From an uncultured Chloroflexia bacterium (GTDB lineage: Bacteria > Chloroflexota > Limnocylindria > Limnocylindrales > CSP1-4): 64,000 bases of DNA. Location: contig CAVVJT010000004.1 in NCBI GenBank assembly GCA_963748625.1, forward strand, positions 320,001-384,000, read 5' to 3'. Of the stretch, positions 1-64,000 are shown one piece after another. The notes beneath the pieces were generated by a model. It did no database searches. It worked only from the letters and a program-made list of their open reading frames with translations, and had not been told where the DNA came from. A program made the position numbers and the translations under genes. Each line of letters begins with the position of its first letter. Position 1 is the first letter of the stretch.

Positions 1-97
1 GGCTCCCCTACTGCCGGCTTGGGACGACGGCCACGGCCACCGTCGCAGGTAACCGTTGCTTAGTCAACTGACCCTTCGTGAGAGGTCCCTGAGAGCG

Positions 98-553
98 TCA
101 GGCCCCGGCCTTGTACGGGTAGGTCACCCAATCGTGCACGGTGTCGGCGTAGAAGTCCGGCGCGCCGCCGACCCGCGAGCGCCCGGGCTTGTAGTGGATG
201 ACCGCGGAGACGGGGGTGCCGCCGGCGGCGCGCACCCGGGCGAGCACTTCGGTCATCGTCTCGCCGGTCTCCCAGACCTCGTCCACGACCAGCACCCGGC
301 GCCCGTCGAGGAGCGCCGCCTCTGGGAAGTGGCTGATCACCGGCGCATCGTGGGTCCCGCCCTCCGGCAGGTAGAACACGGCACCCGCGACCAGGATCTC
401 CCGCAGGTCCAGCCGATAGGCCAGCATGCCTGCCGGCACGAGGCCGCCGCGCGTGATGGCCAGCACGACGTCATGGTCCCGGCCGCAGCGGTCGGCGAGA
501 CGCGCGACGAGGGCGTCGAGCGCCTCCCAGGTGACGATCAGCGTGTCCGGCAT
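98..553 (-). CDS. Type I phosphoribosyltransferase (xanthine/hypoxanthine-guanine PRT-like)
   Basis: AITRGGLVPA motif and PRPP-binding loop VLVVDEVWETGET; C-terminal WVTYPY. Start could be upstream at 571 or 580. Confidence 0.85.
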   Translation of the reverse strand: MPDTLIVTWEALDALVARLADRCGRDHDVVLAITRGGLVPAGMLAYRLDLREILVAGAVFYLPEGGTHDAPVISHFPEAALLDGRRVLVVDEVWETGETMTEVLARVRAAGGTPVSAVIHYKPGRSRVGGAPDFYADTVHDWVTYPYKAGA

Positions 554-593
554 GGTCCCATCATCGGGCATGGCTGACACGACGTGCGTTGCG

Positions 594-1331
594 TTACGGA
601 GCCGATGTGGCCTCCGCCTCCGGCGACGCTGCAGCCGAGGCTGCGGGCGCCGGGGTCGCGAGGATGTTGTGGCACAGCGTGCAGGTCTCCTCCTCGCGCA
701 ACGCGTGGTCGATCGGGAGGGCGCCCGCCTGGCTCGACTGGTGGCACGAGCGGCAGGTCAGGTTCTGCGGATCGGGGTGCGGCTTGGCGGGCGGCGGAGC
801 GGGGTTGGGCTTGTGGCACAGCCAGCACTCGTCCTGGTTGCGCCCGACCATGCTGGACGGCAGGTGCGCGACCGTGCCATGGCAGTCGAGGCATGGCTCG
901 TGCAGGTCGGCGTGCGCCTGCGTGATCGCCGGCCCGTCGGGCGCCACTTTGTGGCAGTTGAGGCACTCGGTCTCGGCAATACCGGTATGGCCCGGCGCCT
1001 TGCGGCCCAGGTCCTGGTCGTCGTGGCAGGTGAGGCAGGCGGTCCAACCCTCGATCTGGTGGCCGATGGCCGGGATCGGCTTGAGGTCGGCGGCACCGCC
1101 CTTCTCGTGGCACAGGAGACAGCTGTTCGAGGTAGGGATGTGGGCCAGGCCCATCTGCATCGTCTCGGGCGTCGCAGAGGCCAACGGGGCGACCGACTCT
1201 GCCGCCGTACCGCGCGCGGGGATCACGTGCAGCCAGTCGAGCACCATGGTCAGCGCGAGGAGCCCCACCACGACCAGGTTGAGCGCGATGAGCAGCCGTA
1301 GCGTGCGGTCGAACCTCGATCGTCGTTTCAT
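594..1331 (-). CDS. Membrane-anchored multiheme cytochrome c (7 CxxCH)
   Basis: N-terminal TM helix; CLLCH, CLTCH, CLNCH, CLDCH, CWLCH, CRSCH, CTLCH; ATGA overlap with the upstream protease gene. Confidence 0.9.
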   Translation of the reverse strand: MKRRSRFDRTLRLLIALNLVVVGLLALTMVLDWLHVIPARGTAAESVAPLASATPETMQMGLAHIPTSNSCLLCHEKGGAADLKPIPAIGHQIEGWTACLTCHDDQDLGRKAPGHTGIAETECLNCHKVAPDGPAITQAHADLHEPCLDCHGTVAHLPSSMVGRNQDECWLCHKPNPAPPPAKPHPDPQNLTCRSCHQSSQAGALPIDHALREEETCTLCHNILATPAPAASAAASPEAEATSAP

Positions 1332-1876
1332 GCGTGCGCCCCTGTCGTCTGGGTGGGTGAGCCCGCCGCGATGCGGTGGGCTGCGATCTGCTCATCCATC
1401 ACACGGAGCTCGTCACGCACCGTCCCGATCGTCCGAGGCAGAGCGGCCGCGACAACGGGCGAGAGCCCCGTCCCGAATCCGGTGTTGACCACCTCGACCC
1501 CGACCAGCGCCACAGGCTCCGGGAGCCAGCCCATCAGGCGGGCCATGGCCAGCAGCTCGGCGACGGAGTTGGGCGCCTGCCCGGGTGCCCCGTCCGCCTG
1601 GACGATGGCATCGCCGTGCAGGACCGACACGGAACCCTCTGGCCCGCCCAGATGGAGCGCGTCCACCAGCACGAGGCCCCTGGCGTCGCGGACTGCGTGC
1701 AGCAGGTCCATCAGCAGCGTGCCGCCGTCCACGAGCCACGTGTGCTCGGGCAGCGCGACCGGGTCATGCTCCTGGATCTCGCGCAACGCCTCGATCACGC
1801 GCACGCCGATCGCGTCGTCGCGAAGCAGCACATTGCCCACGCCGATCACGACGAGCGGGCGGGTGGGCTCGCTCAC
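1328..1876 (-). CDS. Hydrogenase maturation endopeptidase (HyaD/HybD family), divergent
   Basis: GVGNVLLRDDAIG, DGGT and LVDA motifs; the usual SxH His appears replaced (QAPNSV). Confidence 0.85.
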   Translation of the reverse strand: MSEPTRPLVVIGVGNVLLRDDAIGVRVIEALREIQEHDPVALPEHTWLVDGGTLLMDLLHAVRDARGLVLVDALHLGGPEGSVSVLHGDAIVQADGAPGQAPNSVAELLAMARLMGWLPEPVALVGVEVVNTGFGTGLSPVVAAALPRTIGTVRDELRVMDEQIAAHRIAAGSPTQTTGAHA

Positions 1877-2679
1877 GGCTCGGTCCGCTCCAGCAGCTCG
1901 GGGCCGCCGTCACGCGAGGCCACGACCTGGTGGCGGGTGGGGAACTTGTAGCCGTTGATCATCGAGGACACCAGGCCGTTCTGCTCGATGTGGTCGACCA
2001 GCACGCAGCTGTAGACGTGGAACAGCGCGATCGCGAGGATCACCCACATCGCGAGGTGATGGATCACGCGCAGCATCTGGGCTCCGAGCAGGTCACGCAG
2101 CCAGCCGAACATCGTCGCCCCGGGCTCGGCACCCATGAGGCCGTCGAGCGCGAAGCCCGTGACCGTCTCCGCGAGCAGCAGCACGAACAGCACGACGTAT
2201 GCCGTGGCGGCCAGCTGGTTGTGGCCGAGGACCTCGGGAATCTCCTTGCGGAAGAACCCGTAGAACCCGGCCTGGCGGTACAGCTCGGTCGCCTGGTAGC
2301 GGCTGGTCGGGATGAACGCCGTCCAGCGGGCGAACCGGTTGCCGAAGATCAGCATCCACGTCCGGACGAGACCCGACACGAGGAAGGTGAGCGCCGCGAT
2401 GATGTGGAGCAGCCGCACGTTGCTCATGAGGGCCCCGCCGGCCGGGATGAGGAAGGGATCCGCGATGTACATGCCCGAGATCGCGAGGATCACGATGCAC
2501 GCGGCGGTCACCCAGTGCGTGACCCGCACGGGCACCTGCCAGATGTAGAGCCGGACGCGGCGGCCCGGATCCTCGATGTGGTGCGCGGCGTCGGCGTGGG
2601 CACCAGCCGTCGGGACGGTGGCCGGGACGGCGGCCTCGGCGGACGCCGCGCCGGGAAGGGTCTCCTGGGCGACGGTCAT
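1873..2679 (-). CDS. hyaC: Ni/Fe-hydrogenase b-type cytochrome subunit (HyaC-like)
   Basis: YIWQVPVRVTHW, RLLHII, GHNQLAA, RVIHHLAMW and FHVY heme-b motifs; start MTVAQ overlaps the large-subunit stop (ATGA). Confidence 0.88.
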   Translation of the reverse strand: MTVAQETLPGAASAEAAVPATVPTAGAHADAAHHIEDPGRRVRLYIWQVPVRVTHWVTAACIVILAISGMYIADPFLIPAGGALMSNVRLLHIIAALTFLVSGLVRTWMLIFGNRFARWTAFIPTSRYQATELYRQAGFYGFFRKEIPEVLGHNQLAATAYVVLFVLLLAETVTGFALDGLMGAEPGATMFGWLRDLLGAQMLRVIHHLAMWVILAIALFHVYSCVLVDHIEQNGLVSSMINGYKFPTRHQVVASRDGGPELLERTEP

Positions 2680-4454
2680 CGGACGGCCTCCGGGGCGGTT
2701 GCGCGGACGCTGACGACGGTGTCGCCGCCCGCTCGTGGATCGTGGACATGCGCCGCGCATGCGGCGCATGGGGCGATGGAGTGGACGACCCGCAGGATCT
2801 CCAGCGGCTGCGCGGCATCGGCGACCGGCGTGCCAACGAGCGAGGACTCGAGGGGGCCGGCCATCGCGAGCACGTCGCGAGGCGAGGCGTTCCAGGTGGA
2901 GCCGTCGACGACCTGGTAGGCGTCGACGTACTTGTTCTTGACGTGGACCCAGTGGTTGACGGAGCCGCGCGGGCCCTCTCCGGCCGACCAGCCGGCGAAC
3001 TCGTCGGGCCACGCGTTGGGATCCCACAGCTCCACGCTGGCGACCGAGACATCGCCCGTCGCAAGGCTGGAGCGAAGCTCCCAGACCCAGCCGTCGAGCT
3101 CGCGGCTCAGGACGTCGGTCTCGACCGCACGGGCCAGCATCCTGCCGAGCACGCCGGTGGTGCCCTTGGGGCCGAGGCCGGTGCGCTCGAGCAGCCGGGC
3201 CAGCGCCAGGCGGATCTCCGTCTGGCCGTTGGCGGCCCCCACCAGCACCCGGGCGAGGGGGCCGGTCTCCATCGGCAGCCCGTTGTACCGCGGCGCCTTG
3301 GACCAGGTGTACTTCCCATCCCCGTCAAGCTGCGTGAGCGGGAGCGTGGCGGTGAACATTGGGTCGGTGAGGCCGTCGACCGGGCGGGTCAGCGCATCGT
3401 CACCGTTGGGGTACGTGTACCAGGCGTGCTGGACCGACTCGCCGATGTCCTCGTGGCTCACCGGCTGGGAGCCCTCGAGGTTGCCTTCCATGAGGCGGCC
3501 GGCCGGGAAGAACATGACGGGTTTGGCGCTCTGGTCCTGCGGGAACTCCCCGTTGCACAGGTAGTTGCCCGGCCCGGCCCCAATCGTGGCGTACTCGGGA
3601 TAGGCGTTGGCGAGCATGACCGTGTCAGGGACGAACACCTGATCGACGAACATGCGAGCGCCCTGGATGAGGCCCGCCAGGAGGTCGAGGCCCTCCTGAC
3701 TCAGCGGCGGGGGTGCGTTGCGATCCGGGACCTGCGGGTGCTGGCGGGTCTGCGATGCGGCCGGACCACCCCACGGCGGGGCGACGGCCATGCCGCCCAC
3801 CAGGAATGTCTGGGGGTGCGGGTCCTTGCCGCCCAGGAGGGCTTCGAGCCGCAGGAAGTCCGCCTGCCAGTCCAGCGCCTCGAGCATGTGCGCGGCGAGG
3901 AGCAGGCTCTGCTCCGGGGTGAGCCGGTAGGCCGGATGGCCGGCCCAGCCGCCGCCGAACGGGTTCCGCTGCTCGCTTCCGAGGACGCCGGCAAGGCGGT
4001 CCTTGACCTCCTTGAACCACGCCGATGTCGAGTTCGCCCACGCGCTCTGACCCGTGGCCAGGCGCGCGGTCGCCACCGGATCCGCGGTCACGGCGAGGGA
4101 GATGTCCATCCAGTCCGAGAGGGACCGCTGGTACAGGACCATGACGTGATCGCGGACCATCATGGACGCCGCCATGATGCTGCGGATGAGGCGCGCATTG
4201 ACCGGGATCACGATGCCCAGCCCCTGCTCGACCGCACGTACGGACGCGAGCGCGTGGACGCCGGTGCAGGTCCCGCAGATGCGCTGGGCCAGCAGCCATG
4301 CGTCGCGCGGATCACGGCCCACGAGGACGGTCTCGATGCCGCGGAACGTGCCGGCCGACACCCAGGCCGACCCGACGTAACCGCCGACGGTCTCGGCATC
4401 GACGCGCATCTGGCCGTTGGCCCGGGTGACGGGATCGACGACGATGCGGGTCAT
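2676..4454 (-). CDS. [NiFe]-hydrogenase-like large subunit, group-1 derived, with non-canonical active-site motifs
   Basis: GRDPRDAW, L1 QRICGTCTGVH, GGKDPHPQ, KYTWSKAPRY, GPRG, STWNASPRD, L2 SIAPCAACAAH plus a cleavable C-terminal tail; RANGQ replaces RIEGH. Confidence 0.9.
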   Translation of the reverse strand: MTRIVVDPVTRANGQMRVDAETVGGYVGSAWVSAGTFRGIETVLVGRDPRDAWLLAQRICGTCTGVHALASVRAVEQGLGIVIPVNARLIRSIMAASMMVRDHVMVLYQRSLSDWMDISLAVTADPVATARLATGQSAWANSTSAWFKEVKDRLAGVLGSEQRNPFGGGWAGHPAYRLTPEQSLLLAAHMLEALDWQADFLRLEALLGGKDPHPQTFLVGGMAVAPPWGGPAASQTRQHPQVPDRNAPPPLSQEGLDLLAGLIQGARMFVDQVFVPDTVMLANAYPEYATIGAGPGNYLCNGEFPQDQSAKPVMFFPAGRLMEGNLEGSQPVSHEDIGESVQHAWYTYPNGDDALTRPVDGLTDPMFTATLPLTQLDGDGKYTWSKAPRYNGLPMETGPLARVLVGAANGQTEIRLALARLLERTGLGPKGTTGVLGRMLARAVETDVLSRELDGWVWELRSSLATGDVSVASVELWDPNAWPDEFAGWSAGEGPRGSVNHWVHVKNKYVDAYQVVDGSTWNASPRDVLAMAGPLESSLVGTPVADAAQPLEILRVVHSIAPCAACAAHVHDPRAGGDTVVSVRATAPEAVR

Positions 4455-5734
4455 GCTTCGGGCTCCGCGGTCGTGGGCTGGGATTCGGGGGGCGTGGTGA
4501 CCGCAGCGTGGTCATCCGGAGGGGTGACGACCGCGACTTCGGCGGCTTCCGCGGCGGCCGGTGGCTGCGGGTCAGCCTCGGTGGCAAGCGCCTGCGGGTC
4601 AGCCTCGCCGGCCGCGGAGCCTCCCGCGCTGGCGGCTTCGGCGGCAGCTGCGGCCTCCGCCCTCGCGATCCGCTTCCGGCGCTTGAAGCGCATCCCCATC
4701 CCGGTCGCGTGAACGGCGACGACGCCGGCGATGCCGCCGACCATGGCCACACCGATCGTGTCCACCGTCAGGTTCGGCAGCGGCGGGACGGGCGCGGGGA
4801 GCCGGGCGTACGCCGGTCCCATCGCATCCCACGACGACGGGGTCATGCAGCCGATGCACCCCTCCCCTGCCCGGACGTTCCAGCTGACCCCGCCGCCGTA
4901 GCGGACGGTCGGGCAGTTGGCCATCGTCTCGGGTCCCTTGCAGCCGACCTTGTACAGGCACCAGCCCCGCTGGGCACCCTCGTCACCCCAGGACAGCGCG
5001 AACTCGCCGAACTCGAAGTGGGGGCGCCGCTCGCACTGGTTGTGGACCAGGTTGCCGTAGGCCGAGAGTGGGCGGCTCATGAGGTCCGTGGGCGGCCACT
5101 CGCGGAAGGTCAGCCAGTGGATGAGCACCGAGACGAGCGTGACCACGTTGAGCGGGCATCCCGGCAGCGCGATGTACTGGGCGTTCCCGATGTAGCCCCT
5201 GATGCCCTCGGCGTCGGTGAGGTTGTTCCTGGCCGCCGAGATGCCGCCGTCACAGGCGCAGGATCCTGCCGCGATCACCGCGATCGCCCCGTCGGCGACC
5301 TCGCGCAGGACATCGGCTGCCGGCCGCCCTTGGATCAGGCAGTAGCCGTCGCCGCCGCGAGGGAGGCTTCCCTCCACGACCAGGACGTAGCCGCCCGGGT
5401 AGCGCTCCATCGCATCGGTGAGCGCCTGGCCTGCCCCGGCGCCCGAGACCGCGAGGAACGAGTCGTGGTACTCGATGGAGACCGTCTCGAGGAAGAGCTG
5501 CGACACGGAGGGGTCGATCGAGCGCAGGGTCGCCTCGGTGTTGCCACCGCAGGTCTGCGTGCGGAGCCAGATGACCGGCAGGCGGGGGGCGGCTTCGACG
5601 GCTGCAGCGATGCGCGGGGCGTAGGTGGTCGGCAGCGCGAGGGCAGCGGCCATGGCGGTCGAGAATTGGAGGAACGACCTCCGGGACATCCCGCGCCGCA
5701 CCAGCGCGCCGTACAGCCCTCCGTCGTCCATCAC
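4451..5734 (-). CDS. [NiFe]-hydrogenase-like small subunit with Tat signal and C-terminal TM anchor
   Basis: SRRSFLQ twin-arginine motif; TCGGN, GSCACDGG, PGCP, HNQCERR, WCLYKVGCKGP, GCIGC; C-terminal TM then an acidic Ala/Pro tail. Confidence 0.9.
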   Translation of the reverse strand: MMDDGGLYGALVRRGMSRRSFLQFSTAMAAALALPTTYAPRIAAAVEAAPRLPVIWLRTQTCGGNTEATLRSIDPSVSQLFLETVSIEYHDSFLAVSGAGAGQALTDAMERYPGGYVLVVEGSLPRGGDGYCLIQGRPAADVLREVADGAIAVIAAGSCACDGGISAARNNLTDAEGIRGYIGNAQYIALPGCPLNVVTLVSVLIHWLTFREWPPTDLMSRPLSAYGNLVHNQCERRPHFEFGEFALSWGDEGAQRGWCLYKVGCKGPETMANCPTVRYGGGVSWNVRAGEGCIGCMTPSSWDAMGPAYARLPAPVPPLPNLTVDTIGVAMVGGIAGVVAVHATGMGMRFKRRKRIARAEAAAAAEAASAGGSAAGEADPQALATEADPQPPAAAEAAEVAVVTPPDDHAAVTTPPESQPTTAEPEA

Positions 5735-5967
5735 TCTCTCTCGTTGTGCTGTCGCGACGGGCCGACCGGAGGCCAGGCAACGGCCGCGACGTGGCTATGG
5801 GAACGCCGGTACCCATGCTCGTCGACGCGCATGCCCCCCGACGCCTGTCGGAAGTCGCCGCGCTGCATGGCGAAGGGCACTGTATTGCGGCCCGTATGGC
5901 TTGTCGGCGTACCTGCTTGTCGGCCCGGGCAACGGGGGTCACGGAGCCTGTCGGTCGGCTCTGGGCC

Positions 5968-6315
5968 TCAGGCGAAGGCGACGAAGGGGTCGCGCTCCGA
6001 CAGCCTCCGCGCGAACGACCGACGCTCCAGGCAGGAGAGAACCGACACCGGGAGATGGTCGGTCCAGACCGCCGCAAGCTCTGGGTCCTCGATGCGGCTG
6101 GCGAAGTCCACGAGGGCCATCACGGTCTCCGCGAGCTCGGGCGGGACCATCCACTCGTCTGCCGTGACGCGTGTCTCCAGGAGCTGCCGGCGGCTGCGCT
6201 GGCGGGGCGTCATGACGGTGGCGGCAGGATCACGCCGCCGTTCGACGAGGCACAGGTGGTCGAAGGCACCGAGCGCCTGCTCGCACAATCGTCCGGACGA
6301 CGTCCCGTGCTCCAC
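5968..6315 (-). CDS. Hypothetical protein (~115 aa)
   Basis: GGAGG SD before GTG (MEHGTSSG...); protein-like composition; no family recognised. Confidence 0.55.
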   Translation of the reverse strand: MEHGTSSGRLCEQALGAFDHLCLVERRRDPAATVMTPRQRSRRQLLETRVTADEWMVPPELAETVMALVDFASRIEDPELAAVWTDHLPVSVLSCLERRSFARRLSERDPFVAFA

Positions 6316-6430
6316 GACCGTGGCCTCCAAGGTGCCCGCCGGGCGGCGCAGGCTGTGCCCTGATGGTAGCGATGGCGGAGGCTCGCCGTGCCTGCGCCGG
6401 GCGACATCTGCGCTGGCCCGGCTGCGGGGC

Positions 6431-8494
6431 TCAGGCGGCCCGGCCTTCGTCGCCCTCCGGGGGCACATCGTCGTCCCCGAGCTGGTGATCGTCGCGCCGG
6501 TAGGGCACGTCCACCACCACGGTGTGCTGCCGGCCGAGCAGGATCGTCCGCAGGCGGCGCGCCGACTGGTTGTAGAGGATCCGCTCCCACCAGTGGCGTG
6601 CGACGTACTCGGGCACCACGACGAACGTGATCGGCTCGGGCTTGTCGGGCGGCCACGCGCGGTCGAGCACGTCGAGGTAGGCCATGAGCGGCCCCGCGAG
6701 CGCCCGGTACGGACTCTCCACGATCACGAGCGGCACACCCGGGACCTGGCGCTCCCAGCGCTCGCGCATCCGCGCGGAATGCTCGGGATCCTCGCTGATG
6801 TAGACCGCGCTCACGTCCTCGGTGATCGAGCGGGCCACGTTGACCGCCCGGACGACCGCCCGGTTGAGCGACGGCACCGGGATGATGGCGCGCTCCTGGC
6901 GGGTGAGTGGCGGCATCACGAAGTCGTGCGGGATGGCGAGCTGGCGACTGGACGCCGTGTACTGGCGATTGATGAACAGCATCCCGCCGACCAGCATCGG
7001 GATCAGCACCGCGACCACCCATGCCCCGTGCTCGAACTTCTCGGTCAGGACGATCAGCAGGACCACGCCGGTCAGGAGCGCGCCAAACGCGTTGACGATC
7101 ATCCGCCACCGCCAGCCCGGGGCGCGGGTGCGGACCCAGTGACGGACCATGCCGCCCTGGCTCAGCGTGAAGCACACGAACACCCCGACCGAGTACAGCG
7201 GAATCAGGCTGGTCGTGTTGCCCTGGAAGACCACATACAGGCCGGCGGCCACGGCGGCCAGCAGGACGATGCCCCAGCTGTACGCGAGCCGGTCGCCGCG
7301 GAAGGTGAACTGGCGCGGGAAGTAGCCGTCCTCGGCCAGGATCGCCGCAAGCCGGGGGAAGGCATTGAAGCTGGTGTTCGCGGCCAGGAACAGGATCAGG
7401 GCTGTCGCGAGCTGGAACACGTAGAACAACGGGCTGTCCCAGCCGAACACCGTGCTCGCCACCAGCGCGATGACCGTCGGCCCGCCCGACAGCGCCACCG
7501 ACGGGACGATGTCATAGGCGCGCGAGATGATCGTGACCCCGATGAAGATGACGCCCAGCAGGACGGCCATCGCCAGCATCGTGTTCGCGGCGTTCTTCGC
7601 CTCCGGCGGCTTGAAGGCGGGCACGCCGTTGGCGATCGCCTCCACGCCGGTCAGCGCGACCGAACCGCTGGCAAACGCGCGCAGGATCAGCACCAGGCCC
7701 AGCGTCTCCGTGCCCAGCGGGACCGCCTGTTCCTGGGGCGACATCGGGACGGCCTGACCGGTGGCAACCCGGTAGAGGCCGATGACCACGATGACCAGCG
7801 CCAGGCTCACGAAGAGGTAGGTGGGAATGGCGAACGCGTTGCCCGCCTCGCGCAGGCCGCGCAGGTTGCCCACCGTGATGAGGGCGATCACCGCCACGGC
7901 AACCTCGATCCGGACGAAGTCCAGCCCCGGCATGATCGAGATCAGCTGGTCCATGGCGGACGACGTGGACACGGCCACGGTCATCACGTAGTCGATCAGC
8001 AGTGCCGCAGCCGCCACCAGGCCGAGGATCGGCAGCAGCTCCTGGCGGGCGACCGCGTAGGCGCCACCGCCCTGCGGAAAGGCGTTGCACACCTGGCGGT
8101 AGGAGACCGCCACCACGGCCAGCAGGACCGCGATCGCAATGGCGATCGGCACGGACACCATGAGTGCGCCCGCACCTGCAAGGACGAGGACCCGCAGGAT
8201 CTCCTCCGTGGCGTAGGCCGAGGACGAGATCGCATCGGACGAGAAGATCGGCAGGGCGAGCCGCTTCGACAGGCGCTCGCCGATCTCCTCCTCGGAGGCC
8301 ATCGGACGTCCGATGAACCAGGCCTTGGCCCGCTGCACGCCACGCCCGAACCCGGAGCGTGGCGTCGACGCCGCGGCCTTCGCGACCAGCTGGTTGGGAC
8401 CCGTGTACCTGAAGTAGGCGGAGTGCGGACGTTCGACACGGACCCGCTTGTCACCCGGCTTGCGGCCGCTGATGGGCTTGCGGCCGCCGATCAT
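6431..8494 (-). CDS. kimA: KimA/YdaO-type APC-superfamily K+ transporter
   Basis: ALPIFSSDAISSSAYATEE, GGGAY, DYVMTVAVS, ALTGVEAIANGVPAFKPPE and LIPLYSVGVF, plus C-terminal cytosolic domain ESPYR...WWERILYNQ. Confidence 0.85.
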   Translation of the reverse strand: MIGGRKPISGRKPGDKRVRVERPHSAYFRYTGPNQLVAKAAASTPRSGFGRGVQRAKAWFIGRPMASEEEIGERLSKRLALPIFSSDAISSSAYATEEILRVLVLAGAGALMVSVPIAIAIAVLLAVVAVSYRQVCNAFPQGGGAYAVARQELLPILGLVAAAALLIDYVMTVAVSTSSAMDQLISIMPGLDFVRIEVAVAVIALITVGNLRGLREAGNAFAIPTYLFVSLALVIVVIGLYRVATGQAVPMSPQEQAVPLGTETLGLVLILRAFASGSVALTGVEAIANGVPAFKPPEAKNAANTMLAMAVLLGVIFIGVTIISRAYDIVPSVALSGGPTVIALVASTVFGWDSPLFYVFQLATALILFLAANTSFNAFPRLAAILAEDGYFPRQFTFRGDRLAYSWGIVLLAAVAAGLYVVFQGNTTSLIPLYSVGVFVCFTLSQGGMVRHWVRTRAPGWRWRMIVNAFGALLTGVVLLIVLTEKFEHGAWVVAVLIPMLVGGMLFINRQYTASSRQLAIPHDFVMPPLTRQERAIIPVPSLNRAVVRAVNVARSITEDVSAVYISEDPEHSARMRERWERQVPGVPLVIVESPYRALAGPLMAYLDVLDRAWPPDKPEPITFVVVPEYVARHWWERILYNQSARRLRTILLGRQHTVVVDVPYRRDDHQLGDDDVPPEGDEGRAA

Positions 8495-8543
8495 CGCCCG
8501 TCCTCCCGGCCCTGCTGCCGGTGGGGACGGACTGTTGGCCGGT

Positions 8544-8798
8544 TCATGCGGTGATGGCCTCCACGAGGACGTCGAACCGGTCGGGACGCGAGGTCGCGAT
8601 CGTGCGCAGGCGGGTACCGGACTCGAGGGCGAAGCGCATGCACAAGTCTCGGACCACCTCGCCGTGGGCGAGGCCGGCGACGAGCACGCGCCGCGAGGCC
8701 CCCGAATTGACGAGCAGGATGGCCTCGCGCACGAGGCGCTCCTCACCGGCCCAGGGGCTGGGGAAGACGGCGTCGTCCAGGGCGATGGCGGGTTCCAT
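8544..8798 (-). CDS. Small hypothetical protein (84 aa) upstream of kimA
   Basis: GGAGG SD before ATG (MEPAIALDD...); plausible alpha/beta composition. Confidence 0.55.
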   Translation of the reverse strand: MEPAIALDDAVFPSPWAGEERLVREAILLVNSGASRRVLVAGLAHGEVVRDLCMRFALESGTRLRTIATSRPDRFDVLVEAITA

Positions 8799-8854
8799 GC
8801 CTCCACCATCGCAGGCACGCCCAAGAGGGAACGACACCGCGAACGCCCCCGGCG

Positions 8855-8872
8855 CCTAAGGTTTCCCTAAGG
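8855..8872 (-). promoter_or_regulatory. Candidate OmpR/KdpE-type direct-repeat binding site
   Basis: CCTTAGG-GAAA-CCTTAGG on the minus strand with 11-bp period, overlapping the kdpE stop and upstream of the small ORF and kimA. Confidence 0.45.
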
Positions 8873-9598
8873 ATTGGCGCCCAGGTCGCGGATCCGGTAG
8901 CCCACTCCCGGTTCGGTGCGGATCAGGTCGTCGAGCGTGCCATCAGGGTCGGAGGCCGCGAGCTTGCGGCGCAGCTGGCTCACGTGCACGTAGACGTAGC
9001 TGTCCTCGCCCTGGTACGCCTCGCCCCAGACGGCCCGGAGCAGGCGGCCCTTGGTGACGACACGGCCGCGATGGGTGAGCAGGATGCGCAGGAGCTCGAA
9101 CTCGCGCGGGGTCAGGTCCACGCGCCGTCCGTCGACCGTCACCTCGTGCGTGGCGGCGTCCAGGACGAGCGGGCCCGTCGCGATCCGGCCGGCGGCGTCC
9201 CCGCCGGGCCCGACGGCCCGGCGCAGCGCCACCCGGAGGCGGGCCCGGAGCTCGTCCACCCCAAAGGGTTTGGTCACGTAGTCGTCCGCTCCCCGGTCGA
9301 GCGCCTCGACCTTCTCGCGCTCCTCGTACCGGCCCGACAGGATCACGATCGGGGTGGCCGCCTCCCGGCGCATCGTGCCGACGAGCGTGAGCCCGTCCAT
9401 GTCCGGCAACCCGAGGTCGAGCAGGACGAGATCCGGCCGACGCGCTGCCCAGCGCTCCAGGGCCGTCCGGCCGTCGGGCGCCTCCACAACGGTGTAGCCG
9501 CCCGAGGCGAGCTCCCGGACGAGCGCCGCGCGCGTCTCGGCATCGTCCTCCACGACCAGGATCGTGGGCCCGGTGCCGGGTGCGGGGCTGCGCATCAT
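8867..9598 (-). CDS. kdpE: KdpE-like OmpR-family response regulator
   Basis: VVEDD, LLDLGLPDMDG, KVEALDRGADDYVTKPFG, LTPREF, VSQLRRKL, IRTEPGVGY. Confidence 0.9.
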   Translation of the reverse strand: MMRSPAPGTGPTILVVEDDAETRAALVRELASGGYTVVEAPDGRTALERWAARRPDLVLLDLGLPDMDGLTLVGTMRREAATPIVILSGRYEEREKVEALDRGADDYVTKPFGVDELRARLRVALRRAVGPGGDAAGRIATGPLVLDAATHEVTVDGRRVDLTPREFELLRILLTHRGRVVTKGRLLRAVWGEAYQGEDSYVYVHVSQLRRKLAASDPDGTLDDLIRTEPGVGYRIRDLGANP

Positions 9599-11199
9599 GC
9601 GGGCGTCCGGGCGTACAGGCCTGCCTCGCCGTCGGCGGCCTGTGCGACCTCACCGTCGGCAGGCGCCTCGCCGGGGAGTGCGCCCGCGGGCAGGTCGATG
9701 TCCACGGCCAGCCCGCCCAGCGCGCCCCGCCGCGCGGCCACCGCGCCCCCCATCGCCTCGATCAGGCCGCGCGTCACCGCGAGCCCGATGCCGGTCCCCT
9801 CCCTCGATCGCCTGCCCGAGCCCGGGACGCGGTAGAACTTCTCGAACAGCCGGTCCAGGTGCTCGGGGGCGACGCCGGAGCCGTCGTCCTCCACGGTGAG
9901 GCGCACGCGCTCCGGATCGAGGTCCCGCGCCGTGACCAGGATGCGGGCGCCGTCGGGCGTGTGCTTCAGGGCATTGTCGAGGACGTTCGTCACCGCCTCA
10001 TCCACGAACACCGCGTCCACCACGACCGGGGCGGAACGCAGGTCGGCCTGGAGGGTGCGCGCGCCGAGGCGCTGGCGGGTGCTGTCGAGCGCGCGCGCGA
10101 GGAGGTCGTCGAGGTCGAACAGCTCGCGGTTCGCCCGTAGCGCGCCCGCCTCGATCCGGGAGAGGTCGAGCAGGTTGGTGACCATCCGGTTGAGGTACTC
10201 GACCTCACGCTCGATCGCGTCAGCGCTGGCGCGGCGGTCCTCGTCCGACAGGCTCGTGCCCGGGCGCAGGCTGCCGGCCGCCGCGCGGATGGTGGCGAGC
10301 GGCGTGCGCAGGTCGTGCGACACGGACTGGAGGAGCGCGCTCTTGAGGGCGTCGCTCTCCCGCGCGATCTCGGACGCGCGGACCCGGTCCTCGACCATGT
10401 CGTGCGCGAGCGCCTGGCCCACCTGGTCCGCGACCGCGGCCATCAGCCGCGTGCCCACTGCGTCCGGCTCGCCGAGCACGCGGGGGCGCTCGGCCCACAG
10501 CGAGCCGAGGGGCTCGCCGCTCGCCTCGATGCGGACGCGGTAGGTGTCCACGGGACCGGCAGTACGGCGGCCCGCCTCAGGGCGCTGGACGATCGACCAG
10601 CGCGCCGGCTCATCACCGGGCGTCCGCTGGAGGACCCGGTGGCGGGCGGGCAGCGCGGGCGGACGGGCAGCGCCGGTGTCCGCGAGCACCGTCTCCGCCG
10701 CCGGATCCGGACCAGTGGCGATCCAGGCGCGCTCGAGCCCAACCTGCGCCCGGAGCGACCCCAGGATGGCGCTCGTGGCCTCCGCCATCGACGTGCGGGT
10801 GGCGAGGGCGCGGCTGGTGCCGAACAGCGCCCGGGCCTCCAGGGCGGCGGCGTCCGCAGCATCGGCACGACGTCGCTGGAGGGCGGCGAGCTCACCCACC
10901 GTCACGCCCACGAACAGCAGCAGCACCACGCTGAGCAGCACCCCCGAGTCATGGATCGCGAAGGTGAACCGGGGCTCGGTGAACCAGAAGTTGTACAGGG
11001 CGGCTGAGCCGACCGCCGTCACGACCGCACCGCCGGTGCCGACGAGCAGGGCGGCGAGGACGACGGCGACGAGGTAGGCGGACGAGGCGTTGGCCACGCC
11101 GACGGCATGCTCCAGGGCCGCGACGGCCAGCGTGGCGGCGGCCAGCAGTGCCAGGACGATGAGGACGGCGCGTATCGCGCGCCAGAGAGGACCGTGCAT
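9595..11199 (-). CDS. kdpD: KdpD-like sensor histidine kinase lacking the N-terminal KdpD/Usp domains
   Basis: Four TMs with YNFWFTEPRFTFAI (DUF4118), GAF-like region, SVSHDLRTPL, LLDLSRIEAG and GTGIGL; TAGGAT -10 hexamer 7 nt before the ATG at 11199. Confidence 0.85.
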   Translation of the reverse strand: MHGPLWRAIRAVLIVLALLAAATLAVAALEHAVGVANASSAYLVAVVLAALLVGTGGAVVTAVGSAALYNFWFTEPRFTFAIHDSGVLLSVVLLLFVGVTVGELAALQRRRADAADAAALEARALFGTSRALATRTSMAEATSAILGSLRAQVGLERAWIATGPDPAAETVLADTGAARPPALPARHRVLQRTPGDEPARWSIVQRPEAGRRTAGPVDTYRVRIEASGEPLGSLWAERPRVLGEPDAVGTRLMAAVADQVGQALAHDMVEDRVRASEIARESDALKSALLQSVSHDLRTPLATIRAAAGSLRPGTSLSDEDRRASADAIEREVEYLNRMVTNLLDLSRIEAGALRANRELFDLDDLLARALDSTRQRLGARTLQADLRSAPVVVDAVFVDEAVTNVLDNALKHTPDGARILVTARDLDPERVRLTVEDDGSGVAPEHLDRLFEKFYRVPGSGRRSREGTGIGLAVTRGLIEAMGGAVAARRGALGGLAVDIDLPAGALPGEAPADGEVAQAADGEAGLYARTPA

Positions 11200-11713
11200 G
11201 GCGCCGATCCTACCCCTCAGGTCGGACGCATTCCCGACCGCGGGGTGCCTCAGTCGCCATGTGCGCGCCGCCCCGCTGTCTCCGGCACACGGGGGGACGC
11301 CCGTCCCCGGGGACGCCGACGGAGTGTGCGGGCCCGAGCTACCCGGCGCGCGTTGCCCCGGGGACGAGGGCGCCCGACCTCCCCCTGGGAACGTCTGGCG
11401 CGTCACCATCGTGCGCGTCGTCACTTATGCGCCGCTTATCTCGCTCCACCGGTCTGGCACCGTGCATCGCTGGCGGATCACCGTGGTACGCCGGGGGTGC
11501 CACGACGCGCACGCCCCACCCCGGGGGCGTTTCGGAGTCCCTTCCGCACGCGGTGCGCTCGTAACCCGGGGTTTCGCCCCCGGCTCGTGCTCAGACGGCC
11601 GCGAAGCGGCCCCCACGTGGGGCGAGACGCGACACATGCACCCGGTGAGCGGCGCCTGCCACCCTCCTGCCGGCTGTGCCTACGCGGGGCCAGCCGATGA
11701 CGAGGAGGCGGCG

Positions 11714-11970
11714 ATGACCGGCGCCGGCCTACGTCATTGCGGAGCGGTCGATGGAGCTCGCAGCACGTTCGCGACCTGGTCCACAAGCCACGACAGGTCC
11801 TCGCCTGCCGCTAGGAGCGTCGTCGCGGCGAAGTGCTGGAGCCGCGTCCTCGCAAACACGTCCGTCACGACGACGGCCAACTTCTACGGCCACGTGCAGC
11901 CCGCGATGCTCAAGTGGTCCGCGAACAGGTTGGCCAAGCTCATGCGCGAGGTGTCGGGGACCAGGCCTGA
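11714..11970 (+). pseudogene. C-terminal remnant of a tyrosine recombinase/integrase
   Basis: Translation ...ARSTFATW...SRVLANTSVTTTANFYGHVQPAML..SANRL resembles HxLRHTFAT...SxxLGHxxxxxTxxxYxH; lies beside the tRNA-Lys 3' end. Confidence 0.6.
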
Positions 11971-11998
11971 GGGTACGCACGTGGTGGCGGCCGACAAG

Positions 11999-12031
11999 AA
12001 GCCCCCTCCCGGCAATGCCCGGAGGGGGCTT
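11999..12031 (-). terminator. Intrinsic terminator-like hairpin after tRNA-Lys
   Basis: AAGCCCCCTCC...GGAGGGGGCTT inverted repeat with a short T-rich tail on the minus strand. Confidence 0.65.
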
Positions 12032-12046
12032 CCAACGTTCAGGAGT

Positions 12047-12121
12047 TGGTGAGCCGGCAGGGATTCGAACCCTGAACCTAGTGATTAAGAGTCACTTGCT
12101 CTACCGTTGAGCTACCGGCCC
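12047..12121 (-). tRNA. tRNA-Lys (CTT)
   Basis: GGGCCGGTAGCTCAACGGTAGAGCAAGTGACTCTTAATCACTAGGTTCAGGGTTCGAATCCCTGCCGGCTCACCA folds as a cloverleaf with encoded CCA. Confidence 0.97.
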
Positions 12122-12425
12122 GGAACCGCGGGAGAGGATAGCGCACATCGGCTTGGTCGCGCGACGGTAGCGGCGCGGCGGGCTGTCTCCGGGTTCGTGG
12201 CGCGCGCCACGTGACGGGTGGTCACGATGGCGCTCGTGCTCGCGTAGCAATACCTTGCCGGTTCCGTGTCGTCGCGTTCTCGAGGTGGCAACGGCAGAAC
12301 GGTGTATGGGGACAGTTCGGGCGTAAGAGGGTCGTGCTGTTGCTCGGGCAGTAACAATGCGGCAGGACGAGGGCGATCTATTGCCTCGCGCGCACGGCGG
12401 TCCCAGCGCGCGGCCCCCGCGCCAC

Positions 12426-13661
12426 TCAGACCCGCTCGACCGCCATCGCCACCGATCCGCCGCCGCCCAGGCAGAGCGTCGCCAGCCCGTACCGCCCGCC
12501 ACGCCTCGCCAGCTCATGGACAAGCGTCGCCATGATCCGCGCACCGGATGCCCCGATCGGATGCCCGAGTGCGATCGCGCCCCCGTTCACGTTGACCTTC
12601 GCCCAGTCCAGGCCGAGCTCCCGGCCATCGGCGAGGACCTGGGCCGCGAACGCCTCGTTGATCTCGACGAGGTCGTAGTCCGCGGGCGCCAGGCCCGTCC
12701 GCCGCTCCAGTTCGCGGACCCCCTTGACGGGCGCGAGGAACAGCCACTTGGGCTCAACCTCCGCCTGGGCATACCCAACGATCCGTGCCATCGGCGTGAG
12801 GCCGTGCCGCTCGACGGCCCGCTCCGACGCGACGACCACCGCCGCTCCACCGTCGGTGATGCCGGGCGCGTTGCCGGCCGTGACGGTCCCCACCTGCGCA
12901 TCGCCGCGGTCATCACCTGTGGGCAGGTCGAACACGGGCGCGAGACGGGCCAGCGCCTCCACGGACGAATCGCGTCGGGGCCCCTCGTCCAGCGTCACGA
13001 CGGTCTCGCGGCCCTTCGCATCGCGGATGGTCACGGGCGCCATCTCGGCATCGAATCGGCCGGCATCCTGGGCCGCGACGGCACGCTGGTGGCTCTCGAG
13101 CGCGAACCGGTCCTGGTCCTCGCGCGACACGCCCGCCTTGATCGCCACGCGCTCCGCGTGCGTGCCCATGTGGCAGTCGTCCACGGCGCACCAGAGACCG
13201 TCCGCGACGGCCGAGTCATCGAGCGATCCGGCGCCGAGCCGGTAGCCGAAGCGCGCCTTGCGCAGCATGTAGGGCGCAAGATTCATCGACTCCATGCCGC
13301 CCGCGACATACAGGTCGCCGTCACCCGCGCGGATGCCGGCGGCGGCCAGCATGATCGCCTTGAGCCCCGAGCCGCAGACGCGGTTGATGGTGGTCGCCGG
13401 GGTGGATGTGGAAAGGCCGGCGCGAAGCAGCGCCTGCCGCGCAGGTGCCTGGCCGGCGCCACCCTGGAGCACCTGGCCCATCAGGACCTCGTCGAACGGG
13501 GCGTCCAGGGCCAGGCCGGCACGCTCCACCGCCGCGCGGATCGCCACGGCGCCCAGCTCCACTGCGGGCACCGCTGCGAGCGATCCGCCGAACTTGCCGA
13601 TGGGGGTCCGCGCCGCGCTCACGATGTAGACGGCGCCGTTGGGTCCTGCTGCATGCTCCAT
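12426..13661 (-). CDS. atoB: Acetyl-CoA C-acetyltransferase (thiolase)
   Basis: RTPIGKFGG, INRVCGSG, EINEAFAAQ, NVNGGAIALGHPIGASG, TLCLGGG. Confidence 0.93.
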   Translation of the reverse strand: MEHAAGPNGAVYIVSAARTPIGKFGGSLAAVPAVELGAVAIRAAVERAGLALDAPFDEVLMGQVLQGGAGQAPARQALLRAGLSTSTPATTINRVCGSGLKAIMLAAAGIRAGDGDLYVAGGMESMNLAPYMLRKARFGYRLGAGSLDDSAVADGLWCAVDDCHMGTHAERVAIKAGVSREDQDRFALESHQRAVAAQDAGRFDAEMAPVTIRDAKGRETVVTLDEGPRRDSSVEALARLAPVFDLPTGDDRGDAQVGTVTAGNAPGITDGGAAVVVASERAVERHGLTPMARIVGYAQAEVEPKWLFLAPVKGVRELERRTGLAPADYDLVEINEAFAAQVLADGRELGLDWAKVNVNGGAIALGHPIGASGARIMATLVHELARRGGRYGLATLCLGGGGSVAMAVERV

Positions 13662-13747
13662 CTCGCGACTCTACACCGGAAGGGGTGCGGAGCCGGTGGC
13701 GCCGGGCGGTAGCATCAGCCGGACAGCCCGCCCCACCGAGGCCCGTC

Positions 13748-14731
13748 GTGCCCGAACCGGAACCCGTCGCGCCCGTCGCGCCGCTCGCACCGCACGCGTC
13801 GCCCGATCCGCACGAGCTGCTGCGCGACGCGTCTGCCACCCTTGATGCCGACGGTCGTGTCCGAGGCTGGAATGCCGCAGCGGCCATGCGTTTCGGCGTC
13901 CGCCCTCCCGACGCTGTCGGGCGAAGCCTGGAGGAGCTCGGTGCACCCGGCGCGGACCCGTCGCTGGCGCGGCTGCCGCTGGCCCGGGGAGGCACGCTCG
14001 CCGTGTGGCACGCCGATGAGCCGCCGGGCAACGAGCAGATCCTGCTCGCGAAGGCCCGCGCGCTCGAGTTCCTCGCAGGACCGGTCAGGCACGATCTCTC
14101 GAACCCGCTCAACGCCCTCCTGCTGTTCGCGAGCCTGGTCAAGCTCGAGGGCGGGGTCCCCGAGGACATGACCGGCGAGATGGATGCCGTCGCGGAGGCG
14201 GCCGGCCGTGCCCACCGTCTGATGTCGCTGGACCTGGAGCTCATGCGCCACCGCGCGGCGGTCGTGGCGCCCGTACGGCCGGCCACGCTGGTCGGTGAGG
14301 TGCTCGACCTGGCGGGCTATCTCCTGGTGGACGTGGACACCGCGGTCGACGTCCCCGAGGACCTCCCCGACGCGGAAGCCGATCCGGGCGGTGTCCGCCT
14401 CGCGCTGGTGCTGGTGCTGCTGAACGCGGTCCGTGCGCTGGGTGGCCCGAAGGCCACGGGTCGCCTCTGGATCACCGGGCGGGTCGTCGGACAGGCCGCA
14501 GCCATCGAGATCGTGGTTGCCGACGACGCCGCCGGCGTCAGCGCTGAGGAGCGGCCCCACCTGTTCGACGCCCTGCCGCCGGTCCGCGCAGGTCGGGCGG
14601 GGGCGGATCTCGCTGTCGCGCGGACCCTGCTCCGCCGCGACAGCGGAGAGCTGCGCTTCGAGTCAGGCCCTGATGGCGCCAACCGCTTCGTCCTGGCCGT
14701 GCCACAGCTGGGCCACCAGGCGTCCGCCTGA
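13748..14731 (+). CDS. PAS + HisKA + HATPase histidine kinase-like protein with degenerate G boxes
   Basis: PAS-like LDADGRVRGWNAAA; H-box RHDLSNPL; N-box LLNAVRA; G1 reads DDAAG and G2 reads RAGADL. Confidence 0.7.
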   Translation: MPEPEPVAPVAPLAPHASPDPHELLRDASATLDADGRVRGWNAAAAMRFGVRPPDAVGRSLEELGAPGADPSLARLPLARGGTLAVWHADEPPGNEQILLAKARALEFLAGPVRHDLSNPLNALLLFASLVKLEGGVPEDMTGEMDAVAEAAGRAHRLMSLDLELMRHRAAVVAPVRPATLVGEVLDLAGYLLVDVDTAVDVPEDLPDAEADPGGVRLALVLVLLNAVRALGGPKATGRLWITGRVVGQAAAIEIVVADDAAGVSAEERPHLFDALPPVRAGRAGADLAVARTLLRRDSGELRFESGPDGANRFVLAVPQLGHQASA

Positions 14732-14734
14732 CCC

Positions 14735-15595
14735 CTACCGCGGGTAGGTATGGAACCCCCGGCCCGTCTTCTGGCCCAGGTGCCCCTCCGCGACCAGCCG
14801 CTCCAGGACAGCCGGCGCCGCGAACTGGGGCCCGCCGATGCCCTCGTCGAGCACCCGCATGATCCCGAGGCACACGTCGAGGCCGATGAAGTCCGCGAGC
14901 TCCAACGGGCCCATCGGGTGGTTCAGGCCCACCTTCGCCCCAGTGTCGATGTCGTCGGCTGAGCCGACGCCTTGCTCGTAGGCGCGCATCGCCTCGCCCA
15001 GGAACGGGATCAGGATCCGGTTGACGATGAACCCCGGCCGGTCGGCCGACACGATCACCTGCTTGCCGAGCTCCCCTGCGAGAGCACGGACCGCCTGCTC
15101 GGTGGCATCGTCGGTCGCGGCGCCCCGGATCAGCTCCACGAGGGGCATCACGGGCACCGGGCTGAAGAAGTGCATGCCCAGGAACCGCGTGCGACGTGCC
15201 TCGCCCACCGAGGCCGCCAGCTGGTCGATCGCGATCGACGACGTGTTCGACGCGAAGATGCACTCAGACCGGGCGACGGCATCCAGCTGCGCCCACAGGC
15301 GAGCCTTGACGTCGACGTCCTCGAACACGGCCTCGATGACGAGGTCCGCATCCTCGGCCTGCCCGAGATCGGACGTGCCGGTGAGCCGGGTCAGGATCGC
15401 CGCACGGGCCTCGTCGGTCAGCTTGCCCTTGGCGACCGCGCGCTCGAGATTGCCGGCGATCCGCGCGATGCCCGCCTCGGCACGCGCAAGGTCGGGCTCG
15501 TAGACCGTCACCTCCTTGCCGGTGGCGGCATGGACCTGCGCGATGCCGTGGCCCATGAGGCCGGCCCCCGCGACGAAGACGCGCTCGACGGACAT
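14735..15595 (-). CDS. hbd: 3-hydroxybutyryl/3-hydroxyacyl-CoA dehydrogenase
   Basis: GAGLMGHGIAQ, IEAVFE, ASNTSS, GMHFFSPVP, PGFIVNR, HPMGPLELADFIGLD. Confidence 0.92.
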   Translation of the reverse strand: MSVERVFVAGAGLMGHGIAQVHAATGKEVTVYEPDLARAEAGIARIAGNLERAVAKGKLTDEARAAILTRLTGTSDLGQAEDADLVIEAVFEDVDVKARLWAQLDAVARSECIFASNTSSIAIDQLAASVGEARRTRFLGMHFFSPVPVMPLVELIRGAATDDATEQAVRALAGELGKQVIVSADRPGFIVNRILIPFLGEAMRAYEQGVGSADDIDTGAKVGLNHPMGPLELADFIGLDVCLGIMRVLDEGIGGPQFAAPAVLERLVAEGHLGQKTGRGFHTYPR

Positions 15596-16614
15596 CAGGA
15601 CTCCTTGCGTTCGATCGCGGCGAGCAGGAGGTCGGCTGCCGCGTACGGATCGAGGGTGTGCTCGGCGACAGCCTCGATGGCCTCGGCGGTCAGCCCGGCG
15701 GCCCGCGGATCGAGCAGGCGTGCCCATACCCGCTCAGCGACCAGGGCCCTGACCTGCGCCTCTGCACGGGCTCGGCGCGCAGCGCGGGTCGGGCCGTTAG
15801 AGCCCGCCGCATGGTGGCGGTCCAGCGCCACGAGCAGCGCGGGCACGCCATCGCCGGTGGCTGCCGTTGTCACCAGGACTTCGGGCCGCTTGGGCCGGTG
15901 GGCCGCAGCGTCGCTGGCCCCGGCCCCGGCAGGCTGCATCGGCGGCACCAGCATCGCGCGCAGTTGCGCCGCGGTCCGCTGGGCGCCCGGCCGGTCGCCC
16001 TTGTTGACCACCACGATGTCGGCCACCTCGAGCAGCCCTGCCTTGATCGCCTGGATCTCGTCGCCCATCTCGGGCGCCTCGAGGACCACCGTCGTGTCGG
16101 CGGCGGCGGCCACCTCGACCTCGCTCTGTCCCGTGCCGACCGTCTCGAGCAGCACCATGCCGAACCCGGCCGCCGCGAGGACGGCAGCCGCCGCGGCCGA
16201 CGTTGACGCCAGGCCCCCAGCGTGGCCGCGGGACGCCATCGAGCGGATGAAGACGGCGTCGTCCGACGCGTAGGCCTGCATCCGGACGCGGTCACCCAGC
16301 AGCGCGCCGCCGGTGATCGGAGACGACGGATCGACGGCGACCACGGCCACCGACCGGTCCTGCGCCCGCAGCTCGGCGATCAGCGCGGCCACCAAGGTGG
16401 ACTTGCCGGCCCCGGGCGGCCCGGTGATCCCCACCAGGTGGGAGCGGCCGGCCTCCGGGTAGAGCAGGCGCAGGGCGTGCTCGGCGACGGGCGTGTGGTT
16501 CTCGACGGCGGTGAGCAGGCGTGCCAGGGCCCGGCGGTCGCCGGCGCGGGCGGCGTCCGCGAGGAGCGCGGCTCGCTCGGCAGGGGTGGACCCGGCCGTT
16601 CGTGCGTCGGTCAT
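15595..16614 (-). CDS. meaB: MeaB/ArgK GTPase chaperone of B12-dependent acyl-CoA mutase
   Basis: GITGPPGAGKST, DPSSPITGGALLGDRVRM, ETVGTGQSE, NKGD. Confidence 0.93.
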   Translation of the reverse strand: MTDARTAGSTPAERAALLADAARAGDRRALARLLTAVENHTPVAEHALRLLYPEAGRSHLVGITGPPGAGKSTLVAALIAELRAQDRSVAVVAVDPSSPITGGALLGDRVRMQAYASDDAVFIRSMASRGHAGGLASTSAAAAAVLAAAGFGMVLLETVGTGQSEVEVAAAADTTVVLEAPEMGDEIQAIKAGLLEVADIVVVNKGDRPGAQRTAAQLRAMLVPPMQPAGAGASDAAAHRPKRPEVLVTTAATGDGVPALLVALDRHHAAGSNGPTRAARRARAEAQVRALVAERVWARLLDPRAAGLTAEAIEAVAEHTLDPYAAADLLLAAIERKES

Positions 16615-16659
16615 GCGGTCATCGCAGCGGTCATGCGGTCGGCGCAGCCATGCCCGACG

Positions 16660-17064
16660 TCAGTCAAGGGTCCGCGCGTTCGCCCTGATGAAATCGGCCA
16701 CCTCTCGGATGGTGGTGCCCGGGCCGAACACGTCCGCCACGCCCGCGGCCTTGAGCGGCTCGATGTCGTCGTCGGGAATGATCCCGCCCACGGTGACGAG
16801 CACGTCGTCCAAGCCGCGCTCGCGCAGCTGGGCGCACACCCGCGGCACCAGGGTCATGTGGGCGCCGGACAGGATGGACAGGCCGACGACGTCGACGTCC
16901 TCCTGCAGGGCGGCGGTCACGATCATCTCGGGTGTCTGGCGAAGGCCCGTGTAGACGACCTCGAAGCCCTCGTCCCGCAAGCCGCGGGCGAGGACCTTGG
17001 CCCCGCGGTCGTGGCCGTCGAGGCCGGGCTTGGCGATCAGCACCTTGAGCGGTCGGTCGGTCAT
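16660..17064 (-). CDS. Acyl-CoA mutase small, cobalamin-binding subunit (IcmB/MCM C-terminal type)
   Basis: [26 protein letters not shown] and FGPGT; TACAAT -10 hexamer 6 nt before the ATG. Confidence 0.92.
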
Positions 17065-17095
17065 GGCGGGATTGTAGAGCGCGCGCGAACGCAGA

Positions 17096-17138
17096 GACAC
17101 CCGGGACCCGGCGATCGTCTCGCGAGGTCCCGGGTGTC
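17096..17138 (-). terminator. Hairpin terminator downstream of the ScyD/ScyE-family gene
   Basis: 13-bp inverted repeat GACACCCGGGACC...GGTCCCGGGTGTC. Confidence 0.55.
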
Positions 17139-17164
17139 GGCAGATGCGGCCGGTGGCAGCCGTG

Positions 17165-18226
17165 CTACGGCATGATCGCGAGCACCTGGCCGTTCGGCAT
17201 CACGCTCATGTTCGTCACGTACACGGTGCCGTTGCGGGCGACGGCAACGTCGGCCGGAGCCGTCAGCTCGCCCTCCGCAAGCTCGTGCCGCTGGCCGTCG
17301 TGGACGCGGATCAGCGCCCCGGTCGGGTCGCCGCCCGTGAACAGCGCCATCAGGCCCGCCTTCGCCATCTCGACCACGTACAGGCTGCCATCCCGGCCGA
17401 AGTCGATGCCGGTGACCGACGTGAATCCGTCAGCAAAGAGCGAGCAGCCGTCGGACGTGTCGTCGTCACAGACGGCGCCGTTCGCCCACCGCTCGATCCG
17501 CCAGATGCGGGACGCGCCCGGCGTGAACGGGAAGCCCGTGAGCTCGCCCACGTAGTAGGCGCCATCGGGGCCGATCGCCACCGTCGTGGGAACCGCCTCT
17601 GCGGGCACCTCGGGCGGTAGCCCCATCTCGGGCGGCAGGTGGGAGGTGGACACCACGTGCAGCGGGATCGTCGCAAGTGTCCGCTTCACGCCACGCGGGC
17701 CGAGCAGCAGGACATCGTTGTTGGCGGCGTCGGTCACCACGAACCGGCCCGACCCGACGGCGACAAGGCCGTACGGGTTGGACTCGATCGGGTTGCCGTC
17801 CTTGTCCTGCGGATCGGGGTCTGTCGCCTGGTACGCCCCGATGTCGGCGACCTGGTAGCGGTGGCCGGACACCCTGCGCAGGGTGCCGAACCGCGGATCC
17901 CCAGCGCCCTCGCCAACGAGCGCGAACACGTTGCCGTTGCCCGTGATCGCCACGTTCACCGGACCCGAGACCTCGCCCTCACCAAGCTCGGCAACCGGCA
18001 GGCCGGAGACGATGGCGGTCGCCGTGCCGTTGGCGATCCGCGAGATCTCGCCGCTTCCGGCCTCGGCGACGAGGATGCGGCCGTTGGCGCCGATGTCGAT
18101 GCCGCGCGGATTGTTGAGACCCGAGGCGACGACGGCCGTGTCGGCCGCCCCGGCGCCGCCGGCGGCGAGGCTGGCCAGGAGCAACGCCGGTATGGCGGCT
18201 CCGAGAATCCTGTGCTGCGCCTTCAT
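17165..18226 (-). CDS. Secreted ScyD/ScyE-family beta-propeller protein
   Basis: Signal peptide; [52 protein letters not shown]...SRIWRI. Confidence 0.8.
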
Positions 18227-18420
18227 GCGGGCGCGTCCTCCCATGCAGCGGCGAGCCGGGTTCGCCATTGGCTCGGCGCGACCGGGATGGCGATCCATGT
18301 AGGACGCGGTCACGTGTCAGGGCCTCTCGCGCGCAAGGACGGATGATTGCAGGGCGTCCCTCTCACGGGGAGGGTGATTTACCCAGATTCTGTGCCAGTC
18401 GGGCGTTTGTCACGCGTTTG

Positions 18421-19116
18421 TCATGCGCCGGGCGAAGGCCGTCCGATGTGCGCGAAGAACTCGGCGCGAGTCTTGTCGTTGCGCCGGAACAGGCCCAGGA
18501 CTGCGGCGGTCGTCATCACCGTCCCAGGCTTCTGGACCCCGCGCATCGCGGCGCACAGGTGGGTCGCCTCGAGGACCACACCGACCCCCTTGGGCGCCAA
18601 CGTCTCCATCAGGAAGTCGGCGATCTGCTGTGTCATCCGCTCCTGGACCTGGAGCCGGCGTGCGTACATCTCCACGATCCGCGGGATCTTCGAGAGGCCG
18701 ATCACCCGGCCCTCGGGCACGTAGGCGACATGCGCCGTACCGAAGAACGGCAGGAGGTGGTGCTCGCACAGCGAGTAGAACGTGATCTCCTTCACGACGA
18801 CCATCTCGCTGTAGCCGACGTTGAAGATCGCGCCGTTGACGAGACGCTCCGGGTCCACGTGGTAGCCGGCGGTGAGCTCGTGGTACATCCGGTGCATCCG
18901 GTCCGGTGTCGCGCGCAGGCCCTCGCGATCGGGATCCTCCCCCACCTCCAGCAGGATCTGGCGCACGGCCGCCTCGATGCCGCCCGCGGAGGCCGGGACC
19001 GCACCAGGGGGTGTGGCCGGGTGCGGGTCCGCCTCGTCGTCGATGTCGTGCTCGATCTCGTCAACGATGCGACGGACGGTCTCAGACAGATCGCGGTGGT
19101 CGGCAGGCTCGGTCAT
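18421..19116 (-). CDS. folE: GTP cyclohydrolase I
   Basis: [46 protein letters not shown]. Confidence 0.96.
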
Positions 19117-19180
19117 GGTGAGGCGATGGTACGCGAACGGCAGGCGCCGCTCAGGACGGTGCCGGCGCCCGCCCCCGCGC

Positions 19181-20158
19181 TCAGCCCGCTTCCAGGATTG
19201 ACGCGGTCACGTCCGCGGGCCGGTAGCGCGGCAGGTTGTGGCCGAGGCCCGGAAAGCCCGAGACACGCATCGGGCCACCTCCGGCTGCCGCGCGGGCATC
19301 CGCCGCCCGGCGAAGCTCAGCGAGACGCATGTCGACATCGCCCGCACCCAGGGCCACCAGGGCCGTCACCGGCGCCGCCACCGCGGGCAGCCCGTCGAGA
19401 GCAGCGGGATCCCAGGCGAACATGGTGCGCACCAGGGCATCCACGACATGCGGCCGGACCGCCCGGACGACGTGCCCCGCGGCCGTCTCGACCACGGCGT
19501 CACGCGCGGCGCGCTCCTGGTCCGCATCGAAGCTCCCCGGATCGAAGGCGCGCCGGTCCGCGAGGAAGGCGTCCATCGAGCGCAGCACCTCGGGCGGCTC
19601 GTCGAGGCCGCGCAGGAACTCGTCCACATCGAGGTCGGTGACGGTCTCGATGCGCTCCCAGCCGCCGTCCACGAGGACGAGGGCCGCGCACCGCTCCCCA
19701 AGCGCCGCGGCGGCTGCCGCCGCCACGATCGCCCCGAACCCGATGCCAGCCACGACCACCCGCCCGTCGGCCGTGAGCAGGCCGGAGCCCTCGGCCACCG
19801 CGATGATGTCACCAGCCAGCGTTGTGAGGTCGTAGCCCGTCATCGGCGAGTCGGACAGGCCCTGGCCCCGCAGGTCGGTGGCGACCACCCGGCGTGCCGC
19901 TGCGAGGCGGCGGGCCACGGGCGCCAGGATCGAGGCGGGCTGGACGAGTCCAGGCACCAGCAGGACTCCATGTCCGCCGCCGTCGGCGGCGTCGGTGGCA
20001 TCCGCAGCGACCGACGGACCGCCCCAGTCGAGGAAGTGGATCCGTGTCCCGTCATCGGCTGTGACCACGTACCCCTCGGGCTCCAGGGCCAGGTCGGGCG
20101 GCGGAGCAAGGGCGACGTCCGGCGCCCTAGGTTCGATCGCCGGTCGGTCGGGGGTCAT
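19181..20158 (-). CDS. Alpha/beta-hydrolase-fold protein lacking the nucleophile Ser
   Basis: [12 protein letters not shown] and DLRGQGLSD; elbow GIGFG instead of GHSxG; C-terminal GHN. Confidence 0.8.
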
Positions 20159-20179
20159 GGCGGCTAGGATACGGGCGCC

Positions 20180-20596
20180 ATGGTGAAACACCGCAGGGGA
20201 TCCCGAGCCGCCGCCCGCCAGCCGCGCGCCCGCCACGAGCGGTTCGACCGGCTCATCGACCGGGCAATCGCCGGAATCCCGTCTCCCTTCCGAGAGGCGC
20301 TCGACCGGATGGCCATCGTGATCGCCGACGAGCCTTCCCCCGAGCTCCTCCGCGACGAGGGCCTCGAGCCTGACGACACGCTCTACGGCATCTACCAGCC
20401 ACCCGTCGATGCGCTGTACAGCTGGGGGGACGCGTTCGAGCCGGAGCGGATCGTGATCTTCCGCCTCCCGCTCGAGGAGGACTTCCCGGATCCCGACGAC
20501 CTTGCCGAAGAGGTCCGGATCACTATCCTCCACGAGCTGGCGCACGCCCTGGGCATCAACGACGAGGACCGCCTCGCAGAGCTCGGGATCGACTGA
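20180..20596 (+). CDS. Zincin-like metallopeptidase family protein (DUF1025-like)
   Basis: TLYGIYQ, PERIVIFRLPL, ITILHELAHALG. Confidence 0.85.
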   Translation: MVKHRRGSRAAARQPRARHERFDRLIDRAIAGIPSPFREALDRMAIVIADEPSPELLRDEGLEPDDTLYGIYQPPVDALYSWGDAFEPERIVIFRLPLEEDFPDPDDLAEEVRITILHELAHALGINDEDRLAELGID

Positions 20597-20658
20597 CTCG
20601 CAGGCGACATCGCGGCCGTGCCCGAGGTGCACCCGGGGATCGCCGACCCCTCGGTCGG

Positions 20659-21825
20659 TCAGCCGCCCAGCGAGATGAGGCCCGCGACCATCGCCACCAT
20701 CGCGAGCGCCGCGCACGCGGCGAGTCCCTTGGTGAACCAGGGGTCCCAGGGCCGCCGCCCACCGGCCGGTGCCATGCGCCCCACTTCCAGCCCATGCGTG
20801 TAGTGGGTCAGCGCCTCGAAGGCGTGCACCGCGGGGGCGGCGGCGATCGCCTCCACGATGAACGTCAGCGTGCCCAGCGCGAACACCAGCGCGGCCACGA
20901 CCGGCACGACCAGCACCGACGGAACGCTGGCGCTCAGCCCGGAACCCTCCACGGCCCGGGCGACGAGGTCCACGCCGGCGCTCAGGCCGAAGACCACGAT
21001 GAACTGGCCGAACACGCCGAAGAGGGTTACCACAATCGCCATGCGCTTGCGCAGCCGGACGAGGCGCAGGGAACGCCCGATCGCTTCGAACACGTCCACC
21101 TCGCCCAGCACGATCCCCGACGCGGCGTAGACGAACGGCATGCTCACCAGCAGCGAGATCAGGAGGGACACGCCTCCGTCGATGAACGTGACGGGGCCCA
21201 TGACCAGGAGGACCGCCAGCGATGCGACGGTGCTCACCGTCGCGCTCAGGAAGCCGAAGAGCAGCTGCACACCGAGCACTCGCCAGAACCGCCGTCTCGA
21301 GACGGCGATCGACTCGCGCAGGCGCAGCGGCCGACCTTCGATCCGGCCCCCGATCACAGCGGTCGCCATGACCCGCGCCTCGGTGGCGGCAGCCATGTAC
21401 CCCAGGTACGCCGGGATCGCTGCGACCATGGCCCACAGGAACCAGGCCGGCGGACCCGGGCTGCCGTAGTCGAACAGGAACTCGCCCTGCTCGACCAGGC
21501 CGACGCCGACGAGGACGGCGGCCGGGCCGACGGTGACGAGCATCATCAGCCCGATGTAGAACGATGCCGCACGCAGGCCGTTGTCGGGGCGGGTCAGCAG
21601 GTCCAGCGCCTGGCGGAGCAGGTCGCGGGTGCCGAGCGGGATCGCGAGGACCTCCGCAGTGACCTCGGGGAGCACGGGACCGGCGGGTGTCGGAGGTGGC
21701 GGCGGCAGGGGCGGCGCAGGCGGCTCGAGGGCCGGCGACGTCTGCGGGATGGCCGGCGGCGGGGGCGGCAGGGGCACGAACGCGTCCCCCGGGCGCAGGG
21801 GCTCCTCCCCGTCCCCAATCATCAC
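20659..21825 (-). CDS. Multi-pass membrane protein with Pro-rich N-terminus
   Basis: About 7 hydrophobic segments; GTGA overlap with the upstream dehydratase gene. Confidence 0.7.
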   Translation of the reverse strand: MMIGDGEEPLRPGDAFVPLPPPPPAIPQTSPALEPPAPPLPPPPPTPAGPVLPEVTAEVLAIPLGTRDLLRQALDLLTRPDNGLRAASFYIGLMMLVTVGPAAVLVGVGLVEQGEFLFDYGSPGPPAWFLWAMVAAIPAYLGYMAAATEARVMATAVIGGRIEGRPLRLRESIAVSRRRFWRVLGVQLLFGFLSATVSTVASLAVLLVMGPVTFIDGGVSLLISLLVSMPFVYAASGIVLGEVDVFEAIGRSLRLVRLRKRMAIVVTLFGVFGQFIVVFGLSAGVDLVARAVEGSGLSASVPSVLVVPVVAALVFALGTLTFIVEAIAAAPAVHAFEALTHYTHGLEVGRMAPAGGRRPWDPWFTKGLAACAALAMVAMVAGLISLGG

Positions 21826-22838
21826 CGTGGCGCCGGGATCGGGGCCGCCTGCATGAGGAAGTCGCCGAGGCGCTCGATGTCAACGTTGCCGCCCGAGAGG
21901 ATGACCGCCACGCGGTCGCCGTTGCGCAGCGGCACGGCACCCGTGAGCACGGCCGACAGTGCGGCGGCGCCGGCCGGTTCCAGCACCTGCTTGAGACGCT
22001 CGAAGGCGAAGCGCATCCCGGCCAGGATTGTCGCGTCCTCCACGAGGACCAGATCCTCGAGGTAGCGCCGGGCCACGCTCAGGGCGTGGACGCCGGCGAT
22101 CGGACCGTTGAGCCCGTCCGCGATGCTGACCGGCGTGATCCGGACCGGGACGCCGGTCTCCATCGCCTGGCGCAGGCAATCAGACCCCGCGGGCTCAACG
22201 CCGAAGACCCGGATCTTCGGGCGCGTCTCGCGCAGCGCCACCGTGACGCCGCCCAGCAGCCCGCCGCCGCCCACGCCGACGACGACGACATCCACGTCGG
22301 GCAGATCCTCCAGGATCTCCAGGCCGCAGGATCCGTTGCCCAGGAGGACCTCGGGATCGTCGTAGGGATGGACGAGCGTCAGGCCCTGCTCGGCACGCAG
22401 GTGCTCCATGTGCGCCATCGCCTCGCCGACATGGGCTCCGTGGAGCACCACCCGCGCGCCGTACTCGCGGCATCCGGCCACCTTGGACTCAACCGCGCCC
22501 AGCGGCATGACGACGGTCATCGGCACGCCTGCCTCGCGGGCCGCCCAGGCGTAGGCCTGGCCAGCGTTGCCGGCACTGATGGTGATGGCGCCACGCGCCC
22601 GTTCGTCGGGCGTCAGGGACGCGATCCTGGCCATTGCCGCACGGGGCTTGAAGGAGCCCGTCTTCTGGAGGTGCTCGGCCTTGAGGTACAGGCGCCCGTC
22701 CGCCAGGCGCACTCGGGTTGCCTCGCCGGCGACCCTGGCAGCCGTGGATGAGGAGAGCAGCGGCGTGTGGTGGACGTGACCCACGAGCTGCTTGCGGGTC
22801 TCCTTGATCGCGGCGAGCGAGATCGGTGAATGGCTCAC
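21822..22838 (-). CDS. PLP-dependent threonine/serine dehydratase family protein
   Basis: LKAEHLQKTGSFKPR, SAGNAGQ, GVGGGGL, SIADGL, EPAGAA, SGGN. Confidence 0.9.
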   Translation of the reverse strand: MSHSPISLAAIKETRKQLVGHVHHTPLLSSSTAARVAGEATRVRLADGRLYLKAEHLQKTGSFKPRAAMARIASLTPDERARGAITISAGNAGQAYAWAAREAGVPMTVVMPLGAVESKVAGCREYGARVVLHGAHVGEAMAHMEHLRAEQGLTLVHPYDDPEVLLGNGSCGLEILEDLPDVDVVVVGVGGGGLLGGVTVALRETRPKIRVFGVEPAGSDCLRQAMETGVPVRITPVSIADGLNGPIAGVHALSVARRYLEDLVLVEDATILAGMRFAFERLKQVLEPAGAAALSAVLTGAVPLRNGDRVAVILSGGNVDIERLGDFLMQAAPIPAPR

Positions 22839-23089
22839 AGCCGGAGTATGCCGTCCAACTGGCCCCGCTGGCGCCTGTTGGTCGGATTCGCGCCAGGTGG
22901 GCGCTATCGGGCGCTTCGTGCGCAGATCCGCGCCCGGTGCGACCTGCAATCTCGACGCAGCCGCCCGACCGCCATACGCCCCCCGGGTGGGAGCAAGCGC
23001 CTCTTCTGACCGGATGACATCCGCTCGCGCCCACCTGGTGCGAAGTTGCGAACCGCGGGCGGGACCTCAGGCTCCGTCGCCAGCGTGAC

Positions 23090-23105
23090 TTGCGTCCTTG
23101 CGCAA
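23090..23105. promoter_or_regulatory. Candidate ArsR autoregulatory operator
   Basis: TTGCG-N6-CGCAA inverted repeat abutting an AACAAT -10-like hexamer upstream of the ArsR gene. Confidence 0.4.
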
Positions 23106-23124
23106 ACAATGAGAGACTGGGCCC

Positions 23125-23418
23125 GTGATCGATACCACCAGCACCGAGGACGAGCGGGTCCGCTTCGCGGCCGTCGCCCGAGCCCTCGGCGACGCCAAGC
23201 GCCTGTGCGTCCTCGAGTCCCTTGCGGACGGGGAGGCATCGGTGGGCGAGCTCGCCTCGCGCGTCAGCTGCCAGGTCCCGAACATGAGCCAGCACCTCGC
23301 GGTGCTGCGCTCCGCCGGACTCGTCACGGCCCGTCGTGACGGCAGCACCGTGTACTACCGCCTCGCGGACCCGAAGGTCCTCGAGGCCTACCAGCTACTC
23401 CAGGACATCGCCCGCTAG
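23125..23418 (+). CDS. ArsR/SmtB-family transcriptional regulator
   Basis: ALGDAKRL, SVGELA, SQHLAVLRSAGLV..RRDG..VYYRL. Confidence 0.92.
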   Translation: MIDTTSTEDERVRFAAVARALGDAKRLCVLESLADGEASVGELASRVSCQVPNMSQHLAVLRSAGLVTARRDGSTVYYRLADPKVLEAYQLLQDIAR

Positions 23419-23467
23419 CCGGGCGTCACGTCGCTCGTCCGGCTCGGCCGGAGAAAGGGTTCGCCAC

Positions 23468-23812
23468 GTGGCGGAGATCAAGCACGCAACCGATGCCACC
23501 TTCGTTGACATGGTCGTCAACAACGAGAAGCCGGTCATCGTGGACTTCTGGGCGGCCTGGTGCGGTCCGTGCAAGATGGTCGCGCCGGAGCTCGAGAAGC
23601 TCGCGACGAAGTACGACGGCGTGGTCGAGGTGGTCAAGGTCGACGTTGACGCCAACCCGGGGCTCTCCCAAGCGTTCCAGATCATGTCGATCCCGATGAT
23701 CGCGTTCTTCCAGCCGGGGCAGCAGCCGCAGGGCCTGCCGGGCTTCCGCACTGCCGAGCAGTACGAGCAGATCTTCAACCTGCAGGCGCTCGCGGCGGCC
23801 AAGGCATCCTAG
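23468..23812 (+). CDS. trxA: Thioredoxin
   Basis: VDFWAAWCGPCK, KVDVD, IMSIP. Confidence 0.93.
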   Translation: MAEIKHATDATFVDMVVNNEKPVIVDFWAAWCGPCKMVAPELEKLATKYDGVVEVVKVDVDANPGLSQAFQIMSIPMIAFFQPGQQPQGLPGFRTAEQYEQIFNLQALAAAKAS

Positions 23813-23882
23813 TCCCGCCACCTGCGACCGCGCTCCTCCGGCCCCGGCCCTCAAGCCGGGGTCGTTCCATGTCCGCGGCCTG

Positions 23883-24317
23883 TCAGCCTTGGAGCGCCCG
23901 TCGGTGTGCCGATCGGAGCCACGCCTCCGCGCGGTCCAGGGCGAAACGGTCGACCTCTTCGGGCGTGAACGCGATCCATCCCTTGCCACGGGCGGACGGC
24001 ATGGTCCCGGGCGTCCTGAGCGCCGCCGCGGCCACGGTCGGGTCCAGGGCGGCTTCGAGCAGGTCCGGCATGAGGATCGCGAAGATGCGCCCGTTCGCGA
24101 GGTAGCTGACCGACTCGCCCTCGCGCGCCCGCTCAACGCCGACGAGGTCCTCGATCACCGTCTCCACGCGCTCGTCCAGTGTCTCGTCCACATCGGCCTC
24201 CGCCGCGGCGGCAGCCTCCTGGGCCTCGTCGACGGACAAGGGCGCGTCGTCATCGAGCAGCTCGTCGTCGAGCGCGTCGTCGGAAAGCCGGCCGTTGCCG
24301 GTGGTCTCGTGGGTCAT
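23883..24317 (-). CDS. Hypothetical protein with acidic N-terminus and MmcQ/YjbR- or TfoX-like C-terminus
   Basis: Asp/Glu-rich N-terminus; YLANGRIFA...GKGWIAF..., WLRSAH. Confidence 0.55.
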   Translation of the reverse strand: MTHETTGNGRLSDDALDDELLDDDAPLSVDEAQEAAAAAEADVDETLDERVETVIEDLVGVERAREGESVSYLANGRIFAILMPDLLEAALDPTVAAAALRTPGTMPSARGKGWIAFTPEEVDRFALDRAEAWLRSAHRRALQG

Positions 24318-24607
24318 CAGGCGGTCTCGCGGTGCGGTCATCGGCAGTGGGCGCCGTCAGCGGCTCCAACGAGTATGGCATCGGCCGACGCCATGGTGCC
24401 GCGCGCCGGAGGAAGAACAGGCCCCAGTGGCAGCGGCCGAGCGCGGTCACATGACGCGCGGTCATGACGGCGCCGGCCCACGTGGTCACTCTGGCATCGA
24501 GACCCGAGCTGTCGTCTGCGGATTCCAGCGTGGGGTGAGCGCCATCCCCGCGTCCACGACAGCCACCGTGCGCGGAGGGGCCCGCAGTGATCACAAGGAG
24601 ATATGCC

Positions 24608-25480
24608 ATGCGACGAATCGCAACTATCGGTCTGGCGGCCCTCGCCGCGGTCACCCTGGCGGGGACCGTCCTCGCCGCCTCGTCGGTCAACCTCGGCACG
24701 GCCAAGAGCTTCGCCGTGCTCGCCGCCACCACCATCACGAACACGGGGAGCACGACGATCACCGGCGACGTCGGGCTGCATCCCGGCGATGCCGTCACCG
24801 GCTTCGCCGACGTCACGGTCCACGGAGCGCAGCACATCGGCGACGCGGTCGCGCTCGACGCCAAGAACGACCTGATCGGCGCCTACAACGACGCCGCAGG
24901 CGCCACGCCCGTCAACCAGGTGCCCACCGAGCTCGGCGGCACGACCCTCAAGCCCGGCGTCTACGCCTCGGCCACCCTCGGACTGACCGGGACACTGACC
25001 CTCGACGGCGAGGGCGTCTACATCTTCCAGGCCGGATCCACCCTGATCACGGCCCCGGGCAGCAGCGTGAAGCTCATCAACGGCGCCTCGGCCTGCGAGG
25101 TCTACTGGCAGGTCGGCAGCTCGGCGACGCTGGACACCAGCACCAGCTTCAAGGGCACGATCCTGGCCCTCACCTCGATCGCACTCAAGAACGGCGTGAC
25201 GCTCGAGGGCCGGGCGCTGGCCCGCAACGGCGAGGTCACGATGATCAACGACACCATCGACAGCTCATCGTGCGCGGCACCCGGCCCGACCGCCACCCCG
25301 AAGCCGGGCGCCACCTCGCGTCCGAGGGTGACGGCTCCGCCCACCGACACGCTGGCCCCCACACCGGCCTCGGTCACCGATCCGGTCTCCGCGCCCGTCC
25401 TCATCCTCATCACGCTCGCGACCGTCGCTTTCGCCGGCGCGGTCCGCTTCGCAGCGATGCGGTCCCGCCCGCGCGCCTGA
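24608..25480 (+). CDS. Ice-binding protein family (DUF3494) with signal peptide and C-terminal anchor
   Basis: VNLGTAKSFAVLA, TITGDVG, LGGTTLKPGVY, GTLTLDG, IFQAGSTL, VYWQVGSSATL, GRALA. Confidence 0.9.
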   Translation: MRRIATIGLAALAAVTLAGTVLAASSVNLGTAKSFAVLAATTITNTGSTTITGDVGLHPGDAVTGFADVTVHGAQHIGDAVALDAKNDLIGAYNDAAGATPVNQVPTELGGTTLKPGVYASATLGLTGTLTLDGEGVYIFQAGSTLITAPGSSVKLINGASACEVYWQVGSSATLDTSTSFKGTILALTSIALKNGVTLEGRALARNGEVTMINDTIDSSSCAAPGPTATPKPGATSRPRVTAPPTDTLAPTPASVTDPVSAPVLILITLATVAFAGAVRFAAMRSRPRA

Positions 25481-25555
25481 TCGCGTGAGCGGGTCGCGGT
25501 GTATCCGTTGCCGGCCGGGCTCAGCCCGGCCGGACGGCTGCGGGACCCGCCTCCG

Positions 25556-26044
25556 CTACCCCTGCGCCGCCTCGAGGATCGCCGCGAGCTCCTTGCTGTG
25601 CTCCTCGTAGTGCTCGGTCGTCTCGCCGAAGAAGTACTCCTGGTGGCCCGAGTCCTTGATCCAGCGAACCTCGGGCACGACCGTCAGGTAGCCGCGCAGC
25701 TCGCCCGCCACCGTCCGGAACGTCGCGCGCACCTCGTCCATCGGCATTTCGCGGAAGCGCGCGAGCCCGGCGGCGTTCATCGCGTCCCCCGCCTCCGGCG
25801 AGCCCGCCCACTGGGCCTCGAGGCGCTCCATCGTGGCACTCGTGGACCCCACCGCCAGCTCCTTCGCGGTGGCGAGGGCGGCCTCCTGCCACAGGATGAT
25901 GTGCCCAAGGAGGTCCCGGCCCGACCAGCCGCCGGCGGCCTCGACCGGCAGGTCCAGCTGCTCGTCGGTCAGGTCGAGCAGGCGCTCGTACGGGCGGAGG
26001 GCGTCACGTTCGTCTTCGAGGAAGGAGAGGGCATCGAGGTACAT
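25556..26044 (-). CDS. DinB/maleylpyruvate-isomerase N-terminal-like (DUF1706/ClbS-like) protein
   Basis: GWSGRDLLGHIILW...EHYEEH pattern; TACGAT -10 hexamer 6 nt before the ATG. Confidence 0.75.
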   Translation of the reverse strand: MYLDALSFLEDERDALRPYERLLDLTDEQLDLPVEAAGGWSGRDLLGHIILWQEAALATAKELAVGSTSATMERLEAQWAGSPEAGDAMNAAGLARFREMPMDEVRATFRTVAGELRGYLTVVPEVRWIKDSGHQEYFFGETTEHYEEHSKELAAILEAAQG

Positions 26045-26267
26045 GTGCGCATCGTAGTCGGCCGCGCAAGACCCGGTGGTCGGCGGGACCAACGGCTCTA
26101 CACCTGCGCTGCCCGCACGTAGCACGCTCGCCCCAGCGTCCCGCCAGCCAGTACGGCTGGACCGGCTCCACGAGGACGGTGCCGCACGGACGGCTGCGGC
26201 GCCGCACCGGTCCCGCCACCCAGTGCGCGACCCGCCGTCCCGCGCAATCGGGGACGGGGTGGTTCGC

Positions 26268-28955
26268 GTGCAGGTCGGGACCCGGACGGGCACAGACAGG
26301 TCGTCGCGCATCCTCGCGCTTGCAGTCGCCACAGCGCTGGTGGCATCGCTGGGTGCCGCGGTAACGCCCGAAGCCACCCGGGCCTGGACTGACGGCGCCA
26401 CCCACATCAACGTCGGCCCCGGCTATCCCGACGCCGGCGTCTACCCGCCGGTCGCGGGCCAGCCGCTGATCGTCGAGGTCGCGCCAGCGGACACGCAGTA
26501 CCTGGCGGGCAACTTCACGGACACCGTCCGCATCTCCACGACGGACCCCCAGGCCACGGTGCAGATCGTCCCCGGGGGACCCTCCTCCTCCCTGCCGTTG
26601 AACTACGGCTTCGACTGCGTCATCCCCTACATCGGCTGCAACGACTTCTTCGGGCATGACTTCACCTTCACGTTCCGGACGGCGGGCCCCCAGACGATCT
26701 CGGTCTACGACGTGTCGGCCCCATCGATCGCCGGGTCCTGGGCGATCAACGTGGCGCCCGGGGCCGCCAGCTCGTTGACGTTGTCGAACCTCCCGGCCAC
26801 CTCCACGGCGGGTGCCCTGACACCGGTCAAGGCCACGGTCAAGGACGCGCTCGGGAACGTCGCCACCAACTACACGGGCACCGTTCGCATGTCCAGCACG
26901 GACCCGTCGGCGGTCCTGCCCGTGGATCACGTGTTCACCACCGCGGAGCAGGGCGTGGCCTGGCTTGACGTGCGCCTCATGAGCACCGGCTCCCGATCGG
27001 TGACGGTGGCCGACATCGCGAACGCCTCGCTGACGAACACGAAGTCCACGACCGTCACCACGGCCGCCCACATCAACTTCGAGATCACCGCGCCGGACAA
27101 CATCTTCGCCGGGTACTACATCGGCGGGCTGCTCCAGGCGATGACGTCGGCCAACGTGCTCGATCCTGCCTACCGGGGCACCGTGCACTTCACGTGCTCC
27201 GATCCGTTGGCCGAGCTCCCCGCCGACTACGCCTTCACCGCGGGGGCCGCGGGCTCCGACAACTTCATCCTTGGCGAGGTCAAGTTCAAGACCGCGGGCC
27301 GCCACACCCTGACGGCGACCGACACCGCCAACCCGTTGATCACGGGCAGCGTGGTGATCGACGTCAAGGGCGGCACGGTGGCCTCCATCGCCTTCGAGAA
27401 TCTGCCCGGCACCATGACCGCCGGCTCCACCCCGACCTTCACGGTGGTCGTGCGCGACGCCTACGGGAACCTCGCCCAGGACATCAAGAAGGTCCACTTC
27501 ACCAGCACCGATGCCCAGGCGGCGCTGCCTGTCGACTTCACGTTCCACGCCGCCGACTACGGCCGCCACCAGTTCACCCTCGGACTGCGGACGGCCGGGT
27601 CGCAGACGCTCACGGGCGCGATCGTGGGCTACCCGGCGATCAACACCAACCGCTCCGTCGCGGTCCTGCCCGGCAGCACGGCCGCACTCGCCGTGTCCGG
27701 TCTGCCGTCCACGGTCACCGCCGGCGAGGCCAACGCGCTCACCGTGCAGGCCCGTGACGCTTGGGGCAACGCCGCCTACGGCTATACCGGGACGGTCCAC
27801 TTCACCTCGACCGATCCGTCGGCCACCCTGCCGGCCAACTACGCATTCACCCTGGCCGACCATGGGGCCAAGGGCTTCCTGGTCACACTGCGCGCAGGCG
27901 GCACGCGGTCGGTGACGGCAGCCGATATCGGCAATGCGGGGATCACCGGCACGCAGGCGGGCGTCACCGTGTCGATCACGGACACATCAGCGCCCACCGC
28001 AACGGTCACCACCCCTGCTGCAGCCACCAGGGCGACCGACGTCGTGTACACGGTCGCCTTCAACGAGACGGTCACCGGGCTGGCCGCGGGCGACTTCACG
28101 CGGACCGGAACGGCGACCGGGTGCACGGTGGGCGCGCCTGCGGGCTCCGGCAGCTCGTACATGGTCACGGTCACCGGCTGCTCCGAGGGCACGCTCGGAC
28201 TCGCGCTGAACGCCAACTCGGTGGTCGACGCGGCATCGAACACGGGTCCGACAGCCAACGTGGCGGGCACCCCCGGCGTGACGCTGGACCGCTCCGGGCC
28301 GGTCATCTCCGACCTCAGGATCCGGCCGGTGGTGGGTGCGAGGCTCTCCGGCACGGCCGTACCCGTCGTGCTGACCTGGCTGGGCTCGGATGTGACTGGC
28401 ATCGACTCGTACGCGGTGCTGCGCAGCACCGACGGTGGCGCGAGCTGGATCACGCTGACCGGCGACCACCAGGCGACCTCCTACACCACCACGGTCGCGA
28501 CCACGGGCTCAGTCCGGTTCGGCATCGCGGGCATGGACACGTTGTCCACCTCCGGCGCCACGACAAGGACCGCCACCTTCTCGCCCAGGCTGGTCCAGCA
28601 GTCGTCGAGCGCGGTCTCGTGGGGCGGCACGTGGAAGAAGGCCACCGGCCCGTCCTGGTCGGGAGGCTCGGCGAAGTACGCCTCCACCAAGGGCCGGAGC
28701 GCGACGTACAAGGTCACGGGGAGGGCCGTCGCCCTGGTGGCGCTCAAGGCGCCAAATCGGGGCAAGCTCAAGATCTACGTCGGAGGCACGTATCAGACCA
28801 CGATCGATCTCTCCAAGGTGTCTGCAGCGGCCTACAGGACCGTGGTCTGGCAGGCGACCTGGCCCACTGTCCGGACGCGCACGATCAAGGTGGTGGTGGT
28901 CGGCACGGGTTCCCACCCCCGGGTTGACGTGGACGCGTTCGTGGCCTTCAAGTAG
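26268..28955 (+). CDS. Large secreted Thr-rich protein with about five Ig-like repeats
   Basis: Signal peptide; repeated YxGTVHFTSTDPxAxLPxxYxFT units of ~100 aa; Big-like DTSAPT...FNETVTG domain; C-terminal beta-sandwich. Start uncertain. Confidence 0.8.
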   Translation: MQVGTRTGTDRSSRILALAVATALVASLGAAVTPEATRAWTDGATHINVGPGYPDAGVYPPVAGQPLIVEVAPADTQYLAGNFTDTVRISTTDPQATVQIVPGGPSSSLPLNYGFDCVIPYIGCNDFFGHDFTFTFRTAGPQTISVYDVSAPSIAGSWAINVAPGAASSLTLSNLPATSTAGALTPVKATVKDALGNVATNYTGTVRMSSTDPSAVLPVDHVFTTAEQGVAWLDVRLMSTGSRSVTVADIANASLTNTKSTTVTTAAHINFEITAPDNIFAGYYIGGLLQAMTSANVLDPAYRGTVHFTCSDPLAELPADYAFTAGAAGSDNFILGEVKFKTAGRHTLTATDTANPLITGSVVIDVKGGTVASIAFENLPGTMTAGSTPTFTVVVRDAYGNLAQDIKKVHFTSTDAQAALPVDFTFHAADYGRHQFTLGLRTAGSQTLTGAIVGYPAINTNRSVAVLPGSTAALAVSGLPSTVTAGEANALTVQARDAWGNAAYGYTGTVHFTSTDPSATLPANYAFTLADHGAKGFLVTLRAGGTRSVTAADIGNAGITGTQAGVTVSITDTSAPTATVTTPAAATRATDVVYTVAFNETVTGLAAGDFTRTGTATGCTVGAPAGSGSSYMVTVTGCSEGTLGLALNANSVVDAASNTGPTANVAGTPGVTLDRSGPVISDLRIRPVVGARLSGTAVPVVLTWLGSDVTGIDSYAVLRSTDGGASWITLTGDHQATSYTTTVATTGSVRFGIAGMDTLSTSGATTRTATFSPRLVQQSSSAVSWGGTWKKATGPSWSGGSAKYASTKGRSATYKVTGRAVALVALKAPNRGKLKIYVGGTYQTTIDLSKVSAAAYRTVVWQATWPTVRTRTIKVVVVGTGSHPRVDVDAFVAFK

Positions 28956-29147
28956 GACCGGCGGGCTCGCGGCGCCATCGAGACGACCGGCACACGACAT
29001 GGCGCCCGACATCCCTCCGGCGGCCACCGGCGAAGAGAAGGCAGGCACAACCGTCGCCAGTCCATTCCTCCAGCAGTGCTAGAGTCCGCCCCGTGAGCGC
29101 CGATCTTCCCTTCAACCTCCCGCCTGTCGATCCATCCGCCGCAGCTG

Positions 29148-29795
29148 ATGTCCCCACGGACGTCGCTCTCGCCCGAGCTGCTCGCCGGCCTCCTTGCCGA
29201 CGGTGACGACGAGCTCGCCGCCTGGACGCTGCGCCATGCCCTCGAGGAGCGCTCCCGCGCAGAGGTCTTCGACGGCATCCTCCGCCAGGCGATGGCCCTC
29301 GTCGGCGAGCGCTGGCGGACCGGCCAGTGGACGATCGCCGAGGAGCACCTGGCATCCCGGACGCTCCTCCGCACGCTGGAGCGGATCCGGCCCGAGTTGA
29401 GCCCGGAGGGGCGCGTCGGCCCCATGGCGGTGCTGGCCGGCGTCGCGGGCGAGCATCACATGATCGGCCTGGTCTGCCTGGAGCAGGTGCTCGCGGAGGA
29501 CGGCTGGACCGTCGCCAACCTGGGAGCCGACCTGCCGGCGACGGACCTCGGCACGTTCGTGCGACGCAACGAGGTCGACCTCGTCTGTCTCTCCGCCACC
29601 CATCCGGATCGTGTCGGCCAGCTCGCCGATTCCGTCGAGGCGGTCCGCGCTGCCGGCGGTACACGGGAGATCGCGGTGCTCATCGGCGGTCACATCGCCG
29701 GGGTGCCCAACCTCGCCTCAACGCTCGAGGTCGAGGTGGTCCACTCGGTCGGCGAAGCGGTGCGGGCCGCGGCGAGGCATCGCCCGAGCGCCTGA
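29148..29795 (+). CDS. Stand-alone cobalamin-binding protein (four-helix cap + Rossmann domain, CarH/LitR sensor-type)
   Basis: VGERWRTGQWTIAEEH (W-x9-EH), GEHHMIG, LGADLP, LSAT, IGG. Confidence 0.82.
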   Translation: MSPRTSLSPELLAGLLADGDDELAAWTLRHALEERSRAEVFDGILRQAMALVGERWRTGQWTIAEEHLASRTLLRTLERIRPELSPEGRVGPMAVLAGVAGEHHMIGLVCLEQVLAEDGWTVANLGADLPATDLGTFVRRNEVDLVCLSATHPDRVGQLADSVEAVRAAGGTREIAVLIGGHIAGVPNLASTLEVEVVHSVGEAVRAAARHRPSA

Positions 29796-29812
29796 CCACG
29801 CCTCGGGCCCGA

Positions 29813-31591
<1,779 letters not shown>

Positions 31592-31648
31592 GGTCCGGCG
31601 ACGCTACCACATCGCGCGTCCCGTGCCGCGCCCGCGCTGCCCGCGGCG

Positions 31649-32254
31649 TCAGCGGTCGCCGAAGAGCTCAAGCAGGCCGGCGATCCGGGCGTCGCCCATG
31701 TTGGCAGCCAGCAGTGCGAAGACGCGGCCATCCGCGGGCGAGGACCAAGCCACGACGGTTTGCGCAGACCCGTCCGCACCGACCACATCCAGGCGCACGG
31801 CCGGCCTGCCGGCGACGGTGACGTCGCTCACCTCGTACGTGTCGGCACTCCGCAGCGCCCGAGCGCCGGCCTCGTAGAACTCCACCATCTGCTCGGGATC
31901 GAGACCGTCAGCATCGAACACGGCGACCGTGAACCCACTCGCCCCGCCGGTCTCCCAGGTCGCCCCTCCGAACCTGAGCTCCTCGATGCCGTGGGTCGCC
32001 AGCGTTCCGAGCGACGCGGAGGTGCAGGTCCTGCCGGACTGCGTGCTCGCGGGCTGCTGGTCCTCCCAGGCGTTCGGCAGCAGCGCCTCGAGCTCCGGGT
32101 AGGCGCCGGGCCGCTGGCCGTCCTGGGTGCACGGGCCTTGCGGGTCGAACGAGACCGCCGGGTCCGAGGCGCCTGGACTGCAGGCACCGATCGCCGCCGT
32201 CACGAGCAGGGCGCCCACAACCCGCAGAAGTCGGGCGGGGAGGATCGGGGGCAT
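31649..32254 (-). CDS. Putative lipoprotein
   Basis: LLRVVGALLVTAAIGA-C lipobox; TACGCT -10 hexamer before the ATG. Confidence 0.7.
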   Translation of the reverse strand: MPPILPARLLRVVGALLVTAAIGACSPGASDPAVSFDPQGPCTQDGQRPGAYPELEALLPNAWEDQQPASTQSGRTCTSASLGTLATHGIEELRFGGATWETGGASGFTVAVFDADGLDPEQMVEFYEAGARALRSADTYEVSDVTVAGRPAVRLDVVGADGSAQTVVAWSSPADGRVFALLAANMGDARIAGLLELFGDR

Positions 32255-32421
32255 CGGCACAAGCGTAGCCGCACCTCCCCGAATGCGCCGTGAGAGCCCG
32301 GTCGTCATGGCCCAGGCGGCCATTGGTCCGGGCGGTGCGCCAGCGCAGCGGACCTTCGCTTTGCCCACCCATGACCCACTGGCCATTGAGGCCGTGTCTG
32401 GCGGGGGCGTACGGTGCACCT

Positions 32422-32655
32422 GCGTTCGAAGCGCGCCGACCCACGGCGAACCGGGGACCACCTGGGGCGTCGACCACGGACCAGCAGGCAGGACGACCCG
32501 GCCATTGGGGACGCTCGATGGCCCGGGGGAACCGAAGCCTGGGTCACGAGTCGAGTAACAGGGCACGGCCAGCAGGCCCGGAGCCATGGGCGGCTGCACT
32601 GATCAGGCGTTATCCGTACCCCCGGGGCATCGTCCCACCCGGGGGTACTTTCTTG
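32422..32655 (+). ncRNA. Candidate unannotated structured small RNA
   Basis: TTGAGG-N18-TACGGT promoter at 32386-32415, internal helices, and a plus-polarity terminator at 32616-32657; no convincing CDS. Confidence 0.4.
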
Positions 32656-32657
32656 TT
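32616..32657 (+). terminator. Intrinsic terminator
   Basis: GTACCCCCGGG...CCCGGGGGTAC stem followed by TTTCTTGTT. Confidence 0.7.
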
Positions 32658-32741
32658 GGCGGCCGGCGCAGCGTGCGCGGGCTGCGTCATACGTGCGAGC
32701 GGCGTCATACGGGCGGTGGCGTCAGGCGGGCGAGCGGCGGC

Positions 32742-33482
32742 CTAGCGGAACGGGTTGGACTGCCAGCCCGGGCGCGGGGGACGGTGCTGGCGCTGGATCC
32801 CCCGCCGGTCCAGCTCTGCGGCGATGACCTTCGCCGCGGCGGCGACGTCGGGATCGCGTGTCACCGTTGTCGCCAGCCAGTCGATGTAGGACGGCTCGAA
32901 GGCTGCGATCTCACCCAAGGTGTGCCCATGGAACTTGCCGAACGCCACCTCGAGCACGAGGGCGTCGTCAAGCGGCGGCGGCGGGCGGAGCGGATGGTCG
33001 GGGAGACGGTCCCGCTGGGCCGGGCTCGACGGCTGCGAGGCACGCAGCTCGGGCGTGGACCGGTCGTGGCGCAGCGGAGGCTGGCCCGTGAGGGGGAGCC
33101 GGACACCAGGTGGGGTGGTGACCTGGTTGCGCGGACGATACGTGCCGCTCGTGTCCACCCGCCCGGTCACCGGGCGCGTGGATGGCGATGCAGGCGGGCC
33201 ACCCGCCACACCGGCAGGTCCAGCACTCGATGCCTCGGACCGGCGACGGGCCTCTTCGGCCTCGCGACGCGCACGTCGGCTCGCGGCGTCCCCCCTTGTC
33301 AGGGCGGTGTACGCCGTGTTGATCTCTGCCATGCGGCGCGTCGCCCGCCGGGCGACATCCGGATCGTCCCCGATCAGGTCCGGGTGATGCCGGCGCGCCA
33401 GCGTGCGCCACGCGGCCTTGATCTCATCGAGCGAGGCGCCGGACTCGACTCCGAGCACGACGTGCGGATCCTTGGGCGGCAC
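32742..33482 (-). CDS. J-domain protein with C-terminal DUF3820-like (FGK...YxxWL) domain
   Basis: DPHVVLGV...IKAAWR..ARRHHPD...INTAY; FGKFHGHTLGEIAAFEPSYIDWL. Confidence 0.85.
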   Translation of the reverse strand: MPPKDPHVVLGVESGASLDEIKAAWRTLARRHHPDLIGDDPDVARRATRRMAEINTAYTALTRGDAASRRARREAEEARRRSEASSAGPAGVAGGPPASPSTRPVTGRVDTSGTYRPRNQVTTPPGVRLPLTGQPPLRHDRSTPELRASQPSSPAQRDRLPDHPLRPPPPLDDALVLEVAFGKFHGHTLGEIAAFEPSYIDWLATTVTRDPDVAAAAKVIAAELDRRGIQRQHRPPRPGWQSNPFR

Positions 33483-33549
33483 TGGCCCAGTCTATCGCCG
33501 GAGCCGGGGCCGCTTGACAGCACCGGGCCCACGGGAGTCCGATTCGGGC

Positions 33550-34626
33550 ATGCTCCCCGCCCGTGGCGCCCGGCTGGCCGCGATTGCCGCCATCACCGCC
33601 ATTCCGATCATGCTCGCCTACCGGTTCGCGCTCATCTACCGCGTGCGTGCCGGCTACCCGCGCCCGCATCCGCTCACGCACACGCCCTCGGCGCTCGGGC
33701 TCCCATGGGAGGCCGTGGAGGTGCCGGGGATGCCCGGTGATCCCTCGCTTCCCGCGTGGTTCATCCCGGCCACCTTCGCGCCGGCCCCGGGCGTGGTGCT
33801 CGTCCACGGCTGGGAGAGCGCCCGGGACCGCCTGCTCCCCCATGCCCAATTCCTGCATGCCGCCGGGTTCCACGTCCTGCTCTTCGACGTCCGGGGCTGC
33901 GGCGCCAACCTGCCCGAGACGCTGCCGGTGTCGGTGGGCGAGTTCGCGGCCGACACGCGGGCGGCCGTCGGGTGGCTGGCCGCACGGCCCGGGGTCTCGC
34001 AGGTGGGCGTCGTCGGCCACTCGATGGGGGCGTCGGGGGCGCTGGTCGCGGCGGCCGCCGATCCCCGCATCGCGGCCGTCGTCGCCCTGTCAACGCCGGC
34101 TGCCCCGGAACGTCTCACGCGTCAGACGTTCCGCCTCGCCAACCTGCCGATCCCCTCCCCGATCGCGTGGCCGCTCGCGTGGCTCACCACGCGCGTGTAC
34201 CTGCGGCCGCGCGGCCACCGTGTCGCGGATGTGAGCGCCACGAACGCCGTCCGCGCGATCACGGCGCCCGTGCTGCTCGTGCACGGCGCCGACGACCGGA
34301 TCGTCCCGCTCCATGACCTCGCCCGCCTTGCCGCGGCGCGCCGCCGCGCGCAGCCGGCCGCCGTCACGGAAACCCTGGTCGTCCCAGAGGGACGCCACTC
34401 ATGGCTCTACGAGTTCGACGCATTCCGGGGGGCAGTTGCACGCTTCCTCGCTGTCCACCTGGGTGGGCCACTTGAGCCGGACACCGCCGCCGAGGCTGCC
34501 CGGGCCGTCCGCGCAGAGCGCCTCCCGGAGCCCGAACGCCTGTCCGCTGTGGACGAGGAGCCGGGCGGCCTGCGCTCCCTGCTCACGCTGCTGCGCCCGG
34601 CGGCAACCCGCAAACCCAACCCCTGA
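33550..34626 (+). CDS. Alpha/beta hydrolase with N-terminal anchor
   Basis: LVHGW, FDVRGCG, GHSMG, VHGADDRIVP, GRH catalytic triad. Confidence 0.88.
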   Translation: MLPARGARLAAIAAITAIPIMLAYRFALIYRVRAGYPRPHPLTHTPSALGLPWEAVEVPGMPGDPSLPAWFIPATFAPAPGVVLVHGWESARDRLLPHAQFLHAAGFHVLLFDVRGCGANLPETLPVSVGEFAADTRAAVGWLAARPGVSQVGVVGHSMGASGALVAAAADPRIAAVVALSTPAAPERLTRQTFRLANLPIPSPIAWPLAWLTTRVYLRPRGHRVADVSATNAVRAITAPVLLVHGADDRIVPLHDLARLAAARRRAQPAAVTETLVVPEGRHSWLYEFDAFRGAVARFLAVHLGGPLEPDTAAEAARAVRAERLPEPERLSAVDEEPGGLRSLLTLLRPAATRKPNP

Positions 34627-34639
34627 CGAGGTCCGCCCG

Positions 34640-35179
34640 ATGAACACCTGGGACGCCGTCCACGCCAAGCGCGCCGTCCGCGATTTCGCTGACCGGCCGA
34701 TCGAGCCGGAGTTGCTCGAGCGCATCGTCCGCGCGGGCGCCCGCGCCCACTCCTCCAAGAACCAGCAGCGCTGGGCGTTCGTGGTGGTCGAGGATCGCGC
34801 CCGCCTTCAGGCCCTGGGCGGCACCGGCCCGTACGCGGGCCACGTCGCAGGCGCGGCGGCGGCCGTCGCCCTGGTCACACCGGACCCGCGCGCGGACGGC
34901 CAGCCACTCTCGATCATGTGGGACCTCGGCGGCGCGGCGGCCCAGATGATGCTCGTGGCGTGGGAGGCTGGGATCGGGAGCTGCCCGGCCACCGTGTACG
35001 ACCAGCCGCTGGTCCACGAGATCCTGGGTCTTCCGGATGACCGCTGGTGCGAGTACATCCTGTCGTTCGGCTACCCGGCGGACCCGACCAGCCTGACCGC
35101 GCCGCTGCGGCCTGGCGGCCGCCACCCACTGGACGAGCTTGTCCACCACGAGCGCTGGGGAACGCCCGCCAGGGACTGA
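34640..35179 (+). CDS. Nitroreductase family protein
   Basis: KRAVRDF, AHSSKNQQRWAF, DLGGAAAQMML.AWEAGIGSC, FGYP. Confidence 0.9.
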   Translation: MNTWDAVHAKRAVRDFADRPIEPELLERIVRAGARAHSSKNQQRWAFVVVEDRARLQALGGTGPYAGHVAGAAAAVALVTPDPRADGQPLSIMWDLGGAAAQMMLVAWEAGIGSCPATVYDQPLVHEILGLPDDRWCEYILSFGYPADPTSLTAPLRPGGRHPLDELVHHERWGTPARD

Positions 35180-35213
35180 TCGCCTCGTTGCCACAAGGCC
35201 GCCGTCTGCAGGT

Positions 35214-36482
35214 CTACGGAAGCGGGTCGTCCATCTCCACGTCGAGCGCCTCGAGCGCAGCCTCGGCGATGTCGCCCTCCCCGACCGGTTGCTCGGGGGC
35301 GGGCGCGCCTTCGGCCACATATGACTCGATCGCCGTCTCCAGGCCGATGTCGCCTCCGGACTCCTCGGACAGCAGCCACTTGTGCTCGAGGACGTCGCAG
35401 TACGCCTGGACCAGGTCCCGGTCCGGTCCCACGAAGGCGGTGATGCGCGCCAGCGTGGGCCGATAGACCTCGCGCAGCCAGCGGTCGGCAGCATCCTCGA
35501 CTGCCACCGCGGTCTCCTCGTCGTACTCGAGCCAGGCGTGGTACTCCGCGATGTCGTTGAGCAGCATGCGGGCCTGGCCCTCGAGCGCCCGCAGGCGCGT
35601 CCGCCGCTCCAGCTCGTTGGCGTGGTACCGGCGCGTCGTCACCGATGAGTGCAGGCGCACCCGCCGGCCGCCCTCGACGGGCTCCACCCGGAGGTCCACA
35701 GAGAAGCCGAGGTCGTTGAGCCTCCGCAGGCGGGACCGGATCGCCTGCCGGTCACCAGGGATGAGCTCCGGCTGGTCGCTCAGCTCCGCCCATACAGCCT
35801 GGTACCGGGTCCGGACGGACTCCGCCCGCTCGATCGCGAGGTCCACCCAGTCGTCCTCGCCCAGGTACATGGCGAGGTCGGCCAGGCCGAAGGCGACGTT
35901 CTCCACGAGGATGTCGAGATCGAACCCGCGCTGGCCCTCGGAGAGCGAGGGGTGGATCTCGGACGTCTCGGCGTCCACCAGGTAGGCCTGGATCCGGTCC
36001 CCATCACGCCGGAAGAGCGTGTTCGCGAGCGAGCAGTCCCCCCAGTACACGCCGCTGCGATGGAGGTCCACCAGCAGCAGCGCCATCGCATCGAGCAGCC
36101 GGTTGAGGAACCCGGGCGAGATCGTGCGCAGGCGCATGAGCAGGCGCCGGTACTGCATCGAGTGGCGCAGGTACTCGGTGACGAGCACGGCATCACCGTT
36201 GTCGGACCGCAGCGCAAGGCCGACCGCCCGAACGGCCGGCAGGCCGGCATCCTCGAGCGAGCGGAGGGCGTCGTACTCGCGCTCCGCGACGGCCGAAGGC
36301 AGCTCCTTGAGGGCGTACACGATCCCGCCCGACACGAGGAACCTGACGAGGTGCCGGGACGGTCCGACGGGAAGCCTGCGGAACTGGAATCCCGCGTCGT
36401 CCCACTCGGCGAGCGGCACCTCCCATGGGAGATCGAGGAGCGACGCGACCTCGTTGCGCAGCCGGAGATGCGGGAACGTCAC
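35214..36482 (-). CDS. DUF4032 domain / LPS-kinase-like protein
   Basis: LLDLPWEVPL, GPSRHLVRF, YWGDCSLANTLFRRD, AYLVDAETSE, VLEHKWLLSE. Confidence 0.85.
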   Translation of the reverse strand: MTFPHLRLRNEVASLLDLPWEVPLAEWDDAGFQFRRLPVGPSRHLVRFLVSGGIVYALKELPSAVAEREYDALRSLEDAGLPAVRAVGLALRSDNGDAVLVTEYLRHSMQYRRLLMRLRTISPGFLNRLLDAMALLLVDLHRSGVYWGDCSLANTLFRRDGDRIQAYLVDAETSEIHPSLSEGQRGFDLDILVENVAFGLADLAMYLGEDDWVDLAIERAESVRTRYQAVWAELSDQPELIPGDRQAIRSRLRRLNDLGFSVDLRVEPVEGGRRVRLHSSVTTRRYHANELERRTRLRALEGQARMLLNDIAEYHAWLEYDEETAVAVEDAADRWLREVYRPTLARITAFVGPDRDLVQAYCDVLEHKWLLSEESGGDIGLETAIESYVAEGAPAPEQPVGEGDIAEAALEALDVEMDDPLP

Positions 36483-36575
36483 GATCCGGCGCCGGCGTCG
36501 CGGCGGCCCCGGACTGGGTGGCTCACCTGGCTGCGGCGCCCGGCTGGCACACCCGGTGGCGCCGGGGCGGCGCGG

Positions 36576-37016
36576 TCAGGGGCGCTTGCGCAGGTACGCC
36601 GCAAGGTTCGCGTCGTAGCCGAGCGACTCGAACAGGCGTCGGGCGTCCGGGCGGTGGTGGCCCGCGGTCACCTCCATGAAGGAGGCGCCGGAGGCGAGCG
36701 CGACCTGCTCCGCCTCGTTCATCAGCAGGCGCCCGATGCCCCGCTCGCGGACACCGGGGTCCACCACGAGGGCGACGATCCGCCCGAAGCGCTCGTCCAC
36801 CTCGAAGCGCGGCAGGATGTGGAAGGCGACAAACCCCACCACCTCCCCGCCCGCGACGGCCGAGAGCACCTTGGACTCGGCGGTCGAGAACTGGGCGATG
36901 CGTGCGGCAAGGTCGGTGGACCCTGCGGGATATCCCTCGTCGGTGAGCAGGCTGGCGAAGCGGTCGGCATCGTCGGCCGTGGCCTCGCGGACGGTGACTG
37001 CGGCTGCGTCATTCAT
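36576..37016 (-). CDS. GNAT acetyltransferase
   Basis: LVVDPGVRERGIGRLLM; ARRLFESLGY. Confidence 0.88.
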   Translation of the reverse strand: MNDAAAVTVREATADDADRFASLLTDEGYPAGSTDLAARIAQFSTAESKVLSAVAGGEVVGFVAFHILPRFEVDERFGRIVALVVDPGVRERGIGRLLMNEAEQVALASGASFMEVTAGHHRPDARRLFESLGYDANLAAYLRKRP

Positions 37017-37801
37017 GCGCCGATGGTACTCGCCTGCGCCCCGGAGGATGGTGGCGTCTGGTGAGCGGAGACCATCACGTGCGGTCCGGCGGCGGGCGCA
37101 CCCGCCAGCGCCACCTGCAGCCCGAAGGGACCGGGTTCGGGGGCACCGCGGAGGGCGATGCCGCGGGCGGTGGCGACCGCCAGCCACGCGTCGAGGCCAT
37201 CGGGCGCCGCCAGGTAGAGCGCGCATGGACCTTCGCCGTCCCTGGCCAGCGATGCGGCGGCGCGGCCCTCGGTGGATGGCTCGACCAGCGCGATCCAGGC
37301 CCCGGGCAGGGAGCCGGCGCCACGGAGGCGGATACGGGCACCCAGGTGCGGGTCGACGACGTCGGGCGGGCGACCGGGTGGGGCCGGGTCGAGCCACATG
37401 TCGAGGTCTGCCTCTGCGCGGTCCGTGTCAACGGTGGCCCAGCCGATGGCGACGAGGACGAGCGGCACCGCGCCGTCTGCCGAACGGTCGGCCGCGCCGT
37501 GTGCCGAACGCTCGGCCGCGCCGTGTGCCGAACGCTCGGCCGCGCCGGGCGTCTCGACCCGTGCCAGCTCCTCGCCGCCGGGCACCGGCTCCAGCACCAG
37601 CCTGCCCGCGGTCGTCGGGTTGTCGGCCGGTCCTTCCCGGACCCACGGCCGGACCTCCAGGTACGCCGTGCCCATGTCCAGCAGCCAGGCGTCAGCCACG
37701 AGGCCGCCTGGGTGAGCCACCACGCCGAACCGCAGCGCGAGGTCCGCCGCCAGCGTCGCGGGTTCGGCGGTCTGCCAGGTGAGGCGTGCCCAGAAGCTCA
37801 T
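37013..37801 (-). CDS. VOC/glyoxalase-like hypothetical protein (MSFWARL...)
   Basis: ATGA overlaps at both ends; IGWATVDTDRA, IALVEPSTEGR..ASLARDGEGPCALYL. Confidence 0.6.
   Translation of the reverse strand: MSFWARLTWQTAEPATLAADLALRFGVVAHPGGLVADAWLLDMGTAYLEVRPWVREGPADNPTTAGRLVLEPVPGGEELARVETPGAAERSAHGAAERSAHGAADRSADGAVPLVLVAIGWATVDTDRAEADLDMWLDPAPPGRPPDVVDPHLGARIRLRGAGSLPGAWIALVEPSTEGRAAASLARDGEGPCALYLAAPDGLDAWLAVATARGIALRGAPEPGPFGLQVALAGAPAAGPHVMVSAHQTPPSSGAQASTIGA
37468..37547. repeat. In-frame 24-bp tandem repeat, about 3.3 copies (AAERSAHG)
   Basis: CCGCGCCGT(C/G)TGCCGAACG(G/C)TCGG repeated. Confidence 0.85.
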
Positions 37802-38629
37802 TCGAGCAGCATGTCCGGACTCTCGCCCAAGGTGGCGAAGCCCAGGCGCTCGTACAGGCGAAGCGCCGGCGCTGTTGCCGCTGTGGACGCCGAGGTACAC
37901 GATGCCCGGCGACCGGCCCGTCCCGATCGCCACCGCATGGCGCGTCGCAATCGCTGCGAGGCCGCGTCCCCGGAATGCCTCGCGCGTGCCAATGGACGAG
38001 AGGTACGTCATGCCATCGAAGGTCGTCGCCTTCGCGCATGCGGCCGGCTCCCCGCCGACCCTGACCAGCACGACCGCGATCCTCGGATCACCGAGGGTGC
38101 GGCGCAGGTCATCGGCAAGGGCGGGTGCCCGTCCCGGCGCAGCACCGAACGACTCCGCGAGGACAAGGCCCATGTCGTCGAGATCGTCCGGCCCGGCGTC
38201 AGCCGGGGCGCGGACGCCGCGGACCGTGACGTCGCGGCCGGCCTCACCGGCGGCCAGGGGACCGCACAGCGCCGGCTGGTCAAGGACCATGACGTGCCCG
38301 CCCCCGATGTTCACGAACCCGCTCGCGCTCAGGCGATCGATGAGGTCGCCCGGCGTTCCGTGCACGGGCGACGGCCAGATGTGCGGCTGCCGCCCGAGGC
38401 TCGCGAACAGGGCCAGCATCGCCGTCATCCGCTGGCCGAAGCCGTTGTCGTCCGCCGGCCAGCGCACGCTGGCCATGCGGTTCCAGAAGGGGTCGGGGTC
38501 CGACGGATCGAAGAGGACGACGGCATGGCCGAGGTCACGAAGCTCACGCCTCGGGATCGCGTGTGACGCGGTCTCGTGGCGTTCGAGGGCACGCATGGTG
38601 GCGTCGTCCGTGGTGGCGTGGCGGATCAC
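37798..38629 (-). CDS. GNAT acetyltransferase with a +1 frameshift near 37873
   Basis: IGTREAFRGRGLA...YLGVHSGN continues as PALRLYERLGF in the adjacent frame (ORF 37798..37992); one extra base. Confidence 0.75.
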
Positions 38630-38675
38630 CAGCCCACCATACCGGGCACTGGTCAGCGCGTTGCGCGCTGCGGCC

Positions 38676-39686
38676 CTACCCCCGTCGCGCGACGATCGCC
38701 GACGCGCCCGATCGCAGGTCGATCAGCTCGGGCACGACGGTGCCGGCGTCGGCGAACCAGCCAAGCGCCTCGGATCGGGTGACCAGCCTCGTCCCCTGCA
38801 GCAGCTCGTCGAGCTGGATCCCTGCGACCAGCTCCGCGTGCCGCGTGCGCAGCTCGTCCGGATCCGACGGGAGGTACCAGTCAAGCACCACGAGCGTCCC
38901 ACCCGGCGCCAGCGACGCCCACGCTGAGCGCAGGGCGGCGACTGGGTCCGGGAGCTGGTGCAGCGCGTACTGGAAGTACGCCATTCCGAACTCGCCCGTG
39001 TGGCCCATGGCCGTCACGTCGCCCTGCTCGATCGTGATCCGCCCCGTGAGGGCGGCGGCGGCCACATTGGCCCGCGCCCGCTCCACCGAGTCCGGCTCGA
39101 ACTCGACGCCGACCAGCGTGGCCTCCGGGAAGCGGCGGGCCATCGCGATGAGCCAGCGCCCCCCGCCGCAGTGGACGTCGAGAATCCGCGCCCCGGGCAC
39201 CAGGTCCAGGACCAGCTGGGGCACGGCGGGCAGCAGCTCCTGGAAGAAGACCCCGATGTCCTGGACGGTCAGGCGCTCGATCGCCACCCGGTAGCGGTCC
39301 GGACGCTGCGGCTGCGGCACGCCAGTGCGGAACACATCCAGCAGGCCGCCGAAGTCCAGGCTGCCGGTCGCCGCATGCAGCAGTTGGCCGCCCAGGTACT
39401 CGGGCCGCTGCGCATCCAGCAGGACCGCCGCAACATCCTCGGCGACGGTCACGGTCCCGTCCGTCAGGGCCACGAGGTCGTGGGCGTCGGCTCCCCAGAC
39501 CCACCTGCCCACCAGCGCGGGCGACGTACCAGTCCTGGCGGCGAGCTCCTCGACCGAGAGCCCGACGGCTCCGGCCTCACGCAGGCGCGCGAGCAACCCG
39601 AGCTCCAGCCCGGTGTACACGTACCAGGTCCGGTAGAAGCCGCCGAGGCTGGCAACCAGGTCGTCGAAGCGGTCGTCGAGGCGCAT
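38676..39686 (-). CDS. Class I SAM-dependent methyltransferase with N-terminal wHTH/dimerisation domain
   Basis: GLELGLL...ELAARTG; ILDVHCGGG, LVGVE, EQGD, LAPGG. Confidence 0.85.
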   Translation of the reverse strand: MRLDDRFDDLVASLGGFYRTWYVYTGLELGLLARLREAGAVGLSVEELAARTGTSPALVGRWVWGADAHDLVALTDGTVTVAEDVAAVLLDAQRPEYLGGQLLHAATGSLDFGGLLDVFRTGVPQPQRPDRYRVAIERLTVQDIGVFFQELLPAVPQLVLDLVPGARILDVHCGGGRWLIAMARRFPEATLVGVEFEPDSVERARANVAAAALTGRITIEQGDVTAMGHTGEFGMAYFQYALHQLPDPVAALRSAWASLAPGGTLVVLDWYLPSDPDELRTRHAELVAGIQLDELLQGTRLVTRSEALGWFADAGTVVPELIDLRSGASAIVARRG

Positions 39687-39840
39687 GGCCGCATTGTGGC
39701 ATGCGGATTCGCACTCGGGTGGCCGCCGCGCCACACGTCGGGCCCTGCTCCGGACGGGCAATAGTCTTGGCCTACTCCGCTAGCACAAGTGAGCGGTCAC
39801 CACGTACACTCCCGCTCTTCGCCGCCGCCCGGAGCCTCGC

Positions 39841-40800
39841 GTGAGCCGACCACCCGCCAGCCCCATCGCCGTCTGGGCCGGCATCCTCGTGCTCTACCTC
39901 GTCTGGGGTTCCACGTACCTCGGGATGAAGGTCGCGATGGACTCGCTGGAGCCCTTCGTGATGGGCGCGTTCCGGTTCATCCCGGCGGGGATCCTGCTGA
40001 CCGCCTTTGTTGCCATCCGCCAACGGGCAACCATCCGTCGGCCCACGATGGTCGGCATCCGCGACAGCGCGATCGTCGGCGGCTTCCTGCTCGTCGGGGG
40101 CGCTGGGCTTGTGGCATGGGGCGAGCAGACGATCCCCACCGGAATCGCAGCGCTGCTGATCGGCCTGATGCCGATGTGGCTGGCCATCTTCGGCCGGGTC
40201 CTGCTCGGCGAGCGGATCCAGCCGCTCATCGGGCTGGGCATCGTGATCGGCGTCGCGGGCGTGGCGATCCTGGCGTGGCCCGTGGACGGCGTCGGACCGC
40301 TCGACCCGGCGGGCCTCGCGGCACTGATCGTCTCGCCGATCCTGTGGGCGCTCGGCACGCTGTACGCCGCACGGCGGGCCGTGCTCCCGGCGCCCGCCCT
40401 GTTCGCCACGGGTATCGAGATGATCGCCGGCGGGCTGCTGTTCCTGGTGGTGGCGTTCATCACGGGTGAGACCGCGGGCTTCGACCTCGGCGCCGTGACC
40501 ACCACGAGCTGGCTGGGCATCGGCTACCTGGTGTTCGTGGGCAGCCTCGTGGGCTACACGACGTTCTCGTGGCTCATCACCGTGGCCCCGTTGCCGCGCA
40601 TCACGACCTATGCCTACGTCAACCCGGTCGTGGCGGTGATCCTGGGCTCGATCATCCTCGACGAGCAGCTCACCCCGCGGACGATCATCGCCGCCGCGGT
40701 GATCACCCTGGCGGTCATCCTGATCGTGACCGCCCGCGGACGGTCGGCGGTCTCGGCGGCCGCACCCGGCCGCGTGGTGGTGGCCCCGGCAGGCGACTGA
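39841..40800 (+). CDS. EamA/DMT family transporter
   Basis: YLVWGSTY, RF, GIAALL, YLVFVGS, TYAYVNPVVAV; about 10 TMs. Confidence 0.92.
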   Translation: MSRPPASPIAVWAGILVLYLVWGSTYLGMKVAMDSLEPFVMGAFRFIPAGILLTAFVAIRQRATIRRPTMVGIRDSAIVGGFLLVGGAGLVAWGEQTIPTGIAALLIGLMPMWLAIFGRVLLGERIQPLIGLGIVIGVAGVAILAWPVDGVGPLDPAGLAALIVSPILWALGTLYAARRAVLPAPALFATGIEMIAGGLLFLVVAFITGETAGFDLGAVTTTSWLGIGYLVFVGSLVGYTTFSWLITVAPLPRITTYAYVNPVVAVILGSIILDEQLTPRTIIAAAVITLAVILIVTARGRSAVSAAAPGRVVVAPAGD

Positions 40801-40986
40801 CGCACGGTTGGCACCGCGCAGGTTCCAGCGCGGTGACGGCGCCCGTTGCGTCCGGGTCACGTTTCGCGGCCGGTTCGGCACGCAACCTCACGCCCCCTTG
40901 AACTGCTCCCTGCCGCGTGCGTAGGGTCCGCCCCAGGGTCAGCGTCGCGTCTTCCTGGGTCGCGACGATCCTGGGCGGAGGTCACG

Positions 40987-42882
40987 ATGCGCAAGGGCAC
41001 ACCGGCACCGGCCATGCGCCGGGTTCCCGAGCCGCCTCCGGACGACTCCCCCGTCCTCGCCTTCCTGCGCCGGCTCCACGAGCAGCACCTCCCGCTTACC
41101 GCCGGCGAGGTCGCCACCTACATTCCCGAGCTCGCAACCGCCGATCCAGGCGCCTTCGGCATCGTGATCGCCACCGTTGACGGGGCCCTGTACGAGGTGG
41201 GCGACACCGCAACCCCGTTCACGATCCAGTCGATGTCCAAGCCGCTCACGTACGCGGCGATCCTTGAGGTCCACGGCGAGGCTGCCGTCCGGCGCCGGAT
41301 CGGCGTGGAGCCCACGGGCGACGCCTTCAACGCGATCACGCTCAAGACTGCCGCCGGCACCCCGCTCAACCCGATGGTGAACGCCGGCGCGATCGCCGCC
41401 GTGGGCATGGTTGGTGGCGGCGGTTCCGATGGGCGGACGTCCGCCCTCCTGGGGGCGTACGCACGCTTCACGGGCCGCCCGCTCGTGATCGACGAGGCGG
41501 TCTATCGCTCCGAGTGCGATACCGGTCACCGCAACCGTGCCATCGCCCACCTGCTGCGCAGCACCGGCGTGCTCGACGACGATCCTGATGCCGTCGCCGA
41601 CGCCTACTTCCGCCAGTGCTCCGTGCAGGTGGACACCCGTGATCTCGCGGTGATTGCCGCGACACTCGCGAATGGCGGCCTGCACCCGCTCACTGGCGTG
41701 CGCGCCGCCTCGGCGTCCACGGTCCAGGACGTGCTGTCGGTGATGGCGACCTGCGGCATGTACGACGGCGCGGGCGAGTGGCTGTTCGAGGTCGGCCTGC
41801 CGGCCAAGAGTGGCGTGTCCGGGGGAATCCTTGCCGTCCTGCCGGGCCGCCTGGGGATCGGCGTCTGGTCACCGCCCCTCGACACCCACGGCAACAGCGT
41901 CCGGGGCGTCGCTGTCTGCCGGGCGCTTGCCGCGGAGCTCGAGCTGCACCTTGTGCGCGGGCAACGCGACGCCGGGCCCATCCGCACCCGCGCGGCGGTC
42001 GCCGCCTTCCCCTCGAAACGGTTCCGCTCCCCTGGAGAGCGCGCGCGCCTGCAGGACGAGCCTGCCGCCTCGATGGTCCTGGAGGTTCAGGGCGATCTCA
42101 CGTTCGTGGCCGCCGAACGGGTCGTCCGCGAGGCGCTGCCGACCGGCGCGGCGCCGGTCGCGGTGCTGATCGACCTGCGCCGTGTGAGCCGCGTGGACCC
42201 GGCGGTCGCCGTGCTGCTCGCCGATCTCGTGGGAGCGCTCGGCAGGCGGGGTGCTGCCGTTGCGTGGAGCGGGACGACGGACCATGCCGCCATCCTGAGC
42301 CGCGTGGACGAGATCCTCCGCGAGGAGAGGCTCGCCCCACCTGTCCGCCTGCCCGACCTGGACCTCGGCCTGGAGTGGGCCGAGGAGGTGGTGCTGGCAA
42401 GACGGGGCACGCCCATGACGATGACCCGCCCGGCGAACCAGTACGTGTCTCTCGACCGGCACCCCGCGATGGCCGGCCTCGACGAGTCGGGCGCCGCGAC
42501 GCTTGCGGCCAGCATGCACCGGCGCCACTGGAAGGCTGGAGACACGATCCTGCGCCGGGGCGAGCCGGCCGAGAGCCTGCTGCTCATCACGGGTGGGCGG
42601 CTGTCGGTCTGGGTTCCGCTGGGCGGCGCCGAGGCGAGGCGGATCGCGACGCTCGAGGCCGGGATGATGGTAGGCGAGCTCTCGTTCCTCGGGCGCGAGC
42701 GGCGCACAGCGGACGTGGAGGCCGATACCGACGTTGAGGCCTGGGTGCTCGACGCCGATGCGTTCGACCAGCTATCGGCCCAGGACCCGCAGATCACGGC
42801 CACCTTCCTCCGAACGCTGCTGCGCATCGTTGCCGGAATCGCGCGCCGGATGACCGACGAGGTGGCGCTGCTCGCGAGCTGA
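40987..42882 (+). CDS. glsA: Glutaminase A fused to STAS-like and cNMP-binding domains
   Basis: GEVATYIPELA, FTIQSMSKP, NPMVNAGAI, TCGMYD, PAKSGVSGG, GNSVRG; C-terminal GELSFL..ERRTADV. Confidence 0.92.
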   Translation: MRKGTPAPAMRRVPEPPPDDSPVLAFLRRLHEQHLPLTAGEVATYIPELATADPGAFGIVIATVDGALYEVGDTATPFTIQSMSKPLTYAAILEVHGEAAVRRRIGVEPTGDAFNAITLKTAAGTPLNPMVNAGAIAAVGMVGGGGSDGRTSALLGAYARFTGRPLVIDEAVYRSECDTGHRNRAIAHLLRSTGVLDDDPDAVADAYFRQCSVQVDTRDLAVIAATLANGGLHPLTGVRAASASTVQDVLSVMATCGMYDGAGEWLFEVGLPAKSGVSGGILAVLPGRLGIGVWSPPLDTHGNSVRGVAVCRALAAELELHLVRGQRDAGPIRTRAAVAAFPSKRFRSPGERARLQDEPAASMVLEVQGDLTFVAAERVVREALPTGAAPVAVLIDLRRVSRVDPAVAVLLADLVGALGRRGAAVAWSGTTDHAAILSRVDEILREERLAPPVRLPDLDLGLEWAEEVVLARRGTPMTMTRPANQYVSLDRHPAMAGLDESGAATLAASMHRRHWKAGDTILRRGEPAESLLLITGGRLSVWVPLGGAEARRIATLEAGMMVGELSFLGRERRTADVEADTDVEAWVLDADAFDQLSAQDPQITATFLRTLLRIVAGIARRMTDEVALLAS

Positions 42883-42903
42883 CCGGTGGACGCCGGACAC
42901 AGG

Positions 42904-42939
42904 ACGACGGCCCGGGTGCTCTCACGCCCGGGCCGTCGT
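42904..42939. terminator. Hairpin between convergent glsA and secreted-protein genes
   Basis: ACGACGGCCCGGG...CCCGGGCCGTCGT. Confidence 0.6.
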
Positions 42940-42976
42940 GGGTGTCGCTCCTGTCCCCTCGCGGGGTCCTGTGAGC

Positions 42977-43621
42977 CTAGCGGCGGGTCGCCTTCCTGCG
43001 GGCCGGCACCGCGACCACCAGCGCGATCGCCGCGGCGAGGCCGAAGACGATCACGCCGAAGCCGATGCCCGGGTCAGACCCGGTCACGCCAGCGTCCGTG
43101 GGCGGCGGGGTGATCCGCGGCGTCCCGGTGACCGCCTCGACAGAACTGCTCGGCGAGGCCGACGGCGGGTTGCTCGGCGGGTTGCTGGGCGGGGGAGGCG
43201 GCGGCGGGTTGCTCGGCGGAGTGCTCGGCGGGGCGCTCGGCTCCTTGCACGCCTCGAGGTCGAGGGTGTAGGTCTTGGTCCAGCCCTTCGAGCCGGTGGG
43301 ATCGTCCCAGGCCATGATGGCGACTGTTGCCGTGTGGCTCGCATACGGGTCCAGCCCGCCCCAAGTCCGGGTGAACGTGCTGCCGAACGTGAACGGCGAC
43401 CCGTCAACGGCAGCATCGTCGATCGCGACCGCGACCGAGTTCGTCTTCCCGTCCTGGGTGCTGTAGTACTTCAACTCCACCTTGAGCCCCGCGTCGCAGG
43501 TGAGCGACACCTTCGGCGTGTGGGCAAAGGCGCTGGTCGCGGAGACCAGCAGGAGCACGGCGGCGGCGACGCCGGCCAGCGCGGTACGGGTGCGGGCGCT
43601 CGCCCGGATTCCAGTGGCCAT
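42977..43621 (-). CDS. Secreted/surface protein with Pro-rich stalk and C-terminal PPTD-TM-basic tail
   Basis: AFA-H signal cleavage site; Cys-bounded beta domain; (PPSN)n linker; PRITPPPTDA, TM, RRKATRR. Confidence 0.75.
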   Translation of the reverse strand: MATGIRASARTRTALAGVAAAVLLLVSATSAFAHTPKVSLTCDAGLKVELKYYSTQDGKTNSVAVAIDDAAVDGSPFTFGSTFTRTWGGLDPYASHTATVAIMAWDDPTGSKGWTKTYTLDLEACKEPSAPPSTPPSNPPPPPPPSNPPSNPPSASPSSSVEAVTGTPRITPPPTDAGVTGSDPGIGFGVIVFGLAAAIALVVAVPARRKATRR

Positions 43622-43822
43622 GTCAGAACCCCTTCCCCGGTGTTCGCGTGTCCGGCGCGCGTCCCTGGCACGGGAGGCAGCGCACCGTCCGGCCATGGGA
43701 GCCGGCGAGGATCACGCTTCGACAGTACTACCGCAAGGGGGGACTTCGGTACTAGACGATTGACGCAGGCGCACCAGAGACGGTGCGCCGTGGCACCGCG
43801 AAACCCTGCCCGTCGCGGATGA

Positions 43823-45028
43823 TCAGGAGGACTGGGTGAAGCCCTGCGCCGGCCACGGCTCGCAGCGGAGCGGCCGGTCCTCGCGGTAGCCGAGGGCATA
43901 GTCCGCCTGGATCAGCGTGTGGAGCTGGCTCGTCCCCTCGTAGATCACCGCGGCCTTGGAGTTGCGCAGGTACCGCTCCACCGGGAACTCGTTCGAGTAG
44001 CCGTTGGCTCCGTGGATCTGGATCGCGTCGAGCGCCGCCTGGACCGAGTGGTCGGTCGCGTGCCACTTGGCGAGCGACGTCTCCCTCGTGTTGCGGAGGC
44101 CCTGGTTCTTCAGCCAGCCGGCCCGCCAGACGAGCAGGCGCCCGATCTCGGTGCCCTTGGCCATGTTGGCGATCATCTGCTTGACGAGCTGGTGCCGGCC
44201 GATCTCCTGGCCGAAGGTCTCGCGCTCGTGGGCGTACTTCACGGACGCGTCGAGACAGGCCTGCGCGAGGCCGACGGCGCCCGCGGCCACGGTGAAGCGG
44301 CCCTGGTCGATGGCGCTCATCGCGACGAGGAAGCCCTCGCCCTCCTCGCCGATGCGGTTCTCGACAGGGACACGCACATTGTCGAAGTTGATGAGGCCGG
44401 TGTTGCCCGCCCGGATGCCCAGCTTGCCGTGGAGGGTGCCCGTCGTGAGCCCTTCCATCCCCCGCTCCACCACGAACGCGGTGACGCCCTTGTGCTTCCT
44501 GCTCCGGTCCACCGACGCGAACACCAGGAAGGTGTCCGCAATGTCGGCAAGGCTGATCCAGATCTTGCCGCCGTTGAGGACGTAGGAGTCGCCATCCCGT
44601 CGGGCGGTGGTGGCGAGGTTGCCTGCATCCGTGCCAACGCCCGGCTCCGTGAGGCCGAACGTGGCGAGCTTCTCGCCCTTCGCCTGCGGCACCAGCCAGC
44701 GCTGCTTCTGCTCCTCGGTCCCCCACTGCAGCAGCGTGAGGGAGTTCAGGCCGACGTGGACGCTCTGGACAACCCTGAACGAGGTGTCGGCGCGCTCGAG
44801 CTCCTCGCACAGGATCGCGAAGGAGATGTAGTCCATCCCCAGGCCGCCGTACTGCTCCGGGATCGGGGCGCCCAGGAACCCCAGCTCACCCATCCTGGTG
44901 AAGACCTCGCGGTGGACCTCGCCGTTGGCGTCCCACTCCCGGATGTTGGGCAGGATCTCCGCCTCCACGAAGGCGCGGGCGGTATCACGGACGAGACGGT
45001 TCTCGTCGGTCAGCGAGAAGTCGATCAT
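43823..45028 (-). CDS. Acyl-CoA dehydrogenase
   Basis: FGLTEPGVGTD, NGGKIWIS, KLGIRA, QIHGANGY, IYEGTSQ. Confidence 0.93.
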   Translation of the reverse strand: MIDFSLTDENRLVRDTARAFVEAEILPNIREWDANGEVHREVFTRMGELGFLGAPIPEQYGGLGMDYISFAILCEELERADTSFRVVQSVHVGLNSLTLLQWGTEEQKQRWLVPQAKGEKLATFGLTEPGVGTDAGNLATTARRDGDSYVLNGGKIWISLADIADTFLVFASVDRSRKHKGVTAFVVERGMEGLTTGTLHGKLGIRAGNTGLINFDNVRVPVENRIGEEGEGFLVAMSAIDQGRFTVAAGAVGLAQACLDASVKYAHERETFGQEIGRHQLVKQMIANMAKGTEIGRLLVWRAGWLKNQGLRNTRETSLAKWHATDHSVQAALDAIQIHGANGYSNEFPVERYLRNSKAAVIYEGTSQLHTLIQADYALGYREDRPLRCEPWPAQGFTQSS

Positions 45029-45154
45029 GGGTGTCGCCTCTGGGCACGGGCGCGGGTTCGAGGGGCACGCGCCGATGCGCCCGATCCTACCCCCGCGCGA
45101 TCCGGCCGGCGGCCCCGTTCCCGGTGGGTGCCCGCCGCTGCCTATACTCCGCCC

Positions 45155-46457
45155 GTGGACACCAACGACGCCTCCGACGCCCTCGATCTCGCCGCCCTCG
45201 CGGCTCCCAACATGTCGCCGGTCCTGGGCCGGTACATGGACCGCAGCTGGTCCCACGGGATCGGTCACCGCCTGTACGACACGTCCGGGCGCGCGTTCCT
45301 CGACTTCGCAAACGGGATCGCGGTCACGGCCCTCGGGCACACCCACCCGCGCGTGACCGCTGCCATCCACGCCCAGGTGGACAAGCTCATCGGCCCGGTC
45401 CACGCGCTCGGGTTCGCGGAGTCGACGGTGGAGCTGGCGAGCAAGCTTGCGGCGACATTCCCGGACCCGCTGGACACGGTCATGTTCCTCAACTCCGGCT
45501 CCGAGACCATCGACGGCGCCCTCAAGCTGGCCCGTCGCGCGACCGGCCGCCCGGCGATCATCTCGTTCCGCGGCGCCTTCCACGGCCGCACGATCGGCGC
45601 CACGAGCGTCACCAGCTCCAGCCTCAACTATCGCCGGGGCTACGAGCCGCTGATGCCGTCCATCTACCAGACCGTGTACCCGGCCGTGTACCGCTACTAC
45701 GGCGGCGATGAGGACAAGGCGGTCAAGGACGGACTCAAGCACTTCGACGGCCTCCTCGCCACTACCGTGGCCCCGCAGGACGTTGCGGCGGTGATCATCG
45801 AAGCCGTCCAGGGCGAGGGCGGCTACTACCCGGCGCCCGCCGCGTTCCTCCAGGGCCTCCGCGAGCGGTGCGACCAGCACGGCATCCTGCTCATCGCCGA
45901 CGAGGTCCAGTCCGGGCTTCGGGCGCACCGGAAGGATGTGGGCCTTCGAGCACGCGGGCATCGTGCCCGACGTGGTCACGACCGCCAAGGCGATCGCGAA
46001 CGGGCTGCCCCTGTCGGCGATCATCACCAGCCACGAGCTCCAGGAGCGCTGGGGCAAGGGCGCCCACGGCACCACGTACGGCGGCAACCCGTCGCCTGCG
46101 CGGCAGGCGTCGCCGTCCTCGACACCATCGCCGACGAGAACCTGGTGGAGAACGTCCGCCTTCGCGGCGCCGAGCTGACGCGCCGGTCTCCGCGAGCTCA
46201 TGGCCGAGCACCCGGGCATCGGCGACGTGCGCGGGCCCGGCCTGATGATCGGCGTCGAGTTCGTGAAGGATCGCGCCACCCGCGAGCCGGACGGCGGCAG
46301 GGCCGACGCGGTCACCGCCGCCTGCGCGGATGCAGGGCTGCTGCTGCTCTCCTGCGGGATCCAGCACCAGGTCGTGCGGTGGATTCCGCCGCTCGATGTG
46401 ACCGTGCCGGAGATCGAGGAGGCCCTGGGGATCTTCGAGGGCGCCGTCGCAGGCTGA
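45155..46457 (+). CDS. Class III PLP aminotransferase (GabT-like) interrupted by three 1-nt indels
   Basis: DFANGIAV, NSGSE, FHGRT, EAVQGEGG, DEVQSG / (F)GRTG..WAFEH..AKAIANG...TYGGNP / DVRGPGLMIG; frame changes near 45915, 46090 and 46181. Confidence 0.8.
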
Positions 46458-46480
46458 CGCGCCTGTTTGGGCCAGCCCGA

Positions 46481-46675
46481 TCAGCGGTTGCGAGCCAGGA
46501 ACGCCATCACATCATCGAGGCGGAAGCGACGATCGCCGCGCTTGCACACCCGGTAGAACGGTAGTTCACCGCGATCGCCAAGCCGCTTCACCGTGTTGAC
46601 GTGGAGGTGGAGCATCTCTGCCACCTCACTCGCCGTGAGCATGGGCCCAAGGTCGCGAACCATCATCGACGCCAT
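46481..46675 (-). CDS. Small stand-alone HTH_17/excisionase-family (BldC-like) DNA-binding protein
   Basis: MLTASEVAEMLHLHVNTVKRLGDRGELPFYRVCKRGDRRFRLDDV; GAGGA SD. Confidence 0.85.
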   Translation of the reverse strand: MASMMVRDLGPMLTASEVAEMLHLHVNTVKRLGDRGELPFYRVCKRGDRRFRLDDVMAFLARNR

Positions 46676-47255
46676 ACGAGAGATCCTCTGTCGCTCCGAG
46701 GGCCGGCTCCCACCGAATGGGCACTGCGGTGCGGTCCGGCTCGCTGCTGAGCAGAGTGTCGGTGTCGGATGGGGTCGCGAACAGGCGTACTCTCGGGTGG
46801 TCGTGGTACCAGCGCGATCGGAACCGCACCCGACCACACCCCACCCCGCGCGACGCCTCGCGAGCCGTCCTGAGCGTGCCGGGCCCATCCGCAAGGACCA
46901 CCTCCAGTACCACTGGGGCAGGACGGAGGACCAAGGGCCCAGAACTCGGCCGGCGCGAGCATGCGGACAGGGCAGCCGGGGGCCGGGCCATGCCATGGGG
47001 GACGGGAGGGACCCGATAGGGCCGGGGGCGCGCGAGCGGCGCTTGGGGGCACATCCACGCGTCGATCGATCGCGACCGCCAGCCCCCGGGCGTCGCTCCC
47101 GGCGCCAGAGGCGCCGGGTGACGTGTGCATTGTGCGGTGGCCCGGCGCGTCCTGCACGCTCCTGTTGCAGGATCTGGTGCGACGGCGCACCAGTCGTGCG
47201 CGTCAGGAGGGCCGGCGCACCACGCTGAGCCATGGCCGCGCCCGGACGACCATGG

Positions 47256-47588
47256 TCAGACGACCTCCACGAGCTCCAGCTCGGGGGTCGGCGGGAACGA
47301 GCGCAGCTCCGAGCAGGACGGGCAGACCGCCTGGCCGGGGCCGATCACGTCATCGTGGCCCAGCGCACCACTGAACCCGCACGGGCAGGCCAGGCGGACC
47401 GGGAACTCGTTCGCCTCCAGCTCGGCTCCGTCGAGCGGCCCACCAGCGGTGAGCATCGCCCAGGCCTGCTCGAAGACATCGGCAGGGATGGTGGAGGCGT
47501 AGCGGATCACCACGCGCTTCGCTCGCGGTCCCTCCAACCGCGCGACCGCGGCATCCACCAGGTCCGCGACCAGGGCCACCTCATGCAC
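47256..47588 (-). CDS. hypA: HypA-like nickel metallochaperone
   Basis: N-terminal MHE; CPCG...CPSC zinc site; last gene of the hox operon. Confidence 0.75.
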   Translation of the reverse strand: MHEVALVADLVDAAVARLEGPRAKRVVIRYASTIPADVFEQAWAMLTAGGPLDGAELEANEFPVRLACPCGFSGALGHDDVIGPGQAVCPSCSELRSFPPTPELELVEVV

Positions 47589-48057
47589 GGCGCTGCTCCT
47601 CCACCAGGTCGATCACCACGCGGGTGGCATCGGCCACCCCAGCCTCCACCTCGGGAGTCAACTGCTCCCCTACCTCGAGCGAGCGTACGCCGATGCTGAT
47701 CACCACGGTGGGCGGAGCCGCACCGAACAGGCCGAGCGCCAGCCCGAGCAGGCTCTGCGGCTCCAGGTGGTGGGTCATGGACGGATCGGCGTCACCCGAC
47801 GCCTCCACGTGCCGGACGCTGACCTCGCCGGGCGGGGGGCCCTCGGCCGCATCCACGAGGATGAGCAGCGACGCGGACGCGGCATCCACCGCCAGCTCGG
47901 GGGTGAGCTGGTGGGCCGTGCGCACGTCCACGCCGGCCATGCGGGGGTCGGCGGCGACCCGTTCGGCCACCGCAGGTCCTGCGCCGTCGTCGGTCCGGAG
48001 CGGGTTGCCGTACCCCACGACGAGGACGGCGCCCACGGCCGGACCGACATCCGTCAC
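47581..48057 (-). CDS. hoxW: Hydrogenase maturation protease (HoxW-like)
   Basis: GYGNPLRTDDGAG, HQLTPE, LVDA, MTHH. Confidence 0.85.
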   Translation of the reverse strand: MTDVGPAVGAVLVVGYGNPLRTDDGAGPAVAERVAADPRMAGVDVRTAHQLTPELAVDAASASLLILVDAAEGPPPGEVSVRHVEASGDADPSMTHHLEPQSLLGLALGLFGAAPPTVVISIGVRSLEVGEQLTPEVEAGVADATRVVIDLVEEQRRA

Positions 48058-49475
48058 CGGGTGATCTCGGACATCACAGCTCCGTCGGGCGCCAGCAGCT
48101 GCACGCGGAGCGCCATCTTCCCCAGGGCGTGGGTGGAGCAGGAGAGGCACGGGTCGTAGCAGCGGATGACCGCCTCGACCCGGTTGAGCATCGACTCCTC
48201 GAGCTTGTCGGCCTTCACATACTTGCGCGCGACCTGGAGGACTGCGCGGTTCATCGCCGCGTTGTTGTGCCCCGTGGCGATCACGAGGTTCGCCCACTCG
48301 ACCAGGCCGTCATCGTCCACCTTGTAGTGGTGCATCAGCGTCCCGCGGGGAGCCTCGGACACGCCGATGCCCTCGTTGCGGTTGATGCCGGCCGTGGCCA
48401 GGGTGTGCTTGTCGAGGATGTCAGGGCCGCGCAGCAGCTCCTCGATCTTCTCGACGGCGTGGAGGGTGTCGATCAGGCGGGCGTAGTGATAGTGGAAGCT
48501 GGAGCCCGCGATCCGGCCGACGCGCCAGCGGAACTTCTCCAGCTCCTCGTCGGCGCGCGGGGTTCCGCACTTCTCCGCCACGTTGAGGCGCGCGAGCGGC
48601 CCCACCCGATAGATGCCATCGGGGTAGCCCATGGGCTTCCAGTAGGTCGTCTTGAGATACGACCAGGGCTCCACGGCCTCGCCGATGTAGTCGTTGAACG
48701 ACTTCGGATCGATCTTGTCGGCGAGGAAGTGGCCGTCGGCATCCACGACCCGGATCCAGCCGCCGTAGTGGTCCACGTTGCCGTCGCGGTCAACGAGGCC
48801 CATGAATGCGGAGCGGAAGTTGCCGAGGGAGGCGGCCTCCTCCTCCCAGCGGAGCATGTCGTGCTTGTACCAGGCGATGGCCCGCTCGGTGGCGGCGATC
48901 GCGTCGGGGACCCCGGCGAGGATCCGGTCGCGGACCTCGGCCGTGAGCTGGAAGGCCACGCCTCCGGGCACGATGCCGGTCGGGTGGATCCGCTTGCCGC
49001 CCAGCCACTCGATGATCTGCTGGCCCCACTTGCGCAGGGCGATGCCGTCCTTGGCGAGTGCCGGATTGGCGTTCGCCACGCCGATGATGTTGCGGATGGC
49101 GGGGTCGGCGTCGAACCCGAACAACAGGTCGGGTGACGAGAGGTGGAAGAACGAAAGGGCGTTCGACTGGACGATCTGGCCCAGGTTGATGACGCGGCGC
49201 AGGTCGGCGCCCGTGGGCGTCGGCTCGACGGCCATGATGTCGTCCACGGCCTTCGCCGAGGCGACGAGGTGGCTGACCGGGCAGATGCCGCAGATGCGGG
49301 CCATCAGGGCCGGCATCTCGTGGACCGGGCGGCCCTGGGTGATCCGCTCGAAGCCGCGGAACTGCGTCACGTGGAAGTGCGCGTCCACGACCTCGCCGCG
49401 ATCGTCCACCTGGATGGTGATCTTGGAATGGCCTTCGATCCGGGTGACGGGATCGATCGTGATGGTCTGGCTCAT
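48054..49475 (-). CDS. hoxH: Group 3d bidirectional [NiFe]-hydrogenase large subunit
   Basis: DPVTRIEGHSKI, RICGICPVSH, FFHLSSPD, EAPRGTL, IATGHN, YDPCLSCSTH. Confidence 0.95.
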   Translation of the reverse strand: MSQTITIDPVTRIEGHSKITIQVDDRGEVVDAHFHVTQFRGFERITQGRPVHEMPALMARICGICPVSHLVASAKAVDDIMAVEPTPTGADLRRVINLGQIVQSNALSFFHLSSPDLLFGFDADPAIRNIIGVANANPALAKDGIALRKWGQQIIEWLGGKRIHPTGIVPGGVAFQLTAEVRDRILAGVPDAIAATERAIAWYKHDMLRWEEEAASLGNFRSAFMGLVDRDGNVDHYGGWIRVVDADGHFLADKIDPKSFNDYIGEAVEPWSYLKTTYWKPMGYPDGIYRVGPLARLNVAEKCGTPRADEELEKFRWRVGRIAGSSFHYHYARLIDTLHAVEKIEELLRGPDILDKHTLATAGINRNEGIGVSEAPRGTLMHHYKVDDDGLVEWANLVIATGHNNAAMNRAVLQVARKYVKADKLEESMLNRVEAVIRCYDPCLSCSTHALGKMALRVQLLAPDGAVMSEITR

Positions 49476-49488
49476 CGTGCGGGCTCCC

Positions 49489-50018
49489 TCAGCGCCCGAA
49501 CCGGGCGCCGGCGACCTCGGGGGTCCTCCCGGACAGCAGGTCGTCGAGCAGGGTGTAGATCAGGTCCGCGGATGGCGGGCATCCGGGCAGGAACACGTCC
49601 ACGTCCACGAACCGGTTGACCGGCTGCGAGGTGGGCAGCAGCTGCGGGACCACCACATCGGGGATCATCGGGTTGATATCGACGTTCTCGAGATAGGCGC
49701 GCCGCAGGAGCGGCGGCACCCCGATCGGATTGCGCATGCCTGGGACATTGGATGTGACGGCGCAGTCGCCGAAGGCGATCAGCACCTTGGTCCGGGCCCG
49801 GACGGTCATGATCCGCTCGAGGTCGTCCTCGGACGAGACAGAGCCTTCGACGAGGCAGACGTCCACGCCCTCGGGGAACTCCTTGACGTCCACGAGCGGG
49901 CCGTACACGAGGTCGGCTCGCGCGAAGATGTCCAGCAGTCGCTCGTCGAGGTCGACGAGCACATGTGACAGCCCGAGCAGCCGTCGAGCCAGACCGTGGC
50001 GACACGCGGCTTGCTCAC
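49489..50018 (-). CDS. hoxY: Bidirectional hydrogenase small subunit with a 1-nt deletion near 49960
   Basis: MSKPRVATVWLDGCSGCHM continues as LVDLDERL...FGDCAVT...PGCPP in another frame. Confidence 0.85.
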
Positions 50019-50728
50019 AGTCCTCGCTCCTCCTGGTGCACCCGGAGCCAGGGCAGGAACGGGCGCTTATCCTTGGTGCCGGCCGCGACCGGCCGGCCTT
50101 TCTCGAACAGGGCCCCGACGGGGCAGACCTGGACGCACTTTCCGCAGCTGGTGCAGGTGGTGGACTCGCCCCACGGGATGCCCATGTCCGCCTGGACCCG
50201 GGTCTCGAGTCCGCGGTGCATGACATCCCAGACGTGGGCGCCCTCGATCTCGTCGCACACCCGCACGCAGCGCAGGCACAGGATGCAGCGGTTGTGGTCG
50301 AGGCCGAACAGCTTGTGCGAGAGGTCCACGTCGACCTTCGGGCTGATCCGCGGCAGGTCGAAGTGGGTCACCCGCAGGTCGTCGGCGAGCTCCTGGAGCT
50401 CGCAGTGGTTGTTGGCGACGCAGACGGCGCAGACGTGGTTGCGCTCGAGGAAGATCATCTCCGTCGCCACTCGGCGGTACTCGGTGAGGTCGTCGTCGTG
50501 CGCGGTGACCTGCATCCCCTCGCTGATCTGGGTGACGCAGGCTGCAGCGAGCTTGGGCGAGCCCGCGACCTTCACGACACACAGGCGGCATGCGCCCCGG
50601 TCGTGGATGCCGGGCATGTGGCACAGGCCCGGGATGTCGATCCCGTTCTCCTCGGCCACCTCCATGATGCTCTGGCCCTCGTTGCCGGCGACGTCCCGGC
50701 CATCGATGGTCAGCGTGTAGACGGTCAT
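50015..50728 (-). CDS. hoxU: Bidirectional hydrogenase diaphorase Fe-S subunit
   Basis: IPGLC, GACRLC, ERNHVCAVC, CILCLRCVRVC, CTSCGKCVQVCP. Confidence 0.93.
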   Translation of the reverse strand: MTVYTLTIDGRDVAGNEGQSIMEVAEENGIDIPGLCHMPGIHDRGACRLCVVKVAGSPKLAAACVTQISEGMQVTAHDDDLTEYRRVATEMIFLERNHVCAVCVANNHCELQELADDLRVTHFDLPRISPKVDVDLSHKLFGLDHNRCILCLRCVRVCDEIEGAHVWDVMHRGLETRVQADMGIPWGESTTCTSCGKCVQVCPVGALFEKGRPVAAGTKDKRPFLPWLRVHQEERGL

Positions 50729-52401
50729 GCCGGCACCTCCGACGGCTGCTCGAGCTCACAGACGCCGGCCGGGCACCGCTTGTCCACGATGTGGGCGAGG
50801 TACTCGTCCCGGAAGTAGCGCAGCGTGCTGAAGATGGGGTTCGGGGCGCCCTGGCCCAGGCCGCACAGGCTCATCCGCTGGACGACGCCGGCGAGGCGCT
50901 CGAGGTTGGCCAGGTCGATCATGTCGGCCTGCCCCTTGCAGATCTTGTCAAGCAGCATCCAGAGCTGGGTGGTGCCCACCCGGCACGGGACGCACTTGCC
51001 GCACGACTCGTCGCGGCAGAAGTCCTGGAAGTAGCGGGCGACGTCCACCATGCACGACGTGTCGTCCATGATGATCATGCCGCCCGAGCCCATGAACGAC
51101 CCGAGCTGGATCAGTGACTCGTAGCTGACCTCGGTGTCCAGGTGCTCGGCCGGGATGCAGCCGCCCGACGGGCCACCGGTCTGGACAGCCTTGAAGGGCC
51201 GGCCGTCGATGATCCCGCCACCGATGTCGTAGATGATCTCCCGCAGGCTCATGCCCATCGGGACCTCGACAAGGCCGGTGTTCACGATGCGGCCTGCGAG
51301 CGCGAACACCTTGGTGCCCTTGCTCTTGCCGATGCCGATCGCCGCATACCAGTCGGCGCCCTTGCGCAGGATCGTCGGCACGTTGGCGTAGGTCTCGACG
51401 TTGTTGATCAGCGTGGGACAGCCGAACAGGCCTTCGACCGCCGGGTACGGCGGTCGCGGACGCGGGTTGCCGCGCTTGCCCTCGACCGAGGCGATCAGTG
51501 CGGTCTCCTCGCCGCAGACGAACGCGCCCGCACCGAGACGGATCTGGATGTCGAAGTTGAACGACGTGTCAGCGATCCCGGCGCCCAGGAAGCCTGCCCG
51601 CTGGGCCTGGCGGATCGCGTTGCGCAGCCGGGCCACCGCCAGCGGGTACTCCGCACGGCAGTAGATGTAGCCCTCCGTCGCATGGACGGCGAATGCGGCG
51701 ATCGCCATGCCCTCGAGGACGCGGAACGGATCGCTCTCAAGGACCGAGCGGTCCATGAACGCACCCGGGTCGCCCTCGTCGGCGTTGCAGATGACGTACT
51801 TCTGGGTGCCCGCCGCCTTGGCGACGGTCGTCCACTTGAGGCCGGTCGGGTAGCCTGCACCGCCGCGCCCGCGCAGGCCGCTGGTGGTGATCTGCTCGCG
51901 GACCTCGGTGGAGGTCATCTCGGAGAGGACCTTCGTGAGGGCCTCGTACCCGCCGCGGGCGAGATAGTCGTCCAGGCTCTCGGGATCGACGCGGCCCATG
52001 TTCTCGGTGGCCACGCGCAGCTGCTTCTCGAAGAAGGGACCCTGCGGTTTGGGCGTGTCGCCGGGCTTGACACCCTTGAGCGCCTTGACGAGCTTGCCAA
52101 GATCGTCAGGTTTCACCTGCGCGAACTGCTCGCCGGTCTCCGCGATCTCCACGAGCGGACCCGCGGCACACAGGCCGAGGCAGCCGACGCGCTTGACGTT
52201 GACGTCCGCCAGGCCCTGGGCCGCGCAGGCCTCGGCCAGCTTCACGGTGATGTCGTGGGCCTGGGCGCTCATGCACGAGGCGGCCTCGCACACGAGGGCC
52301 GACGCACGCACGGGCGGCGCCTCGGTGCCCTGCGCCAGCTCGCTGAGCACATGGGGAAGGGCGCGCCGGCGGACGGGCCGCGGCGCGGACTGCTCGCTCA
52401 C
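50725..52401 (-). CDS. hoxF: Bidirectional hydrogenase diaphorase flavoprotein subunit
   Basis: SGLRGRGGAGYPTG, CNADEGDPGAFMDR, GAGAFVCGEETAL, ESCGKCVPCR; N-terminal Trx-like 2Fe-2S domain. Confidence 0.93.
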   Translation of the reverse strand: MSEQSAPRPVRRRALPHVLSELAQGTEAPPVRASALVCEAASCMSAQAHDITVKLAEACAAQGLADVNVKRVGCLGLCAAGPLVEIAETGEQFAQVKPDDLGKLVKALKGVKPGDTPKPQGPFFEKQLRVATENMGRVDPESLDDYLARGGYEALTKVLSEMTSTEVREQITTSGLRGRGGAGYPTGLKWTTVAKAAGTQKYVICNADEGDPGAFMDRSVLESDPFRVLEGMAIAAFAVHATEGYIYCRAEYPLAVARLRNAIRQAQRAGFLGAGIADTSFNFDIQIRLGAGAFVCGEETALIASVEGKRGNPRPRPPYPAVEGLFGCPTLINNVETYANVPTILRKGADWYAAIGIGKSKGTKVFALAGRIVNTGLVEVPMGMSLREIIYDIGGGIIDGRPFKAVQTGGPSGGCIPAEHLDTEVSYESLIQLGSFMGSGGMIIMDDTSCMVDVARYFQDFCRDESCGKCVPCRVGTTQLWMLLDKICKGQADMIDLANLERLAGVVQRMSLCGLGQGAPNPIFSTLRYFRDEYLAHIVDKRCPAGVCELEQPSEVPA

Positions 52402-52889
52402 ATCGCCTCCAACTGGGCGACCAGCTCGGCCGAGCCGATCTTGCCCTTGACCTCGCCGTCGATGATCACTGCCGGGGCAAGGCTGCAGGCGCCCAGGCAG
52501 CGGGCCGTCAGCAGTGAGACCTTGCCATCCTCGGTGGTCTCCTTCGGCCGGATCCCGAGCTCCCTGTGCAGGCCCTCGAGGATGTCCTTTGCACCGTTGA
52601 TGTAGCACGCCGTGCCTGTGCAGACGACGCACGTGTGCTCACCCTGCGGCTTGAGGGTGAAGAAGGAGTAGAAGGTCGCGACCCCGTAGACGCGGGAATG
52701 CGGCACGCCGAGGGTGTCGCCCACGAAGTTCAGGGCGTCGGTGTCGATGTAGCCGAACGCCTCCTGGGCGGCGTGGAGCGCCTCGATCAAGGCCGCGGGC
52801 CGGTCACCCATGCGGCGCATGCGCGTCTCCACGATCTTCCACCGCTTGTCGTCCGACGGCGGTGCGGGCTTCGCGAACAGGGTCGGCAT
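52398..52889 (-). CDS. hoxE: Bidirectional hydrogenase 2Fe-2S subunit
   Basis: DKRWK, LIEALHAAQEAFGY, YGVATFY, CTGTAC, CLGAC. Confidence 0.93.
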   Translation of the reverse strand: MPTLFAKPAPPSDDKRWKIVETRMRRMGDRPAALIEALHAAQEAFGYIDTDALNFVGDTLGVPHSRVYGVATFYSFFTLKPQGEHTCVVCTGTACYINGAKDILEGLHRELGIRPKETTEDGKVSLLTARCLGACSLAPAVIIDGEVKGKIGSAELVAQLEAM

Positions 52890-53319
52890 GCATCCCTCCA
52901 GGCCTGGCCAAGGAAGCGCCGGGGGCGCGGGCGCATCGTAGATCGATTCAACCCGCCGGGTACGGGTCACTTCAAACCCTACGACTCGCGCCCCCGGCCC
53001 GCGCATGCCCCTTGTCCCCTCGCCGTGTGACCAGACCCGTGGGAAGACCGGGCCGCGGCCCAGCGGGTCGAGGACCAACGGCCCGCCGCCTCCGGATCGA
53101 AGGTTGTAGGACGGTTTCAGCCGACGATTCGCAGGCAGCCGCTGCTCACGATGGCCGGGTTATGGACCTGGTGCAGCGCCACCCCTGCCGTCCGGCAGGG
53201 CCACACGCCGCCGGACAAGCCGCCGTGGCGTCCATCGGGCCCGCCGATTGGTCCAGTCGGCCGCTTCGCAGGCGATCCGGGGCGCGCAAGATCGGATTGC
53301 CCCTATGTTTGGAGAGAAG

Positions 53320-53997
53320 ATGCAGACCGTCGAGCAGGTGATGACCCATGACGTCATCACGGTCACCCCCGAGACGCCCATCAACGAAGTCGCCCGCCTA
53401 CTCGTCGAGCACGGTGTCAGCGGTCTCCCGGTCGTGGACGCGGAGCGGCATGTCATCGGCGTCGTCTCCGAGGGCGATGTCCTCGTGAAAGAGGCCGGCC
53501 ACCCGACGGCGTCCCGGCGGCCGCTCGCCCGCCTGTTCGGAACCGGCCGCGAGAGTCGCGAGCACCAGACGAAGGTCGATGCCCAGACCGCGGGCGAGGC
53601 CATGACCTCCCCGGCCCTCACGATCGAACCATTCCGTGCCATTCGCGCGGCCGCCGAGATCATGACCACCAGCAGCGTCAACCGGCTGCCCGTGGTCGAC
53701 CCCGAGGGGGTTCTGCTCGGGATCGTCACTCGCGCAGATCTCGTGCGCGCGTTCGTGCGCACCGACAGCGACCTCGTGGAGGCGATCCGCAGCGAAGTGC
53801 TCGTCCGCACGATGTGGCTTGACCCCGACAAGTTCGAGGTCACCGTCGATCACGGTGTGGCGACGGTGAAGGGGTCGGTGCAGAAGCGCTCGACCGCCGA
53901 GATGACGGCCCACTTCGTCGCAATCCTCCCGGGCGTCGTCTCGGCCGAGTCGGAGATCACCTGGACCGAGGATGACGGGGGCGTCACCGTCGCCTAG
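53320..53997 (+). CDS. CBS-pair + BON domain protein
   Basis: VMTHDV, SGLPVVD, GVVSEGD, NRLPVVD, GIVTRADL, then VTVDHGVATVKG...PGVV. Confidence 0.88.
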   Translation: MQTVEQVMTHDVITVTPETPINEVARLLVEHGVSGLPVVDAERHVIGVVSEGDVLVKEAGHPTASRRPLARLFGTGRESREHQTKVDAQTAGEAMTSPALTIEPFRAIRAAAEIMTTSSVNRLPVVDPEGVLLGIVTRADLVRAFVRTDSDLVEAIRSEVLVRTMWLDPDKFEVTVDHGVATVKGSVQKRSTAEMTAHFVAILPGVVSAESEITWTEDDGGVTVA

Positions 53998-54038
53998 GCC
54001 GGCACAGTTGGCACCTCGGGCGGCGGCGTCCTTGGCAT

Positions 54039-54114
54039 TGGCGCCCCCGGCAGGAATCGAACCTGCGACCAAGTGCTTAGAAGGCACCTGCTCTATCCGC
54101 TGAGCTACGGGGGC
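54039..54114 (-). tRNA. tRNA-Arg (TCT)
   Basis: GCCCCCGTAGCTCAGCGGATAGAGCAGGTGCCTTCTAAGCACTTGGTCGCAGGTTCGATTCCTGCCGGGGGCGCCA. Confidence 0.97.
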
Positions 54115-54290
54115 GTGTGCGCAAGTGTACGCAGGCGCAGTTTGACCACGCCTGAAACCGGCGGCGTGCAGCATCGTGCCGAGGGGTCCGATAGGGCGTT
54201 CGCCTGACCCCGTCCCGGTTGGCCCCGGTGCTATGCTCGCCGCCCTCGCGCGGCAGCCCAAGGCCGTGCGACCCCCGTCGAGCACCGGGA

Positions 54291-55703
54291 ATGCCCGACC
54301 AGACATCACGCACGCGACCGCAGACGCTCGCGGTCGGCCAGCTCGCCCTCGAGCTGCCGGTCACGATGCCCGCCCTGGCCATCGAGCCGGAGTGGAAGGC
54401 GCAACCACGCCTCTGGGGTCCCACGCTGCACCCGATGTGCTCGTATCTCGCGAGCTTCCCGGCCGCCCTCGTCCACGCCTTCATCGCCCGCTACACGCGG
54501 CCCGGCGACGTCGTGCTCGACCCGTTCTCCGGGCGCGGGACGGCCCCGCTCCAGGCCACGGCCGAGGGCCGCATCGGCGTCGGCAACGACCTCAACCCGC
54601 TCGCCCACATCCTCACCGCCGCCAAGCTGGAGCCGGCCCGACCCGCTGAGGCCCGCACCCGCCTGACCGCCCTGCGTCTCGCCTGGGCCGCCGACGCAGC
54701 CGCCTGGACGTCCCTCGCAGAGCGCGTGCAGCGGCCGCACCAAGGGCTGTTCGACATCCTCGTCCCGGCAGCCGGCTCGCAGGCAGGCCCGGCCGATGGC
54801 ACCGACCCCGTCCCGGACGAGGTGGCCATCGCCTTCCATCCCCGCACGCTGGCCCAGCTGCTGCTGGTCCGCTCACACCTGCGACTCGACGATCGCACGG
54901 ACCGGTTCCTCGCGGGCGCGCTCGCGGGCATCCTCCACGGCAAGACGCCGTCCTACCTGTCCACCGTCATGCCCAACACGTTCAGCATGGCGCCCAAGTA
55001 CGTGCGCGACTTCGTGGCCAGCACCGGATTCCTGCCGCCCGAGCGGGATGTGTTCGACCTGCTGGCGGGCAAGCTCGACCGGCTCTACCGCCAGCCCCTG
55101 CCGTCGGCTGCAGGCATCGCGCTCCACGGGGATGCCCGCACGGCGGGCACCCGCTCCCGAGCCGCGCTCCGGGCCCACGGCCTGCCGGACCGGGCCCGCC
55201 TCGTTGTCACCTCCCCGCCGTACCTGCGCGTGCTCAAGTACGGCTACTACAACTGGATGCGGACGTGGCTGCTGGGCTTCGACGCCCGGGCGATTGACGC
55301 GGAGCTCGACGACGCCCACAAGCGCGAGCCCTACCTCGCGTTCCTGCGCGAGGTGCTCGAGGACCTGCGTCCCGCGCTGACCGACGACGGGATCGCGGTG
55401 GTGGTGCTCGGCGAGGTGGAGACCGACCGGGGCAAGCCCTCGAGCGCGGGCATCGGCCTCGCGGAGCGGGTATGGGAGGAGGCCGCGATGCCGGCCGGCT
55501 TCCGGCTCGCAGGGGTCCTCGACGACGACGTTGCGGCCAACCGAAAGATGACCCGGCTCTGGGGCGACGAGGCCGGGAAGGCGACCAAGACCGACCGGGT
55601 GCTCGTGCTCGGCGCCGGCGAGGCGGGCCGGCGGCGGGCGCTCTCGTCGGCCGGGCTGCCGATCGACTGGACCTGGCCGCCCGCGGGCCTGCGCGCCCTC
55701 TAG
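54291..55703 (+). CDS. Amino (probably N4-cytosine) DNA methyltransferase, orphan
   Basis: YLASFP, motif I VLDPFSGRGT, NDLNP, motif IV VTSPPY; start could be 54366. Confidence 0.8.
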   Translation: MPDQTSRTRPQTLAVGQLALELPVTMPALAIEPEWKAQPRLWGPTLHPMCSYLASFPAALVHAFIARYTRPGDVVLDPFSGRGTAPLQATAEGRIGVGNDLNPLAHILTAAKLEPARPAEARTRLTALRLAWAADAAAWTSLAERVQRPHQGLFDILVPAAGSQAGPADGTDPVPDEVAIAFHPRTLAQLLLVRSHLRLDDRTDRFLAGALAGILHGKTPSYLSTVMPNTFSMAPKYVRDFVASTGFLPPERDVFDLLAGKLDRLYRQPLPSAAGIALHGDARTAGTRSRAALRAHGLPDRARLVVTSPPYLRVLKYGYYNWMRTWLLGFDARAIDAELDDAHKREPYLAFLREVLEDLRPALTDDGIAVVVLGEVETDRGKPSSAGIGLAERVWEEAAMPAGFRLAGVLDDDVAANRKMTRLWGDEAGKATKTDRVLVLGAGEAGRRRALSSAGLPIDWTWPPAGLRAL

Positions 55704-55793
55704 CCTCCGGCGCCCGCAGCCGTCCGACCGACCCGTCTCGGCCCCGCGACCGGCTCTCTCCCGAACGCCGTCCCCGCAGAGTAGGATGCCCGG

Positions 55794-58001
55794 GTGTCTG
55801 CGTACCTGTGCCCCTCCCCCGCCGGGCCCTCCGTGCCCGGCCCCATCCACTCCCTGACTCGCCGCGCGGTCGCCGGGCTCCTGCTCGGAGCGATGCTGCT
55901 GGTGACCGCGGCGCAGCCTGCACTCGCGCTCGAGCCGCCGAACCTGGCGGACCAGGTCACCGACCAGGCTGGCGTCCTCGACCGTGGCGAGGAGGCCGAC
56001 GTCGAGGCCGCCCTCCAGGCGCTCCGCGACGAGCAGAACATCCAGCTGTTCGTCGCCTATGTCGACACCACCGACGGCATGCCCGCCGCGGATTTCGCCG
56101 AGGCCACGGCCGCAGCGAGCTCGCTCGGCGGCAACGACGCACTGCTTCTCGTGGCGATCGACGATCGCTCGGATGCGATGTGGGTGGGGCCGCTGCTGGA
56201 CTCGGTGACGGACACGGAGATCGACACGATCCTTGCGGAGGTCGTGGAGCCGCTGCTTGCGGACGGCGCCTTCGCTGACGCGATGATCGCGGGTGCCGAC
56301 GCCCTCGGCGCGGCAGCGGCCAGCGCCGTCGTGACGCCCACCGCGGCGCCGAACGCGACGCCGAACGCGGGTGCCACCACCGCTCCATCCGGCGGTGGCT
56401 CCGGCTCGGGCAGCGGAGGCGGCATCCCGATCCTGCCCATCCTCGCCGTCATCGTGATCGGCGGCGGCATCCTCCTGGTCGTGCGCTCGCAGATGCAGAA
56501 GCGCAAGCACGCCCAGGCCCAGGCCGCGACAACGGCCGACCTGGGGCGGGACGCCAATCGCCTGCTCCTGGAGACCGACGAGGCCCTCAAGGACGCCGCG
56601 AATGATGTCGAGTTCGCGTCCGCGCAGTGGGGCGAGCCTGAGGTCAAGCCGTACCGGGAAGCGATCGCCAGGGCGGACGCGGAGCTGCGGGCGGCGTTCT
56701 CGATCCGCCAGAAGCTCGATGACGCCGAGCCGGAGTCCCCCGCGGAGCGCGAGCAGCTCCTGCGCGAGATAGTCGCGCGGGCCGGTGGTGCCAAGCAACT
56801 CCTCGACGACCAGGAGGAGCGGTTCGACCAGCTCGGCGACCTCGTTGCCACGGCCCCCGCGCAGCTCGACGCGCTCCCCGCGTCCATCGAGACGCTCCGA
56901 GCCCGCCTGTCCAAGACCGCCTCCACCGCGGATCGCCTGCGGGCGACCTACGCGGCCACCGCGACGGCGTCCGTCGATGGGAACGCCGAGGAGGCCGCGA
57001 AGGCGCTCGACACCGCGGCCGCCGAGGCGGAGCGCGGCAAGGGAATCGTGGTCAGCAAGCCCAACGACGGAGTCATCGCCCTGCGCACCGCCCAGGAGGC
57101 GCTCGCCGCGGCGACCGCCCTGCTCGACGCGGTGGAGCGGCTCGCCACCTCGCTCGACGATGCCGCCGGCCGCCTCCCGGCGGAGCTCGATGCGGCCGCG
57201 CGGGACGTCGCCTCTGCGCGGGCCGCCGTCGACCAGGCAGCTCGTGACGGGACTGCCACGTCCGGCCCGCCGGCAGCGCCCGGTCAGGCCGCCATCCCCA
57301 GCACGGCGGCCCTGGCCGATGCCCTGCGAGCCGCAGAGGTCGCCCTGGGCGATGCCCGACGCAGCGCGGAGGCGCGGCCGCTTGACCCGCTCGCCGCCGT
57401 CCAGAAGGCGATGGCCGCCAACCAGGCAGCCGACGGCGTGGTCGCCGCCGTCCAGTCAGCGCAGCAGCTGCGCCAGCGCCGCGTGCAGAATGCCCAGGCT
57501 GCTGTCGCGAATGCCCAGGGGCACGTGACACGGGCGGTGGACTTCATCACGACACGCCGGCACGGCGTCGGGGGCACTGCGCGCACCCGCGCCGCGGAAG
57601 CCCAACTCCGGCTCGAGGAGGCGCAGGCGCGGCTTGGCGCCGACCCGGAGGCGGCGACGGCCCTCGCAGTCCGTGCAACCCAGCTCGCGGACGAGGCCTA
57701 CAACCTCGCCGCAGGCGAGTTCGACCAGTGGCAGGGAGGCGGGCAGCCGGCCGCCGGAACCCCTGGCCAGGACATCGTTGGGGGCATCCTGGGTGGCGTC
57801 ATCGGCGGCACGATGAGCGGCGGTGGACGCCCGCCGGCGGGCAGCGGCTGGGGCGGCAGCCCGTGGGGCGGGCCCTCGTCGGGCCAGTCCAGGGGCGGCT
57901 TTGGTGGCCGGCCGACCACATCGGGTGGCGGTCGCATCGGTGGGGCCGGCCGGAGCGGTGGTGGCGGCGGTGGCGGGCGCGCCCGAGGCGGCCGCTGGTA
58001 G
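55794..58001 (+). CDS. TPM-domain membrane protein with long helical region and Gly-rich tail
   Basis: VTDQAGVL, IQLFVAYVD, LLVAIDDR; TM; coiled coil; ends GGRW. Start uncertain. Confidence 0.82.
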   Translation: MSAYLCPSPAGPSVPGPIHSLTRRAVAGLLLGAMLLVTAAQPALALEPPNLADQVTDQAGVLDRGEEADVEAALQALRDEQNIQLFVAYVDTTDGMPAADFAEATAAASSLGGNDALLLVAIDDRSDAMWVGPLLDSVTDTEIDTILAEVVEPLLADGAFADAMIAGADALGAAAASAVVTPTAAPNATPNAGATTAPSGGGSGSGSGGGIPILPILAVIVIGGGILLVVRSQMQKRKHAQAQAATTADLGRDANRLLLETDEALKDAANDVEFASAQWGEPEVKPYREAIARADAELRAAFSIRQKLDDAEPESPAEREQLLREIVARAGGAKQLLDDQEERFDQLGDLVATAPAQLDALPASIETLRARLSKTASTADRLRATYAATATASVDGNAEEAAKALDTAAAEAERGKGIVVSKPNDGVIALRTAQEALAAATALLDAVERLATSLDDAAGRLPAELDAAARDVASARAAVDQAARDGTATSGPPAAPGQAAIPSTAALADALRAAEVALGDARRSAEARPLDPLAAVQKAMAANQAADGVVAAVQSAQQLRQRRVQNAQAAVANAQGHVTRAVDFITTRRHGVGGTARTRAAEAQLRLEEAQARLGADPEAATALAVRATQLADEAYNLAAGEFDQWQGGGQPAAGTPGQDIVGGILGGVIGGTMSGGGRPPAGSGWGGSPWGGPSSGQSRGGFGGRPTTSGGGRIGGAGRSGGGGGGGRARGGRW

Positions 58002-58099
58002 ATCCCGGCCCCGGCGCGGCAGGGCATCAACGAGGGGGTCGACGGACGGACCGTGCGGCCCGATCATGGCAGGGACGTGCACGTACACCGGAGGACACA

Positions 58100-58819
58100 A
58101 TGGCGCAAAGCTCGATCCTTGGACGCATCGGCCAGCTCGTTCGCGCGAACGTCAACTCGATGCTCGACGAGGCCGAAGACCCCGAGAAGATGCTGGACCA
58201 GCTGATCCGGGACTTCACGAACAACATCGCCGAGGCCGAGGAGGCCGTTGCGCAGACGGTCGGCAACCTGCGGCTGCTCGAGGATGACGCCCGCGAGGCC
58301 CGCGAGGCCTCCGCCGACTGGCTGGGCAAGGCCAAGGCCGCGTCCGACCGCGCCGAGGCGCTCCGGGCCCAGGGGAACACGGCCGAGGCCGCCCGCTTCG
58401 ACGATCTCGCCAAGCTCGCCCTGCGCCGCCAGATCTCGTTCGAGGAGCAGATCAAGACCTTCGACACCCAGATCGCGCAGCAGAGCGAGCTTGTCGACAA
58501 GCTCAAGGACGGCCTCAACAAGCTGCGGATCAAGCGCGAGGAGCTGGTCCAGAAGCGCGACGAGCTCGTCAGCCGCGCGAAGATGGCCCAGGCCCAGATG
58601 CAGGTGCAGCAGACGCTCAAGGAAGTCTCCGTCCTGGACCCGACGTCGGAGCTCAACCGCTTCGAGGAGCGGATCCGCCGCCAGGAGGCCATGGCGCGCG
58701 GCATGGAGGAGGTCGCCGGTTCCTCACTCGAGGACCAGTTCGCCGAGCTCGAGACGGGCACGGACGACCTCGAGGTGGAGGCGCGGCTCGCGGAGCTCAA
58801 GAGCAAGAGCGCCGGCTGA
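58100..58819 (+). CDS. pspA: PspA/IM30 family protein
   Basis: SILGRIGQLVRANVN.MLDEAEDPEKMLDQ, FEERIRRQEA, LEDQFAEL, VEARLAELK; GGAGG SD. Confidence 0.92.
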   Translation: MAQSSILGRIGQLVRANVNSMLDEAEDPEKMLDQLIRDFTNNIAEAEEAVAQTVGNLRLLEDDAREAREASADWLGKAKAASDRAEALRAQGNTAEAARFDDLAKLALRRQISFEEQIKTFDTQIAQQSELVDKLKDGLNKLRIKREELVQKRDELVSRAKMAQAQMQVQQTLKEVSVLDPTSELNRFEERIRRQEAMARGMEEVAGSSLEDQFAELETGTDDLEVEARLAELKSKSAG

Positions 58820-58840
58820 GGTCCACGACACCCGCAAACA

Positions 58841-58873
58841 GGCGAAGGGGTCGCATCATGCGGCCCCTTCGCC
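58841..58873 (+). terminator. Hairpin terminator after pspA
   Basis: GGCGAAGGGGTCGCA-TCA-TGCGGCCCCTTCGCC. Confidence 0.65.
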
Positions 58874-58949
58874 ATGCCTCCGCCCATCCGGATGGACCTG
58901 CGCGGGCGGTCGTCGCGGGTCGGCCGGCTTGGGCTAGCATGGCGATGCG

Positions 58950-59177
58950 ATGAACCAGATGTACCCCCCGTCCGACCTCGCCTCGATGGATCCCCTCGTT
59001 CTGATGAAGAACCTGGACCACGTGCGCATGACCAGCCGCCGCCTGTCGTACATCCTCCAGCAGCAGGTGCACCTCTACACTCCTGAGGCGAACCAGCTGC
59101 GCGAGCAGATCGACCGCTACGTGGAAGCGGAGCGCCAGATCGAGGGCGAGATGGCCCGGCGGCGCATCCGCGCCTGA
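58950..59177 (+). CDS. Small helical hypothetical protein (75 aa)
   Basis: Strong GC3 codon bias and non-shadow composition; TAGCAT -10 hexamer just upstream. Confidence 0.75.
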   Translation: MNQMYPPSDLASMDPLVLMKNLDHVRMTSRRLSYILQQQVHLYTPEANQLREQIDRYVEAERQIEGEMARRRIRA

Positions 59178-59203
59178 CCGCCGCGGACCGGCCCTTGGCC
59201 TCG

Positions 59204-59288
59204 GGCCCCTTGGCTCCTCAGGCCCCCTGGCTCCTCAGGCCCCCTGGCTCCTCAGGCCCCTTGGCTCCTCAGGCCCCCTGGCTGCTCA
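59204..59288. repeat. 17-bp tandem repeat, 5 copies plus partial flanks
   Basis: GGCCCC(C/T)TGGCTCCTCA head-to-tail without spacers, between convergent genes. Confidence 0.9.
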
Positions 59289-59326
59289 GGCCCCTCCCTT
59301 GGCTCCCAGGAGCCTTCCCGAAGGAC

Positions 59327-59653
59327 TCAGGCTGCCGTCGTCACCCGGCAGGCGTCGTCTGCGGGCCGGGGCGTCATCGCCTCCACGGCGACCGCACGGG
59401 CCACCCTGCGAGCAGCCTGCTCCTCGCTCACGATCCGGGCCACGAGCTGGGCAAGGCGCGGCGTCTCGAACAGGCTGAACCCCACGCCGATGTCGGCAAG
59501 TGCATCGTGGCCCATGCCCCGGAACAGGCCCCTCGTCGCGACGGCACACATCTCGTCGTACAGCTCCGGCCAGCCTACGCGACGTCGCTGGTAGCAGAAG
59601 CGGACGAAGGCCTCGGCCTCGGGTGAGGCAGGCACCGTGGCGGCGGACAGCAT
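59327..59653 (-). CDS. Conserved-looking hypothetical protein (FC..RR...WPELYDEMC)
   Basis: GAGGA SD; TTCACC-N17-TAGCAT promoter at 59789-59817; motif-like composition. Confidence 0.7.
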   Translation of the reverse strand: MLSAATVPASPEAEAFVRFCYQRRRVGWPELYDEMCAVATRGLFRGMGHDALADIGVGFSLFETPRLAQLVARIVSEEQAARRVARAVAVEAMTPRPADDACRVTTAA

Positions 59654-59822
59654 CGATAGGAATCCTCTCGGGGCATGCACGATCCACCAGCGCCACGGAC
59701 GGGTTCGGGTCCGGGCACCGGCAGCGGTGGGTCTGGTGTCTCGCCGGGAGCCCCCCTCCAGGAGCCCTGGGACGTCGGCGCTACTGGAATGCTAGGGCGC
59801 GGCAGCCGTGCGGTGAAGGGGC

Positions 59823-59877
59823 TTCTCCACGATGTTGCCCACCGACTTGTCCACACGCCGCGAGCGCCGGTGGACAG
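59823..59877. promoter_or_regulatory. DnaA-box-like cluster
   Basis: TTCTCCACG (59823), TTGCCCACC (59835) and TTGTCCACA (59847) at 12-bp spacing; inverted CTGTCCACC at 59869-59877. Confidence 0.5.
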
Positions 59878-59959
59878 ACCATGAGAACCCGTCAAAAGTT
59901 GTTGACGTCCACCGCAGCTCCTGTGCGTGGAGGCCGGTTGCGGCACCGATTCCGATCTG

Positions 59960-61045
59960 CTAGGGCCGCGCCTCCGGCCGAAGCTCCAGGCCGAGACCCG
60001 GCCGGTCGGGCAGCTGCCAGACCTTGTCGTCGCTGATCTCGAGTCCGCTCACCGGATCGTCGGCGAGCAGCAGGCAGCCATCGAGATCCACCCACTCCGC
60101 CAGCGGCGAGACCGCCGCCGAGGCTGCGATCACGATCGACGTCTCCTCCATGCAGCCCAGGAACGTCCGGAAGCCCATGGCCCTCGCACGCTCGAGCATC
60201 CGTCGTGCCGGACCCACCCCGCCCACCTTCGCAAGCTTGACGTTCACGCCCTGCACGACACCGACCAGGGCATCGAGGTCGTCCGCCGTCACGGAGCTCT
60301 CGTCGGCCACGATCGGCAGCGGCGAGCGTGCCTGGAGCCACGCCAGCTGGTCCAGGCGGCGGGCCGGGAACGGCTGCTCGATCAGGACGACGCCCAACCG
60401 CACGAGATCGTCCAGCATCGAGGCGGCGCCCTCGGGGGTCCAGCCGGTGTTCGCGTCAACCCGGATCGGCCCGCCGTAGACCGCCCGCACGGCCTTGAGC
60501 GTCTCGATGTCGCTGGGGCCACCCATCTTGATCTTGAGGGCCGGGAACCCAGCCGCGCGACGGGCCCGCTCGGCCACAATCTCGGGCGTGTCGAGACCCA
60601 GGGTGAAATCGGTCGGCGGCAGGTCACCGGGCACATCGAGCAGGTCGCGGATCGGCAGGCCCAGGCGTTTGCCGGCCAGGTCATGGAGCGCGATGTCGAT
60701 CGCGCACTTGATCGCCCCGTGATGGCCGATCGCATCGTCCATGCGGCGCGATGCCTCGACGAGCGCTGCCCGCACCTCCTCGAGGCCACCGCGAAGCCCG
60801 GCCTCGACCGGGGCCAGCGCCTCGAGCAGGAGGGGGGTGACCGCGGCCATGGTCTCGGGCGTGTCGCCGTAGTAGGAGTCCGGGTACCCCTCGCCCAGAC
60901 CCACCGGGCCTGCGGGGTCCTCGCTGTCGCGGAGCTCGGCCACCACGGTCGTCTCGACCAGGCCTTCGCCATGGCTGGACCGCGCGATGACGAAGGGGTC
61001 CCTAAGCGGGAGTGTCAGCGTCCGTGCGCGCAACGTGAGCGTCAT
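59960..61045 (-). CDS. Enolase-superfamily dipeptide epimerase / N-acyl-amino-acid racemase (AEE/DgcA-like)
   Basis: LKIKMG, RVDANTGW, IEQP, ADES, NVKLAKVGG, GCMEE, DLDG. Confidence 0.88.
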   Translation of the reverse strand: MTLTLRARTLTLPLRDPFVIARSSHGEGLVETTVVAELRDSEDPAGPVGLGEGYPDSYYGDTPETMAAVTPLLLEALAPVEAGLRGGLEEVRAALVEASRRMDDAIGHHGAIKCAIDIALHDLAGKRLGLPIRDLLDVPGDLPPTDFTLGLDTPEIVAERARRAAGFPALKIKMGGPSDIETLKAVRAVYGGPIRVDANTGWTPEGAASMLDDLVRLGVVLIEQPFPARRLDQLAWLQARSPLPIVADESSVTADDLDALVGVVQGVNVKLAKVGGVGPARRMLERARAMGFRTFLGCMEETSIVIAASAAVSPLAEWVDLDGCLLLADDPVSGLEISDDKVWQLPDRPGLGLELRPEARP

Positions 61046-62163
61046 GCCCCGGCCTCCGCGACCGGCGCGGGCTGGACCCAGGGGAGAGCCTCGACGGCGG
61101 TCTCGATCTCGCGCCAGAGGCCATCGCCACCGAAACGCACTGGGTCGGCCACGGGCAGACCGGTTTCCGCGGCCGTGACGCTGATGAGGCGCCGGGCCTC
61201 CTCCTCGTCCGTGTAGTCACTCGTGTTCAAGGCGATCGCGACGACCCTGGACGGGCGGACCAAGGATGCGACGGCCTCGTGGATGCTGATGAACTCGGGC
61301 AGCGGCTGGAGCGGGAACTGCACGGCGGGTCCGTGGTCGAAGTCGTGGGCCGTCAGGGCCGGCCTGTGCACAAGGACCATCGCGTGAGGCGTGCAGCCGT
61401 GGATCAGGCCCAGGGTGACGCAGCTGTACGCGGGATGGTCCAGGCTCCCCTGCCCCTCCACCAGCAGCCAGTCGGCCCGCCGTTCCCCCTCCTCCATCAG
61501 CCATTCACACGTGCCTTGGACGAAGTCGCTGATGACCCGGTCAACGGCCACGCCCCACCCCTCGATCATCATCCCCGTCTGCCCGGTTGGCACGAAGACC
61601 ACGGACCTGCCTGCGGCCAGGGCGGCACGCCGGAGCTCCAGGGCGACCGACATCTTGCCGATGGCACAGTCTGTGCCGACCGTGAGGATCACCCGCTTGC
61701 CCGGCAGGTGCTTGCGGCCCACGGCCGTCTCCATCCGCTCCGGCGGCCTCCGGTAGTCCACGAGACGCACACCCGACGAGCGGGCCGTGTCGGCGAACTC
61801 CGGGTCATCGCCGAGGAAGGTGTGCAGGCCCGAGTGGATGTCGAGGCCGGACCGGATCGCGGCCAGGATCATCGTCCGCCACTCGGCCGGGAGCTTGCCG
61901 CCGGTTGGGGCGATGCCGATCAGGAGGGCGTTGGCACGGGGGATGAAGCCCAGCGCGTCGTTGAGGGATGCGACGATCGGGATGTCGAAGCGCCCGGAGT
62001 CCCCCAGCCACTCGCGGACGTTGCGGCCTGCCTGCGTGGAGTCGATGACGGCGACGACCTTGTCGGTGCCGAACCTGATCACCCCCATCGCGGTCTTGCC
62101 GTGGTGGAAGCCGAAGTTGCCTTCGGCGAGGATCACGAGGCGCCGTTCGGGTGCTGCGGGCAT
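61042..62163 (-). CDS. DUF1611 family protein (DgcN-like)
   Basis: GKTAMG, IAPTGG, SGLH, GTDCAIGKM, TGQTG, VEGQGSL.HPAY; ATGA overlap with the epimerase gene. Start could be 62175. Confidence 0.88.
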   Translation of the reverse strand: MPAAPERRLVILAEGNFGFHHGKTAMGVIRFGTDKVVAVIDSTQAGRNVREWLGDSGRFDIPIVASLNDALGFIPRANALLIGIAPTGGKLPAEWRTMILAAIRSGLDIHSGLHTFLGDDPEFADTARSSGVRLVDYRRPPERMETAVGRKHLPGKRVILTVGTDCAIGKMSVALELRRAALAAGRSVVFVPTGQTGMMIEGWGVAVDRVISDFVQGTCEWLMEEGERRADWLLVEGQGSLDHPAYSCVTLGLIHGCTPHAMVLVHRPALTAHDFDHGPAVQFPLQPLPEFISIHEAVASLVRPSRVVAIALNTSDYTDEEEARRLISVTAAETGLPVADPVRFGGDGLWREIETAVEALPWVQPAPVAEAGA

Positions 62164-62284
62164 CAGGCCGTCCATCGCTACGGGGAGAGTGCGGCCGAGT
62201 CTATCGGCTGCGACACGGACCGCGCCGCTCCGTCGCGGACATACGAAGACGCCCCCGGCGGGCCGGAGGCGCTGGAAGGATCAT

Positions 62285-62361
62285 TGGTACCGCATACCGG
62301 ATTCGAACCGGTGGTCTCCGCCTTGAGAGGGCGGTGTCCTGGGCCTCTAGACGAATGCGGC
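62285..62361 (-). tRNA. tRNA-Glu (CTC)
   Basis: GCCGCATTCGTCTAGAGGCCCAGGACACCGCCCTCTCAAGGCGGAGACCACCGGTTCGAATCCGGTATGCGGTACCA. Confidence 0.96.
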
Positions 62362-62759
62362 GAGGCGTTGTCGCACAGGGGCGACGGCCGCGAAGGATAG
62401 CAGGACCCCAGCGCTTCCCGCAACCGCCTACCCTGCGACCGCATGTCCCTGCGACCGGTTGCCGGGTCGGTCGCCTTCCTGCCGCCCATCGGGCCTTGCG
62501 AGCGGAAGTCCGCGCGTTTGTGCCGCATGGCGGGAGGCTCGGCCTGAAAACCGGCGAACGGGGCCTGTTCCGCCTGCTCGGCGGTTGGGCTGCGCAGAAT
62601 CCTGCACGCAGTGCCCGCTGGGCGGGAGGCGGCCGCGCGGGAGGCGCCCCCCCGGGCCCCCCCGGGCCACGCGCTGGGCCACGCGCCGGGCCACACGAGG
62701 CGGTCGCGCCGGGCCTGGGACCCGGAACAGGCCCTGTGACCTGCTGCCGGGCCGGAGAC

Positions 62760-63632
62760 CTACAGGCGATGCGACTCGAGGAACGAGCGCAGCGTCTCGG
62801 CCACCTGGAGGTAGCTCTGCTCCCCCAGCACGAGCCCGTAGTGCGAATGCGCGCCGAACGGCTCGTAGGGCGCGTCGAGCCACTCGGCCAGGCGCTCCAC
62901 GCCGGGCTCGGGCACGGTTGCGTCAAGGCCACCCCCGATCACCAGCCGGGGCACGTCAGGGATCGCCGACCGGTCCACCGACACGCCCGAGAGCACCTGG
63001 CGGCGGGCGCGGCCGCTCTCGAACGGCTTCTGGCCGAGCAGGTGCTGGACGCGGATGACATCGTTGAGGGTGAGGTCGCGGTGCTCGCGGAGGAGCATCT
63101 CGGGCAGGGTCTCCCAGCCCAGCTCCGCACGCCCGTAGACGTCAGGGATGTCACGCACCACGTGCGGTCGGGCGGGGTCGCGCAGCTCCTTGGGCGCCTC
63201 GGGAGCGACGAGCACGTAGGCGGAGCACGGTGCCCGCTCGACCGCTTTGAGCACGAGGAGCCCGCCCATCCCATGGCCGACGGCCACCACCGTGGGCCCC
63301 AGGCGCGCCATGGCCGCCACCACGTCCTCGGTGTAGGACTCGATGTCCAGCGTGGTTGGGTCGGCGGTCTGCGACCAGTAGTGGTTGCGCAGGTTGAGGG
63401 CGTGGCCCTCCCAGCCGCGGCCGGCGACGTAGTGCAGGAAGCGCTCCCACACCCAGGACCCGCCGAGCTCGCCGTGCACGAACAGGATCGGCTTGCGGCG
63501 CGATCTGCGTTCTGGCAGCCAGGATTCAACGTACAGCCCGCGGTCTGCGAGCTCGATCTCGTCCTTGCGCACTGGGCGGCCTCCGGAAGGCGTGCGGCCG
63601 ACGAGGCGGTCAGGGGGGTTCAGGTCGCTCAC
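62760..63632 (-). CDS. Alpha/beta-hydrolase-fold protein with Gly at the nucleophile position
   Basis: ILFVHG, NLRNH, GHGMGG, GGLDATVP, SHY. Confidence 0.82.
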   Translation of the reverse strand: MSDLNPPDRLVGRTPSGGRPVRKDEIELADRGLYVESWLPERRSRRKPILFVHGELGGSWVWERFLHYVAGRGWEGHALNLRNHYWSQTADPTTLDIESYTEDVVAAMARLGPTVVAVGHGMGGLLVLKAVERAPCSAYVLVAPEAPKELRDPARPHVVRDIPDVYGRAELGWETLPEMLLREHRDLTLNDVIRVQHLLGQKPFESGRARRQVLSGVSVDRSAIPDVPRLVIGGGLDATVPEPGVERLAEWLDAPYEPFGAHSHYGLVLGEQSYLQVAETLRSFLESHRL

Positions 63633-63640
63633 GGGACGGC

Positions 63641-64000
63641 CTACCACTCGAGCGGGTTGAAGAGGAGACCCGTGAGGGCTTTGGGGTAGAAGTACGTGGA
63701 CTTCTGCGGCATCACCTCACCGTCGCGTGCAACCTGCAGGATCGAGGCCACCGGCGTGGGCTCCAGCAGGAACGCGGCGTCAGCGCCCTCCGTGCCGGCG
63801 TCCACCAGGGCGACCGCCTCGGCCGCGGACTTCGTGTACGTGATGCGACCACCGCCCGCAACGGCCGTTGCATCGATCCCGGCCAGCACCTCGAGCGCCG
63901 TGCCCAACAAGGAGACGTCAAGGGCGCGCACGGCCGCTCCGTCAGGTCCGGCGAGGGTGCCGAAGGCGTCGCGCCGGGCCTCGAGCAGCCATGCCCCAGT
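63641..64000 (-). CDS. DUF1015 family protein, C-terminal part (truncated by window edge)
   Basis: AFLLEPT...GEVMPQKSTYFYPK.LTGL. Confidence 0.85.
   Translation of the reverse strand, partial: TGAWLLEARRDAFGTLAGPDGAAVRALDVSLLGTALEVLAGIDATAVAGGGRITYTKSAAEAVALVDAGTEGADAAFLLEPTPVASILQVARDGEVMPQKSTYFYPKALTGLLFNPLEW

Follow-up and report, generated by a model that had tools for sequence, protein, structure and literature searches.

The glutamate of the RxEGH motif is regarded as the proton gate that [NiFe]-hydrogenases cannot do without, and to our knowledge only engineered variants have been used to probe its role. The window analyzed here, a 64,000-nucleotide stretch of DNA from an uncultured Chloroflexia bacterium, encodes a hydrogenase-like complex in which this motif reads RANGQ, and the question it raises is what such a complex does. 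The original prediction was of a membrane-bound redox complex coupled to a 7-haem cytochrome that may not oxidize H2 in the usual way, and that could be a neofunctionalized Ni enzyme, a sensor or an electron conduit. The clade to which the complex belongs is in effect a long-running experiment of nature: no member has the Glu, and an invariant Asp, a near-invariant Thr and a loop have been gained near the metal ligands.

Organization of the operon and its surroundings

Five translationally coupled genes lie on the minus strand of the window between positions 594 and 5734, in the order small subunit, large subunit, dihaem cytochrome b, maturation protease and 7-haem cytochrome c; all operon features given below are on this strand. 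The small subunit (4451..5734, 427 aa) matches TIGR00391 with 354 bits as well as the TAT_signal family, and its assignment agrees with PDB alignments. The [NiFe] large subunit (2676..4454, 592 aa), a member of the clade lacking the Glu (E-less), matches PF00374 over positions 1–508 of 508 (533 bits). These are followed by the b-type cytochrome membrane subunit (1873..2679, 268 aa; TIGR02125, 129 bits against a cut-off of 121.5), whose start at 2679 is backed by homologue L001, by a HyaD/HybD-family maturation endopeptidase (1328..1876, 182 aa; TIGR00072, 104 bits), and by a membrane-anchored heptahaem cytochrome c (594..1331, 245 aa) with seven CXXCH motifs and seven conserved distal His. Each of the four junctions between genes is a 4-nt overlap (ATGA or GTGA), and the intact, coupled operon that had been claimed is borne out by the open reading frames, the Pfam/NCBIfam matches and these junctions.

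The conserved flanks encode a phosphoribosyltransferase, YceI, a glycosyltransferase, a ferric-reductase-like protein, an aldehyde dehydrogenase, a thiolase and a 3-hydroxyacyl-CoA dehydrogenase. These are housekeeping genes that reflect common ancestry and not function, and the conserved flanks examined contain no accessory genes for another chemistry. Neither they nor the operon include a histidine kinase or PAS partner; the two-component genes at 8867–11424 lie on the far side of a permease gene and are not conserved as neighbors. Elsewhere in the window, HoxH (48057–49559) retains RIEGH, EAPRG and DPC, as had been noted. One hypCD cluster serves the genome, which also carries further multihaem cytochromes, one of them with 30 CXXCH motifs, and a canonical hydrogenase operon on another contig (C7). 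The "1 TGA inside" canonical paralogs was considered as a possible selenocysteine codon and rejected, the TGA being the ordinary stop codon that ends the gene.

Conserved and substituted positions of the large subunit

We aligned the large subunit residue by residue to PDB entries 3MYR and 4C3O using HMMER, with Hyd-1 numbering for comparison with E. coli, and tabulated each position in 128 aligned E-less clade rows and 49 canonical rows. The alignments uphold the motif changes first read from the sequence, namely RANGQ for RIEGH, VLYQRS for HFYHLH, VVDGSTWN for VVPSTWN and SIAPC for SFDPC. They also agree that RICGTC, PCAAC, GPRG and a 23-residue tail past the terminal His are unchanged, and thus that the four Ni/Fe Cys, the canopy Arg and a presumably cleavable tail are kept. 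The Cys residues C60, C63, C563 and C566 (C76, C79, C576 and C579 in Hyd-1) are present in 127–128 of the 128 clade rows, the terminal His in 127, and the canopy Arg509 and Asp118 in 126 each; together with His83 these residues persist in 126–128 rows despite deep divergence.

At the proton-gate position (Hyd-1 E28), occupied here by Asn13 (codon 4416..4418), the clade has Gly in 108 rows, Asn in 17 and Ser in three, and all 49 canonical rows have Glu. Between the two N-terminal metal Cys, Thr62 (4269..4271) replaces Hyd-1 V78; this column is Thr in 116 clade rows, Ser in six, Ala in three, Val in two and Met in one, against Val in 49/49 canonical rows. Outside the clade the same column is altered in all 17 E-less cluster representatives, and Val is found there in at least 90% of 60 E-bearing representatives. 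Asp517-Gly518 (2904..2909) stands in place of the Val-Pro of VVPSTWN (Hyd-1 V530-P531). The first of these columns is Asp in every clade row (Val in 48 and Ala in one of the canonical rows), and the second is Gly in 72 and Ala in 56 (canonical: Pro in 47, Ala in two). The Asp of DPCxxC (Hyd-1 D574), invariant in the 49 canonical rows, is Ala561 here (2772..2774); across the clade this column reads Ala 80, Asn 22, Ser 12, Asp 10, Gly 2 and Pro 1, and the canopy Asp is gone from 118 of the 128 rows. The Leu126 position and Ala507 are further second-sphere positions that are changed and fixed in the clade.

All E-less rows and no canonical row carry an insertion of about 17 residues after VGGM (PPWGGP...RQHPQVPD; 3705..3779), the median length of this region being 66 versus 49 residues. 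W228, G229, G230, P231, H239 and P240 within it are invariant in set A1. An AF2 model of the large subunit is confident overall (pLDDT 88.8, pTM 0.90), with low pLDDT at 228–243, in the insertion. Several of these features went beyond the original prediction: the V78T change, the invariant Asp coupled to loss of the Glu and the insertion, along with the small-subunit Asn and the canonical paralog described below.

The C-terminal extension after His569 (2679..2747), the presumed protease substrate, measures 23 residues here and 19–21 in most clade members. It is missing in L028, L036 and P0241; the L028 and L036 loci also lack the protease gene, and P0241 is a protein without genomic context. 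Since tail and protease were lost together at these two loci, both are taken to be in use where both are kept. The tail-less members are few and early-branching.

Small subunit and cytochromes

In the small subunit we find a Tat signal (SRRSFLQF), ligands for FeS clusters, a C-terminal membrane helix and a tail of low complexity rich in Ala, Glu and Pro; with the cytochrome b and the predicted membrane helices, this agrees with the proposal of a Tat-exported, membrane-bound complex. In comparison with PDB entries 1H2A and 6G94, the ligands for three FeS clusters align except for the second proximal-cluster Cys, which is Asn (TCGGN), a CxGN/D motif common to many canonical neighbors. Five His of cytochrome b (55, 92, 153, 207 and 221) are found without exception across 17 variant and 47 canonical rows.

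The heptahaem cytochrome matches Pfam Cytochrome_C7 and Cytochrom_c3_2, and seven CXXCH motifs are found in 119 of 120 homologues. The reading of this protein as a 7-haem cytochrome is sustained by these motifs and an N-terminal helix, the latter (residues 4–36) being the only confident part of its AF2 model (mean pLDDT 50.7). A profile search of the PDB with the cytochrome alignment gave no significant match (best E 0.018), and a protein atlas search returned only generic c7/c3-type Chloroflexota clusters. A predicted complex of cytochrome b and the heptahaem cytochrome with four haems scored 0.24 against a mark of 0.32, which gives no verdict either way.

The Glu-less enzymes form a single clade

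The substitutions are not private to this genome, as the homologue search gave 128 rows that form one clade. This clade is nested inside RIEGH-bearing Chloroflexota enzymes (SH-aLRT 100), and a single change of state explains it in an IQ-TREE analysis of 52 rows, with which a FastTree analysis of 105 rows agrees. All members come from metagenome bins, and the hosts are Chloroflexota of soil, groundwater and sediment. Full-length open reading frames are present in more than 120 homologues, down to ~50% identity, and there is a truncated copy in one genome (L009/G272). The recurrence of identical substitutions in more than 120 homologues excludes read error, which the original prediction had also discounted; its argument from multi-nucleotide codon changes is immaterial to this.

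The heptahaem gene follows all 16 variant operons with enough contig but none of 61 canonical operons. Of the 20 genomes of the class that hold an ortholog of the cytochrome, 18 have an intact operon, with large subunit and cytochrome on the same contig within 3.3 kb. As reconstructed from these trees and alignments, the loss of Glu, the change of Val78 to Thr and of Val530-Pro531 to Asp-Gly/Ala, the 17-residue loop and the gain of the heptahaem gene all map to the same step at the base of the clade. A search of sequencing runs listed no RNA run, and DNA runs with small shares only. We found no description of the clade in the literature, in keeping with its nomination as an undescribed system, although the supplements of a Chloroflexi-supergroup preprint (Table S3, Text S4) may list its genes under some hydrogenase label.

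Evolutionary rates of the variant operon and its canonical paralog

Seven genomes of the same genus contain both the variant operon and the canonical paralog, and we compared the two using crude NG86 estimates of dN/dS (omega). Evolution of the variant large subunit outpaces that of its paralog about 2.7-fold (dN ratio 2.7), with a mean identity of 0.58 versus 0.83 and an omega of 0.46 versus 0.25. The protease is the most relaxed gene, with an omega of 0.62 in the variant and 0.21 in the canonical operon; values for the variant small subunit, cytochrome b and heptahaem cytochrome are 0.35, 0.31 and 0.35. Omega is thus below 1 for all five variant genes, and purifying selection still acts on the variant large subunit, its crude dN/dS of 0.46 not being near 1 as a decaying gene would require.

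Cytochrome b has a mean identity of 0.77 in the variant and 0.82 in the canonical set, and identities of the heptahaem cytochrome c are 63–82%. In all 120 variant pairs cytochrome b is better conserved than the large subunit, and nearly all of 820 canonical pairs show the reverse order. The quicker change of the large subunit and protease is compatible with weaker constraint on catalysis, and the comparison of paralogs within the same genomes offers a clean case in which constraint has shifted away from a catalytic subunit and toward the proteins that carry its electrons.

Proposed function and alternatives

In gene content and conserved residues the predicted complex follows the plan of group-1 uptake hydrogenases. 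The explanation we favor, with a probability of roughly 55%, is that it is still a working respiratory H2 enzyme of the membrane, but one with altered kinetics, in which the proton exit has been rebuilt and cytochrome c provides a further outlet for electrons. H2 would still be split at the Ni-Fe site, and protons would leave by way of water in the cavity at Gly/Asn13 together with Thr62, the invariant Asp517, or both. From the FeS chain, electrons would reach cytochrome b with the quinone pool on the one hand and, on the other, the heptahaem cytochrome, putatively bis-His and on the outward side of the membrane, so that H2 would be connected to acceptors among the c-type cytochromes. Catalysis is probably not abolished by the altered gate, whose likely effect is on rate, bias or affinity. 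The parts assigned to Asp517 and Thr62 are proposed from sequence conservation. The retained metal Cys, Arg and Asp118, the mostly retained tail and protease, and the new invariant residues would fit a working Ni-Fe site and equally a new function.

A distinctly less probable account is that the complex serves as an electron conduit linking the heptahaem cytochrome with the FeS chain and, through cytochrome b, the quinone pool, and that it turns over hardly any H2 or none. The large subunit might then be kept, and we put this just as tentatively, mainly since assembly and Tat export of the small subunit need a matured partner. The move of constraint from the catalytic subunit to the cytochromes, the uniform ranking of cytochrome b above the large subunit, the relaxed protease, the loss of the proton-gate Glu, the His-rich segment and Asp574, and the further multihaem cytochromes in the genome would all suit such a conduit. 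It sits poorly with the near-complete retention of the four metal Cys, Arg509, Asp118 and His83, and with the new invariant residues Asp517 and Thr62 beside the metal ligands, which assembly alone does not obviously demand. Hydrogenase-derived lineages can drop the metal Cys, as happened in the ancestry of complex I, and Cys or Arg is missing from other E-less hydrogenase-like representatives, but this clade has kept them. Joint alteration and fixation of Val78 at the channel end, the Leu126 position, the proton gate, the Val-Pro adjoining the conserved Ser/Thr, and Ala507 (Asp574 following later), with a conserved insertion and a new subunit at the same node, could instead point to a Ni-Fe enzyme recruited to a substrate other than H2, such as a polar small molecule reached through a remodeled channel, with the heptahaem cytochrome as its dedicated partner. 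We consider this rather improbable: there is no positive evidence for another substrate, the metal ligands, canopy Arg and Hyp-dependent maturation signature are standard, and the adjoining genes are housekeeping ones.

Taken more broadly, it is possible, although we think it unlikely, that the clade has ceased to be a conventional hydrogenase and is a Ni-Fe enzyme or Ni-Fe electron-transfer module devoted to another reaction or to quinone-to-cytochrome c transfer. Within that reading Asp517 might conceivably alter the cofactor or its chemistry, a doubtful suggestion that depends on its place beside the diatomic-ligand pocket of the iron; the VPS motif lies, we assume, at the Fe(CN)2CO pocket, and a literature search on the names of the pocket residues found nothing relevant. 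If true, the clade would be a living intermediate on a path like that from hydrogenase to the redox arm of complex I. A low-activity H2 sensor resembling the regulatory hydrogenases is very improbable. Lost proton-transfer residues would suit low turnover, and the absence of a tail in a few early-branching members is a likeness to regulatory enzymes; the Tat signal, membrane cytochrome b and cytochrome c argue otherwise, no kinase or PAS partner lies in the operon or conserved flanks, and the two-component genes lie beyond the permease gene. The earlier suggestion of a sensor is therefore set aside. Decay of a paralog toward a pseudogene scarcely deserves consideration: the quicker change relative to the canonical paralog and the one truncated copy would be expected of it, but full-length frames in so many homologues, omega below 1 throughout, the new invariant residues and the conserved gene order and coupling already refute it.

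On the favored reading of an altered H2 enzyme, the presence of the heptahaem gene in the operon suggests that electrons from H2 can reach c-type cytochromes in Chloroflexota of soil, groundwater and sediment, a capacity that automated pipelines would file under ordinary "group 1" uptake hydrogenases.

Comparison with known hydrogenases

The best solved relatives of the large subunit are those of Allochromatium vinosum (3MYR, E 2e-134), Salmonella Hyd-5 (4C3O, 4e-134) and E. coli Hyd-1 (3UQY, 9e-122), which align from end to end and have the metal Cys, the canopy Arg and the terminal His at matching positions; unlike the variant, all three retain the Glu at the proton gate, the Val-Pro and the Asp of DPC. 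Scores to the Hyd-1 and Hyd-2 equivalogs fall far below cut-off (NF007550, 418.7 vs 1101; NF007778, 416.7 vs 969). According to published work, the Glu carboxylate lies <4 Å from the terminal Ni-Cys, and altered Hyd-1 is not fully inactive (PMC10430524; PMC5902676). The clade resembles engineered Hyd-1 E28Q and D. fructosovorans E25Q in missing the carboxylate beside this Cys, but its loss is natural and old, and is accompanied by fixed V78 and V530/P531 changes and the insertion.

Periplasmic [NiFe]-hydrogenases of sulfate reducers reduce the multihaem cytochrome c3, and a putative c3/c7-type multihaem partner is likewise found here, although this one is membrane-anchored, seven-haem and operon-encoded, beside a cytochrome b. 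Regulatory (sensory) hydrogenases are cytoplasmic, with no Tat signal and no C-terminal tail, and have a kinase partner; the present complex differs in having the signal and the tail and no such partner.

Canonical uptake enzymes of Chloroflexota, Acidobacteriota, Eremiobacterota and Sysuimicrobiota share the small–large–cytochrome b–protease order and the Tat signal, are 43–49% identical to the variant large subunit, and in many cases also have CxGN/D for CxGC. They keep RIEGH, CGVC, HFYHLH, EAPRG, VVPSTWN and DPC in 47–49 of 49 rows, with neither the 17-residue insertion nor the heptahaem gene (0/61 loci). Two studies call group-1 enzymes of those phyla group 1f (PMC9758169; PMC11604079), a label that we infer applies to the exact canonical genes used here, and the trees indicate that the clade is derived from RIEGH-bearing, 1f-like Chloroflexota enzymes.

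Groups 1l (Hyl) and 1m, two recently defined lineages of group 1, have been reported in bacteria of soils, Chloroflexota among them. As far as their published descriptions go, 1l has five TM open reading frames between the large and small subunit genes, a Rieske partner and models built on 1h, and 1m is actinobacterial, near 1h/1l, with CooC-type, TPR, BirA-like and DUF1059 accessory genes. The subunit genes here overlap by 4 nt, the 1h structure 5AA5 is matched only at E 2e-21, and the four 1m accessory genes are absent from the operon and conserved flanks. Judged against those descriptions, the clade, by its motifs and its operon alike, is neither group 1l nor group 1m. Its group-1 uptake architecture is familiar; what sets it apart is a Glu-less proton gate and a heptahaem gene common to the whole clade.

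Organization of the variant operon

Five consecutive open reading frames on the minus strand (594–5734) were named by Pfam and NCBIfam searches. They encode a [NiFe]-hydrogenase small subunit with a Tat signal (4451–5734; TIGR00391, 354 bits), a full-length large subunit (2676–4454; PF00374, 533 bits, positions 1–508 of 508), a Ni/Fe-hydrogenase b-type cytochrome (1873–2679; TIGR02125, 129 bits against a cut-off of 121.5), a HyaD/HybD-family endopeptidase (1328–1876) and a c7/c3-type multihaem cytochrome c with seven CXXCH motifs (594–1331). All four junctions are 4-nt overlaps (ATGA or GTGA), and the flanking genes, for a phosphoribosyltransferase (98–580) and an amino-acid-permease-family protein (6431–8824), are unrelated. 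The five conserved histidines of cytochrome b are unaltered, and the sole confident part of the AF2 model of cytochrome c is an N-terminal helix (residues 4–36). The predicted products are laid out as a respiratory hydrogenase facing the periplasm, its metal-binding site intact, plus an extra, membrane-anchored cytochrome c.

The genome carries one hypC-hypD cluster and six [NiFe] large-subunit homologues, and the variant large subunit presumably receives the standard cofactor. It has a 23-residue tail beyond the last His. Three early-branching relatives, L028 (4548–6239), L036 (7001–8707) and P0241, stop exactly at the terminal His, and the L028 and L036 operons have no protease gene, the heptahaem cytochrome gene coming immediately after that for cytochrome b; the joint absence argues that tail and protease go together.

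Active-site residues of the large subunit

HMMER alignments with the solved enzymes 3MYR and 4C3O (E about 1e-134) place DPVTRANGQ against DPxTRIEGH, RICGTC against RICGVC, HVMVLYQRSLSDW against HVMHFYHLHALDW, GEGPRG against xEAPRG, VVDGSTWN against VVPSTWN and SIAPCAACAAH against SFDPCxACxxH; the AF2 model has a pLDDT of 88.8. Numbered as in E. coli HyaB, the large subunit carries E28N, H30Q, V78T, H122V, A507G, V530D, P531G and D574A and keeps C76, C79, C576, C579, H83, D118, H229, P508, R509 and H582. The unusual residues listed in the original prediction are real, being in register with both structures and recurring across homologues, although that list missed a change in the small subunit, where the CxGC motif of the proximal cluster has Asn65 in place of its second Cys (TCGGN).

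Asn or Asp at this small-subunit position (CGGN, CAGN, CTGD) is found both in the clade whose large subunits lack the proton-gate Glu (E-less) and in many canonical, Glu-bearing neighbours (among loci L016–L080), including Roseiflexus, Acidobacteriaceae and Limnocylindrales; others retain CxGC. A three-Cys proximal cluster thus seems to be a trait of a wider group, beyond the E-less clade.

The window also holds a bidirectional Hox-type cluster (47256–53159) with canonical catalytic motifs, comprising HypA (47256–47612), HoxH (48054–49559), a HoxU-like 2Fe-2S/4Fe-4S protein (50015–50755), a HoxF-like Nuo51 protein (50725–52638) and a HoxE-like protein (52398–53159), all on the minus strand. 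As had been stated, this HoxH retains RIEGH, EAPRG and DPC.

A clade signature with a single origin

A search of 5.8 billion proteins gave at least 120 homologues (52–100% identity) among the matches listed, and Glu is absent from every listed homologue with a readable N-terminal motif. The alignment combined homologues of at least 560 aa, 64 sequences from genome loci, the canonical paralog of this genome and the E. coli proteins HyaB and HybC; its 183 rows (a few proteins are doubled, as both a protein and a locus row) comprise 128 E-less rows, 49 E-bearing rows and six without a readable motif. Position 28 is Gly in 108 E-less rows, Asn in 17 and Ser in three (Glu in all 49 E-bearing rows), and position 78 is Thr in 116, Ser in six, Ala in three, Val in two and Met in one (Val in 49). 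H122 is never His in E-less rows (His in 49), and A507 is Gly in 120 and Ser in eight (Ala in 47, Gly in two). V530 is Asp in all 128 (Val in 48, Ala in one), followed by Gly in 72 or Ala in 56 at P531 (Pro in 47, Ala in two), and D574 is Ala in 80, Asn in 22, Ser in 12, Asp in 10, Gly in two and Pro in one (Asp in 49). The E-less rows retain the four metal Cys (127–128/128), R509 and D118 (126/128 each) and the terminal His (127/128). All have an insertion of ∼17 residues after VGGM (PPWGGP...HP..PD) that is absent from canonical rows, the median length of this region being 66 residues versus 49. The substitutions might have been private to this genome, but Glu loss is shared by 128 rows and V530D is found in 128/128, so they are a clade signature and no private accident.

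In the early-branching members P0103, L015, L017, L024, L028 and L036 the Glu is already gone and the Asp-Gly/Ala pair and the insertion are in place, yet DPC and some of the His-rich segment persist. Glu loss and Asp gain were therefore the first steps and came together, with loss of Asp574 later.

An IQ-TREE phylogeny (LG+C20 PMSF, quick search, 52 rows, rooted on E. coli HyaB/HybC) has one branch separating all 25 E-less rows from the others (SH-aLRT 100), such that a single change of state suffices, and a FastTree phylogeny of 105 rows agrees; both point to one origin. The sister sequences are RIEGH-bearing Chloroflexota enzymes (L016, L018–L023, L034) with titles naming Limnocylindrales and Anaerolineaceae, and Roseiflexus, Oscillochloris, Acidobacteriaceae, Eremiobacterota and Sysuimicrobiota are more distant. 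When 1.84 billion proteins are clustered at 50%, two representatives (P0095 and P0241) stand for the full-length clade members; the clade motifs also occur in four shorter, partial E-less rows (P0243, P0257, P0264, P0270).

Further hydrogenase-like large-subunit lineages, represented by P0272, P0273, P0302, P0304, P0330, P0333, P0347, P0350, P0388 and P0389, are 27–36% identical to the window large subunit. Most lack the proton-gate Glu, which P0388 retains; metal Cys are lost in P0273, P0330 and P0388, and the canopy Arg in P0272, P0330, P0333 and P0347. Metagenomes hold a wider set of [NiFe] large subunits that are degenerate or have been repurposed.

Linkage to the heptahaem cytochrome

We compared 80 genome loci, 19 variant and 61 canonical. 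A homologue of the window cytochrome c (54–82% identity) follows in 16/16 variant loci with a contig reaching past cytochrome b; the 61 canonical loci have none. The contigs of L004 and L013 end before its position. In L009 (the same place as G272:C62:34879–36534), from a same-genus genome, the variant large subunit is truncated at about residue 551, only 53 residues of the cytochrome remain after it, and cytochrome b and the protease are missing. The pattern resembles a deletion, and this is the only decayed copy seen. Among 301 sampled genomes of the class, 31 have a large-subunit match (E ≤1e-50, variant and canonical together) and 20 a cytochrome ortholog at ≥55% identity, which in 18 lies within 3.3 kb of a variant-type large subunit (≥48% identity) on the same contig; the remaining two are at contig ends. 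Within the genus, 10/12 genomes have a large-subunit match and 9/12 a cytochrome match. The heptahaem cytochrome is part of the variant operon package.

For the variant large subunit of one related genome (G038:C1:2108511–2110226), two in-frame TGA codons are reported and the gap to the cytochrome c gene is only ∼750 bp; either the copy is damaged or the assembly may be at fault.

At E ≤1e-5 the cytochrome family numbers 481; 119 of the best 120 have exactly seven CXXCH motifs, and the seven conserved distal His suggest bis-His haems. A profile search of the PDB gave no significant solved-structure relatives.

A paralog of the heptahaem cytochrome (33% identity over 177 residues) lies at C7:58561–59592 in the window's genome, adjoining an NrfD-family gene (L109:4379–6073); a group-4-like [NiFe] large subunit (C7:69356–71005) is ∼10 kb away. 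The same contig encodes a 757-residue protein with 30 CXXCH and c7/c3 and MtrC-domain matches (C7:164792–167062; L107:4793–7063), and 7-haem (795 aa) and 6-haem (457 aa) MtrC-domain cytochromes adjoining ResB and a NapC/NirT-type gene (L108). Such repertoires are usually tied to extracellular electron transfer.

Selection on the variant operon

The window's genome also carries a canonical paralogous operon (C7:961000–969500; L106), with counterparts in six other genomes of the genus. It encodes a small subunit, large subunit, cytochrome b and protease, with RIEGH, CGVC, HFYHLHALDW, EAPRG, VVPSTWN and DPC and no cytochrome c gene; its subunits are 43–47% identical to those in the window. Across 21 genome pairs (crude NG86 values), mean variant and canonical identities are 0.68 and 0.82 for the small subunit (dN ratio, variant/canonical, 1.9; omega 0.35 vs 0.24), 0.58 and 0.83 for the large subunit (2.7; 0.46 vs 0.25), 0.77 and 0.82 for cytochrome b (1.3; 0.31 vs 0.26) and 0.52 and 0.79 for the protease (2.9; 0.62 vs 0.21). 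Omega is 0.35 for the heptahaem cytochrome, which has no canonical counterpart; all omegas are probably too high, since dS is probably underestimated at this GC3. When every locus is included, the better-conserved protein is cytochrome b, not the large subunit, in 120/120 variant pairs, and the reverse holds in nearly all of 820 canonical pairs; the same-genome comparison is the stronger control because all-loci pairs are non-independent and the canonical set spans many phyla. These values show that the operon is under purifying selection and not decaying. Its catalytic subunit and protease are less constrained than their counterparts in the paralog, and constraint on the cytochromes is still tight. 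The original prediction had raised a decaying paralog with dN/dS near 1; given the large-subunit value of 0.46, a pseudogene is the least credible reading, poorly supported or refuted.

Possible function of the variant complex

According to passages of PMC10430524 and PMC5902676, the Glu carboxylate normally lies <4 Å from the terminal Ni-Cys and acts as proton acceptor, and its replacement in Hyd-1 does not abolish activity. We propose that the small residue at position 13 would leave room for water, from which the proton could be carried onward by Thr62, flanked by the N-terminal pair of metal Cys, and/or by the invariant Asp517. Glu loss, V78T and V530D share one node of origin, and in a diverse set of 77 cluster representatives from outside the clade, position 78 is altered in 17/17 E-less proteins and is Val in at least 90% of 60 E-bearing ones. 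Both patterns support coupling of these positions, although the second may be partly phylogenetic. We take the Val-Pro-Ser of VVPSTWN to line the pocket that holds the CO and CN ligands of the iron; on that assumption, Asp517 would sit beside the cofactor itself and could alter its electronic properties.

The shift of constraint towards the cytochromes would also fit a complex that is mainly an electron conduit, its large subunit kept for assembly and export, which we regard as doubtful. Coordinated remodelling would fit a new substrate for the Ni-Fe site, but there is no positive evidence for one and we think it improbable. A sensor role, poorly supported or refuted, is very improbable.

In the proposed mechanism, cytochrome b and the heptahaem cytochrome would both receive electrons from the FeS chain. 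Genes elsewhere in the genome for ResB-type cytochrome c maturation, a NapC/NirT-type protein, MtrC-domain cytochromes and a 30-CXXCH protein mean that a c-type cytochrome network is available, its link to the variant complex being hypothetical.

Relationship to known hydrogenase groups

We found no description of the E-less clade in literature on Chloroflexota group 1f, 1l/Ellin6529, 1m/1n/1o, multihaem-linked uptake hydrogenases or Limnocylindria. Group-1 enzymes of the phyla in our tree are termed 1f in the available parts of PMC9758169 and PMC11604079, a label by phylum and not by HydDB. The available portions of the Chloroflexi-supergroup preprint mention just an Anaerolineae 1f variant that has an NrfD-like subunit and the occurrence of 1l in this lineage. 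A match to a described subgroup had been envisaged, but groups 1l and 1m, as far as the available descriptions go, are set by other gene orders and by affinity to 1h, unlike the variant clade. We rate the E-less clade a distinct, undescribed subgroup of group-1 [NiFe]-hydrogenases.
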